Made by a program: the position numbers and the translations under genes
Notes under the pieces: model-generated
What the model was told of the DNA's origin: nothing
Database searches by the model: none
Seen by the model: only the letters and a program-made list of their open reading frames with translations
Shown: positions 1-64,000 of the stretch, piece by piece
Layout of the letters: every line of letters begins with the position of its first letter
How positions within the stretch are numbered: position 1 is the first letter of the stretch
Assembly (NCBI GenBank): GCA_032718475.1
Contig: JAUCBJ010005191.1
Coordinates: forward strand, 91-64,090
Reading direction: 5' to 3'
From: Nemertoderma westbladi
Lineage: Eukaryota; Animalia; Xenacoelomorpha
Length of the DNA stretch: 64,000 nt

Positions 1-700
1 TCTTCACCCTCTTCCTGACCTTCACTTTCTTCATCCTCTTCCCCACCTTCACTTCTTCATCCTCTTCCTGTTCTTCACTTTCTTCATCTTCCTGACCTTC
101 ACTTTCTTCGTCCTCTTCTTGAGCTTCACTTTCTTCATCCTCTTCCTGTTCTTCACTTTCTTCATTCTCTTCCTGACCTTCGCTTTCTTCACCCTCTTCC
201 TGACCTTCACTTTCTTCGTCCTCTTCCTGTTCTTCACTTTCTTCATTCTCTTCCTGACCTTCGCTATCTTCACCCTCTTCTTGACCTTCACTTTCTTCAT
301 CCTCTTCCTGATCTTCCTGACCTTCACTTTCTTCGTTCTCAACTTCACTTTCTTCAACTTCATCCTGACCCTCACTATTTTCATTCTCCATCTCATCATC
401 CTCTTCTTCTCCATCTTTCTCACTCAAATTTTCTTCATTTTCTAGGGGTAACTGTTTTTGTATCCCTATCAAAATATTCATAACTTTATGAAATTTATTT
501 TCCATTGTCTGTTTTATCTTTAATATATCACGCTCATCTCTCTTTTTCTTTTCATCTTCACTAAAAATATCTTCGGATTTTTTAAATTTCTTTGGTAATG
601 GATCCATTAGTTTCTCCTTTCTATGTCTTTCCATATGACGAGATAGATTGTCTTGTCTCATTTCTTTATTACAAACCAAACATCTTTCATCTCTATGCAT
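1..700 (-). CDS. Partial ORF (no stop in window): N-terminal C2H2-type zinc finger, charged helical segment, long Glu/Asp-rich 27-bp repeat tract; possibly from a Maverick/Polinton-type element
   Basis: ATG at 700-698 reads MHRDERCLVCNKEMRQDNLSRHMERHRKEKLMDPLPKKF...LPLENEENLSEKDGEEEDDEMENENSEGQDEVEE... (C-x2-C-x11-H-x3-H). The frame stays open to the window edge, with an apparent 1-nt slip near 52. It is absent from the ORF track because it has no stop. Confidence 0.6.
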   Translation of the reverse strand, partial: MHRDERCLVCNKEMRQDNLSRHMERHRKEKLMDPLPKKFKKSEDIFSEDEKKKRDERDILKIKQTMENKFHKVMNILIGIQKQLPLENEENLSEKDGEEEDDEMENENSEGQDEVEESEVENEESEGQEDQEEDEESEGQEEGEDSEGQEENEESEEQEEDEESEGQEEGEESEGQEENEESEEQEEDEESEAQEEDEESEGQEDEESEEQEEDEEVKVGKRMKKVKVRKRVK

Positions 701-1129
701 TATATAGTAATGTCAATTGATTGTTTTGAATTTTCGCTAAATGAATAAAACGTTTATGAAAATAAATAAAACTTTTAAAAATAAAAATTAGAGAATGAAT
801 GGGAATGCGGTGAACGGGGGCTATTATAGAGGGAGGCTAGAATGGAGTTGTGAAAGAAGAATAATCTATTGCAAGCCAGATGTTTCTTGAATTTTTCTCA
901 GGCGTATTTGGCAATGGTCGTGTGGTGTGTAATTAATGGTTGCAGTTGGCCTATGTGCGATTCGGGGTTACTGTTGGCGCGTAAGATGTAAACCTATGGT
1001 TTCCAATCTTACATGGTAACGAAGCTGGAGGCTTAAATAATTTACAGCTCGATGCAACCCCCACGTACACTTTGACATACAGTACCTCTATAAGGCGCAG
1101 AAAGAGTCCCGACTCAAACAGACAGAAAA

Positions 1130-1695
1130 CGTAAGGGAAAGGCATGGGCAGCCTTGAATAGGCTTTCCAGGATTTGGAAGTCACAGAGAATTGATCGGAA
1201 ACTTGAGGTCCGATTATTTAGAGCAGCAGTAGTTCCAGTACTCCTCTATGGGAGTCCATACTGGGCTCGAACTGCTGAGGACACCAAATCTCTGGATGGC
1301 ACATTTACAAGCATGCTACGCCGGGTTCATTGTGTCAAGTACAATGCACACATCTCAAACTAGGCACTATATAACATTGGAGGTGTCTCATTGGTTCCCC
1401 CAAGCTTGACCCTAGAACAAAGTCGACCCCGCTTTGCAGGACATTGCTTTCGCCGTGAGGACCAGCCAGTGCATAATCTTGTGCTTTGGCCACCTCATGG
1501 AGTGAATAAGCATGGTGGACAGCCCATGACTTTCTTGAGACGCATCTTAAAGGACACTGGTCTTGAAGATGCGGATGATCTAGCAAATGTCATGGGTGAT
1601 AGGGAGTTGTGGCGGTGCAATTTTGTCGATAAGCCGGCACAGCATTCTTAAAAATACAGCTGCAATGCAACATGCCGATCCTAGTAGTAGTAGTA
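1130..1695 (+). mobile_element. 5'-truncated, decayed RTE-clade non-LTR retrotransposon (3' end) with (TAG)n tail
   Basis: Translates RKGKAWAALNRLSRIWKS...PVLLYGS.YW...LDGTFTSMLRR...RFAGHCFRR, typical of the RTE ORF C-terminus. In-frame stop at 1361-1363. Ends CTAGTAGTAGTAGT. Near-identical to the inverted copy at 34619-35605. Confidence 0.85.
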
Positions 1696-2575
1696 TGCCT
1701 CCAATGTTACTAACTTTGTCTACTGTTCAACTTGAGTTTTTACACTAAATACCCAAATGTACTCAATCATTCTCTCTCAATGATAACATATCAAATTGAA
1801 ACTGTAATCTATGGGTAGTCACAGGCAGTAATTGTTACTTAACACTAATACCAGAATGGACGTCATACAAAACAACTCAACAGACAAATCACCCAATCAA
1901 CTGACAGAGTTATGATACTGGAATATCTTTAGGTTCTTCCTGTTCTATCCTAAGTGCTTTTATATCACGTTAGATGGCGTGCGATGCCAAATGTATGTTT
2001 TAATATTGCGTAATCCATCTGATCTGCTGAGTGCTGATTCCTGATTGCTGACCAAGCTGCCAAGAACTATTCTAATTTGTTGTTTACTTTACACGTTCAG
2101 ACGTTCTTAGCTTCTTGCTACCATAGTTATATAATTATTGCAATCGAAATAATCACGACACTGCACGACTGCACTACTGTTGTAGGTAAAGACTGAAAGA
2201 AGTAAAACTAATCTTTATTTACACCAAGTAGGCCTTGATTTACACTTGAGACTTGACTACCTACTGGCCTACCGGTACTACTACGCAAACTACTGCATAA
2301 TATTTGATTTTAAAATAAAAACTGTATATGAAACCTGTCTTTGCTGTTTGCGGGGTACTACTGCTGTAACTGAAACGGTGTAACCTTGTGCTCCATTACC
2401 GGTACCAGGTACTGCCACAGTGCCACACCTGCACACCGACCTGCGGACTGCGGACAGACTATCTGACTATCAAGAGGTGCGCCCTCTATACCAAACGGCA
2501 AAACTGTATAACAAAGGCGGAACTTGAAGTTAGACTCTATTTCTATAAAGGGCCTCAAATATCAACACCGAAATT

Positions 2576-3679
2576 ATGTTACCGGTACGATTTCTGATCG
2601 CCTCCCGTCCGATCTGCCGGTATCCCAACCGATTATCGACGCTCTCTTCCCGTTGTGTCAGCTCGCTCCCCGCCCGTTCCCATCTACCCTCTGTTGTACA
2701 TAAACCCGTCCTACTTCGCGATCTCCCCGTCCACCGTCTCGCGTCTACCGGTACCGGTAGGCCTACAGCCCCCAGCGGTGCCGGTACCTGGTCCCGCATT
2801 AAGGAGCGCGCCACACGCCCAGCCACCGGGGAGGCCCATGCCTGGGGCCAGCTCGCCCTTATGGGCGCGGGCGCTCTGGGTCTGGCCGCCCTGTGTCTGT
2901 ACGGCGTGCTGGGCGTCTCCGAGCAGGAAGGAGTGACCGAGCGGGCCGCGTTGTGGCCGGATTACGTGCGGCGACGGGTCCGCGCCACCTACGAGTACCT
3001 CGCTGCCGGGTTGGCCTTTACGACCGCCGGTGCCGTCGCAGCCACCCGCAGTCCCGTCGTTATGAACCTAATGATGCGCAACTCCCTGGTCTCCTTTGCC
3101 GTAACCATGGCGGCGATCATCGGTTCCGGGATGGTCGTCCGAAGTATTCCGTATAAACCCGGCGTCGGTGCCAAACAGTTGGCCTTCCTCGGCCACACCG
3201 CGCTGATGGGCGCTATTCTGGCGCCGTTGACGCTCCTCGGAGGCGCCGTAATGCTCCGCGCGGCGGCCTACACCGCAGGCGTTGTGGGCGGTCTCTCAGC
3301 CGTCGCGGTCTCCGCCCCTTCCGATAAGTTCCTCTACATGGGCGGGGCCCTCGGTATCGGGTTCGGGGTCGTCCTAGCGGCCACCGTCGCTAACCTCTTC
3401 CTCCCGCCCCACACCGCCCTCGGCTCCGGCCTCTACGCTCTCGGTGTTTACGGCGGACTCATCCTCTTCTCCGGGTTCCTCCTCTACACGACCCAACGGG
3501 CCGTCCACCTCGCCGAAAGCTACCCGATGACCCCCGGGGAGCGACAGGCCACCTTCCAGTACCCGGGGATGCGCCAGTTCGATCCCGTAGATAACTGCAT
3601 GGGGATCTACGCCTCCATCCTAAACATATTCATTAGGATCGCCATGATAGTCGGTGGCGGCGGAGGCCGAAAGAAATAA
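2576..3679 (+). CDS. GHITM: Growth hormone-inducible transmembrane protein (GHITM/TMBIM5/MICS1), Bax inhibitor-1 family; intronless
   Basis: 367-aa ORF with an Arg/Ser-rich mitochondrial-presequence-like N-terminus. Motifs LCLYG, WPDYVRRRVRATY, AAAYTAGVVGGLSAVAVSAPSDKFLYMGG, YGGLILFSGFLLY and FDP...IY..ILNIFIRIA...GGRKK match GHITM. GC-rich coding-like composition. Confidence 0.95.
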   Translation: MLPVRFLIASRPICRYPNRLSTLSSRCVSSLPARSHLPSVVHKPVLLRDLPVHRLASTGTGRPTAPSGAGTWSRIKERATRPATGEAHAWGQLALMGAGALGLAALCLYGVLGVSEQEGVTERAALWPDYVRRRVRATYEYLAAGLAFTTAGAVAATRSPVVMNLMMRNSLVSFAVTMAAIIGSGMVVRSIPYKPGVGAKQLAFLGHTALMGAILAPLTLLGGAVMLRAAAYTAGVVGGLSAVAVSAPSDKFLYMGGALGIGFGVVLAATVANLFLPPHTALGSGLYALGVYGGLILFSGFLLYTTQRAVHLAESYPMTPGERQATFQYPGMRQFDPVDNCMGIYASILNIFIRIAMIVGGGGGRKK

Positions 3680-3941
3680 GTTGCTTTACTTGCAAAACTC
3701 GTTACTCTAAAACGCAGCTGTTACTACAAAGACAAACGAGTTCACTTTACATTTCTAGTAATATAAACTTACTTTACTAGTAATATAAACTTACATTACA
3801 GCGCTCCTACAGCACCTAATGCATATTTATTATTAAATAATCGCGTTTTAGTCGCCTTCTTTCTATCAACTTAAACTTTTGCAACTCAATCGTCTATTTG
3901 AACGAATTCATCCATTTTTGTTCTTGTAAGTTTTGTTTTGG

Positions 3942-5982
3942 TTCAGCCACCGCAATGTTATTAGTCACTGTGGTTTACGTGCAAGCCGCACTAATAATAT
4001 ATCATTCAGCCACCGCAATGTTATTAGTCACTGTGGTTTATGTGCAAGCTGCACTAATAATATATCATTCAGCCACCGCAATGTTATTAGTCACTGTGGT
4101 TTACATGCAAGCCGCACTAATATATCATTCAGCCACCGCAATGTTATTAGTCACTGTGGTTTACGTGCAAGCCGCACTAATAATATATCATTCAGCCACC
4201 GCAATGTTATTAGTCACTGGTTTACATGCAAGCCGCACTAATAATAAATCATTCAGCCACCGTAATGTTATTAGTCGCTGTGGTTTACATGCAAGCCGCA
4301 CTAATAATAAATCATTCAGCCATCGCAATGTTATTAGTCATTGTGGTTTACATGCAAGCCGCACTAATAATATATCATTCAGCCACCTTAATGTTATTAG
4401 TCACTGTGGTTTACGTGCAAGCCGCACTAATAATATATCATTCAGCCACCGCAATGTTATTAGTCGCTGTGGTTTACGTGCAAGCCGCACTAATAATATA
4501 TCATTCAGCCACCGTAATATTATTAGTCACTGTGGTTTACGTGCAAGCCGCACTAATAATATATCATTCAGCCACCGCAATGTTATTAGTCACTGTGGTT
4601 TACATGCAAGCCGCACTAATAATAAATCATTCAGCCACCGTAATGTTATTAGTCGCTGTGGTTTACATGCAAGCCGCACTAATAATATATCATTCAGCCA
4701 CCGCTATGTTTTTAGTCACTGTAGTTTACGTGCAAGCCGCACTAATAATATATCATTCAGCCACCGCAATGTTATTAGTCACTGTGGTTTACATGCAAGC
4801 CGCACTAATAATATATCATTCAACCACCGCATTGTTATTAGTCACTGTGGTTTACATGCAAGCCGCACTAATAATATATCATTCAGCCACCGCAATGTTA
4901 TTAGTCACTGTGGTTTACATGCAAGCCGCACTAATAATATATCATTCAGCCACCGTAATATTATTAGTACTGTGGTTTACGTGCAAGCCGCACTAATAAT
5001 ATATCATTCAGCCACCGCAATGTTATTAGTCACTGTGGTTTACATGCAAGCCGCACTAATAATAAATCATTCAGCCACCGTAATGTTATTAGTCGCTGTG
5101 GTTTACATGCAAGCCGCACTAATAATATATCATTCAGCCACCGCAATGTTATTAGTCACTGTGGTTTACATGCAAGCCGCACTAATAATAAATCATTCAG
5201 CCACCGTAATGTTATTAGTCGCTGTGGTTTACATGCAAGCTGCACTAATAATATATCATTCAGCCACCGTAATGTTATTAGTCATAGTCACTGTGGTTTA
5301 CGCGCAAGCCGCACTAATAATATATCATTCAGCCACCGCAATGTTATTAGTCACTGTGGTTTACATGCAAGCCGCACTAATAATATATCATTCAGCCACC
5401 GCAATGTTATTAGTCACTGTGGTTTACATGCAAGCCACACTAATAATATATCATTCAGCCACCGCAATGTTATTAGTCACTGTGGTTTACATGCAAGCCG
5501 CACTAATAATATATCATTCAGCCACCGCAATGTTATTAGTCACTGTGGTTTACATGCAAGCCGCACTAATAATATATCATTCAGCCACCGCAATGTTATT
5601 AGTCGCTGTGGTTTACATGCAAGCCGCACTAATAATAAATCATTCAGCCATCGCAATGTTATTAGTCATTGTGGTTTACATGCAAGCCGCACTAATAATA
5701 TATCATTCAGCCACCGCAATGTTTTTAGTCACTGTAGTTTACGTGCAAGCCGCACTAATAATATATCATTCAGCCACCGTAATGTTATTAGTCACTGTGG
5801 TTTACATGCAAGCTGCACTAATAATATATCATTCAGCCACCGCAATGTTATTAGTCATAGTCACTGTGGTTTACGTGCAAGCCCCACTAATAATATATCA
5901 TTCAGCCACCGTAATGTTATTAGTCGCTGTGGTTTACATGCAAGCCGCACTAATAATATATCATTCAGCCACCGTAATGTTA
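3942..5982. repeat. 63-bp minisatellite, about 32 copies; each unit an imperfect palindrome
   Basis: Unit TCAGCCACCGCAATGTTATTAGTCACTGTGGTTTACATGCAAGCCGCACTAATAATATATCAT, period 63 (3943 to 4006). Confidence 0.95.
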
Positions 5983-6911
5983 TCGCACGCGATGCAAGTC
6001 GCATTTTTCCAAAATTCACTTTTTCTGGCTCTTATAAAATGCACTCTACCTAATGGTATAATCGAGAACACCGTATCTACTCTAGTTCTCGAGATGTTCA
6101 ATGTAAAAAGGTCGTAAGTCACAACATATGTATGTATAGTGTTACAAAGGTAAAAGACCGTAAGTGCAATACAAAAGACCGCAACTACTTAAATTTATAC
6201 AAAAAAACCGTCAGTCAACAAGACTTGTGGCTTTTTGTCATTGCAAAGATAATAAGAAAATGCACATCCGGTTTTATTGAAATATGTCTTTTGACTTGGT
6301 GGTTTTTTAATATTTGCAGAAAGGCGCGAAATTCAAAATCGAAATTTCACCAAGTATATAACTTGCGGTGTTTTATCATCATATAGCTCTATGCTACGGA
6401 ACAATCTGCCTTCTAATGAACAGACATTGCATTGCATTAAGATAAACCCTAGGTAAACGTGACTACATTTTAATACTTAATTAGGGTTATATATCCTTGT
6501 AGTGGTAACAGTTTTGTTCTCATAATATTTATTGTGTATTATTATGCATATTGTTGACTTTTTGGGAAATTGTGTAGGAGGTGAAGGCGGTGGTGAAATC
6601 ACCGCCTAATAAAATTTCGAGTTATCACCGTTAAAATGTAAGTCCAGCCAGAGGCTGACCAATAGTCAAACAGATTAGATTCTACCGAACATAAAAATTA
6701 CATCATAAAGGAAATTACAGACCTCGAAAACCACAATAATTTAGCTCTGGTGTGCTTCCTTCATGCCAGACATTATTAACCAACCAGACCCCATACAGGT
6801 AGTTTTGAGTGGGAAGATTTAAACTTTCAAGGCAATTTTCTCGGAATGAAATTTTCCAGGCAAAAAACACTACTCTCATTTAAACGTTTTTGTAATTTTT
6901 GCTTCATATGA

Positions 6912-9900
6912 TGGGTTTGTTTATAGTAAGTTTGTTTATATGTGTTCCATACCAATTAGGTATGTTTATATGCATTCCGTACCAGTTAGGTTTATTTATA
7001 TGCATTCCATACCATTTTGGTTTATTTATATGCGTTCCATGTCGATTAGGTTTGTTTATATGCGTTCTGTACCAATTAGGTTTGTTAATATACATCCCAT
7101 ACCATTAGGTTTGTATATAAGCGTTCTGTACCAATTAGGTATGTTTATATGCGTTCCATACCAATTAGGTTTGTTTATAAGCATCCCATACCAATTAGGT
7201 TTATTTATATGCGTTCTGTACCGATTAGGCTTGTTTATATATGTTCAGTATACTGATTAGGTTTGTTTATATGTGTTCTGTACCAATTAGGTTTGTTAAT
7301 ATACATCCCATACCATTAGGTTTGTATATAAGCGTTCTGTGCCAATTAGGTATGTTTATATGTGTTCCATACCAATTAGGTATGTTTATATGCATTCCGT
7401 ACCAGTTAGGTTTATTTATATGCATTCCATACCATTTTGGTTTATTTATATGCGTTCCATGTCGATTAGGTTTGTTTATATGCGTTCTGTACCAATTAGG
7501 TTTGTTAATATACATCCCATACCATTAGGTTTGTATATAAGCGTTCTGTACCAATTAGGTATGTTTATATGCGTTCCATACCAATTAGGTTTGTTTATAA
7601 GCATCCCATACCAATTAGGTTTATTTATATGCGTTCTGTACCGATTAGGCTTGTTTATATATGTTCAGTATACTGATTAGGTTTGTTTATATGTGTTCTG
7701 TACTAATTAGGTTTATTTATATGCGTTCCATACCAATTAGGTTTGTTTATAAGCATTCCATACCAATTAGGTTTATTTATATGCGTTCTGTACCGATTAG
7801 GTTTGTTTATATGCGTTCAGTATACCGATTAGGTTTGTTTATATGCCTTCCGTACCGATTATGTTTGTTTATAAGCGCTCCGTACCAATTATGTTTGTTT
7901 ATAAGCGTTCCGTACCGATTAGGTTTGTTTATATGCGTTCAGTATACCGATTAGGTTTGTTTATATGCGTTCCATACCGATTATGTTTGTTTATAAGCGT
8001 TCCGTACCGATTAGGTTTGTTTATATACGTTCAGTATACCGATTAGGTTTGTTTATATGCGTTCAGTATACCGATTAGGTTTGTTTATATGCGTTCCATA
8101 CCGATTATGTTTGTTTATAAGCGTTCCGTACCGATTAGGTTTGTTTATATACGTTCAGTATACCGATTAGGTTTGTTTATAAGCGTGCCGTACCGATTAT
8201 GTTTGTTTATAAGCGTTCCGTACTGATTAGGTTTGTTTATATGTGTTCCGTACCGATTATGTTTGTTTATAAGCATTATGTTTGTTTATAGGCGTTTCGT
8301 ACCAATTAGTTTGTTTATATGCGTTCTGTACCAATTAGGTTGGTTTATATGCATTCTGTACCAATTATGTTTGTTTATATGCGTTCCGTACCGATTATGT
8401 TTGTTTATAAACGTTCCATACCAATTAGGTTTGTTTATATGCGTTCTGTACCGATTAGGTTTGTTTATAAGCGTTCCGTACTGATTAGGTTTGTTTATAT
8501 ACGTTCCGTACCGATTATGTTTGTTTATAGGCGTTCCATACCAATTAGGTTTGTTTATATACGTTCAGTATACCGATTAGGTTTGTTTATATACGTTCAG
8601 TATACCGATTAGGTTTGTTTATATGCGTCCTGTACCAATTAGTTTGTTTATATGTGTCCCGTACCAATTAGTTTGTTTATATGCGTCCCGTACCAATTAG
8701 TTTGTTTATATGCGTTCCGTACCGATTATGTTTGTTTATAGGCGTTCCATACCAATTAGGTTTGTTTATATACGTTCAGTATACCGATTAGGTTTGTTTA
8801 TATACGTTCAGTATACCGATTAGGTTTGTTTATATGCGTCCCGTACCAATTAGTTTGTTTATATGTGTCCCGTACCAATTAGTTTGTTTATATGCGTCCC
8901 GTACCAATTAGTTTGTTTATATGCGTTCCGTACCGATTATGTTTGTTTATAAGCGTTCCGTACCAATTATGTTTGTTTATAAGCGTTCCGTACCGATTAT
9001 GTTTGTTTATATGCGTTCCATACCAATTATGTTTGTTTATATGCGTTCCATACCGATTAGGTTTGTTTATATGCGTTCCATACCAATTATGTTTGTTTAT
9101 ATGCGTTCCATACCGATTATGTTTGTTTATAAGCGTTCCATACCGATTAGGTTTGTTTATATGCGTTCTGTACCAATTATGTTTGTTTATATGCGTTCCA
9201 TACCGATTATGTTTGTTTATATGCGTTCCATACCGATTATGTTTGTTTATATGCGTTCCATACCAATTATGTTTGTTTATATGCGTTCTGTACCAATTAT
9301 GTTTGTTTATAAGCGTTCCATACCGATTAGGTTTGTTTATATGCGTTCTGTACCAATTATGTTTGTTTATATGCGTTTCATTCCAATTATGTTTGTTTAT
9401 ATGCGTTCCGTACCGATTATGTTTGTTTATAAGCGTTCTGTACCAATTATGTTTGTTTATAAGCGTTCCGTACCGATTATGTTTGTTTATATGCGTTCCA
9501 TACCAATTATGTTTGTTTATATGCGTTCCATACCGATTAGGTTTGTTTATATGCGTTCCATACCGATTAGGTTTGTTTATATGCGTTCAGTATACCGATT
9601 AGGTTTGTTTATATGCGTTCTGTACCAATTATGTTTGTTTATAAGCGTTCCGTACCAATTATGTTTGTTTATAAGCGTTCCGTACCGATTATGTTTGTTT
9701 ATATGCGTTCCATACCAATTATGTTTGTTTATATGCGTTCCATACCGATTAGGTTTGTTTATATGCGTTCCATACCGATTAGGTTTGTTTATATGCGTTC
9801 AGTATACCGATTAGGTTTGTTTATATGCGTTCTGTACCAATTATGTTTGTTTATAAGCGTCCCGTACCAATTAGTTTGTTTATATGCGTTCCGTACCAAT

Positions 9901-10684
9901 TATGTTTGTTTATATGCGTTCCATACCGATTATGTTTGTTTATATGCGTTCCATACCAATTATGTTTGTTTATATGCGTTCTGTACCAATTATGTTTGTT
10001 TATAAGCGTTCCATACCGATTAGGTTTGTTTATATGCGTTCTGTACCAATTATGTTTGTTTATATGCGTTTCATTCCAATTATGTTTGTTTATATGCGTT
10101 CCGTACCGATTATGTTTGTTTATAAGCGTTCCGTACCAATTATGTTTGTTTATAAGCGTTCCGTACCGATTATGTTTGTTTATATGCGTTCCATACCAAT
10201 TATGTTTGTTTATATGCGTTCCATACCGATTAGGTTTGTTTATATGCGTTCCATACCGATTAGGTTTGTTTATATGCGTTCAGTATACCGATTAGGTTTG
10301 TTTATATGCGTTCTGTACCAATTATGTTTGTTTATAAGCGTTCCGTACCAATTATGTTTGTTTATAAGCGTTCCATACCAATTAGGTTTGTTTATATGCG
10401 TTCCATACCGATTAGGTTTTTTTATATGCGCTCCGTACCGATTAGGTTTGTTTATATGCGTTCCGTACCGATTAGGTTTGTTTATATGCGTTCTGTACCA
10501 ATTATGTTTGTTTATAAGCGTTCCGTACCAATTATGTTTGTTTATAAGCGTTCCGTACCGATTGGGTTTGTTTTTATGCGTTCTGTACCGATTAGGTTTG
10601 TTTATAAGCGTTCCGTACCGATTATGTTTGTTTATAAGCGTTCCGTACCGATTGGGTTTGTTTATATGCGTTCCGTACCGATTA
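6912..10684. repeat. ~30-bp minisatellite, about 125 copies, with a 420-bp higher-order duplication; ends ~20 bp before an ARFGEF3 acceptor
   Basis: Unit CCGATTATGTTTGTTTATATGCGTTCCATA with variants. 6961-7260 is repeated at 7381-7680. Confidence 0.95.
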
Positions 10685-10704
10685 ATAGTTCCCTACCGTT
10701 TCAG

Positions 10705-10879
10705 ATCATTTATATTCATTATCCTCCCACCCGAAGACGGAGGAGAACTTATATCGTCTCCAACAACTCGAACAACAATCCGAGTTCCTCTCAGAAACAT
10801 CGTCGTCGGATTGGTCGCTCACCAACTCATACTCCAGTTGCTAGGCAACCTGCTACTGGAGCTAAACCCACCCAACGAG
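10705..10879 (+). CDS. ARFGEF3: ARFGEF3 internal exon (phase 2 to 0)
   Basis: tttcag|A TCA TTT...AAC GAG|gttagt; SFIFIILPPEDGG...IRVPLRNIVVGLVAHQLILQLLGNLLLE. Confidence 0.88.
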
Positions 10880-13800
10880 GTTAGTTAATTAGTTGGTCTG
10901 AAATGGTGCGAATGGATATTTAGATCAATAAATTGCGACTATTACAATACAATTTATAATAATTTTGTATAATTAATATATTTATATATTAGCAACTCAA
11001 CATACATGAACATCAACAAAATGTAGGATAAGTTCACAATATACAAAAAAAGGGATTATAGCTTATAATAATGGGACGCAATTTAATAATAAATAATGCA
11101 CTCTATGGCACTGTACCAACATGTTGTGTAAGACTTCTTCAAATCGTTAATTCATTCATCAATCAAATTATGTAACTATGACTGAATATGATTATCTATT
11201 TATGTAATTATGACCTGAATATGATTATATATTTATGTAATTATGACCTGAATATGATTATTTATTTATGTAATTATGACTGAATATGATTATATATTTA
11301 TGTAATTATGACTGAATATGATTATTTATTTATGTAATTATGACTGAATATGATTATATATTTATGTAATTATGACTGAATATGATCATATATTTATGTA
11401 ATTATGACCTGAATATGATTATATATTTATGTAATTATGACTGAATATGATTATATATTTATGTAATTATGACTGAATGAATATGATAATAAATAACTAG
11501 AGGATACTTATTTATAAATAACTATATAAAATATTACACTTATAGAGATATAATATAACCAATATTAGCACAAACAGTGTAATTAATATACTCTACTCGG
11601 TAAATCAACACCAAATAAATTGTGTACTTTTAGCAATGTTGTGCATAGCTAAAGTTGCTATCTCGAATCGCACCACCCAATCAATTATACGGTAATTATT
11701 CGTACCGCGTTGTATATATTGGTTTTTATGAGGAGGCCGGACACACAGACCACAATGTCCCCGTCCCGCAGACCCCATCGTCTCTTACCCTCCCGCACCG
11801 CAGCTGCTAAGTAACCCCGCGTCATCGCGTCCCAGCCCCCATACTCCCTGGGCTCCACCCACACTGGGTGGATTCCTCGCCACAGAACCATCTGATTGGC
11901 TAACAACTCGTTATCCACCACCGCTATGATTGGCTTCTCGGGCCGCAGAGCTGCTATCAGCTGGGCCGTTCTACCCGTAGTCGATAGAACTATAATGGCC
12001 GCGGCGTTGCTATCGCCACAGCTCTCCACCGCCCCTACTACTATCGCCTTAGTATCCGAGGAGCTGTGTAACCGCTGTTTTAGGTTGTCGTACCGGTACT
12101 GTACCGACTCAGCCTGTCTGCATATCCGGTCCGTCATTCCGACACTGTGTGCCGGGTAGCTGCCGCGGGATGTCTCGTCGCTCAACATCACGCAGTCTGT
12201 CCCGTCCAGAACCGCGTTGGCTACGTCCACACTCTCAGCTCGGGTCGGCAACGGACGCGTTGTCATCGATACCAACAGCTGACCCGCGACAACTACCGGC
12301 CGACCGCGCTCATTGGCTCGGGCTATCAGCGACTTCTGCGCTACGAACACTTTCTCTATGGTGATATCGGCCCCCAGATCCCCTCGGCCAATGAGAACTC
12401 CGTCAGCTGTCTCCAGGATATCGTCGTAGTTTCTTACCGCGACGATATTCTCAACTTTAGCTACAATATTTACGCCGCTGGTTCCAACTATATCCCTAAC
12501 TAACTCGATATCCTCTCTGCGTTCCACCCCCGTAAGGAACACAAACTCGACGCCCCGCTCAACCCCCCAACGTATATCCGCAGTATCCTTCTCGGATATC
12601 ACGGGGATATCTGTTAGATCGATATTCACTCGGAAACTCCCCGGGGATACCGGGCCCCCGCACGCGACCACGCATTGCAACTCCTCCGGCCCCACCGCAG
12701 CCACACGCAGCGCTATCATATAGCCGTCCAGGTAGACCGTCTGCCCTACTCGAACCCGTGAGAAAGCCACCCGGTTGTCTACCAGTATGCAGTGTCCCGT
12801 CGGTGCGGTAGGTGCACCAGTAGGTCGCAGCAGCACGCGGTCTCCTTGATACAGAACTCGTGATGAGTTACTGGTAAACGAGCCGTTGGTAACTCGACCC
12901 ATCGTATCTATAGCGATAGCTACGCGTTCATTGGTCGACGTACTGTTGCTATGGTTATTCACGGCTTCTCTAACCATCGCGATGGTTTCAGCGTGGTACT
13001 CCCGCGGTTCGTCCCGCATTAATACGCGGAATATATCGACTCCGCTGGCGATCATGTCGGTTAGGGTTGCTACTGAGCGACAGGCCGGCCCAATACTGGC
13101 TGCGATACCGGTTAATCGCAGCGCCGATACCGGGGCCTCCACTCGCAGACTGCAGACGTGGTCTAGTTCGGTGACGTCATAGACGGTTGCCAGGATACCG
13201 GCATCGTCCGGGGTCTGCAGTCCATCGTCGTCCTCTTCCCTGCAGGCGCAGGGGGTGTCTATCTGTCCGCCTCCCAGATTTGGTAGGCGGACTTTATTTA
13301 AACGTCTGCGTAATTCCGGTGTTAGACACTCACCGCCGGACATATTTATGTCTATCTGTATTTATTTAATTTTGCTTTGATTTAAGTAGGCCTAGTGTAA
13401 GCTGTAAGTGGTTTAAGTTTTTTAATGTTTTTGGTTTAAGTGGATTTAGTAGTGACACGTACGGGAAAACAGCAGAAAACTGTAACTAAATATAATTAAC
13501 TAATACCCCTAGTATTATTACTTAATTAGTTATATTACTGTATTACAGCACTAATGCTGTAAGTTAATAGTTCATTGCAATTTTATTACCAGTTCCGTAC
13601 ACGGAAGTAGGCCTAAGCCTAAACCTGTTCCTGTACATAAATATTAATATAGGCCTACCGATGACCTGTAGTTACCGGTGCTCAGATTCTATTCTATACC
13701 TTTACAATGAAGAGTTTAATTTTCCCTCCTCAGTATTTGGAAATGATTAACAACCAATCAATCACCAACTAAACAGGGCATGTCTCACGGGGCTGTAAAT

Positions 13801-16800
13801 CAATTTCTTTTGAATAATTTAGATCATGCTGAAAATATTACATTTTGAATGTGGTTTGTTAAAAAAATAGAAACCTACGATTGATGTCTGATGATCAACT
13901 ATGATTTGTAAAGAGAGTCAAAGCATTGTATATTAATTGGACTGTCAGTAGACAAACAACAAATATTGGTACACCTATGTACAGCTACACAAGGTAGACC
14001 ATCTCTAAAGCAGATAGTATAATGTGATTGATAGGGGGGCAGTGCTACATGGATGGGAATATGAAATATATTCCAGCTCAAGGTAGTCTTGGAAACTAAG
14101 ATTTACATTAGTCGTTAACGACATGCGACTGGGTGGTGGACGGGTTCCAGTCAGCCAAGTTCCCGACTCAGATTCCAGCCAATAACGGTAAATATTACCT
14201 TGAGCCAAAAGCTGCATAGATGAGCCTTGCCTATGCGTGTAGTATTAAAACCATATTGGATAAAACATTGCAATATATCTTAAGTTACGGTGGCTGAATA
14301 ATTGTTGAAACTTTCAAGCTACTTTTTGGTTGACAAAAAATTAGCTAAAAAATATGAAGAGTATTTAGTGGCACAATTTAGCCACTGTAGTTAGTCACAA
14401 GGAGCCGAGGCCGAGCCCTTTTAATAATTTTATTTGTAATTTTGTTTACTCCACCACTCCACTCTATACCGCGGTTGTGACGAGTCCAGCTCGGCTCTGT
14501 AACATGGTGTTATTATTAAACCCAAATTATTTTGCTACATGATTGATAACCTGTTTAATATTCTTTTAATCAGGGCGACACCGAGAACGATTCATCCAAA
14601 GCCATTCCTACTAATCTTACACAGGATCAGCAGAGGACAATGTTGGACTGTCTGCTTGACAGCTATAAGGTATGTTAGTTATTATTGGTACTACGGTACT
14701 GTTGGTGAGTGGATTAAAGTTAAGTATGATTGATTGACAGTTGGGGAAGCCCTTAATTATAGACCTTCAACGCATTATACAGTATTATACTTTCAGTTCT
14801 ACATTTTGCGTGAACCTTGGTGGGCTTTATTGGTGACTGGGTGGGTCTATTGGTGACTGGGTGGGTCTATTGGTGACTGGGTGGGCTTTATTGGTGACTG
14901 GGTGGGTCTATTGGTGACTGGGTGGGTCTATTGGTGACTGGGTGGGTCTATTGGCTATTAGTGACTGGGTGGGTCTATTGGTGACTGGGTGGGTCTATTG
15001 GTGACTTGGTGGGTCTATTGGTGACTGGGTGGGTCTATTGGTGACTGGGTGGGTCTATTGGTGATTGGGTGGGTCTATTGGTGACTGGGTGGGTCTATTG
15101 GTGACTGGGTGGGTCTATTGGTGACTGGGTGGGTCTATTGGTGACTGGGTGGGTCTATTGGTGACTGGGTGGGTCTATTGTTGACTGGGTGGGTCTATTG
15201 GTGACTGGGTGGGTCTATTGGTGACTGGGTGGGTCTATTGGTGACTGGGTGGGTCTATTGGTGACTGTGTGGGTCTATTGGTGACTGGGTGGGTATATTG
15301 GTGACTGGGTGGGTATATTGGTGACTGGGTGGGTCTATTGGTGACTGGGTGGGTCTATTGGTGACTGGGTGGGTCTATTGGTGACTGGGTGGGTCTATTG
15401 GTGACTGGGTGGGTCTATTGGTGACTGGGTGGGTCTATTGGTGACTGGGTGGGTCTATTGTGACTGGGTGGGTCTATTGGTGACTGGGTGGGTCTATTGG
15501 TGACTGGGTGACTATTGGTGACTGGGTGGGTCTATTGGTGACTGGGTGGGTCTATTGGTGACTGTGTGGGTCTATTGGTGACTGGGTGGGTCTATTGGTG
15601 ACTGGGTGGGTCTATTGGTGACTTGGGTGGGTCTATTGGTGACTGGGTGGGTCTATTGTGACTGGGTGGGTCTATTGGTGACTGGGTGGGTCTATTGGTG
15701 ACTGGGTGGGTCTATTGGTGACTGGGTGGGTCTATTGGTGACTGGGTGGGTCTATTGTGACTGGGTGGGTCTATTGGTGACTGGGTGGGTCTATTGGTGA
15801 CTGGGTGACTATTGGTGACTGGGTGGGTCTATTGGTGACTGGGTGGGTCTATTGGTGACTGGGTGGGTCTATTGGTGACTGGGTGGGTCTATTGGTGACT
15901 GGGTGGGTCTATTGGTGACTTGGGTGGGTCTATTGGTGACTGGTGGGTCTATTGTGACTGGGTGGGTCTATTGGTGACTGGGTGGGTCTATTGGTGACTG
16001 GGTGACTATTGGTGACTGGGTGGGTCTATTGGTGACTGGGTGGGTCTATTGTGACTGGGTGGGTCTATTGGTGACTGGGTGGGTCTATTGGTGACTGGGT
16101 GGGTCTATTTGTGACTGGGTGGGTCTATTGGTGACTGGGTGGGTCTATTTGTGACTGGGTGGGTCTATTGGTGACTGGGTGGGTCTATTGGTGACTGGGT
16201 GGGTCTATTGGTGACTGGTGGGTCTATTGGTGACTGGGTGACTATTGGTGACTGGGTGGGTCTATTGGTGACTGGGTGGGTCTATTGGTGACTGGGTGGG
16301 TCTATTGGTGACTGGGTGGGTCTATTGGTGACTGGGTGGGTCTATTGGTGACTTGGGTGGGTCTATTGGTGACTGGGTGGGTCTATTGTGACTGGGTGGG
16401 TCTATTGGTGACTGGGTGGGTCTATTGGTGACTGGGTGGGTCTATTTGTGACTGGGTGGGTATATTGGTGACTGGGTGGGTCTATTGGTGACTGGGTGGG
16501 TCTATTGGTGACTGGGTGGGTCTATTGGTGACTGGGTGGGTCTATTGGTGACTGGGTGGGTCTATTGGTGACTGGGTGGGTCTATTGGTGACTGCGTGGG
16601 TCTATTGGTGACTGGGTGGGTCTATTGGTGACTGGGTGGGTCTATTGGTGACTTGGGTGGGTCTATTGGTGACTGGGTGGGTATATTGGTGACTTGGGTG
16701 GGTCTATTGGTGACTGGGTGGGTCTATTGTGACTGGGTGGGTCTATTGGTGACTGGGTGGGTCTATTGGTGACTATTGGTGACTGGGTGGGTCTATTGGT

Positions 16801-19800
16801 GTCTGGGTGGGTCTATTTGTGACTGGGTGGGTCTATTGGTGACTGGGTGGGTCTATTGGTGACTGCGTGGGTCTATTGGTGACTGGGTGGGTCTATTGGT
16901 GACTGGGTGGGTCTATTGGTGACTGGGTGGGTCTATTGGTGACTGGGTGGGTCTATTGGTGACTTGGGTGGGTCTATTGGTGACTGGGTGGGTCTATTGG
17001 TGACTTGGGTGGGTCTATTGGTGACTGGGTGGGTCTATTGTGACTGGGTGGGTCTATTGGTGACTGGGTGGGTCTATTGGTGACTGGGTGGGTCTATTTG
17101 TGACTGGGTGGGTCTATTGGTGACTGGGTGGGTCTATTGGTGACTGGGTGGGTCTATTGGTGACTGGGTGGGTCTATTGGTGACTGGATGGGTCTATTGT
17201 GACTGGGTGGGTCTATTGGTGACTGGGTGGGTCTATTGGTGACTGGGTGACTATTGGTGACTGGGTGGGTCTATTGGTGACTGGGTGGGTCTATTGGTGA
17301 CTGGGTGGGTCTATTGGTGACTGGATGGGTCTATTGGTGACTGGGTGGGTCTATTGGTGACTGGGTGGGTCTATTGGTGACTGGGTGGGGCCCATGAAGG
17401 CCACTTCCGGACCTTCGTTTCGTTCAGACAATCTACTCAATACGAAATTGGCCGTAACTAGATAACGTAGACTATATTTTAAACTCTTAGTGAGGAGCAA
17501 AAATATAAAATTAAAAATTTATTAATAATTTCACTAAAATGTTTAATATTGAAATTTATTTGCAATACTATAACTATAATTAATTACAACGTGCGATTTA
17601 AGTAACAAATTAATTCGTTAAACATTCTGGGTTTTATTGTATTTTCAATAAATCGATAATTCAGATAAAATAAATTAAAGGTAACTTTTGAGATTAAAAT
17701 GATATGTTCTAGAATATAGTATTATGTCCTTGTTTTTTTTTGAAGGAGATACGCCCTCAACGGGCAAAATTTCATTTAATTTAATTCTTATAAAAATATA
17801 TATAATCCATAATATAAAACACAATAAATATTAGTAAAATTATTTGTTAAGTAAAACTATTATTCAATACCGGGAGAGGAGTCCGGACAATTGCGACCGG
17901 GACAATTGCGACCCGGACACTTGCGACCGGGACAATTACGACCGGGACAATTGCGACCCGGACAATTACGACCCGGACAATTGCGACCCGGACAATTGCG
18001 ACCGGGACAATTGCGACCGGGACAATTGCGACCCGGACAATTGCGACCGGGACAATTGCGACCGGGACAATTGCGACCCGGACAATTGCGACCCGGACAA
18101 TTGCGACCCGAACAATTGCGACCGGGACAATTGCGACCGGGACAATTGCGACCCGGACAATTGCGACCGGGACAATTGCGACCGGGACAATTGCGACCGG
18201 GACAATTGCGACCGGGACAATTGCGACCCGGACAATTGCGACCCGGACAATTGCGACCCGAACAATTGCGACCGGGACAATTGCGACCGGGACAATTGCG
18301 ACCCGGACAATTGCGACCGGGACAATTGCGACCGGGACAATTGCGACCCGGACAATTGCGACCCGGACAATTGCGACCCGGACAATTGCGACCCGAACAA
18401 TTGCGACCCGGACAATTGCGACCCGGACAATTGCGACCGGGACAATTGCGACCGGGACAATTGCGACCCGGACAATTGCGACCCGGACAATTGCGACCCG
18501 GACAATTGCGACCCGGACAATTGCGACCCGGACAATTGCGACCGGGACAATTGCGACACGGACAATTGCGACCCGGACAATTACGACCCGGACAATTGCG
18601 ACCCGAACAATTGCGACCGGGACAATTGCGACCGGGACAATTGCGACCCGGACAATTGCGACCGGGACAATTGCGACCCGGACAATTGCGACCCGGACAA
18701 TTACGACCCGGTCAATTGCGACCCGGTCAATTGCGACCCATCAATTTTTTCTAAAATCATGGTTCGCAATTAACCGGGTCGCAATTGACCTGGTCGCAAT
18801 TGTCCGGGTTGCAATTGTCCGGGTCGCAATTGTCCGGGTCGCAATTGTCCTAATATCACCGGGAGAGACTGGTTATTAAAGCGAGTCAAGCAGCCGCAGC
18901 CGGTTTGCAAGAGGCAAAGCATTCAGGGAGCTACAGGTATGTACCAGACATTGTATATTTCAGCAGGTTGTACACTAAAGGCGCATAAACATCTGTCTGG
19001 ATCAGGATCGTAACTGGATCAGGATCCCAACAGTCCTTAAAACAGCATAACTTGGCATGAATTCCGTAAGTTGACGGTTTCTGTATTGGCTATTTTTACA
19101 TTCGGTAAAGGCGAATGCTGGCCCGTCGGAATAACGTTCGATGTAAAAGTTAAGGAGCTGTGTGTAACACAGCTAGAATAGGTGCTGTGTGTATACAACA
19201 ACAACAAGGTGCTGTGTGTAACACAGCTAGAATAGGTGCTGCGTGTAACACAGCAACAACAAGGTGCTGTGTGTAACACAGCTAGAATAGGTGCTGTGTG
19301 TAACACAGCAACAACAAGGTGCTGTGTGTAACACAGCAACAACAAGGTGCTGTGTGTAACACAGCAACAACACGGTGCTGTGTGTAACACAGCTAGTATA
19401 GGTGCTGTGTGTAACATAGCAACAACAAGGTGCTGTCTGTAACACAGCTAGAATAGGTGATGTGTGTAATACTGCAACAACAAGGTGCTGTGTGTAACAG
19501 AGCAACAACAAGGTGCTGTGTGTAACACAACAACAAGGTGCTGTGTGTAACACAGCTAGAATAGGTGCTGTGTGTAACACAGCAACAACAAGGTGCTGTG
19601 TGTAACACAGCAACAACAAGGTGCTGTGTGTAACACAACAACAAGGTGCTGTGTGTAACACAGCTAGAATAGGTGCTGTGTGTAACACAGCAACAACAAG
19701 GTGCTGTGTGTAACACAGCAACAACAAGGTGCTGTGTGTTACACAGCAACAACAAGGTGATGTGTGTAACACAGCTAGAATAGGTGCTGTGTTTAACACA

Positions 19801-22800
19801 GCAACAACAAGGTGCTGTGTGTAACACAGCAACAACAAGGTGCTGTGTGTAACACAGCTAGAATAGGTGCTGTGTGTAACACAGCAACAACAAGGTGATG
19901 TGTGTAACACAGCAACAACAAGGTGCTGTGTGTAACACAGCTAGAATAGGTGCTGTGTGTAACACTGCAACAACAAGGTGCTGTGTGTAACACAGCAACA
20001 ACAAGGTGCTGTGGTTAACACAGCAACAACAAGGTGATGTGCGTAACACAGCAACAACAAGGTGTTGTGTGTAACACAGCTAGAATAGGTGCTGTGTGTA
20101 ACACAGCAACAGCAAGGTGCTGTGTGTAACACATCAACAACAAGGTGCTGTGTGTAACACAGCTAGAATAGGTGCTGTGTGTAACACAGCAACAACAAGG
20201 TGCTGTGTGTAATACAGCTCGAATAGATGCTGTGTGTAACACAGCAACAACAAGGTGCTGTGTGTAACACAGCTAGAATAGGTGCTGTGTGTAACACAGC
20301 AACAACAAGGTGCTGTGTGTAACACAGCAACAACAAGGTGCTGTGTGTAACACAGCAACAACAAGGTGCTGATTTAAGTTAAACGTTAAACGTTTCGGTT
20401 TCTCAGGTTTCCTGTGAATTCGATTCGCGACCTGGGTTAAAGTTCCTCGTACAGAAAGTCGCCCAACTGGACGTGGCCGCCAACCTGTACCGACAGACCG
20501 GCGCCAGTTACTCATACTACTACCGCAGTCTAGTCAAGTTATGTTACAAACTCTCGGACGAACTAACAAACGATACCGTTAGAAAGATATTAGAACAGGA
20601 TCATACTCTCAACTATAAGACGCTATCCCAGTTAGTACCGGTCAACGGAAGCGATACTACGTCATCACGTGTGAGTGGGGATCGCGCGCAGCTGGTTAAT
20701 CAGGCCAACCAGCTGACTAAACGGAAGTCCAACTCGTCTGTGTCCGATGAGTTTAACGAACCGCCCGAGTTGTGTTTCAATCCAACGAGTTCCGAAGGTG
20801 ACCGGGTTAACTGGGTTCTCAAACGATTGTTTGCTATCTCTTACGAGGTGAGATTTACTAATGTTACGTTTACATCGAATTATTTACAGATATTTGGGTT
20901 GTTTACGCAGTAAACAATACGTTGTAGTCAGCTGTTATCAATTACCAATACGTTCCTACATTTTGTATCCCATTAGATATATTGAGGTGCCTTTTGATAT
21001 GATTTTATTACAGGTGACCACTTCTTACGTAAATATGCATTTAGATCAACCGGGTGACCTCATAGATTCCCGTAAACTCGCCACTCAGCCCTTGTTCCTA
21101 TTGGTTGCTGCCCATGACAACGAAAGTCCACTGAGTAAGAGTAAGAGATTCTTCCAGTCTACAATGTCCCGAAATCTAAAACAATACAGCGGTAAGTCAT
21201 TGTTGTTATGGCAACGGAAAAGTAAACAATACAGCGGTGAGTCAGTGTTGTTATAGCAACGAAAGTAAACAATGCAGCGGTGAGTCATTGTTGTTATAGC
21301 AACGAAAGTAAACATTACAACGGTGAGTCAGTGTTGTTATAGCAACGAAGGTAAACAATACAGCGGTGATTCATTGTTGTTATAGCAACGAAAAGTAATC
21401 GGTGTAACTAAAACATGAATCACGGGAAGCAACCTGAAGGCTCCTCTCTCTTATTTGTTACCTGTAAGGCTGGGATGGTGCCACACTAACTCCCAGGGGT
21501 GAGCACTTCGTATCTATTCAACCCTTTTCTTTACTCCCACAGTATACGCCAAGTTCCCCCAGCTCGAAGCGACGCGAGTGACCGCACCACCAGGCCGGAA
21601 GTGTAGCTGCTTCTCAACAGATTCACTGATATTCAGTAGACCTACAGTACGTATTATTGTTGAGTAAATATATTTGTTTTTCGTTTTCTATTTACAGTTG
21701 ACGATGAAGGAGAGGAAATGGAGATTAAAGTTCGCTACCCAGCGGTCAACCAGGAAACCGACACATCTCAATCCAAGGTTTCTTTATTCCAGTATTATGT
21801 GATTCTTTGTTATTATTTATTGGTTTGATTTGATGGCGAAATTTTACCAGTTTTAGAATCGCAAAAATATTAAGTTCCACATCTGTAAATTTCTGGAATT
21901 AAATTTCTGGGATTAAATTGGTATTGTTATGTTGTGTTTTATTATTAAATTATTTGATCTTGTTATATAATGTTAAAACTATAGATTACATTTGGAAGGG
22001 CCTCGTATTAAATAGTCAGCTATGTGACATTTCCTTCGATTTTTAATAGTATAGAGAACAGAATATGGATAAACATATCTATATAAGATAAGTAATAATA
22101 ATTGGTGGCATCGCTAATATATAAAGCGGTAAAAGTAAAGTCATGAAATACATTAACATAAATAAAATAATGTAAAAATAAAATAAAGTGTATTATATCC
22201 CGCATTAGATGTACACCGTAGCAACCAATCAAACGATCGACAACCTAATGAAGGAATATAAGCGCCGCAAGGTGGCGCATTCTCGTTCTGTATTTGTCAG
22301 GAAATCCATGATGGAAAGAAGTGATACAGAAGATCTAAGTGGACCAATAGAAGATAGAGTTAGGTAAGGGTAGAGTTAGGTAAGGGTAGAGTTAGGTAAG
22401 GGTAGAGTTAGGTAAGGGTAGAGTTAGGTAAGGATAGAGTTAGGTAAGGGTAGAGTTAGGTAAGGGTAGAGTTAGGTAAGGGTATAGTTAGGTAAGGATA
22501 GAGTTAGGTAAGGGTAGAGTTAGGTAAGGGTAGAGTTAGGTAAGGGTAGAGTTAGGTAAGGGTTGAGTTAGGTAAGGGTATAGTTAGGTAAGGGTAGAGT
22601 TAGGTAAGGGTAGAGTTAGGTAAGGGTAGAGTTAGGTAAGGGTAGAGTTAGGTAAGGGTAGAGTTAGGTAAGGGTTGAGTTAGGTAAGGGTATAGTTAGG
22701 TAAGGGTAGAGTTAGGTAAGGGTAGAGTTAGGTAAGGGTAGAGTTAGGTAAGGGTAGAGTTAGGTAAGGGTAGAGTTAGGTAAGGGTAGAGTTAGGTAAG

Positions 22801-25800
22801 TAGGTAAGGGTAGAGTTAGGTAAGGGTAGAGTTAGGTAAGGGTAGAGTTAGGTAAGGGTAGAGTTAGGTAAGGGTATAGTTAGGTAAGGATAGAGTTAGG
22901 TAAGGGTAGAGTTAGGTAAGGGTAGAGTTAGGTAAGGGTAGAGTTAGGTAAGGGTTGAGTTAGGTAAGGGTATAGTTAGGTAAGGGTAGAGTTAGGTAAG
23001 GGTAGAGTTAGGTAAGGGTAGAGTTAGGTAAGGGTAGAGTTAGGTAAGGGTAGAGTTAGGTAAGGGTAGAGTTAGGTAAGTAGGTAAGGGTAGAGTTAGG
23101 TAAGGGTAGAGTTAGGTAAGGGTAGAGTTAGGTAAGGGTAGAGTTAGGTAAGGGTATAGTTAGGTAAGGATAGAGTTAGGTAAGGGTAGAGTTAGGTAAG
23201 GGTAGAGTTAGGTAAGGGTAGAGTTAGGTAAGGGTTGAGTTAGGTAAGGGTATAGTTAGGTAAGGGTAGAGTTAGGTAAGGGTAGAGTGGTAGGTAGAGT
23301 AGGTAAGGGTAGAGTTAGGTAAGGGTAGAGTTAGGTAAGGGTTGAGTTAGGTAAGGGTATAGTTAGGTAAGGGTAGAGTTAGGTAAGGGTAGAGTTAGGT
23401 AAGGGTAGAGTTAGGTAAGGGTAGAGTTAGGTAAGGGTAGAGTTAGGTAAGGAGGTAAGGGTAGAGTTAGGTAAGGGTAGAGTTAGGTAAGGGTAGAGTT
23501 AGGTAAGGGTAGAGTTAGGTAAGGGTAGAGTTAGGTAAGGGTAGAGTTAGGTAAGTAGGTAAGGGTAGAGTTAGGTAAGGGTAGAGTTAGGTAAGGGTAG
23601 AGTTAGGTAAGGGTAGAGTTAGGTAAGGGTAGAGTTAGGTAAGGGTAGAGTTAGGTAAGGGTAGAGTTAGGTAAGTAGGTAAGGGTAGAGTTAGGTAAGG
23701 GTATAGTTAGGTAAGGGTAGAGTTAGGTAAGGGTAGAGTTAGGTAAGGGTAGAGTTAGGTAAGGGTAGAGTTAGGTAAGGGTAGAGTTAGGTAAGTAGGT
23801 AAGGGTAGAGTTAGGTAAGGGTAGAGTTAGGTAAGGGTAGAGTTAGGTAAGGGTAGAGTTAGGTAAGGGTAGAGTTAGGTAAGGGTAGAGTTAGGTAAGG
23901 GTAGAGTTAGGTAAGTAGGTAAGGGTAGAGTTAGGTAAGGGTAGAGTTAGGTAAGGGTAGAGTTAGGTAAGGGTAGAGTTAGGTAAGGGTAGAGTTAGGT
24001 AAGTAGGTAAGGGTAGAGTTAGGTAAGGGTAGAGTTAGGTAAGGGTAGAGTTAGGTAAGGGTAGAGTTAGGTAAGGGTAGAGTTAGGTAAGGGTAGAGTT
24101 AGGTAAGGGTAGAGTTAGGTAAGGGTAGAGTTAGGTAAGGGTAGAGTTAGGTAAGGGTAGAGTTAGGTAAGGGTAGAGTTAGGTAAGGGTAGAGTTAGGT
24201 AAGGGTAGAGTTAGGTAAGGGTAGAGTTAGGTAAGGGTAGAGTTAGGTAAGGGTAGAGTTAGGTAAGGGTAGAGTTAGGTAAGGGTAGAGTTAGGTAAGG
24301 GTAGAGTTAGGTAAGGGTAGAGTTAGGTAAGGGTAGAGTTAGGTAAGGGTAGAGTTAGGTAAGGATAGAGTTAGGTAAGGGTAGAGTTAGGTAAGGGTAG
24401 AGTTAGGTAAGTAGGTAAGGGTAGAGTTAGGTAAGGGTAGAGTTAGGTAAGGGTAGAGTTAGGTAAGGGTAGAGTTAGGTAAGGGTAGAGTTAGGTAAGG
24501 GTAGAGTTAGGTAAGGGTAGAGTTAGGTAAGGGTAGAGTTAGGTAAGGGTAGAGTTAGGTAAGGGTAGAGTTAGGTAAGGGTAGAGTTAGGTAAGGGTAG
24601 AGTTAGGTAAGGGTAGAGTTAGGTAAGGGTAGAGTTAGGTAAGGGTAGAGTTAGGTAAGGGTAGAGTTAGGTAAGGGTAGAGTTAGGTAAGGGTAGAGTT
24701 AGGTAAGGGTAGAGTTAGGTAAGGGTAGAGTTAGGTAAGGGTAGAGTTAGGTAAGGGTAGAGTTAGGTAAGGGTAGAGTTAGGTAAGGGTAGAGTTAGGT
24801 AAGGGTAGAGTTAGGTAAGGGTAGAGTTAGGTAGTAGGTAAGGGTAGAGTTAGGTAAGGGTAGAGTTAGGTAAGGGTAGAGTTAGGTAAGGGTAGAGTTA
24901 GGTAAGGGTAGAGTTAGGTAAGGGTAGAGTTAGGTAAGTAGGTAAGGGTAGAGTTAGGTAAGGGTAGAGTTAGGTAAGGGTAGAGTTAGGTAAGGGTAGA
25001 GTTAGGTAAGGGTAGAGTTAGGTAAGGGTAGAGTTAGGTAAGGGTAGAGTTAGGTAAGGGTAGAGTTAGGTAAGGGTAGAGTTAGGTAAGGGTAGAGTTA
25101 GGTAAGGGTAGAGTTAGGTAAGGGTAGAGTTAGGTAAGGGTAGAGTTAGGTAAGGGTAGAGTTAGGTAAGGGTAGAGTTAGGTAAGGGTAGAGTTAGGTA
25201 AGGGTAGAGTTAGGTAAGGGTAGAGTTAGGTAAGGGTAGAGTTAGGTAAGGGTAGAGTTAGGTAAGGGTAGAGTTAGGTAAGGGTAGAGTTAGGTAAGGG
25301 TAGAGTTAGGTAAGGGTAGAGTTAGGTAAGTAGGTAAGGGTAGAGTTAGGTAAGGGTAGAGTTAGGTAAGGGTAGAGTTAGGTAAGGGTAGAGTTAGGTA
25401 AGGGTAGAGTTAGGTAAGGGTAGAGTTAGGTAAGGGTAGAGTTAGGTAAGGGTAGAGTTAGGTAAGGGTAGAGTTAGGTAAGGGTAGAGTTAGGTAAGGG
25501 TAGAGTTAGGTAAGGGTAGAGTTAGGTAAGGGTAGAGTTAGGTAAGGGTAGAGTTAGGTAAGGGTAGAGTTAGGTAAGGGTAGAGTTAGGTAAGGGTAGA
25601 GTTAGGTAAGGGTAGAGTTAGGTAAGTAGGTAAGGGTAGAGTTAGGTAAGGGTAGAGTTAGGTAAGGGTAGAGTTAGGTAAGGGTAGAGTTAGGTAAGGG
25701 TAGAGTTAGGTAAGGGTAGAGTTAGGTAAGGGTAGAGTTAGGTAAGGGTAGAGTTAGGTAAGGGTAGAGTTAGGTAAGGGTAGAGTTAGGTAAGGGTAGA

Positions 25801-28460
25801 GTTAGGTAAGGGTAGAGTTAGGTAAGGGTAGAGTTAGGTAAGGGTAGAGTTAGGTAAGGGTAGAGTTAGGTAAGGGTAGAGTTAGGTAAGGGTAGAGTTA
25901 GGTAAGGGTAGAGTTAGGTAAGGGTAGAGTTAGGTAAGGGTAGAGTTAGGTAAGGGTAGAGTTAGGTAAGGGTAGAGTTAGGTAAGGGTAGAGTTAGGTA
26001 AGGGTAGAGTTAGGTAAGGGTAGAGTTAGGTAAGGGTAGAGTTAGGTAAGGGTAGAGTTAGGTAAGGGTAGAGTTAGGTAAGGGTAGAGTTAGGTAAGTA
26101 GGTAAGGGTAGAGTTAGGTAAGGGTAGAGTTAGGTAAGGGTAGAGTTAGGTAAGGGTAGAGTTAGGTAAGGGTAGAGTTAGGTAAGGGTAGAGTTAGGTA
26201 AGGGTAGAGTTAGGTAAGGGTAGAGTTAGGTAAGGGTAGAGTTAGGTAAGGGTAGAGTTAGGTAAGGGTAGAGTTAGGTAAGGGTAGAGTTAGGTAAGGG
26301 TAGAGTTAGGTAAGGGTAGAGTTAGGTAAGGGTAGAGTTAGGTAAGGGTAGAGTTAGGTAAGGGTAGAGTTAGGTAAGGGTAGAGTTAGGTAAGGGTAGA
26401 GTTAGGTAAGGGTAGAGTTAGGTAAGGGTAGAGTTAGGTAAGGGTAGAGTTAGGTAAGGGTAGAGTTAGGTAAGGGTAGAGTTAGGTAAGGGTAGAGTTA
26501 GGTAAGGGTAGAGTTAGGTAAGGGTAGAGTTAGGTAAGGGTAGAGTTAGGTAAGGGTAGAGTTAGGTAAGGGTAGAGTTAGGTAAGGGTAGAGTTAGGTA
26601 AGGGTAGAGTTAGGTAAGGGTAGAGTTAGGTAAGGGTAGAGTTAGGTAAGGGTAGAGTTAGGTAAGGGTAGAGTTAGGTAAGGGTAGAGTTAGGTAAGGG
26701 TAGAGTTAGGTAAGTAGGTAAGGGTAGAGTTAGGTAAGGGTAGAGTTAGGTAAGGGTAGAGTTAGGTAAGGGTAGAGTTAGGTAAGGGTAGAGTTAGGTA
26801 AGGGTAGAGTTAGGTAAGGGTAGAGTTAGGTAAGGGTAGAGTTAGGTAAGGGTAGGTAGAGTTAGGTAAGGGTAGAGTTAGGTAAGGGTAGAGTTAGGTA
26901 AGGGTAGAGTTAGGTAAGGGTAGAGTTAGGTAAGGGTAGAGTTAGGTAAGGGTAGAGTTAGGTAAGGGTAGAGTTAGGTAAGGGTAGAGTTAGGTAAGGG
27001 TAGAGTTAGGTAAGGGTAGAGTTAGGTAAGGGTAGAGTTAGGTAAGGGTAGAGTTAGGTAAGGGTAGAGTTAGGTAAGGGTAGAGTTAGGTAAGGGTAGA
27101 GTTAGGTAAGGGTAGAGTTAGGTAAGTAGGTAAGGGTAGAGTTAGGTAAGGGTAGAGTTAGGTAAGGGTAGAGTTAGGTAAGGGTAGAGTTAGGTAAGGG
27201 TAGAGTTAGGTAAGGGTAGAGTTAGGTAAGGGTAGAGTTAGGTAAGGGTAGAGTTAGGTAAGGGTAGAGTTAGGTAAGGGTAGAGTTAGGTAAGGGTAGA
27301 GTTAGGTAAGGGTAGAGTTAGGTAAGGGTAGAGTAGGAGTAGGTAAGGGTAGAGTTAGGTAAGGGTAGAGTTAGGTAAGGGTAGAGTTAGGTAAGGGTAG
27401 AGTTAGGTAAGTAGGTAAGGGTAGAGTTAGGTAAGGGTAGAGTTAGGTAAGGGTAGAGTTAGGTAAGGGTAGAGTTAGGTAAGGGTAGAGTTAGGTAAGG
27501 GTAGAGTCAGGTAAGGGTAGAGTTAGGTAAGGGTAGAGTTAGGTAAGGGTAGAGTTAGGTAAGGGTAGAGTTAGGTAAGGGTAGAGTTAGGTAAGGGTAG
27601 AGTTAGGTAAGGATAGAGTTAGGTAAGGGTAGAGTTAGGTAAGGGTAGAGTTAGGTAAGGGTAGAGTTAGGTAAGGGTAGAGTTAGGTAAGGGTAGAGTT
27701 AGGTAAGGGTAGAGTTAGGTAAGAGTAGAGTTAGGTAAGGGTAGAGTTAGGAAGGGTAGAGTTAGGTAAGGGTAGAGTTAGGTAAGGGTAGAGTTAGGTA
27801 AGGGTAGAGTTAGGTAAGGGTAGAGTTAGGTAAGGGTAGAGTTAGGTAAGGGTAGAGTCAGGTAAGGATAGAGTTAGGTAAGGGTAGAGTTAGGTAAGGG
27901 TAGAGTTAGGTAAGGGTAGAGTTAGGTAAGGGTAGAGTTAGGTAAGGGTAGAGTTAGGTAAGGGTAGAGTTAGGTAAGGGTAGAGTTAGGTAAGAGTAGA
28001 GTTAGGTAAGGGTAGAGTTAGGTAAGGGTAGAGTTAGGTAAGGGTAGAGTTAGGTAATTGTAGAGTTAGGTAAGGATTAGTTAGTTAATTAATTAGTTAG
28101 GCATTACTTATTAACAGACAAACGACTAAATGTTACAGATATCAGCCAGTTATTATTTCTATTACTGTTTTCGTTATTAGGTAATACACATTTGTTTATT
28201 GCAGACAACAAGAAATTAACCGACAACAGCGGGTCAGTATAGTAGAAGACTCAGACGCCAGACAGCAGGCCTGGTCCGAGATGCTGCTCACCTACCTACA
28301 GTCCACCAACGATCTACCGATTCACTTACATAAGACCTTACTTCCTATTATATTCCCGTGTTTGATTCAACTGGTTTGTCATGTTACTGACCCTGTGGTC
28401 CGGCGTTGTCTATATGATTGGCTAGCCACGGTCGCCGCCATCTATCACATTGTATCTTAA
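10705..28460 (+). CDS. ARFGEF3: ARFGEF3/BIG3 (brefeldin A-inhibited GEF 3), 3' part; exons 10705-10879, 14574-14669, 20407-20847, 21014-21191, 21698-21777, 22209-22363, 28205-28460
   Basis: The exons join in phase across GT-AG introns. They give IVVGLVAHQLILQLL, LLDSYK/VSCEFDSRPGLKFLVQKV...AANLYRQ, YVNMHLD, SKMYTVATNQTIDNLMKEYKRRK and AWSEMLL...IFPCLIQLVCHVTDPVVR...W..., matching recalled BIG3 C-terminal motifs (AANLYRQ, YIQMHLD, IYTMAADKTISKLMTEYKKRK, FPCISQLTCHVTD). The 5' exons are not in the window. Confidence 0.92.
11170..11485. repeat. 32-33-bp AT-rich minisatellite, about 10 copies
   Basis: Unit TATGACTGAATATGATTATATATTTATGTAAT. Confidence 0.9.
11685..13343 (-). CDS. Divergent pyruvate kinase-like protein, intronless, nested antisense in an ARFGEF3 intron
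   Basis: 552-aa ORF with PK motifs IGPACRSV, EYHAETI, AKVEN, GRGDLG, EKVFVAQK, PTRAE.DVANAVLDG.DCVMLS.ET..G.YP and a C-terminal domain (TGRTAQLIA.LRP). Several catalytic motifs are altered (see findings). Confidence 0.93.
   Translation of the reverse strand: MSGGECLTPELRRRLNKVRLPNLGGGQIDTPCACREEDDDGLQTPDDAGILATVYDVTELDHVCSLRVEAPVSALRLTGIAASIGPACRSVATLTDMIASGVDIFRVLMRDEPREYHAETIAMVREAVNNHSNSTSTNERVAIAIDTMGRVTNGSFTSNSSRVLYQGDRVLLRPTGAPTAPTGHCILVDNRVAFSRVRVGQTVYLDGYMIALRVAAVGPEELQCVVACGGPVSPGSFRVNIDLTDIPVISEKDTADIRWGVERGVEFVFLTGVERREDIELVRDIVGTSGVNIVAKVENIVAVRNYDDILETADGVLIGRGDLGADITIEKVFVAQKSLIARANERGRPVVVAGQLLVSMTTRPLPTRAESVDVANAVLDGTDCVMLSDETSRGSYPAHSVGMTDRICRQAESVQYRYDNLKQRLHSSSDTKAIVVGAVESCGDSNAAAIIVLSTTGRTAQLIAALRPEKPIIAVVDNELLANQMVLWRGIHPVWVEPREYGGWDAMTRGYLAAAVREGKRRWGLRDGDIVVCVSGLLIKTNIYNAVRIITV
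14574..14669 (+). CDS. ARFGEF3: ARFGEF3 internal exon (96 nt, phase 0-0)
   Basis: ttttaatcag|GGC GAC...AGC TAT AAG|gtatgt; GDTENDSSKAIPTNLTQDQQRTMLDCLLDSYK. Confidence 0.88.
14818..17390. repeat. 20-bp G-rich minisatellite, about 128 copies, intronic
   Basis: Unit GTGACTGGGTGGGTCTATTG. Confidence 0.97.
17879..18857. mobile_element. Non-autonomous foldback DNA transposon (MULE/Phantom-like) with arms of 15-bp tandem repeats and a 9-10-bp TSD
   Basis: Left arm is about 57 copies of GGACAATTGCGACC(C/G) (17885-18738). Right arm is about 5 inverted copies (GGTCGCAATTGTCC, ~18774-18850). The direct repeat ACCGGGAGAG flanks both ends (17869-17878 and 18858-18867). Confidence 0.75.
19157..20370. 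repeat. Two-variant 27/28-bp minisatellite with a hairpin core, about 43 units, intronic
   Basis: Constant GGTGCTGTGTGTAACACAGC followed by either AACAACAA or TAGAATA. Confidence 0.95.
20407..20847 (+). CDS. ARFGEF3: ARFGEF3 internal exon (441 nt, phase 0-0)
   Basis: ttctcag|GTT TCC TGT GAA TTC GAT...TAC GAG|gtgaga; EFDSRPGLKFLVQKVAQLDVAANLYRQ...WVLKRLFAISYE. Confidence 0.92.
21014..21191 (+). CDS. ARFGEF3: ARFGEF3 internal exon (phase 0-1)
   Basis: ttattacag|GTG ACC ACT...TAC AGC G|gtaagt; VTTSYVNMHLDQ...QPLFLL. Confidence 0.88.
21178..21395. repeat. 43-45-bp tandem repeat (5 copies) spanning an ARFGEF3 exon end and 5' splice site
   Basis: Unit AAACAATACAGCG|GT(A/G)AGTCA(T/G)TGTTGTTATAGCAACGAAAGT. 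Donor-like GT at 21192, 21237, 21280, 21323 and 21366. Confidence 0.9.
21543..21650 (+). CDS. Possible optional symmetric (phase 1-1) ARFGEF3 exon
   Basis: Good acceptor ctttactcccacag. 108 nt open in the phase-1 frame (VYAKFPQLEATRVTAPPGRK...). The donor is weak (gtatta), the following intron is only 47 nt, and the exon is not needed for frame. Confidence 0.25.
21698..21777 (+). CDS. ARFGEF3: ARFGEF3 internal exon (phase 1-0)
   Basis: tttacag|TT GAC GAT GAA...TCC AAG|gtttct; DDEGEEMEIKVRYPAVNQETDTSQSK. It bridges the phase between flanking exons. Confidence 0.75.
22209..22363 (+). CDS. ARFGEF3: ARFGEF3 penultimate exon (phase 0-2)
   Basis: cattag|ATG TAC ACC GTA...GAT AGA GTT AG|gtaagg; MYTVATNQTIDNLMKEYKRRK. 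Confidence 0.92.
22355..28075. repeat. 16-bp minisatellite, about 355 copies, derived from the ARFGEF3 exon/intron junction
   Basis: Unit TAGAGTTAG|GTAAGGG. The first 9 nt of the first unit are exonic. Confidence 0.97.
28205..28460 (+). CDS. ARFGEF3: ARFGEF3 terminal coding exon
   Basis: ttattgcag|A CAA CAA GAA...GTA TCT TAA; QQRVSIVEDSDARQQAWSEMLLTYLQ...IFPCLIQLVCHVTDPVVRRCLYDWLATVAAIYHIVS*. Confidence 0.93.
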
Positions 28461-28510
28461 CTCTGTCTCGATCGGTTAGCCAACATTTATTAAAACAATT
28501 TTTGTTTGCA

Positions 28511-28516
28511 AATAAA
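28511..28516 (+). terminator. Putative polyadenylation signal of ARFGEF3
   Basis: AATAAA about 50 nt after the stop codon. Confidence 0.5.
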
Positions 28517-28587
28517 CGTTCTTATACATTCCAAATTTATTAACTTCATTAACTTAAACTCATACCGAGTGTATTAATATTTTGGTA

Positions 28588-28775
28588 AATTACAACCAGA
28601 TGGAACATACGTATGTTTAATTACAACCAGATGGAACATACGTATGTCTAATTACAACCAGATGGAACATACGTATGTTTAATTACAACCAGATGGAACA
28701 TACGTATGTTTAATTACAACCAGATGGAACATACGTATGTTTAATTACAACCAGATGGAACATACGTATGTTTAA
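28588..28775. repeat. 31-bp tandem repeat, 6 copies, containing a 14-bp palindrome
   Basis: Unit AATTACAACCAGATGGAACATACGTATGTTT; AACATACGTATGTT is self-complementary. Confidence 0.92.
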
Positions 28776-29274
28776 GTTTTTTTGTTTATCTGTTTTCTGT
28801 GTATGAGTATGTTTTTATGTTTTGGTTGCAATGATTTAAGTCAATAATATTTTAGAATAATTATTATATCTCTATTTAGTTAGAACTAATAAGATTTTTG
28901 TGTGACAGGGTTTTTACGTTTGTATATTTTATCCTGGTTCACTATTATATTGATGCATTTACTTTATTACAGTTTCTACTATTTTAACCAAATAATGTAT
29001 TTCCCGGACTTTGCAGTATTCCACTTTACGGTGCTGGTAGTTGTATAAAGCAGTTTTTTTAGCAATTTTGTTTCGTATGAGGCCGATAGAGTTATTATTT
29101 ATTTATAAACAGCGGTACATTTATTTGATTATTTGATTCACCAGGTATTTTTTAACGTTTGTTTTATTTTCCCCTCCAATATTCATTGTTCATCTATTAA
29201 TACAGGTAATCCAAGTTATCCCAGTATCGTTGCATCTCATTATCTTATTGATATTTTATTTATATTCATTAAAT

Positions 29275-32200
29275 GGAACCACCGAACCGGATATTGTTTG
29301 AATGACTTTATAGACTCCCACTCCAGGGTGTGATCGGAACCACCGAACCGGTTATTGTTTGAATGACTTTATAGACTCCCACTCCAGGGTGTGATCGGAA
29401 CCACCGAACCGGTTATTGTTTGAATGACTTTATAGACTCCCACTCCAGGGTGTGATCGGAACCACCGAACCGGTTATTGTTTGAATGACTTTATAGACTC
29501 CCACTCCAGGGTGTGATCGGAACCACCGAACCGGTTATTGTTTGAATGACTTTATAGACTCCCACTCCAGGGTGTGATCGGAACCACCGAACCGGTTATT
29601 GTTTGAATGACTTTATAGACTCCCACTCCAGGGTGTGATCGGAACCACCGAACCGGTTATTGTTTGAATGACTTTATAGACTCCCACTCCAGGGTGTGAT
29701 CGGAACCACCGAACCGGTTATTGTTTGAATGACTTTATAGACTCCCACTCCAGGGTGTGATCGGAACCACCGAACCGGTTATTGTTTGAATGACTTTATA
29801 GACTCCCACTCCAGGGTGTGATCGGAACCACCGAACCGGTTATTGTTTGAATGACTTTATAGACTCCCACTCCAGGGTGTGATCGGAACCACCGAACCGG
29901 TTATTGTTTGAATGACTTTATAGACTCCCACTCCAGGGTGTGATCGGAACCACCGAACCGGTTATTGTTTGAATGACTTTATAGACTCCCACTCCAGGGT
30001 GTGATCGGAACCACCGAACCGGTTATTGTTTGAATGACTTTATAGACTCCCACTCCAGGGTGTGATCGGAACCACCGAACCGGTTATTGTTTGAATGACT
30101 TTATAGACTCCCACTCCAGGGTGTGATCGGAACCACCGAACCGGTTATTGTTTGAATGACTTTATAGACTCCCACTCCAGGGTGTGATCGGAACCACCGA
30201 ACCGGTTATTGTTTGAATGACTTTATAGACTCCCACTCCAGGGTGTGATCGGAACCACCGAACCGGTTATTGTTTGAATGACTTTATAGACTCCCACTCC
30301 AGGGTGTGATCGGAACCACCGAACCGGTTATTGTTTGAATGACTTTATAGACTCCCACTCCAGGGTGTGATCGGAACCACCGAACCGGTTATTGTTTGAA
30401 TGACTTTATAGACTCCCACTCCAGGGTGTAATCGGAACCACCGAACCGGTTATTGTTTGAATGACTTTATAGACTCCCACTCCAGGGTGTGATCGGAACC
30501 ACCGAACCGGTTATTGTTTGAATGACTTTATAGACTCCCACTCCAGGGTGTGATCGGAACCACCGAACCGGTTATTGTTTGAATGACTTTATAGACTCCC
30601 ACTCCAGGGTGTGATCGGAACCACCGAACCGGTTATTGTTTGAATGACTTTATAGACTCCCACTCCAGGGTGTGATCGGAACCACCGAACCGGTTATTGT
30701 TTGAATGACTTTATAGACTCCCACTCCAGGGTGTGATCGGAACCACCGAACCGGTTATTGTTTGAATGACTTTATAGACTCCCACTCCAGGGTGTGATCG
30801 GAACCACCGAACCGGTTATTGTTTGAATGACTTTATAGACTCCCACTCCAGGGTGTGATCGGAACCACCGAACCGGTTATTGTTTGAATGACTTTATAGA
30901 CTCCCACTCCAGGGTGTAATCGGAACCACCGAACCGGTTATTGTTTGAATGACTTTATAGACTCCCACTCCAGGGTGTGATCGGAACCACCGAACCGGTT
31001 ATTGTTTGAATGACTTTATAGACTCCCACTCCAGGGTGTGATCGGAACCACCGAACCGGTTATTGTTTGAATGACTTTATAGACTCCCACTCCAGGGTGT
31101 GATCGGAACCACCGAACCGGTTATTGTTTGAATGACTTTATAGACTCCCACTCCAGGGTGTGATCGGAACCACCGAACCGGTTATTGTTTGAATGACTTT
31201 ATAGACTCCCACTCCAGGGTGTGATCGGAACCACCGAACCGGTTATTGTTTGAATGACTTTATAGACTCCCACTCCAGGGTGTGATCGGAACCACCGAAC
31301 CGGTTATTGTTTGAATGACTTTATAGACTCCCACTCCAGGGTGTGATCGGAACCACCGAACCGGTTATTGTTTGAATGACTTTATAGACTCCCACTCCAG
31401 GGTGTGATCGGAACCACCGAACCGGTTATTGTTTGAATGACTTTATAGACTCCCACTCCAGGGTGTGATCGGAACCACCGAACCGGTTATTGTTTGAATG
31501 ACTTTATAGACTCCCACTCCAGGGTGTGATCGGAACCACCGAACCGGTTATTGTTTGAATGACTTTATAGACTCCCACTCCAGGGTGTGATCGGAACCAC
31601 CGAACCGGTTATTGTTTGAATGACTTTATAGACTCCCACTCCAGGGTGTGATCGGAACCACCGAACCGGTTATTGTTTGAATGACTTTATAGACTCCCAC
31701 TCCAGGGTGTGATCGGAACCACCGAACCGGTTATTGTTTGAATGACTTTATAGACTCCCACTCCAGGGTGTGATCGGAACCACCGAACCGGTTATTGTTT
31801 GAATGACTTTATAGACTCCCACTCCAGGGTGTGATCGGAACCACCGAACCGGTTATTGTTTGAATGACTTTATAGACTCCCACTCCAGGGTGTGATCGGA
31901 ACCACCGAACCGGTTATTGTTTGAATGACTTTATAGACTCCCACTCCAGGGTGTGATCGGAACCACCGAACCGGTTATTGTTTGAATGACTTTATAGACT
32001 CCCACTCCAGGGTGTGATCGGAACCACCGAACCGGTTATTGTTTGAATGACTTTATAGACTCCCACTCCAGGGTGTGATCGGAACCACCGAACCGGTTAT
32101 TGTTTGAATGACTTTATAGACTCCCACTCCAGGGTGTGATCGGAACCACCGAACCGGTTATTGTTTGAATGACTTTATAGACTCCCACTCCAGGGTGTGA

Positions 32201-33728
32201 TCGGAACCACCGAACCGGTTATTGTTTGAATGACTTTATAGACTCCCACTCCAGGGTGTGATCGGAACCACCGAACCGGTTATTGTTTGAATGACTTTAT
32301 AGACTCCCACTCCAGGGTGTGATCGGAACCACCGAACCGGTTATTGTTTGAATGACTTTATAGACTCCCACTCCAGGGTGTGATCGGAACCACCGAACCG
32401 GTTATTGTTTGAATGACTTTATAGACTCCCACTCCAGGGTGTGATCGGAACCACCGAACCGGTTATTGTTTGAATGACTTTATAGACTCCCACTCCAGGG
32501 TGTGATCGGAACCACCGAACCGGTTATTGTTTGAATGACTTTATAGACTCCCACTCCAGGGTGTGATCGGAACCACCGAACCGGTTATTGTTTGAATGAC
32601 TTTATAGACTCCCACTCCAGGGTGTGATCGGAACCACCGAACCGGTTATTGTTTGAATGACTTTATAGACTCCCACTCCAGGGTGTGATCGGAACCACCG
32701 AACCGGTTATTGTTTGAATGACTTTATAGACTCCCACTCCAGGGTGTAATCGGAACCACCGAACCGGTTATTGTTTGAATGACTTTATAGACTCCCACTC
32801 CAGGGTGTGATCGGAACCACCGAACCGGTTATTGTTTGAATGACTTTATAGACTCCCACTCCAGGGTGTAATCGGAACCACCGAACCGGTTATTGTTTGA
32901 ATGACTTTATAGACTCCCACTCCAGGGTGTAATCGGAACCACCGAACCGGTTATTGTTTGAATGACTTTATAGACTCCCACTCCAGGGTGTGATCGGAAC
33001 CACCGAACCGGTTATTGTTTGAATGACTTTATAGACTCCCACTCCAGGGTGTGATCGGAACCACCGAACCGGATATTGTTTGAATGACTTTATAGACTCC
33101 CACTCCAGGGTGTAATCGGAACCACCGAACCGGTTATTGTTTGAATGACTTTATAGACTCCCACTCCAGGGTGTGATCGGAACCACCGAACCGGTTATTG
33201 TTTGAATGACTTTATAGACTCCCACTCCAGGGTGTAATCGGAACCACCGAACCGGTTATTGTTTCAATGACTTTATAGACTCCCACTCCAGGGTGTAATC
33301 GGAACCACCGAACCGGATATTGTTTGAATGACTTTATAGACTCCCACTCCAGGGTGTAATCGGAACCACCGAACCGGATATTGTTTGAATGACTTTATAG
33401 ACTCCCACTCCAGGGTGTAATCGGAACCACCGAACCGGTTATTGTTTCAATGACTTTATAGACTCCCACTCCAGGGTGTAATCGGAACCACCGAACCGGA
33501 TATTGTTTGAATGACTTTATAGACTCCCACTCCAGGGTGTAATCGGAACCACCGAACCGGTTATTGTTTCAATGACTTTATAGACTCCCACTCCAGGGTG
33601 TAATCGGAACCACCGAACCGGATATTGTTTGAATGACTTTATAGACTCCCACTCCAGGGTGTAATCGGAACCACCGAACCGGTTATTGTTTCAATGACTT
33701 TATAGACTCCCACTCCAGGGTGTAATCT
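29275..33728. repeat. 61-bp satellite, about 73 near-identical copies
   Basis: Unit GGAACCACCGAACCGGTTATTGTTTGAATGACTTTATAGACTCCCACTCCAGGGTGTGATC. Variants are concentrated at the right edge. Confidence 0.97.
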
Positions 33729-34003
33729 ATTAGATTAAAGGGTGGAGCCTTTCTATTAGTTGGCAACTACCATTTATTGTAACGGAGGTAGAGGATGTAT
33801 TGTCGTTAATATTTTTTAACCTTTTAACTTTTATTCAACTATCTTCAGTCTTTTAAGTCTAATATACTAGTAAAATAATTTCAACATTAGTTAACTCCAC
33901 TATTTACAGGTCATTATTATAATATTAGCACGTCATAATATTGAGTCATTTGGAATTCGATGGATTCTACTAGGCAAGAACTGATGTTAATTGTTATATT
34001 CTG

Positions 34004-34305
34004 AGTGTGCTGATTGCTTTTCAGTGTGCTGATTGCTTTTCAGTGTGCTGATTGCTTTTCAGTGTGCTGATTGCTTTTCAGTGTGCTGATTGCTTTTCAG
34101 TGTGCTGATTGCTTTTCAGTGTGCTGATTGCTTTTCAGTGTGCTGATTGCTTTTCAGTGTGCTGATTGCTTTTCAGTGTGCTGATTGCTTTTCAGTGTGC
34201 TGATTGCTTTTCAGTGTGCTGATTGCTTTTCAGTGTGCTGATTGCTTTTCAGTGTGCTGATTGCTTTTCAGTGTGCTGATTGCTTTTCAGTGTGCTTATT
34301 TCTTT
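34004..34305. repeat. 19-bp minisatellite, about 15 copies
   Basis: Unit GTGTGCTGATTGCTTTTCA. Confidence 0.95.
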
Positions 34306-34618
34306 TGATTATTTTAGTATAATATATGCTTATAGTTGTTTGTTCTAATTAAGTACAAAAACGGTAACATTAGCATTTATTCAGTTTTCGCTTTGTAACA
34401 TTAAAATATTGAAATTAAACTTCATACATACTTGCAAAGTATTTTATAGTGTTATGATTTATATCTGCCTTTTATTGGCGTTATTAATTGATCAAGGTCA
34501 AGGGGTTTTAGTGTTACAATTAAGGATGTCTTATGTTGGCTCTTACGTGTTACTGTCTCCCAACAGTTGAGGATAAAGATAAACATTGTTTATTGAAACG
34601 TCTGCAATACACTATGAC

Positions 34619-35605
34619 ACTACTACTAGGATCGGCATGCTGCATTGCAGCTGCATTTTTAAGAATGATATGCCGGCTTGTCGACAAAATTGCGCCGCCA
34701 CAACTCCTTATCACCCATGACATTTGCTAGATCATCCGCATCTTCAAGGCCAGTGTCCTTTAAGATGCGTCTCAAGAAAGTCATGGGCTGTCCACCATGC
34801 TTATTCACTCCATGAGGCTGCTAAAGTACAAGATTATGCACTGGCTGGTCCTCACGGCGAAAGCAATGTCCTGCAAAGCGGAGGCGATTTTGTTCTAGTG
34901 TCAAGCTTGGGGGAACCAATGAGACACCTCCAATGTTATATAGTGTCTGGTTGGAGATGTGTGCATTGTACTTGACACAATGAACCCGGCGTAGCATTCT
35001 TGTGAATGTGCCATCCAGAGATTTGGTGTCCTCAGCAGTTAGAGCCCAGCATGGACTCCCATAGAGGAGTACTGGAACTACTGCTGCTCTAAATAATCGG
35101 ATCTTAAGTTTCCGATTAATTCTCGGTGACTTCCAAATCCTGGAAAGCCTATTCAAGGCTGTCCATGCCTTTCCCTTACGTATTTGAAGGTCCTCTGTCA
35201 AAATTTTGGTCTTTCTGGAGTTAATAAAAAGACCAACACTAGAAGCAGCATGTTCTAATGAGCTGAGGAGCCGTTGGGCTCCCTCTAATGATTCTGAGAG
35301 TACTCCTAAGTCATCAGCAAAGTCTAGATCAGTTAGGTACTTGGCAGGATTTCCTCGACTTCTGGAGCCAGTAGGTGGAGTTATCATCACCCCATCATCA
35401 TTATGATGATCTAAGGACATGCGTAGAACATAGTCAACCACAATTATGAACAAGAATGGTGCAAGTGTGTCTCCTGGAGGACGCCCCATAACACTTCGAA
35501 TGGTTCTGTGTCACCGTCAACAGTAGACACAAATGTTGTCGAACCATCGTATACTGATCTGATTGCTGCAATAATTTCATCAGGAATCCCATATAATGAA
35601 AGTAC
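34619..35605 (-). mobile_element. 5'-truncated RTE-clade LINE remnant with partial reverse transcriptase (frameshifted, internally deleted)
   Basis: Translates LYGIPDEII...DGDTEPFEV / GVLQ-GDTLAPFLFIIVVDYVLR / TDLDFADDL / VGLFINSRKTK / LLYGS.CW...LDGTFTRMLRR. There is a frameshift at the QGD motif, and the usual FxYLG segment is missing between KTKIL and EDLQIRK. (TAG)n tail at ~34619-34629. Confidence 0.9.
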
Positions 35606-35663
35606 TACTATAAACCACTATAACACCTTTTGTGGCTGAAAGTCCTTACACCATTGTTTTTTC

Positions 35664-38600
35664 TAAGGATGTCCTAGCTATAATGATCAATGTTTATGTT
35701 GGCTCTTACGTGTTACTGTCTCCCAACAGTTAAGGATGACCTAGCTATATAATGATCTATGTATATGTTGGCTCTTACGTGTTACTGTCTCCCAACAGTA
35801 TTGGATGACCTAGCTATATAATGATCAATGTTTATGTTGGCTCTTACGTGTTACTGTCTCCCAACAGTATTGGATGACCTAGCTATATAATGATCAATGT
35901 TTATGTTGGCTCTTACGTGTTACTGTCTCCCAACAGTTAAGGATTAATGTTTATGTTGGCTCTTACGTGTTACTGTCTCCCAACAGTTAAGGATGACCTA
36001 GCTATATAATGATCAATGTTTATGTTGGCTCTTACGTGTTACTGTCTCCCAACAGTTAAGGATGACCTAGCTATATAATGATCAATGTTTATGTTGGCTC
36101 TTACGTGTTACTGTCTCCCAACAGTATTAGATGACCTAGCTATATAATGATCAATGTTTATGTTGGCTCTTACGTGTTACTGTCTCCCAACAGTTAAGGA
36201 TGGCCTAGCTATATAATGATCAATGTTTATGTTGGCTCTTACGTGTTACTGTCTCCCAACAGTATTGGACGACCTAGCTATATAATGATCAATGTTTATG
36301 TTGGCTCTTACGTGTTACTGTCTCCCAACAGTATTGGATGACCTAGCTATATAATGATCAATGTTTATGTTGGCTCTTACGTGTTACTGTCTCCCAACAG
36401 TTAAGGATGACCTAGCTATATAATGATCAATGTTTATGTTGGCTCTTACGTGTTACTGTCTCCCAACAGTTAAGGATGACCTAGCTATATAATGATCAAT
36501 GTTTATGTTGGCTCTTACGTGTTACTGTCTCCCAACAGTTAAGGATGACCTAGCTATATAATGATCAATGCTTATGTTGGCTCTTACGTGTTACTGTCTC
36601 CCAACAGTTAAGGATGACCTAGCTATATAATGATCAATGCTTATGTTGGCTCTTACGTGTTACTGTCTCCCAACAGTTAAGGATGGCCTAGCTATATAAT
36701 GATCAATGTTTATGTTGGCTCTTACGTGTTACTGTCTCCCAACAGTTAAGGATGACCTAGCTATATAATGATCAATGCTTATGTTGGCTCTTACGTGTTA
36801 CTGTCTCCCAACAGTTAAGGATGACCTAGCTATATAATGATCAATGTTTATGTTGGCTCTTACGTGTTACTGTCTCCCAACAGTATTGGATGACCTAGCT
36901 ATATAATGATCAATGCTTATGTTGGCTCTTACGTGTTACTGTCTCCCAACAGTTAAGGATGACCTAGCTATATAATGATCAATGTTTATGTTGGCTCTTA
37001 CGTGTTACTGTCTCCCAACAGTTAAGGATGACCTAGCTATATAATGATCAATGCTTATGTTGGCTCTTACGTGTTACTGTCTCCCAACAGTATTGGATGA
37101 CCTAGCTATATAATGATCAATGTTTATGTTGGCTCTTACGTGTTACTGTCTCCCAACAGTTAAGGATGACCTAGCTATATAATGATCAATGTTTATGTTG
37201 GCTCTTACGTGTTACTGTCTCCCAACAGTATTGGATGACCTAGCTATATAATGATCAATGTTTATGTTGGCTCTTACGTGTTACTGTCTCCCAACAGTAT
37301 TGGATGACCTAGCTATATAATGATCAATGTTTATGTTGGCTCTTACGTGTTACTGTCTCCCAACAGTTAAGGATGACCTAGCTATATAATGATCAATGTT
37401 TATGTTGGCTCTTACGTGTTACTGTCTCCCAACAGTATTGGATGACCTAGCTATATAATGATCAATGTTTATGTTGGCTCTTACGTGTTACTGTCTCCCA
37501 ACAGTTAAGGATGACCAGCTATATAATGATCAATGTTTATGTTGGCTCTTACGTGTTACTGTCTCCCAACAGTTAAGGATGACCTAGCTATATAATGATC
37601 AATGTTTATGTTGGCTCTTACGTGTTACTGTCTCCCAACAGTTAAGGATGACCTAGCTATATAATGATCAATGTTTATGTTGGCTCTTACGTGTTACTGT
37701 CTCCCAACAGTTAAGGATGACCTAGCTATATAATGATCAATGTTTATGTTGGCTCTTACGTGTTACTGTCTCCCAACAGTTAAGGATGACCTAGCTATAT
37801 AATGATCAATGTTTATGTTGGCTCTTACGTGTTACTGTCTCCCAACAGTTAAGGATGACCTAGCTATATAATGATCAATGTTTATGTTGGCTCTTACGTG
37901 TTACTGTCTCCCAACAGTTAAGGATGACCTAGCTATATAATGATCAATGTTTATGTTGGCTCTTACGTGTTACTGTCTCCCAACAGTTAAGGATGACCTA
38001 GCTATATAATGATCAATGTTTATGTTGGCTCTTACGTGTTACTGTCTCCCAACAGTTAAGGATGACCTAGCTATATAATGATCAATGTTTATGTTGGCTC
38101 TTACGTGTTACTGTCTCCCAACAGTATTGGATGACCTAGCTATATAATGATCAATGTTTATGTTGGCTCTTACGTGTTACTGTCTCCCAACAGTTAAGGA
38201 TGACCTAGCTATATAATGATCAATGCTTATGTTGGCTCTTACGTGTTACTGTCTCCCAACAGTTAAGGATGACCTAGCTATATAATGATCAATGCTTATG
38301 TTGGCTCTTACGTGTTACTGTCTCCCAACAGTTAAGGATGACCTAGCTATATAATGATCAATGTTTATGTTGGCTCTTACGTGTTACTGTCTCCCAACAG
38401 TTAAGGATGACCTAGCTATATAATGATCAATGCTTATGTTGGCTCTTACGTGTTACTGTCTCCCAACAGTTAAGGATGACCTAGCTATATAATGATCAAT
38501 GTTTATGTTGGCTCTTACGTGTTACTGTCTCCCAACAGTATTGGATGACCTAGCTATATAATGATCAATGTTTATGTTGGCTCTTACGTGTTACTGTCTC

Positions 38601-41600
38601 CCAACAGTTAAGGATGACCTAGCTATATAATGATCAATGTTTATGTTGGCTCTTACGTGTTACTGTCTCCCAACAGTATTGGATGACCAGCTATATAATG
38701 ATCAATGTTTATGTTGGCTCTTACGTGTTACTGTCTCCCAACAGTATTGGGATGACCTAGCTATATAATGATCAATGTTTATGTTGGCTCTTACGTGTTA
38801 CTGTCTCCCAACAGTATTGGATGACCAGCTATATAATGATCAATGTTTATGTTGGCTCTTACGTGTTACTGTCTCCCAACAGTTAAGGATGACCTAGCTA
38901 TATAATGATCAATGTTTATGTTGGCTCTTACGTGTTACTGTCTCCCAACAGTATTGGATGACCAGCTATATAATGATCAATGTTTATGTTGGCTCTTACG
39001 TGTTACTGTCTCCCAACAGTTAAGGATGACCTAGCTATATAATGATCAATGTTTATGTTGGCTCTTACGTGTTACTGTCTCCCAACAGTATTGGATGACC
39101 TAGCTATATAATGATCAATGTTTATGTTGGCTCTTACGTGTTACTGTCTCCCAACAGTGTTGGATGACCAGCTATATAATGATCAATGTTTATGTTGGCT
39201 CTTACGTGTTACTGTCTCCCAACAGTTAAGGATGACCTAGCTATATAATGATCAATGTTTATGTTGGCTCTTACGTGTTACTGTCTCCCAACAGTTAAGG
39301 ATGACCTAGCTATATAATGATCAATGTTTATGTTGGCTCTTACGTGTTACTGTCTCCCAACAGTATTGGATGACCAGCTATATAATGATCAATGTTTATG
39401 TTGGCTCTTACGTGTTACTGTCTCCCAACAGTTAAGGATGACCTAGCTATAATGATCAATGTTTATGTTGGCTCTTACGTGTTACTGTCTCCCAACAGTA
39501 TTGGATGACCAGCTATATAATGATCAATGTTTATGTTGGCTCTTACGTGTTACTGTCTCCCAACAGTTAAGGATGACCAGCTATATAATGATCAATGTTT
39601 ATGTTGGCTCTTACGTGTTACTGTCTCCCAACAGTTAAGGATGACCTAGCTATATAATGATCAATGTTTATGTTGGCTCTTACGTGTTACTGTCTCCCAA
39701 CAGTTAAGGATGACCTAGCTATATAATGATCAATGTTTATGTTGGCTCTTACGTGTTACTGTCTCCCAACAGTTAAGGATGACCAGCTATATAATGATCA
39801 ATGTTTATGTTGGCTCTTACGTGTTACTGTCTCCCAACAGTTAAGGATGACCTAGCTATATAATGATCAATGTTTATGTTGGCTCTTACGTGTTACTGTC
39901 TCCCAACAGTATTGGATGACCAGCTATATAATGATCAATGTTTATGTTGGCTCTTACGTGTTACTGTCTCCCAACAGTTAAGGATGACCTAGCTATATAA
40001 TGATCAATGTTTATGTTGGCTCTTACGTGTTACTGTCTCCCAACAGTTAAGGATGACCTAGCTATATAATGATCAATGTTTATGTTGGCTCTTACGTGTT
40101 ACTGTCTCCCAACAGTTAAGGATGACCTAGCTATATAATGATCAATGTTTATGTTGGCTCTTACGTGTTACTGTCTCCCAACAGTATTGGATGACCTAGC
40201 TATATAATGATCAATGTTTATGTTGGCTCTTACGTGTTACTGTCTCCCAACAGTATGGATGACCTAGCTATATAATGATCAATGTTTATGTTGGCTCTTA
40301 CGTGTTACTGTCTCCCAACAGTTATTGGATGACCTAGCTATATAATGATCAATGTTTATGTTGGCTCTTACGTGTTACTGTCTCCCAACAGTTAAGGATG
40401 ACCTAGCTATATAATGATCAATGTTTATGTTGGCTCTTACGTGTTACTGTCTCCCAACAGTATTGGATGACCTAGCTATATAATGATCAATGTTTATGTT
40501 GGCTCTTACGTGTTACTGTCTCCCAACAGTTAAGGATGACCTAGCTATATAATGATCAATGTTTATGTTGGCTCTTACGTGTTACTGTCTCCCAACAGTT
40601 ATGGATGACCTAGCTATATAATGATCAATGTTTATGTTGGCTCTTACGTGTTACTGTCTCCCAACAGTTAAGGATGACCTAGCTATATAATGATCAATGT
40701 TTATGTTGGCTCTTACGTGTTACTGTCTCCCAACAGTTAAGGATGACCTAGCTATATAATGATCAATGTTTATGTTGGCTCTTACGTGTTACTGTCTCCC
40801 AACAGTATTGGATGACCTAGCTATATAATGATCAATGTTTATGTTGGCTCTTACGTGTTACTGTCTCCCAACAGTTAAGGATGACCTAGCTATATAATGA
40901 TCAATGTTTATGTTGGCTCTTACGTGTTACTGTCTCCCAACAGTATTGGATGACCTAGCTATATAATGATCAATGTTTATGTTGGCTCTTACGTGTTACT
41001 GTCTCCCAACAGTTAAGGATGACCTAGCTATATAATGATCAATGTTTATGTTGGCTCTTACGTGTTACTGTCTCCCAACAGTATTGGATGACCTAGCTAT
41101 ATAATGATCAATGTTTATGTTGGCTCTTACGTGTTACTGTCTCCCAACAGTTAAGGATGACCTAGCTATATAATGATCAATGTTTATGTTGGCTCTTACG
41201 TGTTACTGTCTCCCAACAGTATTGGATGACCTAGCTATATAATGATCAATGTTTATGTTGGCTCTTACGTGTTACTGTCTCCCAACAGTTAAGGATGACC
41301 TAGCTATATAATGATCAATGTTTATGTTGGCTCTTACGTGTTACTGTCTCCCAACAGTATTGGATGACCTAGCTATATAATGATCAATGTTTATGTTGGC
41401 TCTTACGTGTTACTGTCTCCCAACAGTTAAGGATGACCTAGCTATATAATGATCAATGTTTATGTTGGCTCTTACGTGTTACTGTCTCCCAACAGTATTG
41501 GATGACCTAGCTATATAATGATCAATGTTTATGTTGGCTCTTACGTGTTACTGTCTCCCAACAGTATTGGATGACCTAGCTATATAATGATCAATGTTTA

Positions 41601-44600
41601 TGTTGGCTCTTACGTGTTACTGTCTCCCAACAGTTAAGGATGACCTAGCTATATAATGATCAATGTTTATGTTGGCTCTTACGTGTTACTGTCTCCCAAC
41701 AGTATTGGATGACCTAGCTATATAATGATCAATGTTTATGTTGGCTCTTACGTGTTACTGTCTCCCAACAGTTAAGGATGACCTAGCTATATAATGATCA
41801 ATGTTTATGTTGGCTCTTACGTGTTACTGTCTCCCAACAGTTATGGATGACCTAGCTATATAATGATCAATGTTTATGTTGGCTCTTACGTGTTACTGTC
41901 TCCCAACAGTTAAGGATGACCTAGCTATATAATGATCAATGTTTATGTTGGCTCTTACGTGTTACTGTCTCCCAACAGTATTGGATGACCTAGCTATATA
42001 ATGATCAATGTTTATGTTGGCTCTTACGTGTTACTGTCTCCCAACAGTTAAGGATGACCTAGCTATATAATGATCAATGTTTATGTTGGCTCTTACGTGT
42101 TACTGTCTCCCAACAGTATTGGATGACCTAGCTATATAATGATCAATGTTTATGTTGGCTCTTACGTGTTACTGTCTCCCAACAGTTAAGGATGACCTAG
42201 CTATATAATGATCAATGTTTATGTTGGCTCTTACGTGTTACTGTCTCCCAACAGTATTGGATGACCTAGCTATATAATGATCAATGTTTATGTTGGCTCT
42301 TACGTGTTACTGTCTCCCAACAGTATTGGATGACCTAGCTATATAATGATCAATGTTTATGTTGGCTCTTACGTGTTACTGTCTCCCAACAGTATTGGAT
42401 GACCTAGCTATATAATGATCAATGTTTATGTTGGCTCTTACGTGTTACTGTCTCCCAACAGTATTGGATGACCTAGCTATATAATGATCAATGTTTATGT
42501 TGGCTCTTACGTGTTACTGTCTCCCAACAGTATTGGATGACCTAGCTATATAATGATCAATGTTTATGTTGGCTCTTACGTGTTACTGTCTCCCAACAGT
42601 ATTGGATGACCTAGCTATATAATGATCAATGTTTATGTTGGCTCTTACGTGTTACTGTCTCCCAACAGTATTGGATGACCTAGCTATATAATGATCAATG
42701 TTTATGTTGGCTCTTACGTGTTACTGTCTCCCAACAGTTATGGATGACCTAGCTATATAATGATCAATGTTTATGTTGGCTCTTACGTGTTACTGTCTCC
42801 CAACAGTATTGGATGACCTAGCTATATAATGATCAATGTTTATGTTGGCTCTTACGTGTTACTGTCTCCCAACAGTTATGGATGACCTAGCTATATAATG
42901 ATCAATGTTTATGTTGGCTCTTACGTGTTACTGTCTCCCAACAGTATTGGATGACCTAGCTATATAATGATCAATGTTTATGTTGGCTCTTACGTGTTAC
43001 TGTCTCCCAACAGTATTGGATGACCTAGCTATATAATGATCAATGTTTATGTTGGCTCTTACGTGTTACTGTCTCCCAACAGTTAAGGATGACCTAGCTA
43101 TATAATGATCAATGTTTATGTTGGCTCTTACGTGTTACTGTCTCCCAACAGTATTGGATGACCTAGCTATATAATGATCAATGTTTATGTTGGCTCTTAC
43201 GTGTTACTGTCTCCCAACAGTTAAGGATGACCTAGCTATATAATGATCAATGTTTATGTTGGCTCTTACGTGTTACTGTCTCCCAACAGTATTGGATGAC
43301 CTAGCTATATAATGATCAATGTTTATGTTGGCTCTTACGTGTTACTGTCTCCCAACAGTTATGGATGACCTAGCTATATAATGATCAATGTTTATGTTGG
43401 CTCTTACGTGTTACTGTCTCCCAACAGTTAAGGATGACCTAGCTATATAATGATCAATGTTTATGTTGGCTCTTACGTGTTACTGTCTCCCAACAGTATT
43501 GGATGACCTAGCTATATAATGATCAATGTTTATGTTGGCTCTTACGTGTTACTGTCTCCCAACAGTATTGGATGACCTAGCTATATAATGATCAATGTTT
43601 ATGTTGGCTCTTACGTGTTACTGTCTCCCAACAGTATTGGATGACCTAGCTATATAATGATCAATGTTTATGTTGGCTCTTACGTGTTACTGTCTCCCAA
43701 CAGTATTGGATGACCTAGCTATATAATGATCAATGTTTATGTTGGCTCTTACGTGTTACTGTCTCCCAACAGTATTGGATGACCTAGCTATATAATGATC
43801 AATGTTTATGTTGGCTCTTACGTGTTACTGTCTCCCAACAGTATTGGATGACCTAGCTATATAATGATCAATGTTTATGTTGGCTCTTACGTGTTACTGT
43901 CTCCCAACAGTATTGGATGACCTAGCTATATAATGATCAATGTTTATGTTGGCTCTTACGTGTTACTGTCTCCCAACAGTATTGGATGACCTAGCTATAT
44001 AATGATCAATGTTTATGTTGGCTCTTACGTGTTACTGTCTCCCAACAGTTAAGGATGACCTAGCTATATAATGATCAATGTTTATGTTGGCTCTTACGTG
44101 TTACTGTCTCCCAACAGTATTGGATGACCTAGCTATATAATGATCAATGTTTATGTTGGCTCTTACGTGTTACTGTCTCCCAACAGTTAAGGATGACCTA
44201 GCTATATAATGATCAATGTTTATGTTGGCTCTTACGTGGTACTGTCTCCCAACAGTATTGGATGACCTAGCTATATAATGATCAATGTTTATGTTGGCTC
44301 TTACGTGTTACTGTCTCCCAACAGTTAAGGATGACCTAGCTATATAATGATCAATGTTTATGTTGGCTCTTACGTGTTACTGTTTCCCAACAGTTAAGGA
44401 TGACCAGCTATATAATGATCAATGTTTATGTTGGCTCTTACGTGTTACTGTTTCCCAACAGTTAAGGATGACCAGCTATATAATGATCAATGTTTATGTT
44501 GGCTCTTACGTGTTACTGTCTCCCAACAGTTAAGGATGACCTAGCTATATAATGATCAATGTTTATGTTGGCTCTTACGTGTTGCTGTCTCCCAACAGTT

Positions 44601-47600
44601 AAGGATGACCAGCTATATAATGATCAATGTTTATGTTGGCTCTTACGTGTTACTGTTTCCCAACAGTTAAGGATGACCAGCTATATAATGATCAATGTTT
44701 ATGTTGGCTCTTACGTGTTACTGTTTCCCAACAGTTAAGGATGACCTAGCTATATAATGATCAATGTTTATGTTGGCTCTTACGTGGTACTGTCTCCCAA
44801 CAGTATTGGATGACCTAGCTATATAATGATCAATGTTTATGTTGGCTCTTACGTGTTACTGTCTCCCAACAGTTAAGGATGACCTAGCTATATAATGATC
44901 AATGTTTATGTTGGCTCTTACGTGTTACTGTCTCCCAACAGTATTGGATGACCTAGCTATATAATGATCAATGTTTATGTTGGCTCTTACGTGGTACTGT
45001 CTCCCAACAGTATTGTATGACCAGCTATATAATGATCAATGTTTATGTTGGCTCTTACGTGTTACTGTCTCCCAACAGTTAAGGATGACCTAGCTATATA
45101 ATGATCAATGTTTATGTTGGCTCTTACGTGTTACTGTCTCCCAACAGTATTGGATGGCCTAGCTATATAATGATCAATGTTTATGTTGGCTCTTACGTGT
45201 TACTGTCTCCCAACAGTATTGGATGACCTAGCTATATAATGATCAATGTTTATGTTGGCTCTTACGTGTTATTGTCTCCCAACAGTTAAGGATGACCTAG
45301 CTATATAATGATCAATGTTTATGTTGGCTCTTACGTGTTACTGTCTCCCAACAGTTAAGGATGACCTAGCTATATAATGATCAATGTTTATGTTGGCTCT
45401 TACGTGTTACTGTCTCCCAACAGTATTGGATGACCTAGCTATATAATGATCAATGTTTATGTTGGCTCTTACGTGTTACTGTCTCCCAACAGTATTGGAT
45501 GACCTAGCTATATAATGATCAATGTTTATGTTGGCTCTTACGTGTTACTGTCTCCCAACAGTATTGGATGACCTAGCTATATAATGATCAATGTTTATGT
45601 TGGCTCTTACGTGTTACTGTCTCCCAACAGTTAAGGATGACCTAGCTATATAATGATCAATGTTTATGTTGGCTCTTACGTGTTACTGTCTCCCAACAGT
45701 TAAGGATGACCAGCTATATAATGATCAATGTTTATGTTGGCTCTTACGTGTTACTGTCTCCCAACAGTTAAGGATGACCTAGCTATATAATGATCAATGT
45801 TTATGTTGGCTCTTACGTGTTACTGTCTCCCAACAGTATTGGATGACCTAGCTATATAATGATCAATGTTTATGTTGGCTCTTACGTGTTACTGTCTCCC
45901 AACAGTATTGGATGACCTAGCTATATAATGATCAATGTTTATGTTGGCTCTTACGTGTTACTGTCTCCCAACAGTTAAGGATGACCTAGCTATATAATGA
46001 TCAATGTTTATGTTGGCTCTTACGTGTTACTGTCTCCCAACAGTTAAGGATGACCTAGCTATATAATGATCAATGTTTATGTTGGCTCTTACGTGTTACT
46101 GTCTCCCAACAGTTAAGGATGACCTAGCTATATAATGATCAATGTTTATGTTGGCTCTTACGTGTTACTGTCTCCCAACAGTATTGGATGACCTAGCTAT
46201 ATAATGATCAATGTTTATGTTGGCTCTTACGTGTTACTGTCTCCCAACAGTTAAGGATGACCTAGCTATATAATGATCAATGTTTATGTTGGCTCTTACG
46301 TGTTACTGTCTCCCAACAGTTAAGGATGACCTAGCTATATAATGATCAATGTTTATGTTGGCTCTTACGTGTTACTGTCTCCCAACAGTTAAGGATGACC
46401 TAGCTATATAATGATCAATGTTTATGTTGGCTCTTACGTGTTACTGTCTCCCAACAGTATTGGATGACCTAGCTATATAATGATCAATGTTTATGTTGGC
46501 TCTTACGTGTTACTGTCTCCCAACAGTTAAGGATGACCTAGCTATATAATGATCAATGTTTATGTTGGCTCTTACGTGTTACTGTCTCCCAACAGTATTG
46601 GATGACCAGCTATATAATGATCAATGTTTATGTTGGCTCTTACGTGTTACTGTCTCCCAACAGTATTGGATGACCAGCTATATAATGATCAATGTTTATG
46701 TTGGCTCTTACGTGTTACTGTCTCCCAACAGTATTGGATGACCTAGCTATATAATGATCAATGTTTATGTTGGCTCTTACGTGTTACTGTCTCCCAACAG
46801 TATTGGATGACCAGCTATATAATGATCAATGTTTATGTTGGCTCTTACGTGTTACTGTCTCCCAACAGTATTGGATGACCTAGCTATATAATGATCAATG
46901 TTTATGTTGGCTCTTACGTGTTACTGTCTCCCAACAGTATTGGATGACCAGCTATATAATGATCAATGTTTATGTTGGCTCTTACGTGTTACTGTCTCCC
47001 AACAGTATTGGATGACCTAGCTATATAATGATCAATGTTTATGTTGGCTCTTACGTGTTACTGTCTCCCAACAGTATTGGATGACCAGCTATATAATGAT
47101 CAATGTTTATGTTGGCTCTTACGTGTTACTGTCTCCCAACAGTATTGGATGACCTAGCTATATAATGATCAATGTTTATGTTGGCTCTTACGTGTTACTG
47201 TCTCCCAACAGTATTGGATGACCTAGCTATATAATGATCAATGTTTATGTTGGCTCTTACGTGTTACTGTCTCCCAACAGTTAAGGATGACCTAGCTATA
47301 TAATGATCAATGTTTATGTTGGCTCTTACGTGTTACTGTCTCCCAACAGTATTGGATGGCCTAGCTATATAATGATCAATGTTTATGTTGGCTCTTACGT
47401 GTTACTGTCTCCCAACAGTTAAGGATGACCTAGCTATATAATGATCAATGTTTATGTTGGCTCTTACGTGTTACTGTCTTCCAACAGTATTGGATGGCCT
47501 AGCTATATAATGATCAATGTTTATGTTGGCTCTTACGTGTTACTGTCTCCCAACAGTTAAGGATGACCAGCTATATAATGATCAATGTTTATGTTGGCTC

Positions 47601-48031
47601 TTACGTGTTACTGTCTCCCAACAGTTAAGGATGACCTAGCTATATAATGATCAATGTTTATGTTGGCTCTTACGTGTTACTGTCTCCCAACAGTATTGGA
47701 TGACCTAGCTATATAATGATCAATGTTTATGTTGGCTCTTACGTGTTACTGTCTCCCAACAGTTAAGGATGACCTAGCTATATAATGATCAATGTTTATG
47801 TTGGCTCTTACGTGTTACTGTCTCCCAACAGTATTGGATGACCTAGCTATATAATGATCAATGTTTATGTTGGCTCTTACGTGTTACTGTCTCCCAACAG
47901 TATTGGATGACCAGCTATATAATGATCTATGTATATGTTGGCTCTTACGTGTTACTGTCTCCCAACAGTATTGGATGACCTAGCTATATAATGATCAATG
48001 TTTATGTTCGCTCTTACGTTACTGTCTCCCA
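35664..48031. repeat. 69-bp satellite, about 179 copies (12.4 kb), two main variants; an orphan partial unit at 34521-34574
   Basis: Unit GGATGACCTAGCTATATAATGATCAATGTTTATGTTGGCTCTTACGTGTTACTGTCTCCCAACAG(TTAA/TATT), period 69. Confidence 0.97.
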
Positions 48032-48375
48032 GTTTCACTGTTGTTTCTCTTAGTCCTTCATTGTATGTTATGTTAGCAATAATGCAGAATGTTATTTATT
48101 TACTGTTGTATTTATTTATCATATAATTTATTTATTTAGTGTTTTGTTACTATAAGTGCTAAACTATCTGTAAATTAAAACTTTGGTTGAAATGGGGGAA
48201 TTATATGCTTTTTAAACTGCTTCATCACCGATCGGGGAGGGGGGTCTTCAAGTTATCTTTACCGGAACCAAAGTAATTTAGGAAACAGAATGGAAGGGTT
48301 TACTGTTGAAGATCACCCATGGTGGTGAACAGGCATTCCTTTAGGAAACAGAGTGGAAGGGTTTACTGTGGAAGA

Positions 48376-48471
48376 TCACCAATGGTGGCTGAACTGGTTA
48401 GCGCTACAACTGATGAGACCTGTTAGGCCGAAACGTACGAGTAGCGCTGGTTCAAACCCCGGTGACGTTTT
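48376..48471 (+). ncRNA. tRNA-like Pol III element (SINE/retrozyme-like) with a degenerate minimal type I hammerhead ribozyme between A and B boxes
   Basis: A box TGGCTGAACTGG 48386-48397. B box GGTTCAAACCC 48449-48459. Terminal TCACC/GGTGA pairing. 8-bp stem AGCGCTAC/GTAGCGCT enclosing CTGATGA-GACCTGTTAGGCC-GAAACGTA. T4 at 48468-48471. Confidence 0.6.
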
Positions 48472-49136
48472 ATTACATCATGTTATAGAAAATCATTTCA
48501 TATATATTATTTTCTCAATAAATATTTTTAGCCAGTTATAAATAATATTTAAAATTAATTACAAACACAAATCATTTATAAATAATTTACTAAACGCGTG
48601 TTAAATTTTTTTAGCCCAGCACAAATAAATCGAAGGAACTACAAACACTAAGTAAAATCACATTTTAAATCCACTGCATTGTTCCAAGTATCTAAAAATA
48701 ATTATTACATAATAAATAATAATTGATACTACACTAAACATTGATACTTTATTCAGTCAATAATATATACGTTACCGGTACTTCATATTATTATCCATTG
48801 ACTATTGTACATATGAGAGCGGATTATAGCGTCTCTATCAATTTAATTTGATAAATATATATTTGTTAGAAAATAGTATATTCAATTACCTTTATAAGGT
48901 AAGTAACCCACAAACGACAAAATAAACTATATAATGTTGAATATACTTCCTCTGTAACATGTTCCTCCTTTACATCAATTAATAATTAACATTAATTAGC
49001 GTTAGTAATGGTTGTCGGTGTAGCTTTTAGAAGTATTGATTATTATTCTGGCGAACAGACAACGGTTAAACTAAACAAGTTATTTAGTTACTTTTGAAAG
49101 ATATTCTTCTAACTAAAATGAATTCCAATCAGGAAA

Positions 49137-50009
49137 CTAAAGTTTTGAACTTTTGCGATCCATCATTCCTTGTATCAGATCGATAGGCAATGGGAATACA
49201 ATAGTAGAGTTCTTCTCCGCCGATATGGTTGTCAGGGTCTGCATGTATCTCAGTTGCAGGGCTATAGGCGATTCAGAAATAACATCGGAAGCCTCTTTGA
49301 GGGCCTTCGAGGCTTTCCACTCACCTTCAGCAGCAATAACTTTAGCCTTAGCTTCACGAGCTGCTTCGGCCTCAGCTGCCATCGCTCGCTGCATTTGAAC
49401 TGGTAAACGAACATCTTTAACCTCAACCCTCTCAACCTTCACTCCCCAAGGATCAGTGGCCGAATCAAGCATGGTCTGCATGCTATGACTGATATGCTCT
49501 CGATCAGACAAAACCTCGAAAAGATTTTTGGTTCCCAGAACGTTTCGCAAGGTCGTGGCTGAGAGTAGACGTGTTGATCTGTCAAAATGCTCCACATTTG
49601 TTATGGAAATAATGGGATTGAAGACCCTGTAGTAGACAACAGCATCAACAGCAACTGTAACAGAATCTTTGGTCAGGATCTCTTGGGGAGGCACGTCAAA
49701 CGAGACGGTTCTTAGATCGACTTTTTGGTAGTTGTCGGTGCACGGTAGAATGCAGAAAAGACCGGGTCCTTTCGCCCCACCTTGGAGGATTCGACCCAGA
49801 CGAAATATAACAGCTCTTTCATATTCCTGTACGATTTTGAAACACATGAAGATGCTGATAGGGAAGGTAAGAACGACAGCGATAAAACTTAGGAAAATCA
49901 ATATGTAGTCGCATATTCCTCTTTTGGGGGCTTGACCTCTGTCATTGTATAATTCGCCTTCACTGCCCACCCGAGCTGAGGTATTATCCATAATAGGTAA
50001 ATCAATCAT
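49137..50009 (-). CDS. Stomatin / band 7 (SPFH) family protein, MEC-2-like; intronless
   Basis: 290-aa ORF with hydrophobic hairpin ..TFPISI, VQEYERAVIFRLGR, KGPGLFCILPCTD, FDVPPQEILTKDSVTVAVDAVVYYR, WGVKVERVEVKDVRLP, QRAMAAEAEAAREA and ALQLRYMQTL. Confidence 0.97.
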   Translation of the reverse strand: MIDLPIMDNTSARVGSEGELYNDRGQAPKRGICDYILIFLSFIAVVLTFPISIFMCFKIVQEYERAVIFRLGRILQGGAKGPGLFCILPCTDNYQKVDLRTVSFDVPPQEILTKDSVTVAVDAVVYYRVFNPIISITNVEHFDRSTRLLSATTLRNVLGTKNLFEVLSDREHISHSMQTMLDSATDPWGVKVERVEVKDVRLPVQMQRAMAAEAEAAREAKAKVIAAEGEWKASKALKEASDVISESPIALQLRYMQTLTTISAEKNSTIVFPLPIDLIQGMMDRKSSKL

Positions 50010-50486
50010 TTAGTTTGATAAGAAGAAATTGGTTACGGCCGAGAAAGAAACAAATGTAATTTATAGTTCAGTTAGGAAACAATTATTGCGATTAGTACTC
50101 CAATCAGTATGCAGTACAATATATCTTGTATGTGCACTGTACATACATATAATGGGCATGTTATTTATAGACGCTATACAAACAAACCGTAGTGGAATTC
50201 ACAAGGCAATATTCTATTAACTGTATAATATAGAGGTTTTGATATGCCAGGCGGTGTGTTGTATGATAAATTACCGAACAACGTCAGCAACAAATAGATA
50301 TAATTGCATGTCGGATCATAAAATATCCCCAGTCCAGAGGACAATGTCTAATAAGCAATGAGATATATCTTGCCTTGAGAATGTATATTATTAGTAATAT
50401 TTGATACGGCTATGTTAGCTATGGGTGAGAGGAGATACAATATCTGACGATATGAGATCGTGTGAGATGAGTGCATATAGTTACAC

Positions 50487-50798
50487 GTTCGTGGGGCCTT
50501 CGCGCAGCACCAAGTGAGCAAAGCCTTTAGCATATGGGTACCATTAACGAGTTGTCTGCCGTTAGTCAGAAGTCTTCAACACAATTCTCGTCCTCCTCGT
50601 CTGCCTCGTTGCGTTCGTTCGATTTTGACGAAACTTCAGATTCATTCTAAACTTTTGACGGGCTACATACATACCAAGTTTCGTTTAATTTCATAAAGGA
50701 ATTAGCGTTCAAAAATTTACGACGACAGACGACGACAGACAACTCGCCAATGGCACCCATATGCTAAGGCTTCGCTCACTTCGTGGCTCGCCCCACAA
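50487..50798 (-). mobile_element. DINE-1/HINE-like non-autonomous (Helentron-associated) element
   Basis: Subterminal inverted repeats AAGTGAGCAAAGCCTTTAGCATATGGGTACCATT..CGAGTTGTCTG and CAGACAACTCG..AATGGCACCCATATGCTAAGGCTTCGCTCACTT, an adjacent GAC/GACA microsatellite and an internal ATACCAAGTTT motif. Family assignment is by architecture only. Confidence 0.55.
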
Positions 50799-51109
50799 CA
50801 GAGAGGTGAATTGTAATTTGTAGTTAGCTAATGTTATCCTTTTAGCACATAGCGGGTTTTATCTGTTGGGGCATTATTGCATCTTACAGACTCACTGAAT
50901 GGTAATACCTCAATTAATTATTAGCTCCATTCGTTCACCTGTTAGATATAGTAGATATTATTATTATATTGATATGATATTGGTGCTGCGTGTGTATAAC
51001 ATGATTAATATCATTCCTGAAGGTGTCGTTATTGTGATAGACGTAACAAGTTGTGTTAGACCTTCGTAACTCACCTTAGGTGCGGCGATATAATAATTAT
51101 GTACGAGAC

Positions 51110-54100
51110 TTTATTGTTACAGTGAACATTGCTTTATTGTAACTCTTATTATTACAGTGAACATTGCTTTATTGTAACTCTTATTATTACAGTGAACATT
51201 GCTTTATTGTAACTCTTATTATTACAGTGAACATTGCTTTATTGTAACTCTTATTATTACAGTGAACATTGCTTTATTGTAACTCTTATTATTACAGTGA
51301 ACATTGCTTTATTGTAACTCTTATTATTACAGTGAACATTGCTTTATTGTAACTCTTATTATTACAGTGAACATTGCTTTATTGTAACTCTTATTATTAC
51401 AGTGAACATTGCTTTATTGTAACTCTTATTATTACAGTGAACATTGCTTTATTGTAACTCTTATTATTACAGTGAACATTGCTTTATTGTAACTCTTATT
51501 ATTACAGTGAACATTGCTTTATTGTAACTCTTATTATTACAGTGAACATTGCTTTATTGTAACTCTTATTATTACAGTGAACATTGCTTTATTGTAACTC
51601 TTATTATTACAGTGAACATTGCTTTATTGTAACTCTTATTATTACAGTGAACATTGCTTTATTGTAACTCTTATTATTAGAGGGAACATTGCTTTATTGT
51701 AACTCTTATTATTACAGTGAACATTGCTTTATTGTAACTCTTATTATTACAGTGAACATTGCTTTATTGTAACTCTTATTATTACAGTGAACATTGCTTT
51801 ATTGTAACTCTTATTATTACAGTGAACATTGCTTTATTGTAACTCTTATTATTACAGTGAACATTGCTTTATTGTAACTCTTATTATTACAGTGAACATT
51901 GCTTTATTGTAACTCTTATTATTACAGTGAACATTGCTTTATTGTAACTCTTATTATTACAGGGAACATTGCTTTATTGTAACTCTTATTATTACAGTGA
52001 ACAGTGCTATATTGTAACTCTTATTATTACAGTGAACATTGCTTTATTGTAACTCTTATTATTACAGTGAACATTGTTTTATTGTAACTCTTATTATTAC
52101 AGTGAACAGTGCTTTATTGTAACTCTTATTATTACAGTGAACATTGCTTTATTGTAACTCTTATTATTACAGTGAACATTGCTTTATTGTAACTCTTATT
52201 ATTACAGTGAACATTGCTTTATTGTAACTCTTATTATTACAGTGAACATTGCTTTATTGTAACTCTTATTATTACAGTGAACAGTGCTTTATTGTAACTC
52301 TTATTATTACAGTGAACAGTGCTTTATTGTAACTCTTATTATTACAGTGAACATTGCTTTATTGTAACTCTTATTATTACAGTGAACATTGCTTTATTGT
52401 AACTCTTATTATTACAGTGAACATTGCTTTATTGTAACTCTTATTATTACAGTGAACATTGCTTTATTGTAACTCTTATTATTACAGTGAACAGTGCTTT
52501 ATTGTAACTCTTATTATTACAGTGAACATTGCTTTATTGTAACTCTTATTATTACAGTGAACATTGCTTTATTGTAACTCTTATTATTACAGTGAACATT
52601 GCTTTATTGTAACTCTTATTATTACAGTGAACAGTGCTTTATTGTAACTCTTATTATTACCGTGAACATTGCTTTATTGTAACTCTTATTATTACAGTGA
52701 ACATTGCTTTATTGTAACTCTTATTATTACAGTGAACAGTGCTTTATTGTAACTCTTATTGTTACAGTGAACAGTGCTTTATTGTAACCCTTATTATTAC
52801 AGTGAACATTGCTTTATTGTAACTCTTATTATTACAGTGAACATTGCTTTATTGTAACTCTTATTATTAGAGGGAACATTGCTTTATTGTAACTCTTATT
52901 ATTACAGTGAACATTGCTTTATTGTAACTCTTATTATTACAGTGAACATTGCTTTATTGTAACTCTTATTATTACAGTGAACATTGCTTTATTGTAACTC
53001 TTATTATTACAGTGAACATTGCTTTATTGTAACTCTTATTATTACAGTGAACATTGCTTTATTGTAACTCTTATTATTACAGTGAACATTGCTTTATTGT
53101 AACTCTTATTATTACAGTGAACATTGCTTTATTGTAACTCTTATTATTACAGTGAACAGTGCTTTATTGTAACTCTTATTATTACAGTGAACATTGCTTT
53201 ATTGTAACTCTTATTATTACAGTGAACATTGCTTTATTGTAACTCTTATTATTACAGTGAACATTGCTTTATTGTAACTCTTATTATTACAGTGAACATT
53301 GCTTTTTTGTAACTCTTATTATTACAGTGAACAGTGCTTTATTGTAACTCTTATTATTACAGTGAACATTGCTTTATTGTAACTCTTATTATTAGAGGGA
53401 ACATTGCTTTATTGTAACTCTTATTATTACAGTGAACATTGCTTTATTGTAACTCTTATTATTAGAGGGAACATTGCTTTATTGTAACTCTTATTATTAC
53501 AGTGAACATTGCTTTATTGTAACTCTTATTATTACAGTGAACATTGCTTTATTGTAACTCTTATTATTAGAGGGAACATTGCTTTATTGTAACTCTTATT
53601 ATTACAGTGAACATTGCTTTATTGTAACTCTTATTATTACAGTGAACATTGCTTCATTGTAACTCTTATTATTACAGTGAACATTGCTTTATTGTAACTC
53701 TTATTATTACAGTGAACATTGCTTTATTGTAACTCTTATTATTACAGTGAACATTGCTTTATTGTAACTCTTATTATTACAGTGAACATTGCTTTATTGT
53801 AACTCTTATTATTACAGTGAACATTGCTTTATTGTAACTCTTATTATTACAGTGAACATTGCTTTATTGTAACTCTTATTATTACAGTGAACATTGCTTT
53901 ATTGTAACTCTTATTATTACAGTGAACATTGCTTTATTGTAACTCTTATTATTACAGTGAACATTGCTTTATTGTAACTCTTATTATTACAGTGAACATT
54001 GCTTTATTGTAACTCTTATTATTACAGTGAACATTGCTTTATTGTAACTCTTATTATTACAGTGAACATTGCTTTATTGTAACTCTTATTATTACAGTGA

Positions 54101-54865
54101 ACATTGCTTTATTGTAACTCTTATTATTACAGTGAACATTGCTTTATTGTAACTCTTATTATTACAGTGAACATTGCTTTATTGTAACTCTTATTATTAC
54201 AGTGAACATTGCTTTATTGTAACTCTTATTATTACAGTGAACATTGCTTTATTGTAACTCTTATTATTACAGTGAACATTGCTTTATTGTAACTCTTATT
54301 ATTACAGTGAACATTGCTTTATTGTAACTCTTATTATTATAGTGAACATTGCTTTATTGTAACTCTTATTATTACAGTGAACATTGCTTTATTGTAACTC
54401 TTATTATTACAGTGAACAGTGCTTTATTGTAACTCTTATTATTACAGTGAACATTGCTTTATTGTAACTCTTATTATTACAGTGAACAGTGCTTTATTGT
54501 AACTCTTATTATTACAGTGAACATTGCTTTATTGTAACTCTTATTATTACAGTGAACATTGCTTTATTGTAACTCTTATTATTACAGTGAACATTGCTTT
54601 ATTGTAACTCTTATTATTACAGTGAACATTGCTTTATTGTAACTCTTATTATTACAGTGAACATTGCTTTATTGTAACTCTTATTATTACAGTGAACATT
54701 GCTTTATTGTAACTCTTATTATTACAGTGAACATTGCTTTATTGTAACTCTTATTATTACAGTGAACATTGCTTTATTGTAACTCTTATTATTACAGTGA
54801 ACATTGCTTTATTGTAACTCTTATTATTAGAGTGAACATTGCTTTATTGTAACTCGTATTATTGT
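51110..54865. repeat. 35-bp AT-rich satellite, about 107 copies
   Basis: Unit AGTGAACATTGCTTTATTGTAACTCTTATTATTAC, period 35. Confidence 0.97.
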
Positions 54866-55588
54866 TCCACCATTGATCTTTAAACTTCACAGAGGATTTA
54901 CAATTCTGCAAAACCCTCCACTGGGACTTTTCCTTAATACAGGACCCCTGATCTAGGGCTTGTAAGGCGACGACAGATGCCGTTCACAACCTCTACTACT
55001 TTTTTAACCTTTTTTAAATTTTATTATAAAGTTTATAGTCGTTTCCCTTAAAATAAAGTGAGGCTGCATGACATGATGCGTTGAAACTTAAGCCAACTAA
55101 TGTAGAGTTTCAAATATTAATATTGTTGTGAAATATTAATTGGAAAAAGTTCCGTAACACACCAAAATAACCTTTAAGGAAAAACATCCGAAATGCTGTT
55201 GTATCTCTCAAACAAACACTCCCTGTACATCCACACCTGCTGCATAAGTAAGTTATGAACCAATGTGAACCACGACATATCCAGTTTATTCTGACGTCAA
55301 TCAATAATAAAACTGGAATCAGTAATAAGTTTCCAATGAATTATTAATATCATACCTCAATGCAAACTCCATAAGCTTAAATCGCATATTAGAATGGAAG
55401 ATTGGTTGCCTGTGGCAACATTATCAGGTTAATAAGAAGCATGGGAGAGTGCCATGGTAATGAAATGCACAACAGTGAATATATTTAAATTGGCAACAAT
55501 AAGTTGGGTTAATTAAATACTGACAGCTTGGGCCTACTGATCAATTGCTTCTTGTGACAAATTTGTGGAATATTATATTTGTTTCATA

Positions 55589-56304
55589 ATGGCCGACAGC
55601 TTGGACCTTGAAAACCGTGATCCAAATGAGATAAACATACACGTTAGAGTGAGTATAAGTAAATAATATTATATACAAACCTGGGCCAACAATAAATTGT
55701 ACATTTGGAGTTTTCATCAGAAATACTAGAAAAGCATTTCTTAGCAATCTTTCTTAGCGAAAGTAGTTGATTTTCTTTAGCTTTGTGGATAATATGACTT
55801 TTTACGATTAACCAAAATTTTGTGTTCACGCCAAAAACTCCTGCTAACGAAAATGCCTGCTAACGTCAGTAGCCACGGAATAAAACGTTAACGATTTAAA
55901 GAATAAACATAATTATTTACACTAAACCTATTATTTCAACCTAAGAGATTACTCTAACTTTATAGGCTCTATTTGAAGACGTACTTGCGGAGCCAGAAGG
56001 GGCCCATTCCATCGACTGTCTATGGAAGCTAACCTACCAGTGTTTCACCGGTACAAAGTCGGTCTGCTATATGATACTGACCACGATATTGGGTCTACCT
56101 CTTGCTTTCGCTTGGGGCTTGTCTTTCGCCTGCATGTCGTTCGAATTGGTCTGGTGTGTGACCCCGCTGCTAAAGATATACTTTGTGGAGTTGGCGGCCT
56201 ACAGAATGCTGTACACCAGCGTGATTCGTTGTGTTTGTGATCCCTGCTTCGAGTCATGTGGTCGTATATGTGGCGACATGAAGGTCACCCAAGTCAAAGG
56301 ATAA
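55589..56304 (+). CDS. Caveolin (132 aa), two coding exons 55589-55648 and 55966-56304
   Basis: Exon 1 MADSLDLENRDPNEINIHVR|gtgagt. Acceptor ctaactttatag|. Exon 2 ALFEDVLAEPEGAHSIDCLWKLTYQCFTGTKSVCYMILTTILGLPLAFAWG...CDPCFESCGRICGDMKV. It has the caveolin signature (FEDVxAEP), the RDP motif, and a phase-0 intron where caveolins usually have one. Confidence 0.95.
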
Positions 56305-57097
56305 CATTATTGCAGGATATATACAGAAGTTGTGCAGTACTGTAGGACGAGACTATAACTAACTAATATAAATTACATCAGTTAATCAGCCTTTTGAAAT
56401 AACTTACCTACATGACACTATAATTTTAAATTTTCCTCCACCCCAACAACCCCTCGTTTACTGTTTTGGTTAGAAAAGCCTTTGTCATTGTGACATGTTC
56501 CTTCCCATTAATTATTATTGTTCAATATATATTTTTTCGTCAACCTGGTCAATCTCAGGTACATTAGCTGTGTATTACCATTAATGTAGGGTTACTACTA
56601 GCCCCACACCTCTGATTCCTATTTTATTTATTTTTCTTAAAATAGTTATTTAAGTTGTTGTCCTCCTTTGAGATAAAGTATATTAAAACCAACTATTTGT
56701 AGAGATTGGATCCACATCAGCAATGCTGTACCCTGTACTGTACAATACAGGCCTACATATATGTTGGGGTTGGCCATAGATCCTTCAATGCCTCAATGGA
56801 CAAAGTTACCATAATATGGTGCAATTCCCAGATAGCACTACTACCTTATGGTAGAATGCCGGGGGGGGGGGGGGGGGGGGCTAACATACTGCTGTATATA
56901 CTATTGTATATATATATATATATTAACTGTGTGTGTTAATTGTTATGTGTATTTAGGGTTTAGGGAGAGATACAGTCTATAATAATATAAAGTTGTAAGC
57001 TTATATTCAAATATTTACTGTTGCAGCATGGAAATAAAACATGTATTTAGCAATCCAGGGTGACAACCATTAAAAAAAAACATTTAATATATTATAA

Positions 57098-57494
57098 TGT
57101 TAAATTTCTGGATTACTTAACGCTAATCCACGGACGTTATTTCTCGCTCGGGTTCGGGTTAGCTAATAATATGTTCGTCAACATGTTAGCCATTATTTCT
57201 ATCTATAATTCTATTACATTTTTTAAATTTCATATTTTTCAAAATTAATATATTAGCTAGTTTTTGTTATTATTATATTGTTGTTCTAGAAAATGTTTGG
57301 TGGTTTATAAAAATGTTCCAGAATTTTTTTCTGTAACCATTTTAAGAGGCTTAGAACATAGTTCTATAAATTTGATAGATAATAGCGAAAATGTTGGTGA
57401 ATCGTGAACAAAACATACAAATATAAAAATAGGCCAATATTTTATATTTGTATTATATATTATACATCTTGTTAAGTAATCCAGAAATTTAACA
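57098..57494. mobile_element. MITE with perfect 24-bp terminal inverted repeats
   Basis: TGTTAAATTTCTGGATTACTTAAC (57098-57121) and GTTAAGTAATCCAGAAATTTAACA (57471-57494). Confidence 0.7.
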
Positions 57495-57504
57495 ATAAAA
57501 CAAC

Positions 57505-57638
57505 ATATTGTGTATAATCTACCTTTTTATCTCACTTCGGTCCCTCGTTTGAATATTTCACTCACTCGCTCCGCTCGTTCGTGTAGATATTAACACTCGG
57601 GACCGGCGTGAAATAAAGTCCTACATTATACACAATAT
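57505..57638. mobile_element. Small palindromic element resembling non-autonomous Crypton-type MITEs
   Basis: Ends ATATTGTGTATAAT/ATTATACACAATAT, inner arms GGTCCC.CG/CTCGGGACC, and central CACTCACTCGCTCCGCTCGTTCGTG. Confidence 0.55.
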
Positions 57639-58007
57639 AATAAATAGTTAAATTATTCTTAGTAATTAAAAAAATATATTACGTAACTTATATAAACTAA
57701 AATAATCATAAAATATACCGGTAACTATTTAACAATTACACCATATTGAATGTTCTTAAACATTAATCGAAATATATTTGGTATTAAAATATTACAGTTG
57801 AAAAATATTACGAGAACAAAAATTATTTATAGAGTTACAAAAAAATAATTAACATCCTAAACCAAATCAATATAATCGCGCTTTTAGGATTGTTTTCCTC
57901 CTTTGGTTATTAAAACATTTTCAAGCGCATTTATCAGCTATCGACACATTCGTATTGGGAACAATGTATTTTATTATCCTCCAATACAAAAGTACCCCGA
58001 TAAGGCA

Positions 58008-58575
58008 TCGCAGTACAACCCAGTACGTCGCAGTACAACCCAGTACGTCGCAGTACAACCCAGTACGTCGCAGTACAACCCAGTACGTCGCGGTTCAACC
58101 CAGTACGTCGCAGTACAACCCAGTACGTCGCAGTACAACCCAGTACGTCGCAGTACAACCCAGTACGTCGCGGTTCAACCCAGTACGTCGCAGTACAACC
58201 CAGTACGTCGCAGTACAACCCAGTACGTCGCAGTACAACCCAGTACGTCGCAGTACAACCCAGTACGTCGCAGTACAACCCAGTACGTCGCAGTACAACC
58301 CCAGTACGTCGCAGTACAACCCAGTACGTCGCAGTAAAACCCAGTACGCCGCAGTACAACCCAGTACGTCGCAGTACAACCCAGTACGTCGTAGTACAAC
58401 CCAATACGTCGCAGTACAACCCAGTAAGTCGCAGTACAACCCAGTACGTCGCAGTAAAACCCAGTACGTCGCAGTACAACCCAATACGTCGCAGTACAAC
58501 CCAGTAAGTCGCAGTACAACCCAGTACGTCGCGGTACAACCCAGTACGTCGCAGTACAACCCAGTACGTCGCAGT
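58008..58575. repeat. 20-bp minisatellite, about 28 copies
   Basis: Unit CAGTACAACCCAGTACGTCG. Confidence 0.95.
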
Positions 58576-58701
58576 CAGCTGGTGATGTATCCTTGACTGC
58601 AATTTTAGCAGCTGATTATCAGCTGGTGATGTATCCTTGACTGCAACTTTAGCAGCTGATAATCAGTTGGTGATGTATCCTTGACTGCAACTTTAGCAGC
58701 T
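58576..58701. repeat. 44-bp tandem repeat, about 3 copies
   Basis: CAGCTGGTGATGTATCCTTGACTGCAACTTTAGCAGCTGATTAT. Confidence 0.85.
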
Positions 58702-58896
58702 TGATATCTACCATATCTACTCAAGATTATCCATATTGAGTTCTATTATTATATTCTCTTCACATGTAGCTGACAGAAGAAATGCAGAATAGTATTGGCT
58801 AGTGATATTTAAAGTAAAATTAAGAAATGTTTCAAATTTACCGGTAGAATAAAACGAAATACATTAAATTTACCTTACTGTGAAAAAAAATCGTAT

Positions 58897-60195
58897 TTAT
58901 GTTGAGTTAAAATGCAGTCGGCTGCGCCCTATAGAACCACTGAGACCCTGGGTTGGTATGGCGATCTGTCTGGCTGGCGGAGTGGCGCCACCCAGCGACG
59001 GACCGCTGCACATAGAACCTGTGGGAGAAGGACAGGGAGGAGTGCGTCCCCTGGGAGCTGGGCAGGTGGGAGTGCGTCCCTTGGGAGCTGGGCAAGGGGG
59101 AGTGCGTCCCTTGGGAGCTGGGCAGGGGGGAGTGCGTCCCTTGGGGGTGAGCCCCGGCAGCCTCCCAACGGGCTCCACTATACGCCCATCCACTATCACT
59201 CGTTTCATACTGACCCGTTGCTGCTGGCTGCCGGGGGGCGTAGCGTTGTACCCTGCGGGCGGTGTGTAGACGTACCCCGGTGTAGAGCGGCCGGATCTCT
59301 GGGAACTACCTAGGTAGGGAGGGGTGCAGCCTGGTCTATCGCCCACCCTGTTGGGTAGGTAAGGGGGCGTGCACCCAGCATTGGCGAGGTTGATTGGTGG
59401 AGTGCAACTCTGTTGGAACGGGGAGTAATCCATAGGGGATACCGGGTATTTAATGGGCACCGAGGAGCCAGACATGGGGCTATATCTGTAAGAAGCACAA
59501 CCGGGTGTGACCACAACACGCTGCGATTGTTGCTGGTAGATATTCGCAGTCCCATTGGCACCCGTAGGTTGACTTTGTTGATTACCTCTCACCGCTATTG
59601 GTTGGCCACGCCCGCCAATAGCAGCAGCCGTATGGACGCCCAACCCACCAATAGCAGGTCGTTGCTGCACCTGAGTCCCACCACCTCGTCTGTATTGAAT
59701 CACTTCGTTTCTAAGATTTAGGTTTTCCCTTTTCAGATCTTCCATTTCGCGTTGAAGCTTTTCCGTCCCGGTTTGACATGTTTGTAGCGTCTCCTTTTCA
59801 CTTTGCAGTTTTTCGATTACCTTTTGCATACTTTTCATTTGCTCCCCATATTTCGATCTGTCTCTTTCGAGAACCTTATTTTTTGTCATTAGGAACGCCA
59901 TCAGACGAGATCTGTGTTGCTTCTGGAATTTAGTGACACGGCTGACTTCGGTCAAACACTTCTGAATATGCGCTTCCGCATCCGCAAAAAACGATTGAAT
60001 TTCAGGCCTGAGTGGGTTGACCAATGGCACGAGGTTACATGGGGAGCAATCACACATGTAACATTTGTCCCGTTTAACCTCAACAGTACAGGTTTCGCAA
60101 TAGAGATGACCACACGCTGATAAGAAGAACTTTTTCTTTTCTGGTCCATTCGGTTGGATGCTACATTTATTGCAATGAACAATATCGATATTCAT
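58897..60195 (-). CDS. RNF212: RNF212/RNF212B-like (Zip3/ZHP-3 family) meiotic RING E3 ligase; intronless
   Basis: 432-aa ORF with an N-terminal RING (VHCNKC...FFLSACGHLYCETC...CYMCDCSPC...EIQSFFAD), KFQKQHRSRL, a coiled coil and a disordered S/T/P-rich tail. RNF212 versus RNF212B cannot be resolved by eye. Confidence 0.85.
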   Translation of the reverse strand: MNIDIVHCNKCSIQPNGPEKKKFFLSACGHLYCETCTVEVKRDKCYMCDCSPCNLVPLVNPLRPEIQSFFADAEAHIQKCLTEVSRVTKFQKQHRSRLMAFLMTKNKVLERDRSKYGEQMKSMQKVIEKLQSEKETLQTCQTGTEKLQREMEDLKRENLNLRNEVIQYRRGGGTQVQQRPAIGGLGVHTAAAIGGRGQPIAVRGNQQSQPTGANGTANIYQQQSQRVVVTPGCASYRYSPMSGSSVPIKYPVSPMDYSPFQQSCTPPINLANAGCTPPYLPNRVGDRPGCTPPYLGSSQRSGRSTPGYVYTPPAGYNATPPGSQQQRVSMKRVIVDGRIVEPVGRLPGLTPKGRTPPCPAPKGRTPPCPAPKGRTPTCPAPRGRTPPCPSPTGSMCSGPSLGGATPPARQIAIPTQGLSGSIGRSRLHFNST

Positions 60196-61327
60196 CGCAA
60201 CAAATTAATACAAGGATCGATAATTGGATATAATACGAGCGTTTAGATAAACTACAGGATTAAGTTATGTTCAACAACGATGGTCCTGTCATTCGGTCAA
60301 CCATCTTAGAACGAAAACATCACATATTTGTTTATGGGTTTGCTACTGTCTCACAGTAGATATGATATGCGTTGCTGGTTACGTACAGAAATACAGTTAT
60401 GACGATAACCTATAGCTTTTACACAAGCGGATTACAGTGTAAGAGCCTTAAAAGCGTAGTGAATAATAGTTACCCATATCACACAAGAAGCATTAAGAAA
60501 TTGAAACTAAGCAAAACAGTGTCTAGTCTGACAGTGTCCGACAGATATATGCTTTTTTCCACTGAATCTTGCGCTTGCATGGGGGTATATTATAGTAAAT
60601 GTTTTGGGTGATTTTGGTGCGAAATTTTATTGTGATCAATAATCCGATGCCGACTGATGCCCAGCTTACATCATTGAGGATTTTGTGTAATTAACAATAT
60701 AAAAAATTGTCCCCAGCAACGGTTAAGACAATTTATCCGATTGCTTCCATATATTTTAGTTTTTAAATTTACTGTTGAAAATGAACAAATGGTACGTAAT
60801 TCCATTACAATTAAACTTATATCACCGGAATCCCCATATTATGGCGCACTTTTAGACAATTTTCATTTCAGTCACACGTCACATAGGCCTATTTTTGCTC
60901 AAGTTAAAGATAGGTTTTGAATGTATTTGGCTGCAAGTTTAAATTAATACATCCATTGTAATTTTGGACAGATTTTTTAAATATATTAAGATGCAAGCTG
61001 GAATTTAAGATTGAAGTTGATGCAATGGTATGTTAGGCCTATTCAATTAATTTTTAAAATTAATTTCTGAATTTAACTGTACAAACTACCGATACAATAT
61101 AGCACTCTTTATAACTTGAAACCTGGGCTGCATCCATTGGAATAATAGTGAGTAAAAACGTTCTGGAACACACCCCTGTGGGTACATTTACTATATACTG
61201 TACTTCCATGCAAGGTATAATGCAATGCAATATCTTCCGGACTAGGCCTATTTGCCTATACAGTAGGCCTACTAAACCTCTAGAATCGGCAGATCGGTAG
61301 GCCTATTATACTGCTATACAGCCATTC

Positions 61328-63163
61328 CAGCGTAACGGTCGTGACATTCCGCATGGGTTTCCGGTATTAATGAGTATTCTAAGGGCACATGGAAGAATGA
61401 TATTGAAAAGATATTACTATGATATGATCCTAAGATATGGACCTTTAATAAAATCGAAACCGCACTGGAATACATTACGTTTTATTGATTGTATTCCAGT
61501 TTAAAGTTGGCGTAACGGTCGTGACTGAAATGGACAAGCTTTTTAGAGACTCCTACACATTACAAATTTCTATCGAATTTACTGTACTTATTTAGCGTTA
61601 CTTATGTCAGACTAACATGTTAATAGATAGAGTTTAAAATGAAATTAACAGTATGGCAATATAATATCATTAGAGAATGTGGCAATCAATTAACCAGCGT
61701 AACGGTCGTGACATAGTTTCGTAACGGTTGTGACATTATCGATTTTCACATAAATCTGAATTTCAAAAAATGGTAAGGTATTAGAGTTAGGTATTGCTAT
61801 CGATTTCAGGCAGGTTTTCTTGTACGCTGATTTTAATGGAAGGCTTTTTACATTCCGCAATTGAACACATCTACCATTTTTGGTGCTAAAATGAAAAGTG
61901 CAAGTAACCAGCATTTTTCAAATTAATGAAAACAACTAGACTTGTAGGAATGGTGTTTATTTCAATTACATACAGGTTTACTGGTGCGCCGATTTCAATG
62001 GAAGGCTTTTGAAATTCCGCAGTTGAACACATCTGCGATTTTTGGTGAGAAAATGAAAAGTGCAAGTAACCAGCATTTTTCAAATTAGTGAAAACAACTA
62101 GAATTGTAGGAATGGTGTTTATTTCAATTACATCTGTACATACAGGTTTTCTGGTGCGCTGATTTCAATGGAAGGCTTTTTACATTCCGCAGTTGAACAC
62201 ACCTACCATTTTTGGTGCTAAAATGAAAAGTGCAAGTAACCAGCATTTTTCAAATTAGTGAAAACAACTAGGAATTGTAGGAATGGTGTTTATTTCAATT
62301 ACATAAAGGGTTTCTGGTACGCCGATTTCAATGGAAGGCTTGGTACGCCGATTTCAATGGAAGGCTTTTTAAATTCCGCAGTTGAACACATCTACTGACC
62401 TACCATTTTTGGTGCTAAAATGAAAAGTGCAAGTAACCAGCATTTTTCAAATTAGTGAAAACAACTAGAATTGTACGAATGGTGTTTCTTTCTCTATTAC
62501 ATACAGTTTTCCTGCTGTTCTGGTACGCCGATTTCAATGGAAGGCTTTTTAAATTCCGCAGTTGACTGGTTGAACATACCTTCCATTTTTGGTGCTGAAA
62601 TGAAAAGTGCAAGTAAACTCTTCGTTCGCAAGTAAAATGTTCTATGTAGTATTGTAAGCTGATATTTTGGTTATTATGTGTACTACCTGATTACAGTATA
62701 ATTATAATTACATCCCACTGCAGCAGTGGTATCATAAATGATACAAATTAATTTATACTGTATAATAATGATTCCTAAGGTTTGTCATTTGTGTCACAAC
62801 CGTTACGGTCATAAGTGCTGTTATGGCACATTATAGGTTAAGAAGAAACCTTTGTACACCCAATATTACAATTATCACTTTGTGTGGAATCATATTCCAA
62901 AATGTAATCTTAAATGGAGAGTAAAAAAGACGACCTTTCGCTCCTTGAATTATACATGCTATGCTAATATTCCCATTTCCCACATGTTAATGTCACGACC
63001 GTTACGCTGATTACTACAACTGGAACATATAGTCAAGTTAAACTATATGACTCAAACAATTGATACGAACCACCTAACGATAGATATAAAAGATTATAAC
63101 CATTACTGCCGGGGATCTGGAGATATTGGAAAAACTTGTTCTTCAGCGTAACGGTCGTGACAT
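61328..63163. mobile_element. Probable non-autonomous DNA transposon region with a dispersed 16-19-bp motif in both orientations around an internal tandem array
   Basis: CGTAACGGT(C/T)GTGAC occurs at 61331, 61511, 61698, 61720 and 63147 (+) and at ~62792 and ~62991 (-). Boundaries are uncertain. Confidence 0.45.
61780..62616. repeat. ~162-180-bp tandem repeat, about 5 diverged copies
   Basis: Recurring GATTTCAATGGAAGGCTTTT...CCGCAGTTGAACACA...AAAATGAAAAGTGCAAGTAACCAGCATTTTTCAAATT at ~61829, 61991, 62161, 62324/62350 and 62530. Confidence 0.9.
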
Positions 63164-64000
63164 ATTTTCCATCCACTCATTACAATGCTATTAGAAAAAT
63201 ATTTATTAGTTGTACATTATTTAACCGACATGGCTAATTACTATATACATATAAGATTCTGAAAAACATATGGCATTGCCAGTTTGGTAATGATCATGCC
63301 ATTTTGGTTTGTATGTAATTAATGCCAAAAATATTGAATTTTTGGCATTTTTTAAATCACATTTTGCGGACGCCTTAAAAAAAATTGGCTAGGGTTATGG
63401 AACATTTGAAAACAGTTTTATGAAGCACAATATGTGTGCTACACACTCAATACAAAAGAAATTCATTTCTAAGTACTTTCATTTTTCACCAAAAGGTTTA
63501 CTTTTGCTTGGAATGGCTGTATAGGTACCAGTAAAATTGGGAATTAGAACAATCTGACAATGCGACATACAACGGCTATTGTACTGTAGGTTTATTATGA
63601 GGGGCTGGGTTATGCCATATTGCAGTATTGGGAGTGTGGTGGTGGTAAACCTCAAATCATAAACACCAACCACTACGGTACCGGTACAGTATGTAGGTCT
63701 ACTATCAGGGGGCAGTACTATAATGGGTACGGCAGTACGGTACGTTACTGGCACCATTCATTATACTATACGGTAGGCCTACACAAAAATGTTGATGTAA
63801 GATTGTAAATTACCAGTACCGGTAGTAGGAGTAGCGTAGCAGGGCAATGCACAGGTGCTCCCGCTACCGAATTATGCTGTCTACCTAATGATGAGATTTT
63901 AATGTTATAAACAATCAGTGAATAGAACAGGCTGCAATAACGGTACCGGTATTAAACGGTAGAACGTACTGTAGAAAATGAAAGTATAGCAGCTAGGCCT

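What the first reader, a model, noticed from the sequence alone, without database searches (positions are those of the whole stretch)
48376..48471. tRNA-like Pol III cassette with a hammerhead ribozyme core in place of the anticodon loop
Seen within 96 bp: TCACC...GGTGA closing stem, a consensus A box (TGGCTGAACTGG), an 8-bp stem AGCGCTAC/GTAGCGCT, a B box (GGTTCAAACCC) and a T4 terminator. The stem encloses CTGATGA, a stem II hairpin GACCT-GTT-AGGCC (one mismatch from GGCCT/AGGCC), and GAAA-CG-TA. Established: CUGAUGA...GAAA with a tiny palindromic stem III (ACGU) is the minimal type I hammerhead of Penelope-like elements and metazoan retrozymes, which cleaves as a dimer. tRNA-derived SINEs carrying hammerheads exist (Schistosoma SM-alpha). 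I do not recall one with the ribozyme nested between the A and B boxes. Inference: a self-promoting, self-cleaving mini-retroelement with predicted cleavage after GUA at 48437. This copy is probably impaired by mismatches in stem II and at the base of stem I.
Basis: partly seen in the sequence, partly recalled or inferred. Interest (0 to 1): 0.78.

Follow-up and report, generated by a model that had tools for sequence, protein, structure and literature searches.

The report
Decayed hammerhead-in-tRNA repeat copy
This is a cut-off, mutated and likely dead copy of a many-copy animal repeat in which a hammerhead ribozyme motif sits between the two boxes of a tRNA-type promoter; intact copies likely cut their own RNA in the middle of that promoter and likely spread as a retrozyme-type jumping element.

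Summary
It is a family: 258 and 154 contigs of two DNA runs lay on it. The family repairs stem II (G at 48418 in 98-100% of depth) and mostly lacks 48406-48408, which brings a 7-9-bp stem I flush onto the core. The cut site is then 48441, not 48437. The window has a non-cleavable triplet there; one printed contig unit has canonical GUA, and three indirect signs suggest the family differs from the window at 48438-48441. The closing stem and T4 are accidents: TCACC belongs to another, far more abundant repeat. The family's own ends show a 7-bp tRNA-like terminal stem plus T6 and continue beyond it. Verdict: a dead, truncated fragment of a retrozyme/Sm-alpha-like family with the ribozyme nested inside its promoter; new variant of a known kind. 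The scan already noted this nested design twice in tandem arrays elsewhere in this genome (unreviewed; same family not shown). Unit length, transcription and cleavage are untested.

The parts
48264..48388 (+). Not part of the hammerhead family.
   Evidence: Self-match 48277-48333 to 48340-48397 at 91%; summed contig depth up to 2.9-4.0 million in X1, X2, X4 against 13-37 in unique flanks; its own loose ends leave the window at 48388
48385..48388 (+). 4-nt microhomology (GTGG) at which the abundant repeat is joined to the hammerhead family fragment
   Evidence: Abundant repeat matches up to 48388 (table 7); family pieces start at 48383-48388 (table 8)
48386..48397 (+). A box (tRNA D-arm-like)
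   Evidence: Sequence, motif scan; kept in family loose-end consensus of X2 and X4, less well in X1
48398..48409 (+). 5' strand of hammerhead stem I; 48406-48408 is a 3-nt insertion relative to the commonest family form and pushes the stem off the core
   Evidence: 3 letters left out at 48406 in 13 contigs (931 of 1350 depth) in X2 and 9 contigs (282 of 785) in X1; a contig of this same locus in X2 has 3 gap letters (record 16; record 13)
48410..48416 (+). Hammerhead core C3-A9 (CTGATGA)
   Evidence: Sequence; listed variants at 48414 and 48416 are each under 2% of depth
48417..48429 (+). Stem II, 5 bp with 3-nt loop; A48418 is a mismatch in this copy
   Evidence: G at 48418 in 32,887 of 33,358 depth (X2) and 12,556 of 12,780 (X1); commonest other changes are in the loop (48423) or keep a G-U pair (48429)
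48430..48441 (+). GAAA core, palindromic stem III (CGTACG 48434-39) and the position of the cleavage triplet (48439-41), which reads GAG in this copy: no U16.1 and no H17
   Evidence: Register enumeration; one contig unit with TA at 48440-41 (table 5c); consensus criteria in PMC3088659
48442..48450 (+). 3' strand of stem I (7 Watson-Crick pairs plus 2 G-U in the family register)
48449..48459 (+). B box (tRNA T-arm-like); 51 nt after the end of the A box
48460..48467 (+). Last family-derived bases; the family continues with the 3' strand of a terminal stem, a T6 run and further shared sequence, all missing here
   Evidence: Loose ends behind 48467 in 20 (X2) and 12 (X1) contigs, agreement 0.82 and 0.80; depth falls to single-copy at 48471

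Best explanation
The window holds a truncated, likely inactive fragment (48385-48467) of a multi-copy non-coding repeat family in which a type I hammerhead motif replaces the anticodon arm of a tRNA-like sequence, and intact copies likely work as a retrozyme: likely transcribed from their internal A/B boxes or by read-through, predicted to self-cleave at the position matching 48441, and likely ligated into circles and pasted back by a borrowed reverse transcriptase. Shown: the motifs, the family, its repaired stems I and II, the join to another repeat, the truncation. Inferred: that the common family form has a cleavable triplet; that cleavage is helped by pairing of two copies through the palindromic stem III; that the mobile unit is longer than the tRNA-like part. 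Because the cut falls between the A and B boxes, a linear cut monomer would carry a split promoter, and only a re-ligated circle or a more-than-unit copy would restore it. This fragment was likely joined to the neighbouring repeat by template switch or recombination at a 4-nt microhomology, then decayed.
For: Family: 258 (X2) and 154 (X1) contigs laid on 48383-48500, of which 76 and 57 carry parts that do not fit, i.e. their own flanks; summed depth over the core 54-63k (X1), 143-148k (X2), 185-203k (X4), 2.4-2.9k (X3) against 13-37 in unique flanks. Rough arithmetic gives 74-2,295, 184-5,695, 284-8,806 and 3-79 copy equivalents (the tool warns that depth is no copy number). Stem repair: 48418 G, 3-nt deletion. 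Model built from those differences plus the TA seen in one contig: the two-molecule minimum-energy fold is the textbook double hammerhead (core unpaired, 8-bp stem I, 5-bp stem II, 8-bp intermolecular stem III, A17 free; -59.4 against 2 x -24.2 kcal/mol). Signs that the window departs from the family at 48438-48441: 0 of 258 (X2) and 1 of 154 (X1) contigs are 99% alike although high-depth short contigs pile on 48419-48467; two contigs entering from the unique 3' flank leave their last 4 letters, the place of 48438-41, unaligned (X1 record 8, X4 record 32); depth dips at 48439-42 in both runs. Shared sequence runs on for the 30 letters printed past 48467. Helix III of 1-2 bp with a small palindromic loop is the canonical metazoan form (PMC4209133). 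Such hammerheads sit in 150-450-bp retrozyme repeats that circularise through RtcB (PMC7229834).
Against: The cleavable triplet was seen in letters in one contig only (depth 54, a degenerate tandem unit, table 5c), and TA there could also arise by local slippage of CGTA; the variant table is blind at 48438-48467 (my reading of its from_end column), so the family's triplet is not shown. No full unit or tandem array of this family was seen; the only joints listed are 40-nt and similar short back-steps in single contigs. A T5-T6 run about 10 nt after 48467 in the family should stop Pol III after about 100 nt, before any second hammerhead, which fits poorly with Pol III-made multimers. With the window's AG the family stems fold into a locked form (core pairs C3 with 48441, P=1.0, 6.1 kcal/mol to free it), so if AG is common the bulk of the family is dead. 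No compensatory base-pair change was demonstrated. No partner reverse transcriptase was linked.
Confidence: 0.6

Rival explanations
1. The family's working unit is a short (about 100 nt) Pol III RNA shaped like a tRNA: 7-bp terminal stem, D arm, hammerhead in place of the anticodon arm, T arm, T6 terminator. Two such RNAs would pair by the palindrome and nick each other's or their own centre, leaving halves held by stem I with 2',3'-cyclic phosphate and 5'-OH ends that RtcB could rejoin; the shared flanks would come from DNA-level amplification of the gene.
For: Loose-end consensuses put GGGAAAG exactly in the seven positions before the A-box T (X2, X4) and CTTTCTC, then A, then T6 on the 3' side (X1, X2): 6 Watson-Crick pairs and 1 G-U, the layout of a tRNA acceptor stem, discriminator and terminator (pairing read by eye from two separate consensus strings).
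Against: 5' consensus agreement is only 0.59-0.67 over 10-18 contigs and X1's differs; five extra bases lie between T stem and terminal stem; hundreds of diverged dispersed copies look mobile rather than gene-like; a short RNA that cuts its own middle cannot easily be copied back. The terminal stem and T-run may simply be inherited from the tRNA gene that donated the promoter.
Confidence: 0.22
2. The family is now a tRNA-derived SINE-like or satellite-like repeat whose hammerhead is a dead relic: the AG at 48440-41 is the common form, extends stem I over the core and switches cleavage off, which lets the whole transcript survive and be copied.
For: The window and, by inference, the X2 contig of this locus carry AG; AG gives a more stable fold (-29.1 against -24.2 kcal/mol) that buries C3-U4; no variant row is listed at 48440-41; cryptic mutant hammerheads in repeats are common (PMC3088659).
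Against: The variant table cannot list these positions; almost no laid contig is identical to the window across them; core and stem II are near-invariant in the family, which suggests selection or recent activity.
Confidence: 0.13
3. One reading: a self-contained 96-nt mini-retroelement closed by TCACC/GGTGA, with a minimal Penelope-type hammerhead cutting after 48437.
For: All motifs are present in the window and GTA 48435-37 is a canonical triplet with an ACGU palindrome.
Against: 0 of 9 stem I pairs in register at that site in the window and 2 G-U of 9 in the family form; TCACC and T4 are not family sequence; helix sizes do not fit the min-HHR description (PMC4209133).
Confidence: 0.03

Closest known systems
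Sm-alpha / Sj-alpha SINE-like hammerhead retroposons of Schistosoma (review PMC6765202 passages; PMC2770079 passages; the original papers were not available)
   Same: tRNA-derived Pol III promoter plus type I hammerhead in a high-copy non-coding repeat; single copies lose the ability to propagate.
   Different: The review describes a promoter followed by the hammerhead; here the ribozyme lies between the A and B boxes and the cut would split the promoter. Transcription and cleavage are shown for Sm-alpha, not here.
Metazoan non-LTR retrozymes (PMC7229834 passages and part 2 of 6; bioRxiv 10.64898/2026.07.22.740005 abstract and passages)
   Same: Type I hammerhead with weak palindromic helix III, no protein coding, many copies, solo derivatives common.
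   Different: Neither paper mentions Pol III (0 occurrences each) and the preprint has no mention of tRNA or promoter; unit length, tandem arrangement and circular RNA are not shown for this family.
Minimal hammerheads of Penelope-like elements (PMC4209133, parts 1-2 of 4)
   Same: Predicted to work as a dimer through a palindrome.
   Different: Min-HHRs have no helix III, helix II of 7-8 bp, helix I of 4-5 bp and an extra base after A9; here helix II is 5 bp, helix I 7-9 bp, no extra base, helix III 2 bp plus tetraloop.
tRNA-derived SINEs and Helenus TRIMs (PMC10886601 passages; PMC5786205 passages)
   Same: Captured tRNA sequence likely serving as an internal Pol III promoter of a non-autonomous element.
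   Different: No hammerhead is described in them; PMC5786205 argues that a ribozyme downstream of a SINE head causes 5' truncation, so retention of an intact one needs a circular or multimeric route.
Engineered tRNA-embedded hammerheads (recalled, no call; search returned no such paper)
   Same: Ribozyme placed in the anticodon arm between A and B boxes for Pol III expression.
   Different: Those are laboratory trans-acting constructs; this is a natural cis-cleaving motif in a repeat.

Membership tests
Type I hammerhead ribozyme (window allele) | Core C3-A9 and G12-A15 | tested here: met
   48410-16 and 48430-33; criteria from PMC3088659
Type I hammerhead ribozyme (window allele) | U16.1 and H17 with stem I paired directly at the core (1.1-2.1) | tested here: not met
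   Both canonical triplets (48437, 48443) lack the adjacent stem I pairs; the registers with stem I have non-canonical triplets
Type I hammerhead ribozyme (family form) | Stem II closed by G10.1-C11.1 and stem I flush on C3 | tested here: met
   48418 G in 98-99% of depth; 3-nt deletion is the commonest indel; 7 WC + 2 G-U pairs
Type I hammerhead ribozyme (family form) | U16.1 and H17 | tested here: inconclusive
   Seen in letters in 1 contig unit; three indirect signs of a difference at 48438-41; variant table blind there
Type I hammerhead ribozyme (family form) | Self-cleavage | not testable with these tools
   Needs in vitro assay
Penelope min-HHR | No helix III/loop 3, long helix II, short helix I, extra base after A9 | tested here: not met
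Non-LTR retrozyme | Multi-copy non-coding repeat with type I hammerhead | tested here: met
Non-LTR retrozyme | Tandem units of 150-450 bp | tested here: inconclusive
   Window copy is solo; shared sequence continues for the 30 letters printed on the 3' side; no genome held
Non-LTR retrozyme | Unit-length circular RNA | not testable with these tools
   No RNA reads could be laid
Sm-alpha type SINE-like retroposon | Promoter followed by the hammerhead | tested here: not met
   Hammerhead lies between A box 48386-97 and B box 48449-59; layout of Sm-alpha from review only
tRNA-derived SINE | A and B boxes at workable spacing | tested here: met
   51 nt apart; function untested
tRNA-derived SINE | Target site duplication and simple 3' tail at the insertion | tested here: not met
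   No direct repeat of 6 nt or more between 48150-48390 and 48462-48508; applies to this truncated copy only
tRNA-derived SINE | 3' end shared with a partner LINE or Penelope | not tested
   No genome held
tRNA gene | Cloverleaf with anticodon loop | tested here: not met
   ARAGORN 0 genes; no Rfam tRNA match

The most novel reading that the evidence does not exclude
A natural tRNA-shaped ribozyme: a roughly 100-nt Pol III RNA with acceptor-like stem and terminator whose anticodon arm is an active hammerhead. Two RNAs pair through an 8-nt palindrome, cut between the A and B boxes, and are rejoined by the tRNA ligase, so that the ribozyme plays the part of the tRNA-splicing endonuclease and only correctly re-ligated molecules regenerate a promoter and spread.
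Probability: 0.2. Interest if true: 0.75.

Novelty: new variant of a known kind. Interest (0 to 1): 0.42.

Why it matters
How animal retrozymes are transcribed is open: the two retrozyme papers checked do not mention Pol III. A family that carries its hammerhead inside a tRNA-type promoter offers a direct test, since one construct reports on promoter, cleavage and ligation together, and it predicts that promoter integrity depends on circularisation. The family's tRNA-like terminal stem and T6 add a puzzle, because they should stop transcription before a second ribozyme. This locus itself is a dead fragment, and the nested design has already been noted twice by this scan in the same genome, so its added value is the corrected register, the terminal stem and terminator, and a locus where active-like and locked alleles may both exist.

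Tried and rejected
No whole genome is held, so no genome-wide BLAST, alignment, covariance model or covariation test was possible. No RNA holder listed; this says nothing on expression. Runs X6 and X7 (two other organisms): 0 contigs laid, no proof of absence. Parts of the flanks without cover in X2 and X3 are not read as presence/absence polymorphism. Pattern scans: general core-plus-B-box pattern gave 0 in viral contigs and 19 loci in metagenomes, 0 of 19 with an A-box match in the 60 nt upstream and none resembling this family; family-specific patterns gave 0 in viral contigs and 0 in prokaryote genomes. Rfam weak hits mir-103 (E 0.61, outside the element), sR32 box C/D snoRNA (10.9 bits, gathering 40) and Twister-P5 (10 bits, gathering 37.6) rejected as chance. 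Cleavage at 48437 or 48443 rejected. No target duplication and no inverted Penelope-like tail within 47900-49100. An early reading that the bulk family has AG at 48440-41 was withdrawn once I saw that the variant table lists nothing within about 30 letters of an alignment end. Look-ups of earlier findings by sequence or relatives found no look-alike, so identity with the 369-bp array family is neither shown nor excluded. Eight paper searches showed no description of a natural hammerhead nested between A and B boxes; Ferbeyre 1998, Lunse 2017 (not held) and Laha 2000 (not tried) are unread, and no supplements were read, so the Sm-alpha layout could be closer than the review suggests.

Full report
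Setting. The window is from an animal: a 290-aa Band 7 ORF next to the site has its best matches among invertebrate stomatins at up to 80% identity, and most of the window is tandem repeats. The element lies between a 12-kb array of 69-bp units ending at 48031 and the stop codon of the stomatin ORF at 49137 on the other strand. No whole genome is held, so family evidence comes from contigs of public DNA runs: 5 of 8 listed runs hold the stretch 48040-50100, from 3 studies; one may be the source of the assembly.

Observation. In 150 simulated 64-kb sequences a core with stem II appeared 17 times and the full cassette 0 times. ARAGORN finds no tRNA, Rfam finds no hammerhead or tRNA at E up to 10, and the fold is not unusually stable (z -1.26), as expected of a damaged copy.

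It is a family, and the window is a composite. Laying four runs on 48200-48620 gave two piles. The first, 48277-48388, reaches summed depths of 2.9-4.0 million (0.24 million in X3) and is a different repeat present here as about two 63-bp partial copies; it contains the TCACC. The second, 48409-48467, reaches 63k, 148k, 2.9k and 203k in X1-X4 against 13-37 in unique flanks. On 48383-48500 alone, 258 contigs of X2 and 154 of X1 were laid, 76 and 57 of them with parts that do not fit. Depth is not a copy number; bracketing for stacked short contigs gives 74-2,295 (X1), 184-5,695 (X2), 284-8,806 (X4) and 3-79 (X3), with point estimates near 100-350 for X1, X2 and X4. The two repeats overlap at GTGG 48385-88, and both continue with similar letters, which points to a join by template switch or recombination (inference). 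The family match stops at 48467/8. No target duplication of 6 nt or more flanks the composite.

What the family looks like. G replaces A at 48418 in 98-99% of depth, restoring a perfect 5-bp stem II; the next commonest changes are in the loop (48423) or turn the closing pair into G-U (48429); core changes are each under 2%. The commonest indel removes 48406-48408 (13 contigs in X2, 9 in X1), and a single-copy contig of this very locus in X2 has 3 gap letters and 1 other letter (record 16). Without these three bases stem I has 7 Watson-Crick and 2 G-U pairs and sits directly on C3, and its 3' strand begins at 48442, so N17 is 48441. Loose ends show, on the 5' side, GGGAAAG in the seven places before the A box (18 contigs in X2, 14 in X4; agreement 0.59-0.67; the X1 consensus differs) and, on the 3' side, two bases, then CTTTCTC, A and six T, then more shared sequence to the end of the 30 letters printed (20 and 12 contigs, agreement 0.82 and 0.80). 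Read by eye these form a 7-bp acceptor-like stem, discriminator and terminator. So the family is a whole tRNA-like frame with the hammerhead in place of the anticodon arm, embedded in something longer; the window has lost both strands of that terminal stem.

Is the ribozyme alive? In the window the triplet at 48439-41 is GAG. It fails the U16 and H17 consensus used by Perreault et al. (PMC3088659, passages), and AG pairs with C3-U4 and locks the core. With the insertion and the stem II mismatch as well, this allele is very likely dead. For the family the answer is indirect. Every row of the variant tables has a contig with the change at least 30 letters from its end, so places 48438-48467 cannot be listed (my reading). 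Three signs say the family differs from the window there: 0 of 258 and 1 of 154 contigs are 99% alike although short deep contigs pile on 48419-48467; two contigs that enter from the unique 3' flank leave exactly their last four letters unaligned (X1 record 8, X4 record 32), which also suggests that other chromosomes carry the family form at this locus; and depth dips at 48439-42. The one contig unit whose letters are printed has TA at 48440-41 (table 5c). That gives GUA, an A15.1-U16.1 pair, a 2-bp helix III with a palindromic tetraloop, and an 8-nt palindrome. Modelled by coordinate, the two-molecule minimum-energy fold is the double hammerhead. This is the canonical metazoan type I form, not the minimal Penelope form (PMC4209133, parts 1-2 of 4). 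Against: one contig, slippage could also give TA, and no covariation was shown.

Mechanism. Best supported (0.6): a retrozyme-type element. Transcripts with two hammerheads would cut to unit length, be circularised by RtcB as shown for axolotl and mussel retrozymes (PMC7229834, passages and part 2 of 6), and be copied back by a Penelope or LINE enzyme (bioRxiv 10.64898/2026.07.22.740005, abstract and passages). All of these steps are inferred. The cut would leave the B box at the 5' end and the A box at the 3' end of a monomer, so only a circle or a longer-than-unit copy restores the promoter. The main difficulty is the T5-T6 run just after the B box, which should end Pol III transcription at about 100 nt (general knowledge). 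That supports the first rival (0.22), a short tRNA-shaped RNA that is nicked and perhaps re-ligated. A relic reading (0.13) holds if AG proves common.

Comparison. The nearest known elements are Sm-alpha/Sj-alpha, described in a review as a promoter followed by a hammerhead (PMC6765202, passages; PMC2770079, passages), and non-LTR retrozymes, for which the two papers checked do not mention Pol III. Helenus TRIMs and SINEs show tRNA capture without a hammerhead (PMC10886601 and PMC5786205, passages); PMC8490949 (passages) has hammerheads but no Pol III or tRNA mention. Eight searches showed no natural nested case; the original Sm-alpha papers, the dimer paper of Lunse et al. and all supplements are unread. 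Unreviewed notes of this scan report a hammerhead inside a tRNA-type promoter in two tandem arrays of the same genome and a promoter-then-hammerhead family of about 412 bp. They moved me toward a longer retrozyme unit but are not evidence, and sequence look-ups did not link them to this copy.

Verdict. A real feature and a real family; this copy is a truncated, fused and likely inactive fragment. New variant of a known kind, interest 0.42.

Noticed in passing
window 48264-48388: A second repeat of extreme abundance (summed depth 2.9-4.0 million; at least about 1,500-2,800 copy equivalents in X1, X2, X4). Its loose ends show a longer unit whose two ends look roughly complementary, and it occurs in short tandem steps of 62-72 bp. 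Class unknown; no earlier finding matches it.
   Followed up: partly
window 48406-48408 and 48438-48441: Contigs of this same locus in other samples appear to differ from the window at these places, so a family-like and a locked allele of the ribozyme may both segregate, or the assembly may be in error here.
   Followed up: partly
window 48390-48395 with 48449-48454: In the predicted folds the A-box and B-box segments pair with each other and extend stem I past a 4-nt bulge, which could serve as loop 1 for a tertiary contact with loop 2.
   Followed up: no
window 2549-3679 (+), 11685-13361 (-), 49137-50009 (-), 58897-60204 (-): Bax inhibitor-1-family, pyruvate kinase, stomatin and RING-finger genes each lie in one uninterrupted frame, as does a caveolin frame at 55966-56304, amid long tandem arrays: an intron-poor gene set or many retrocopies.
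   Followed up: partly
window 34821-35510 (-) and 1364-1651 (+): Two fragments of the same LINE-like reverse transcriptase family (RVT_1 plus DUF6451 for the first; the second shares its C-terminal peptide). No link to the hammerhead family was tested.
   Followed up: no
window 35946-48031, 22355-28075, 29275-33723, 51111-54863: Very homogeneous satellite arrays (69 bp x 175, 16 bp x 365, 61 bp x 73, 35 bp x 107); the 16-bp unit is telomere-like and has no C on the + strand.
   Followed up: no
L005:57-112, L007:56-111, L011:59-114, L018:59-114: A repeated hammerhead core with a strong stem II followed by a B-box-like motif, with different 3' flanks, on four contigs of one metagenome (L002 has a similar stem II); no A-box match upstream. 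Possibly an unrelated eukaryotic repeat of similar design.
   Followed up: no
run X3 versus X1, X2, X4: X3 shows far lower depth on both repeats relative to its single-copy depth and different majority variants (an insertion behind 48407, another 3' flank), which may mark a diverged population or just a thinner run.
   Followed up: no
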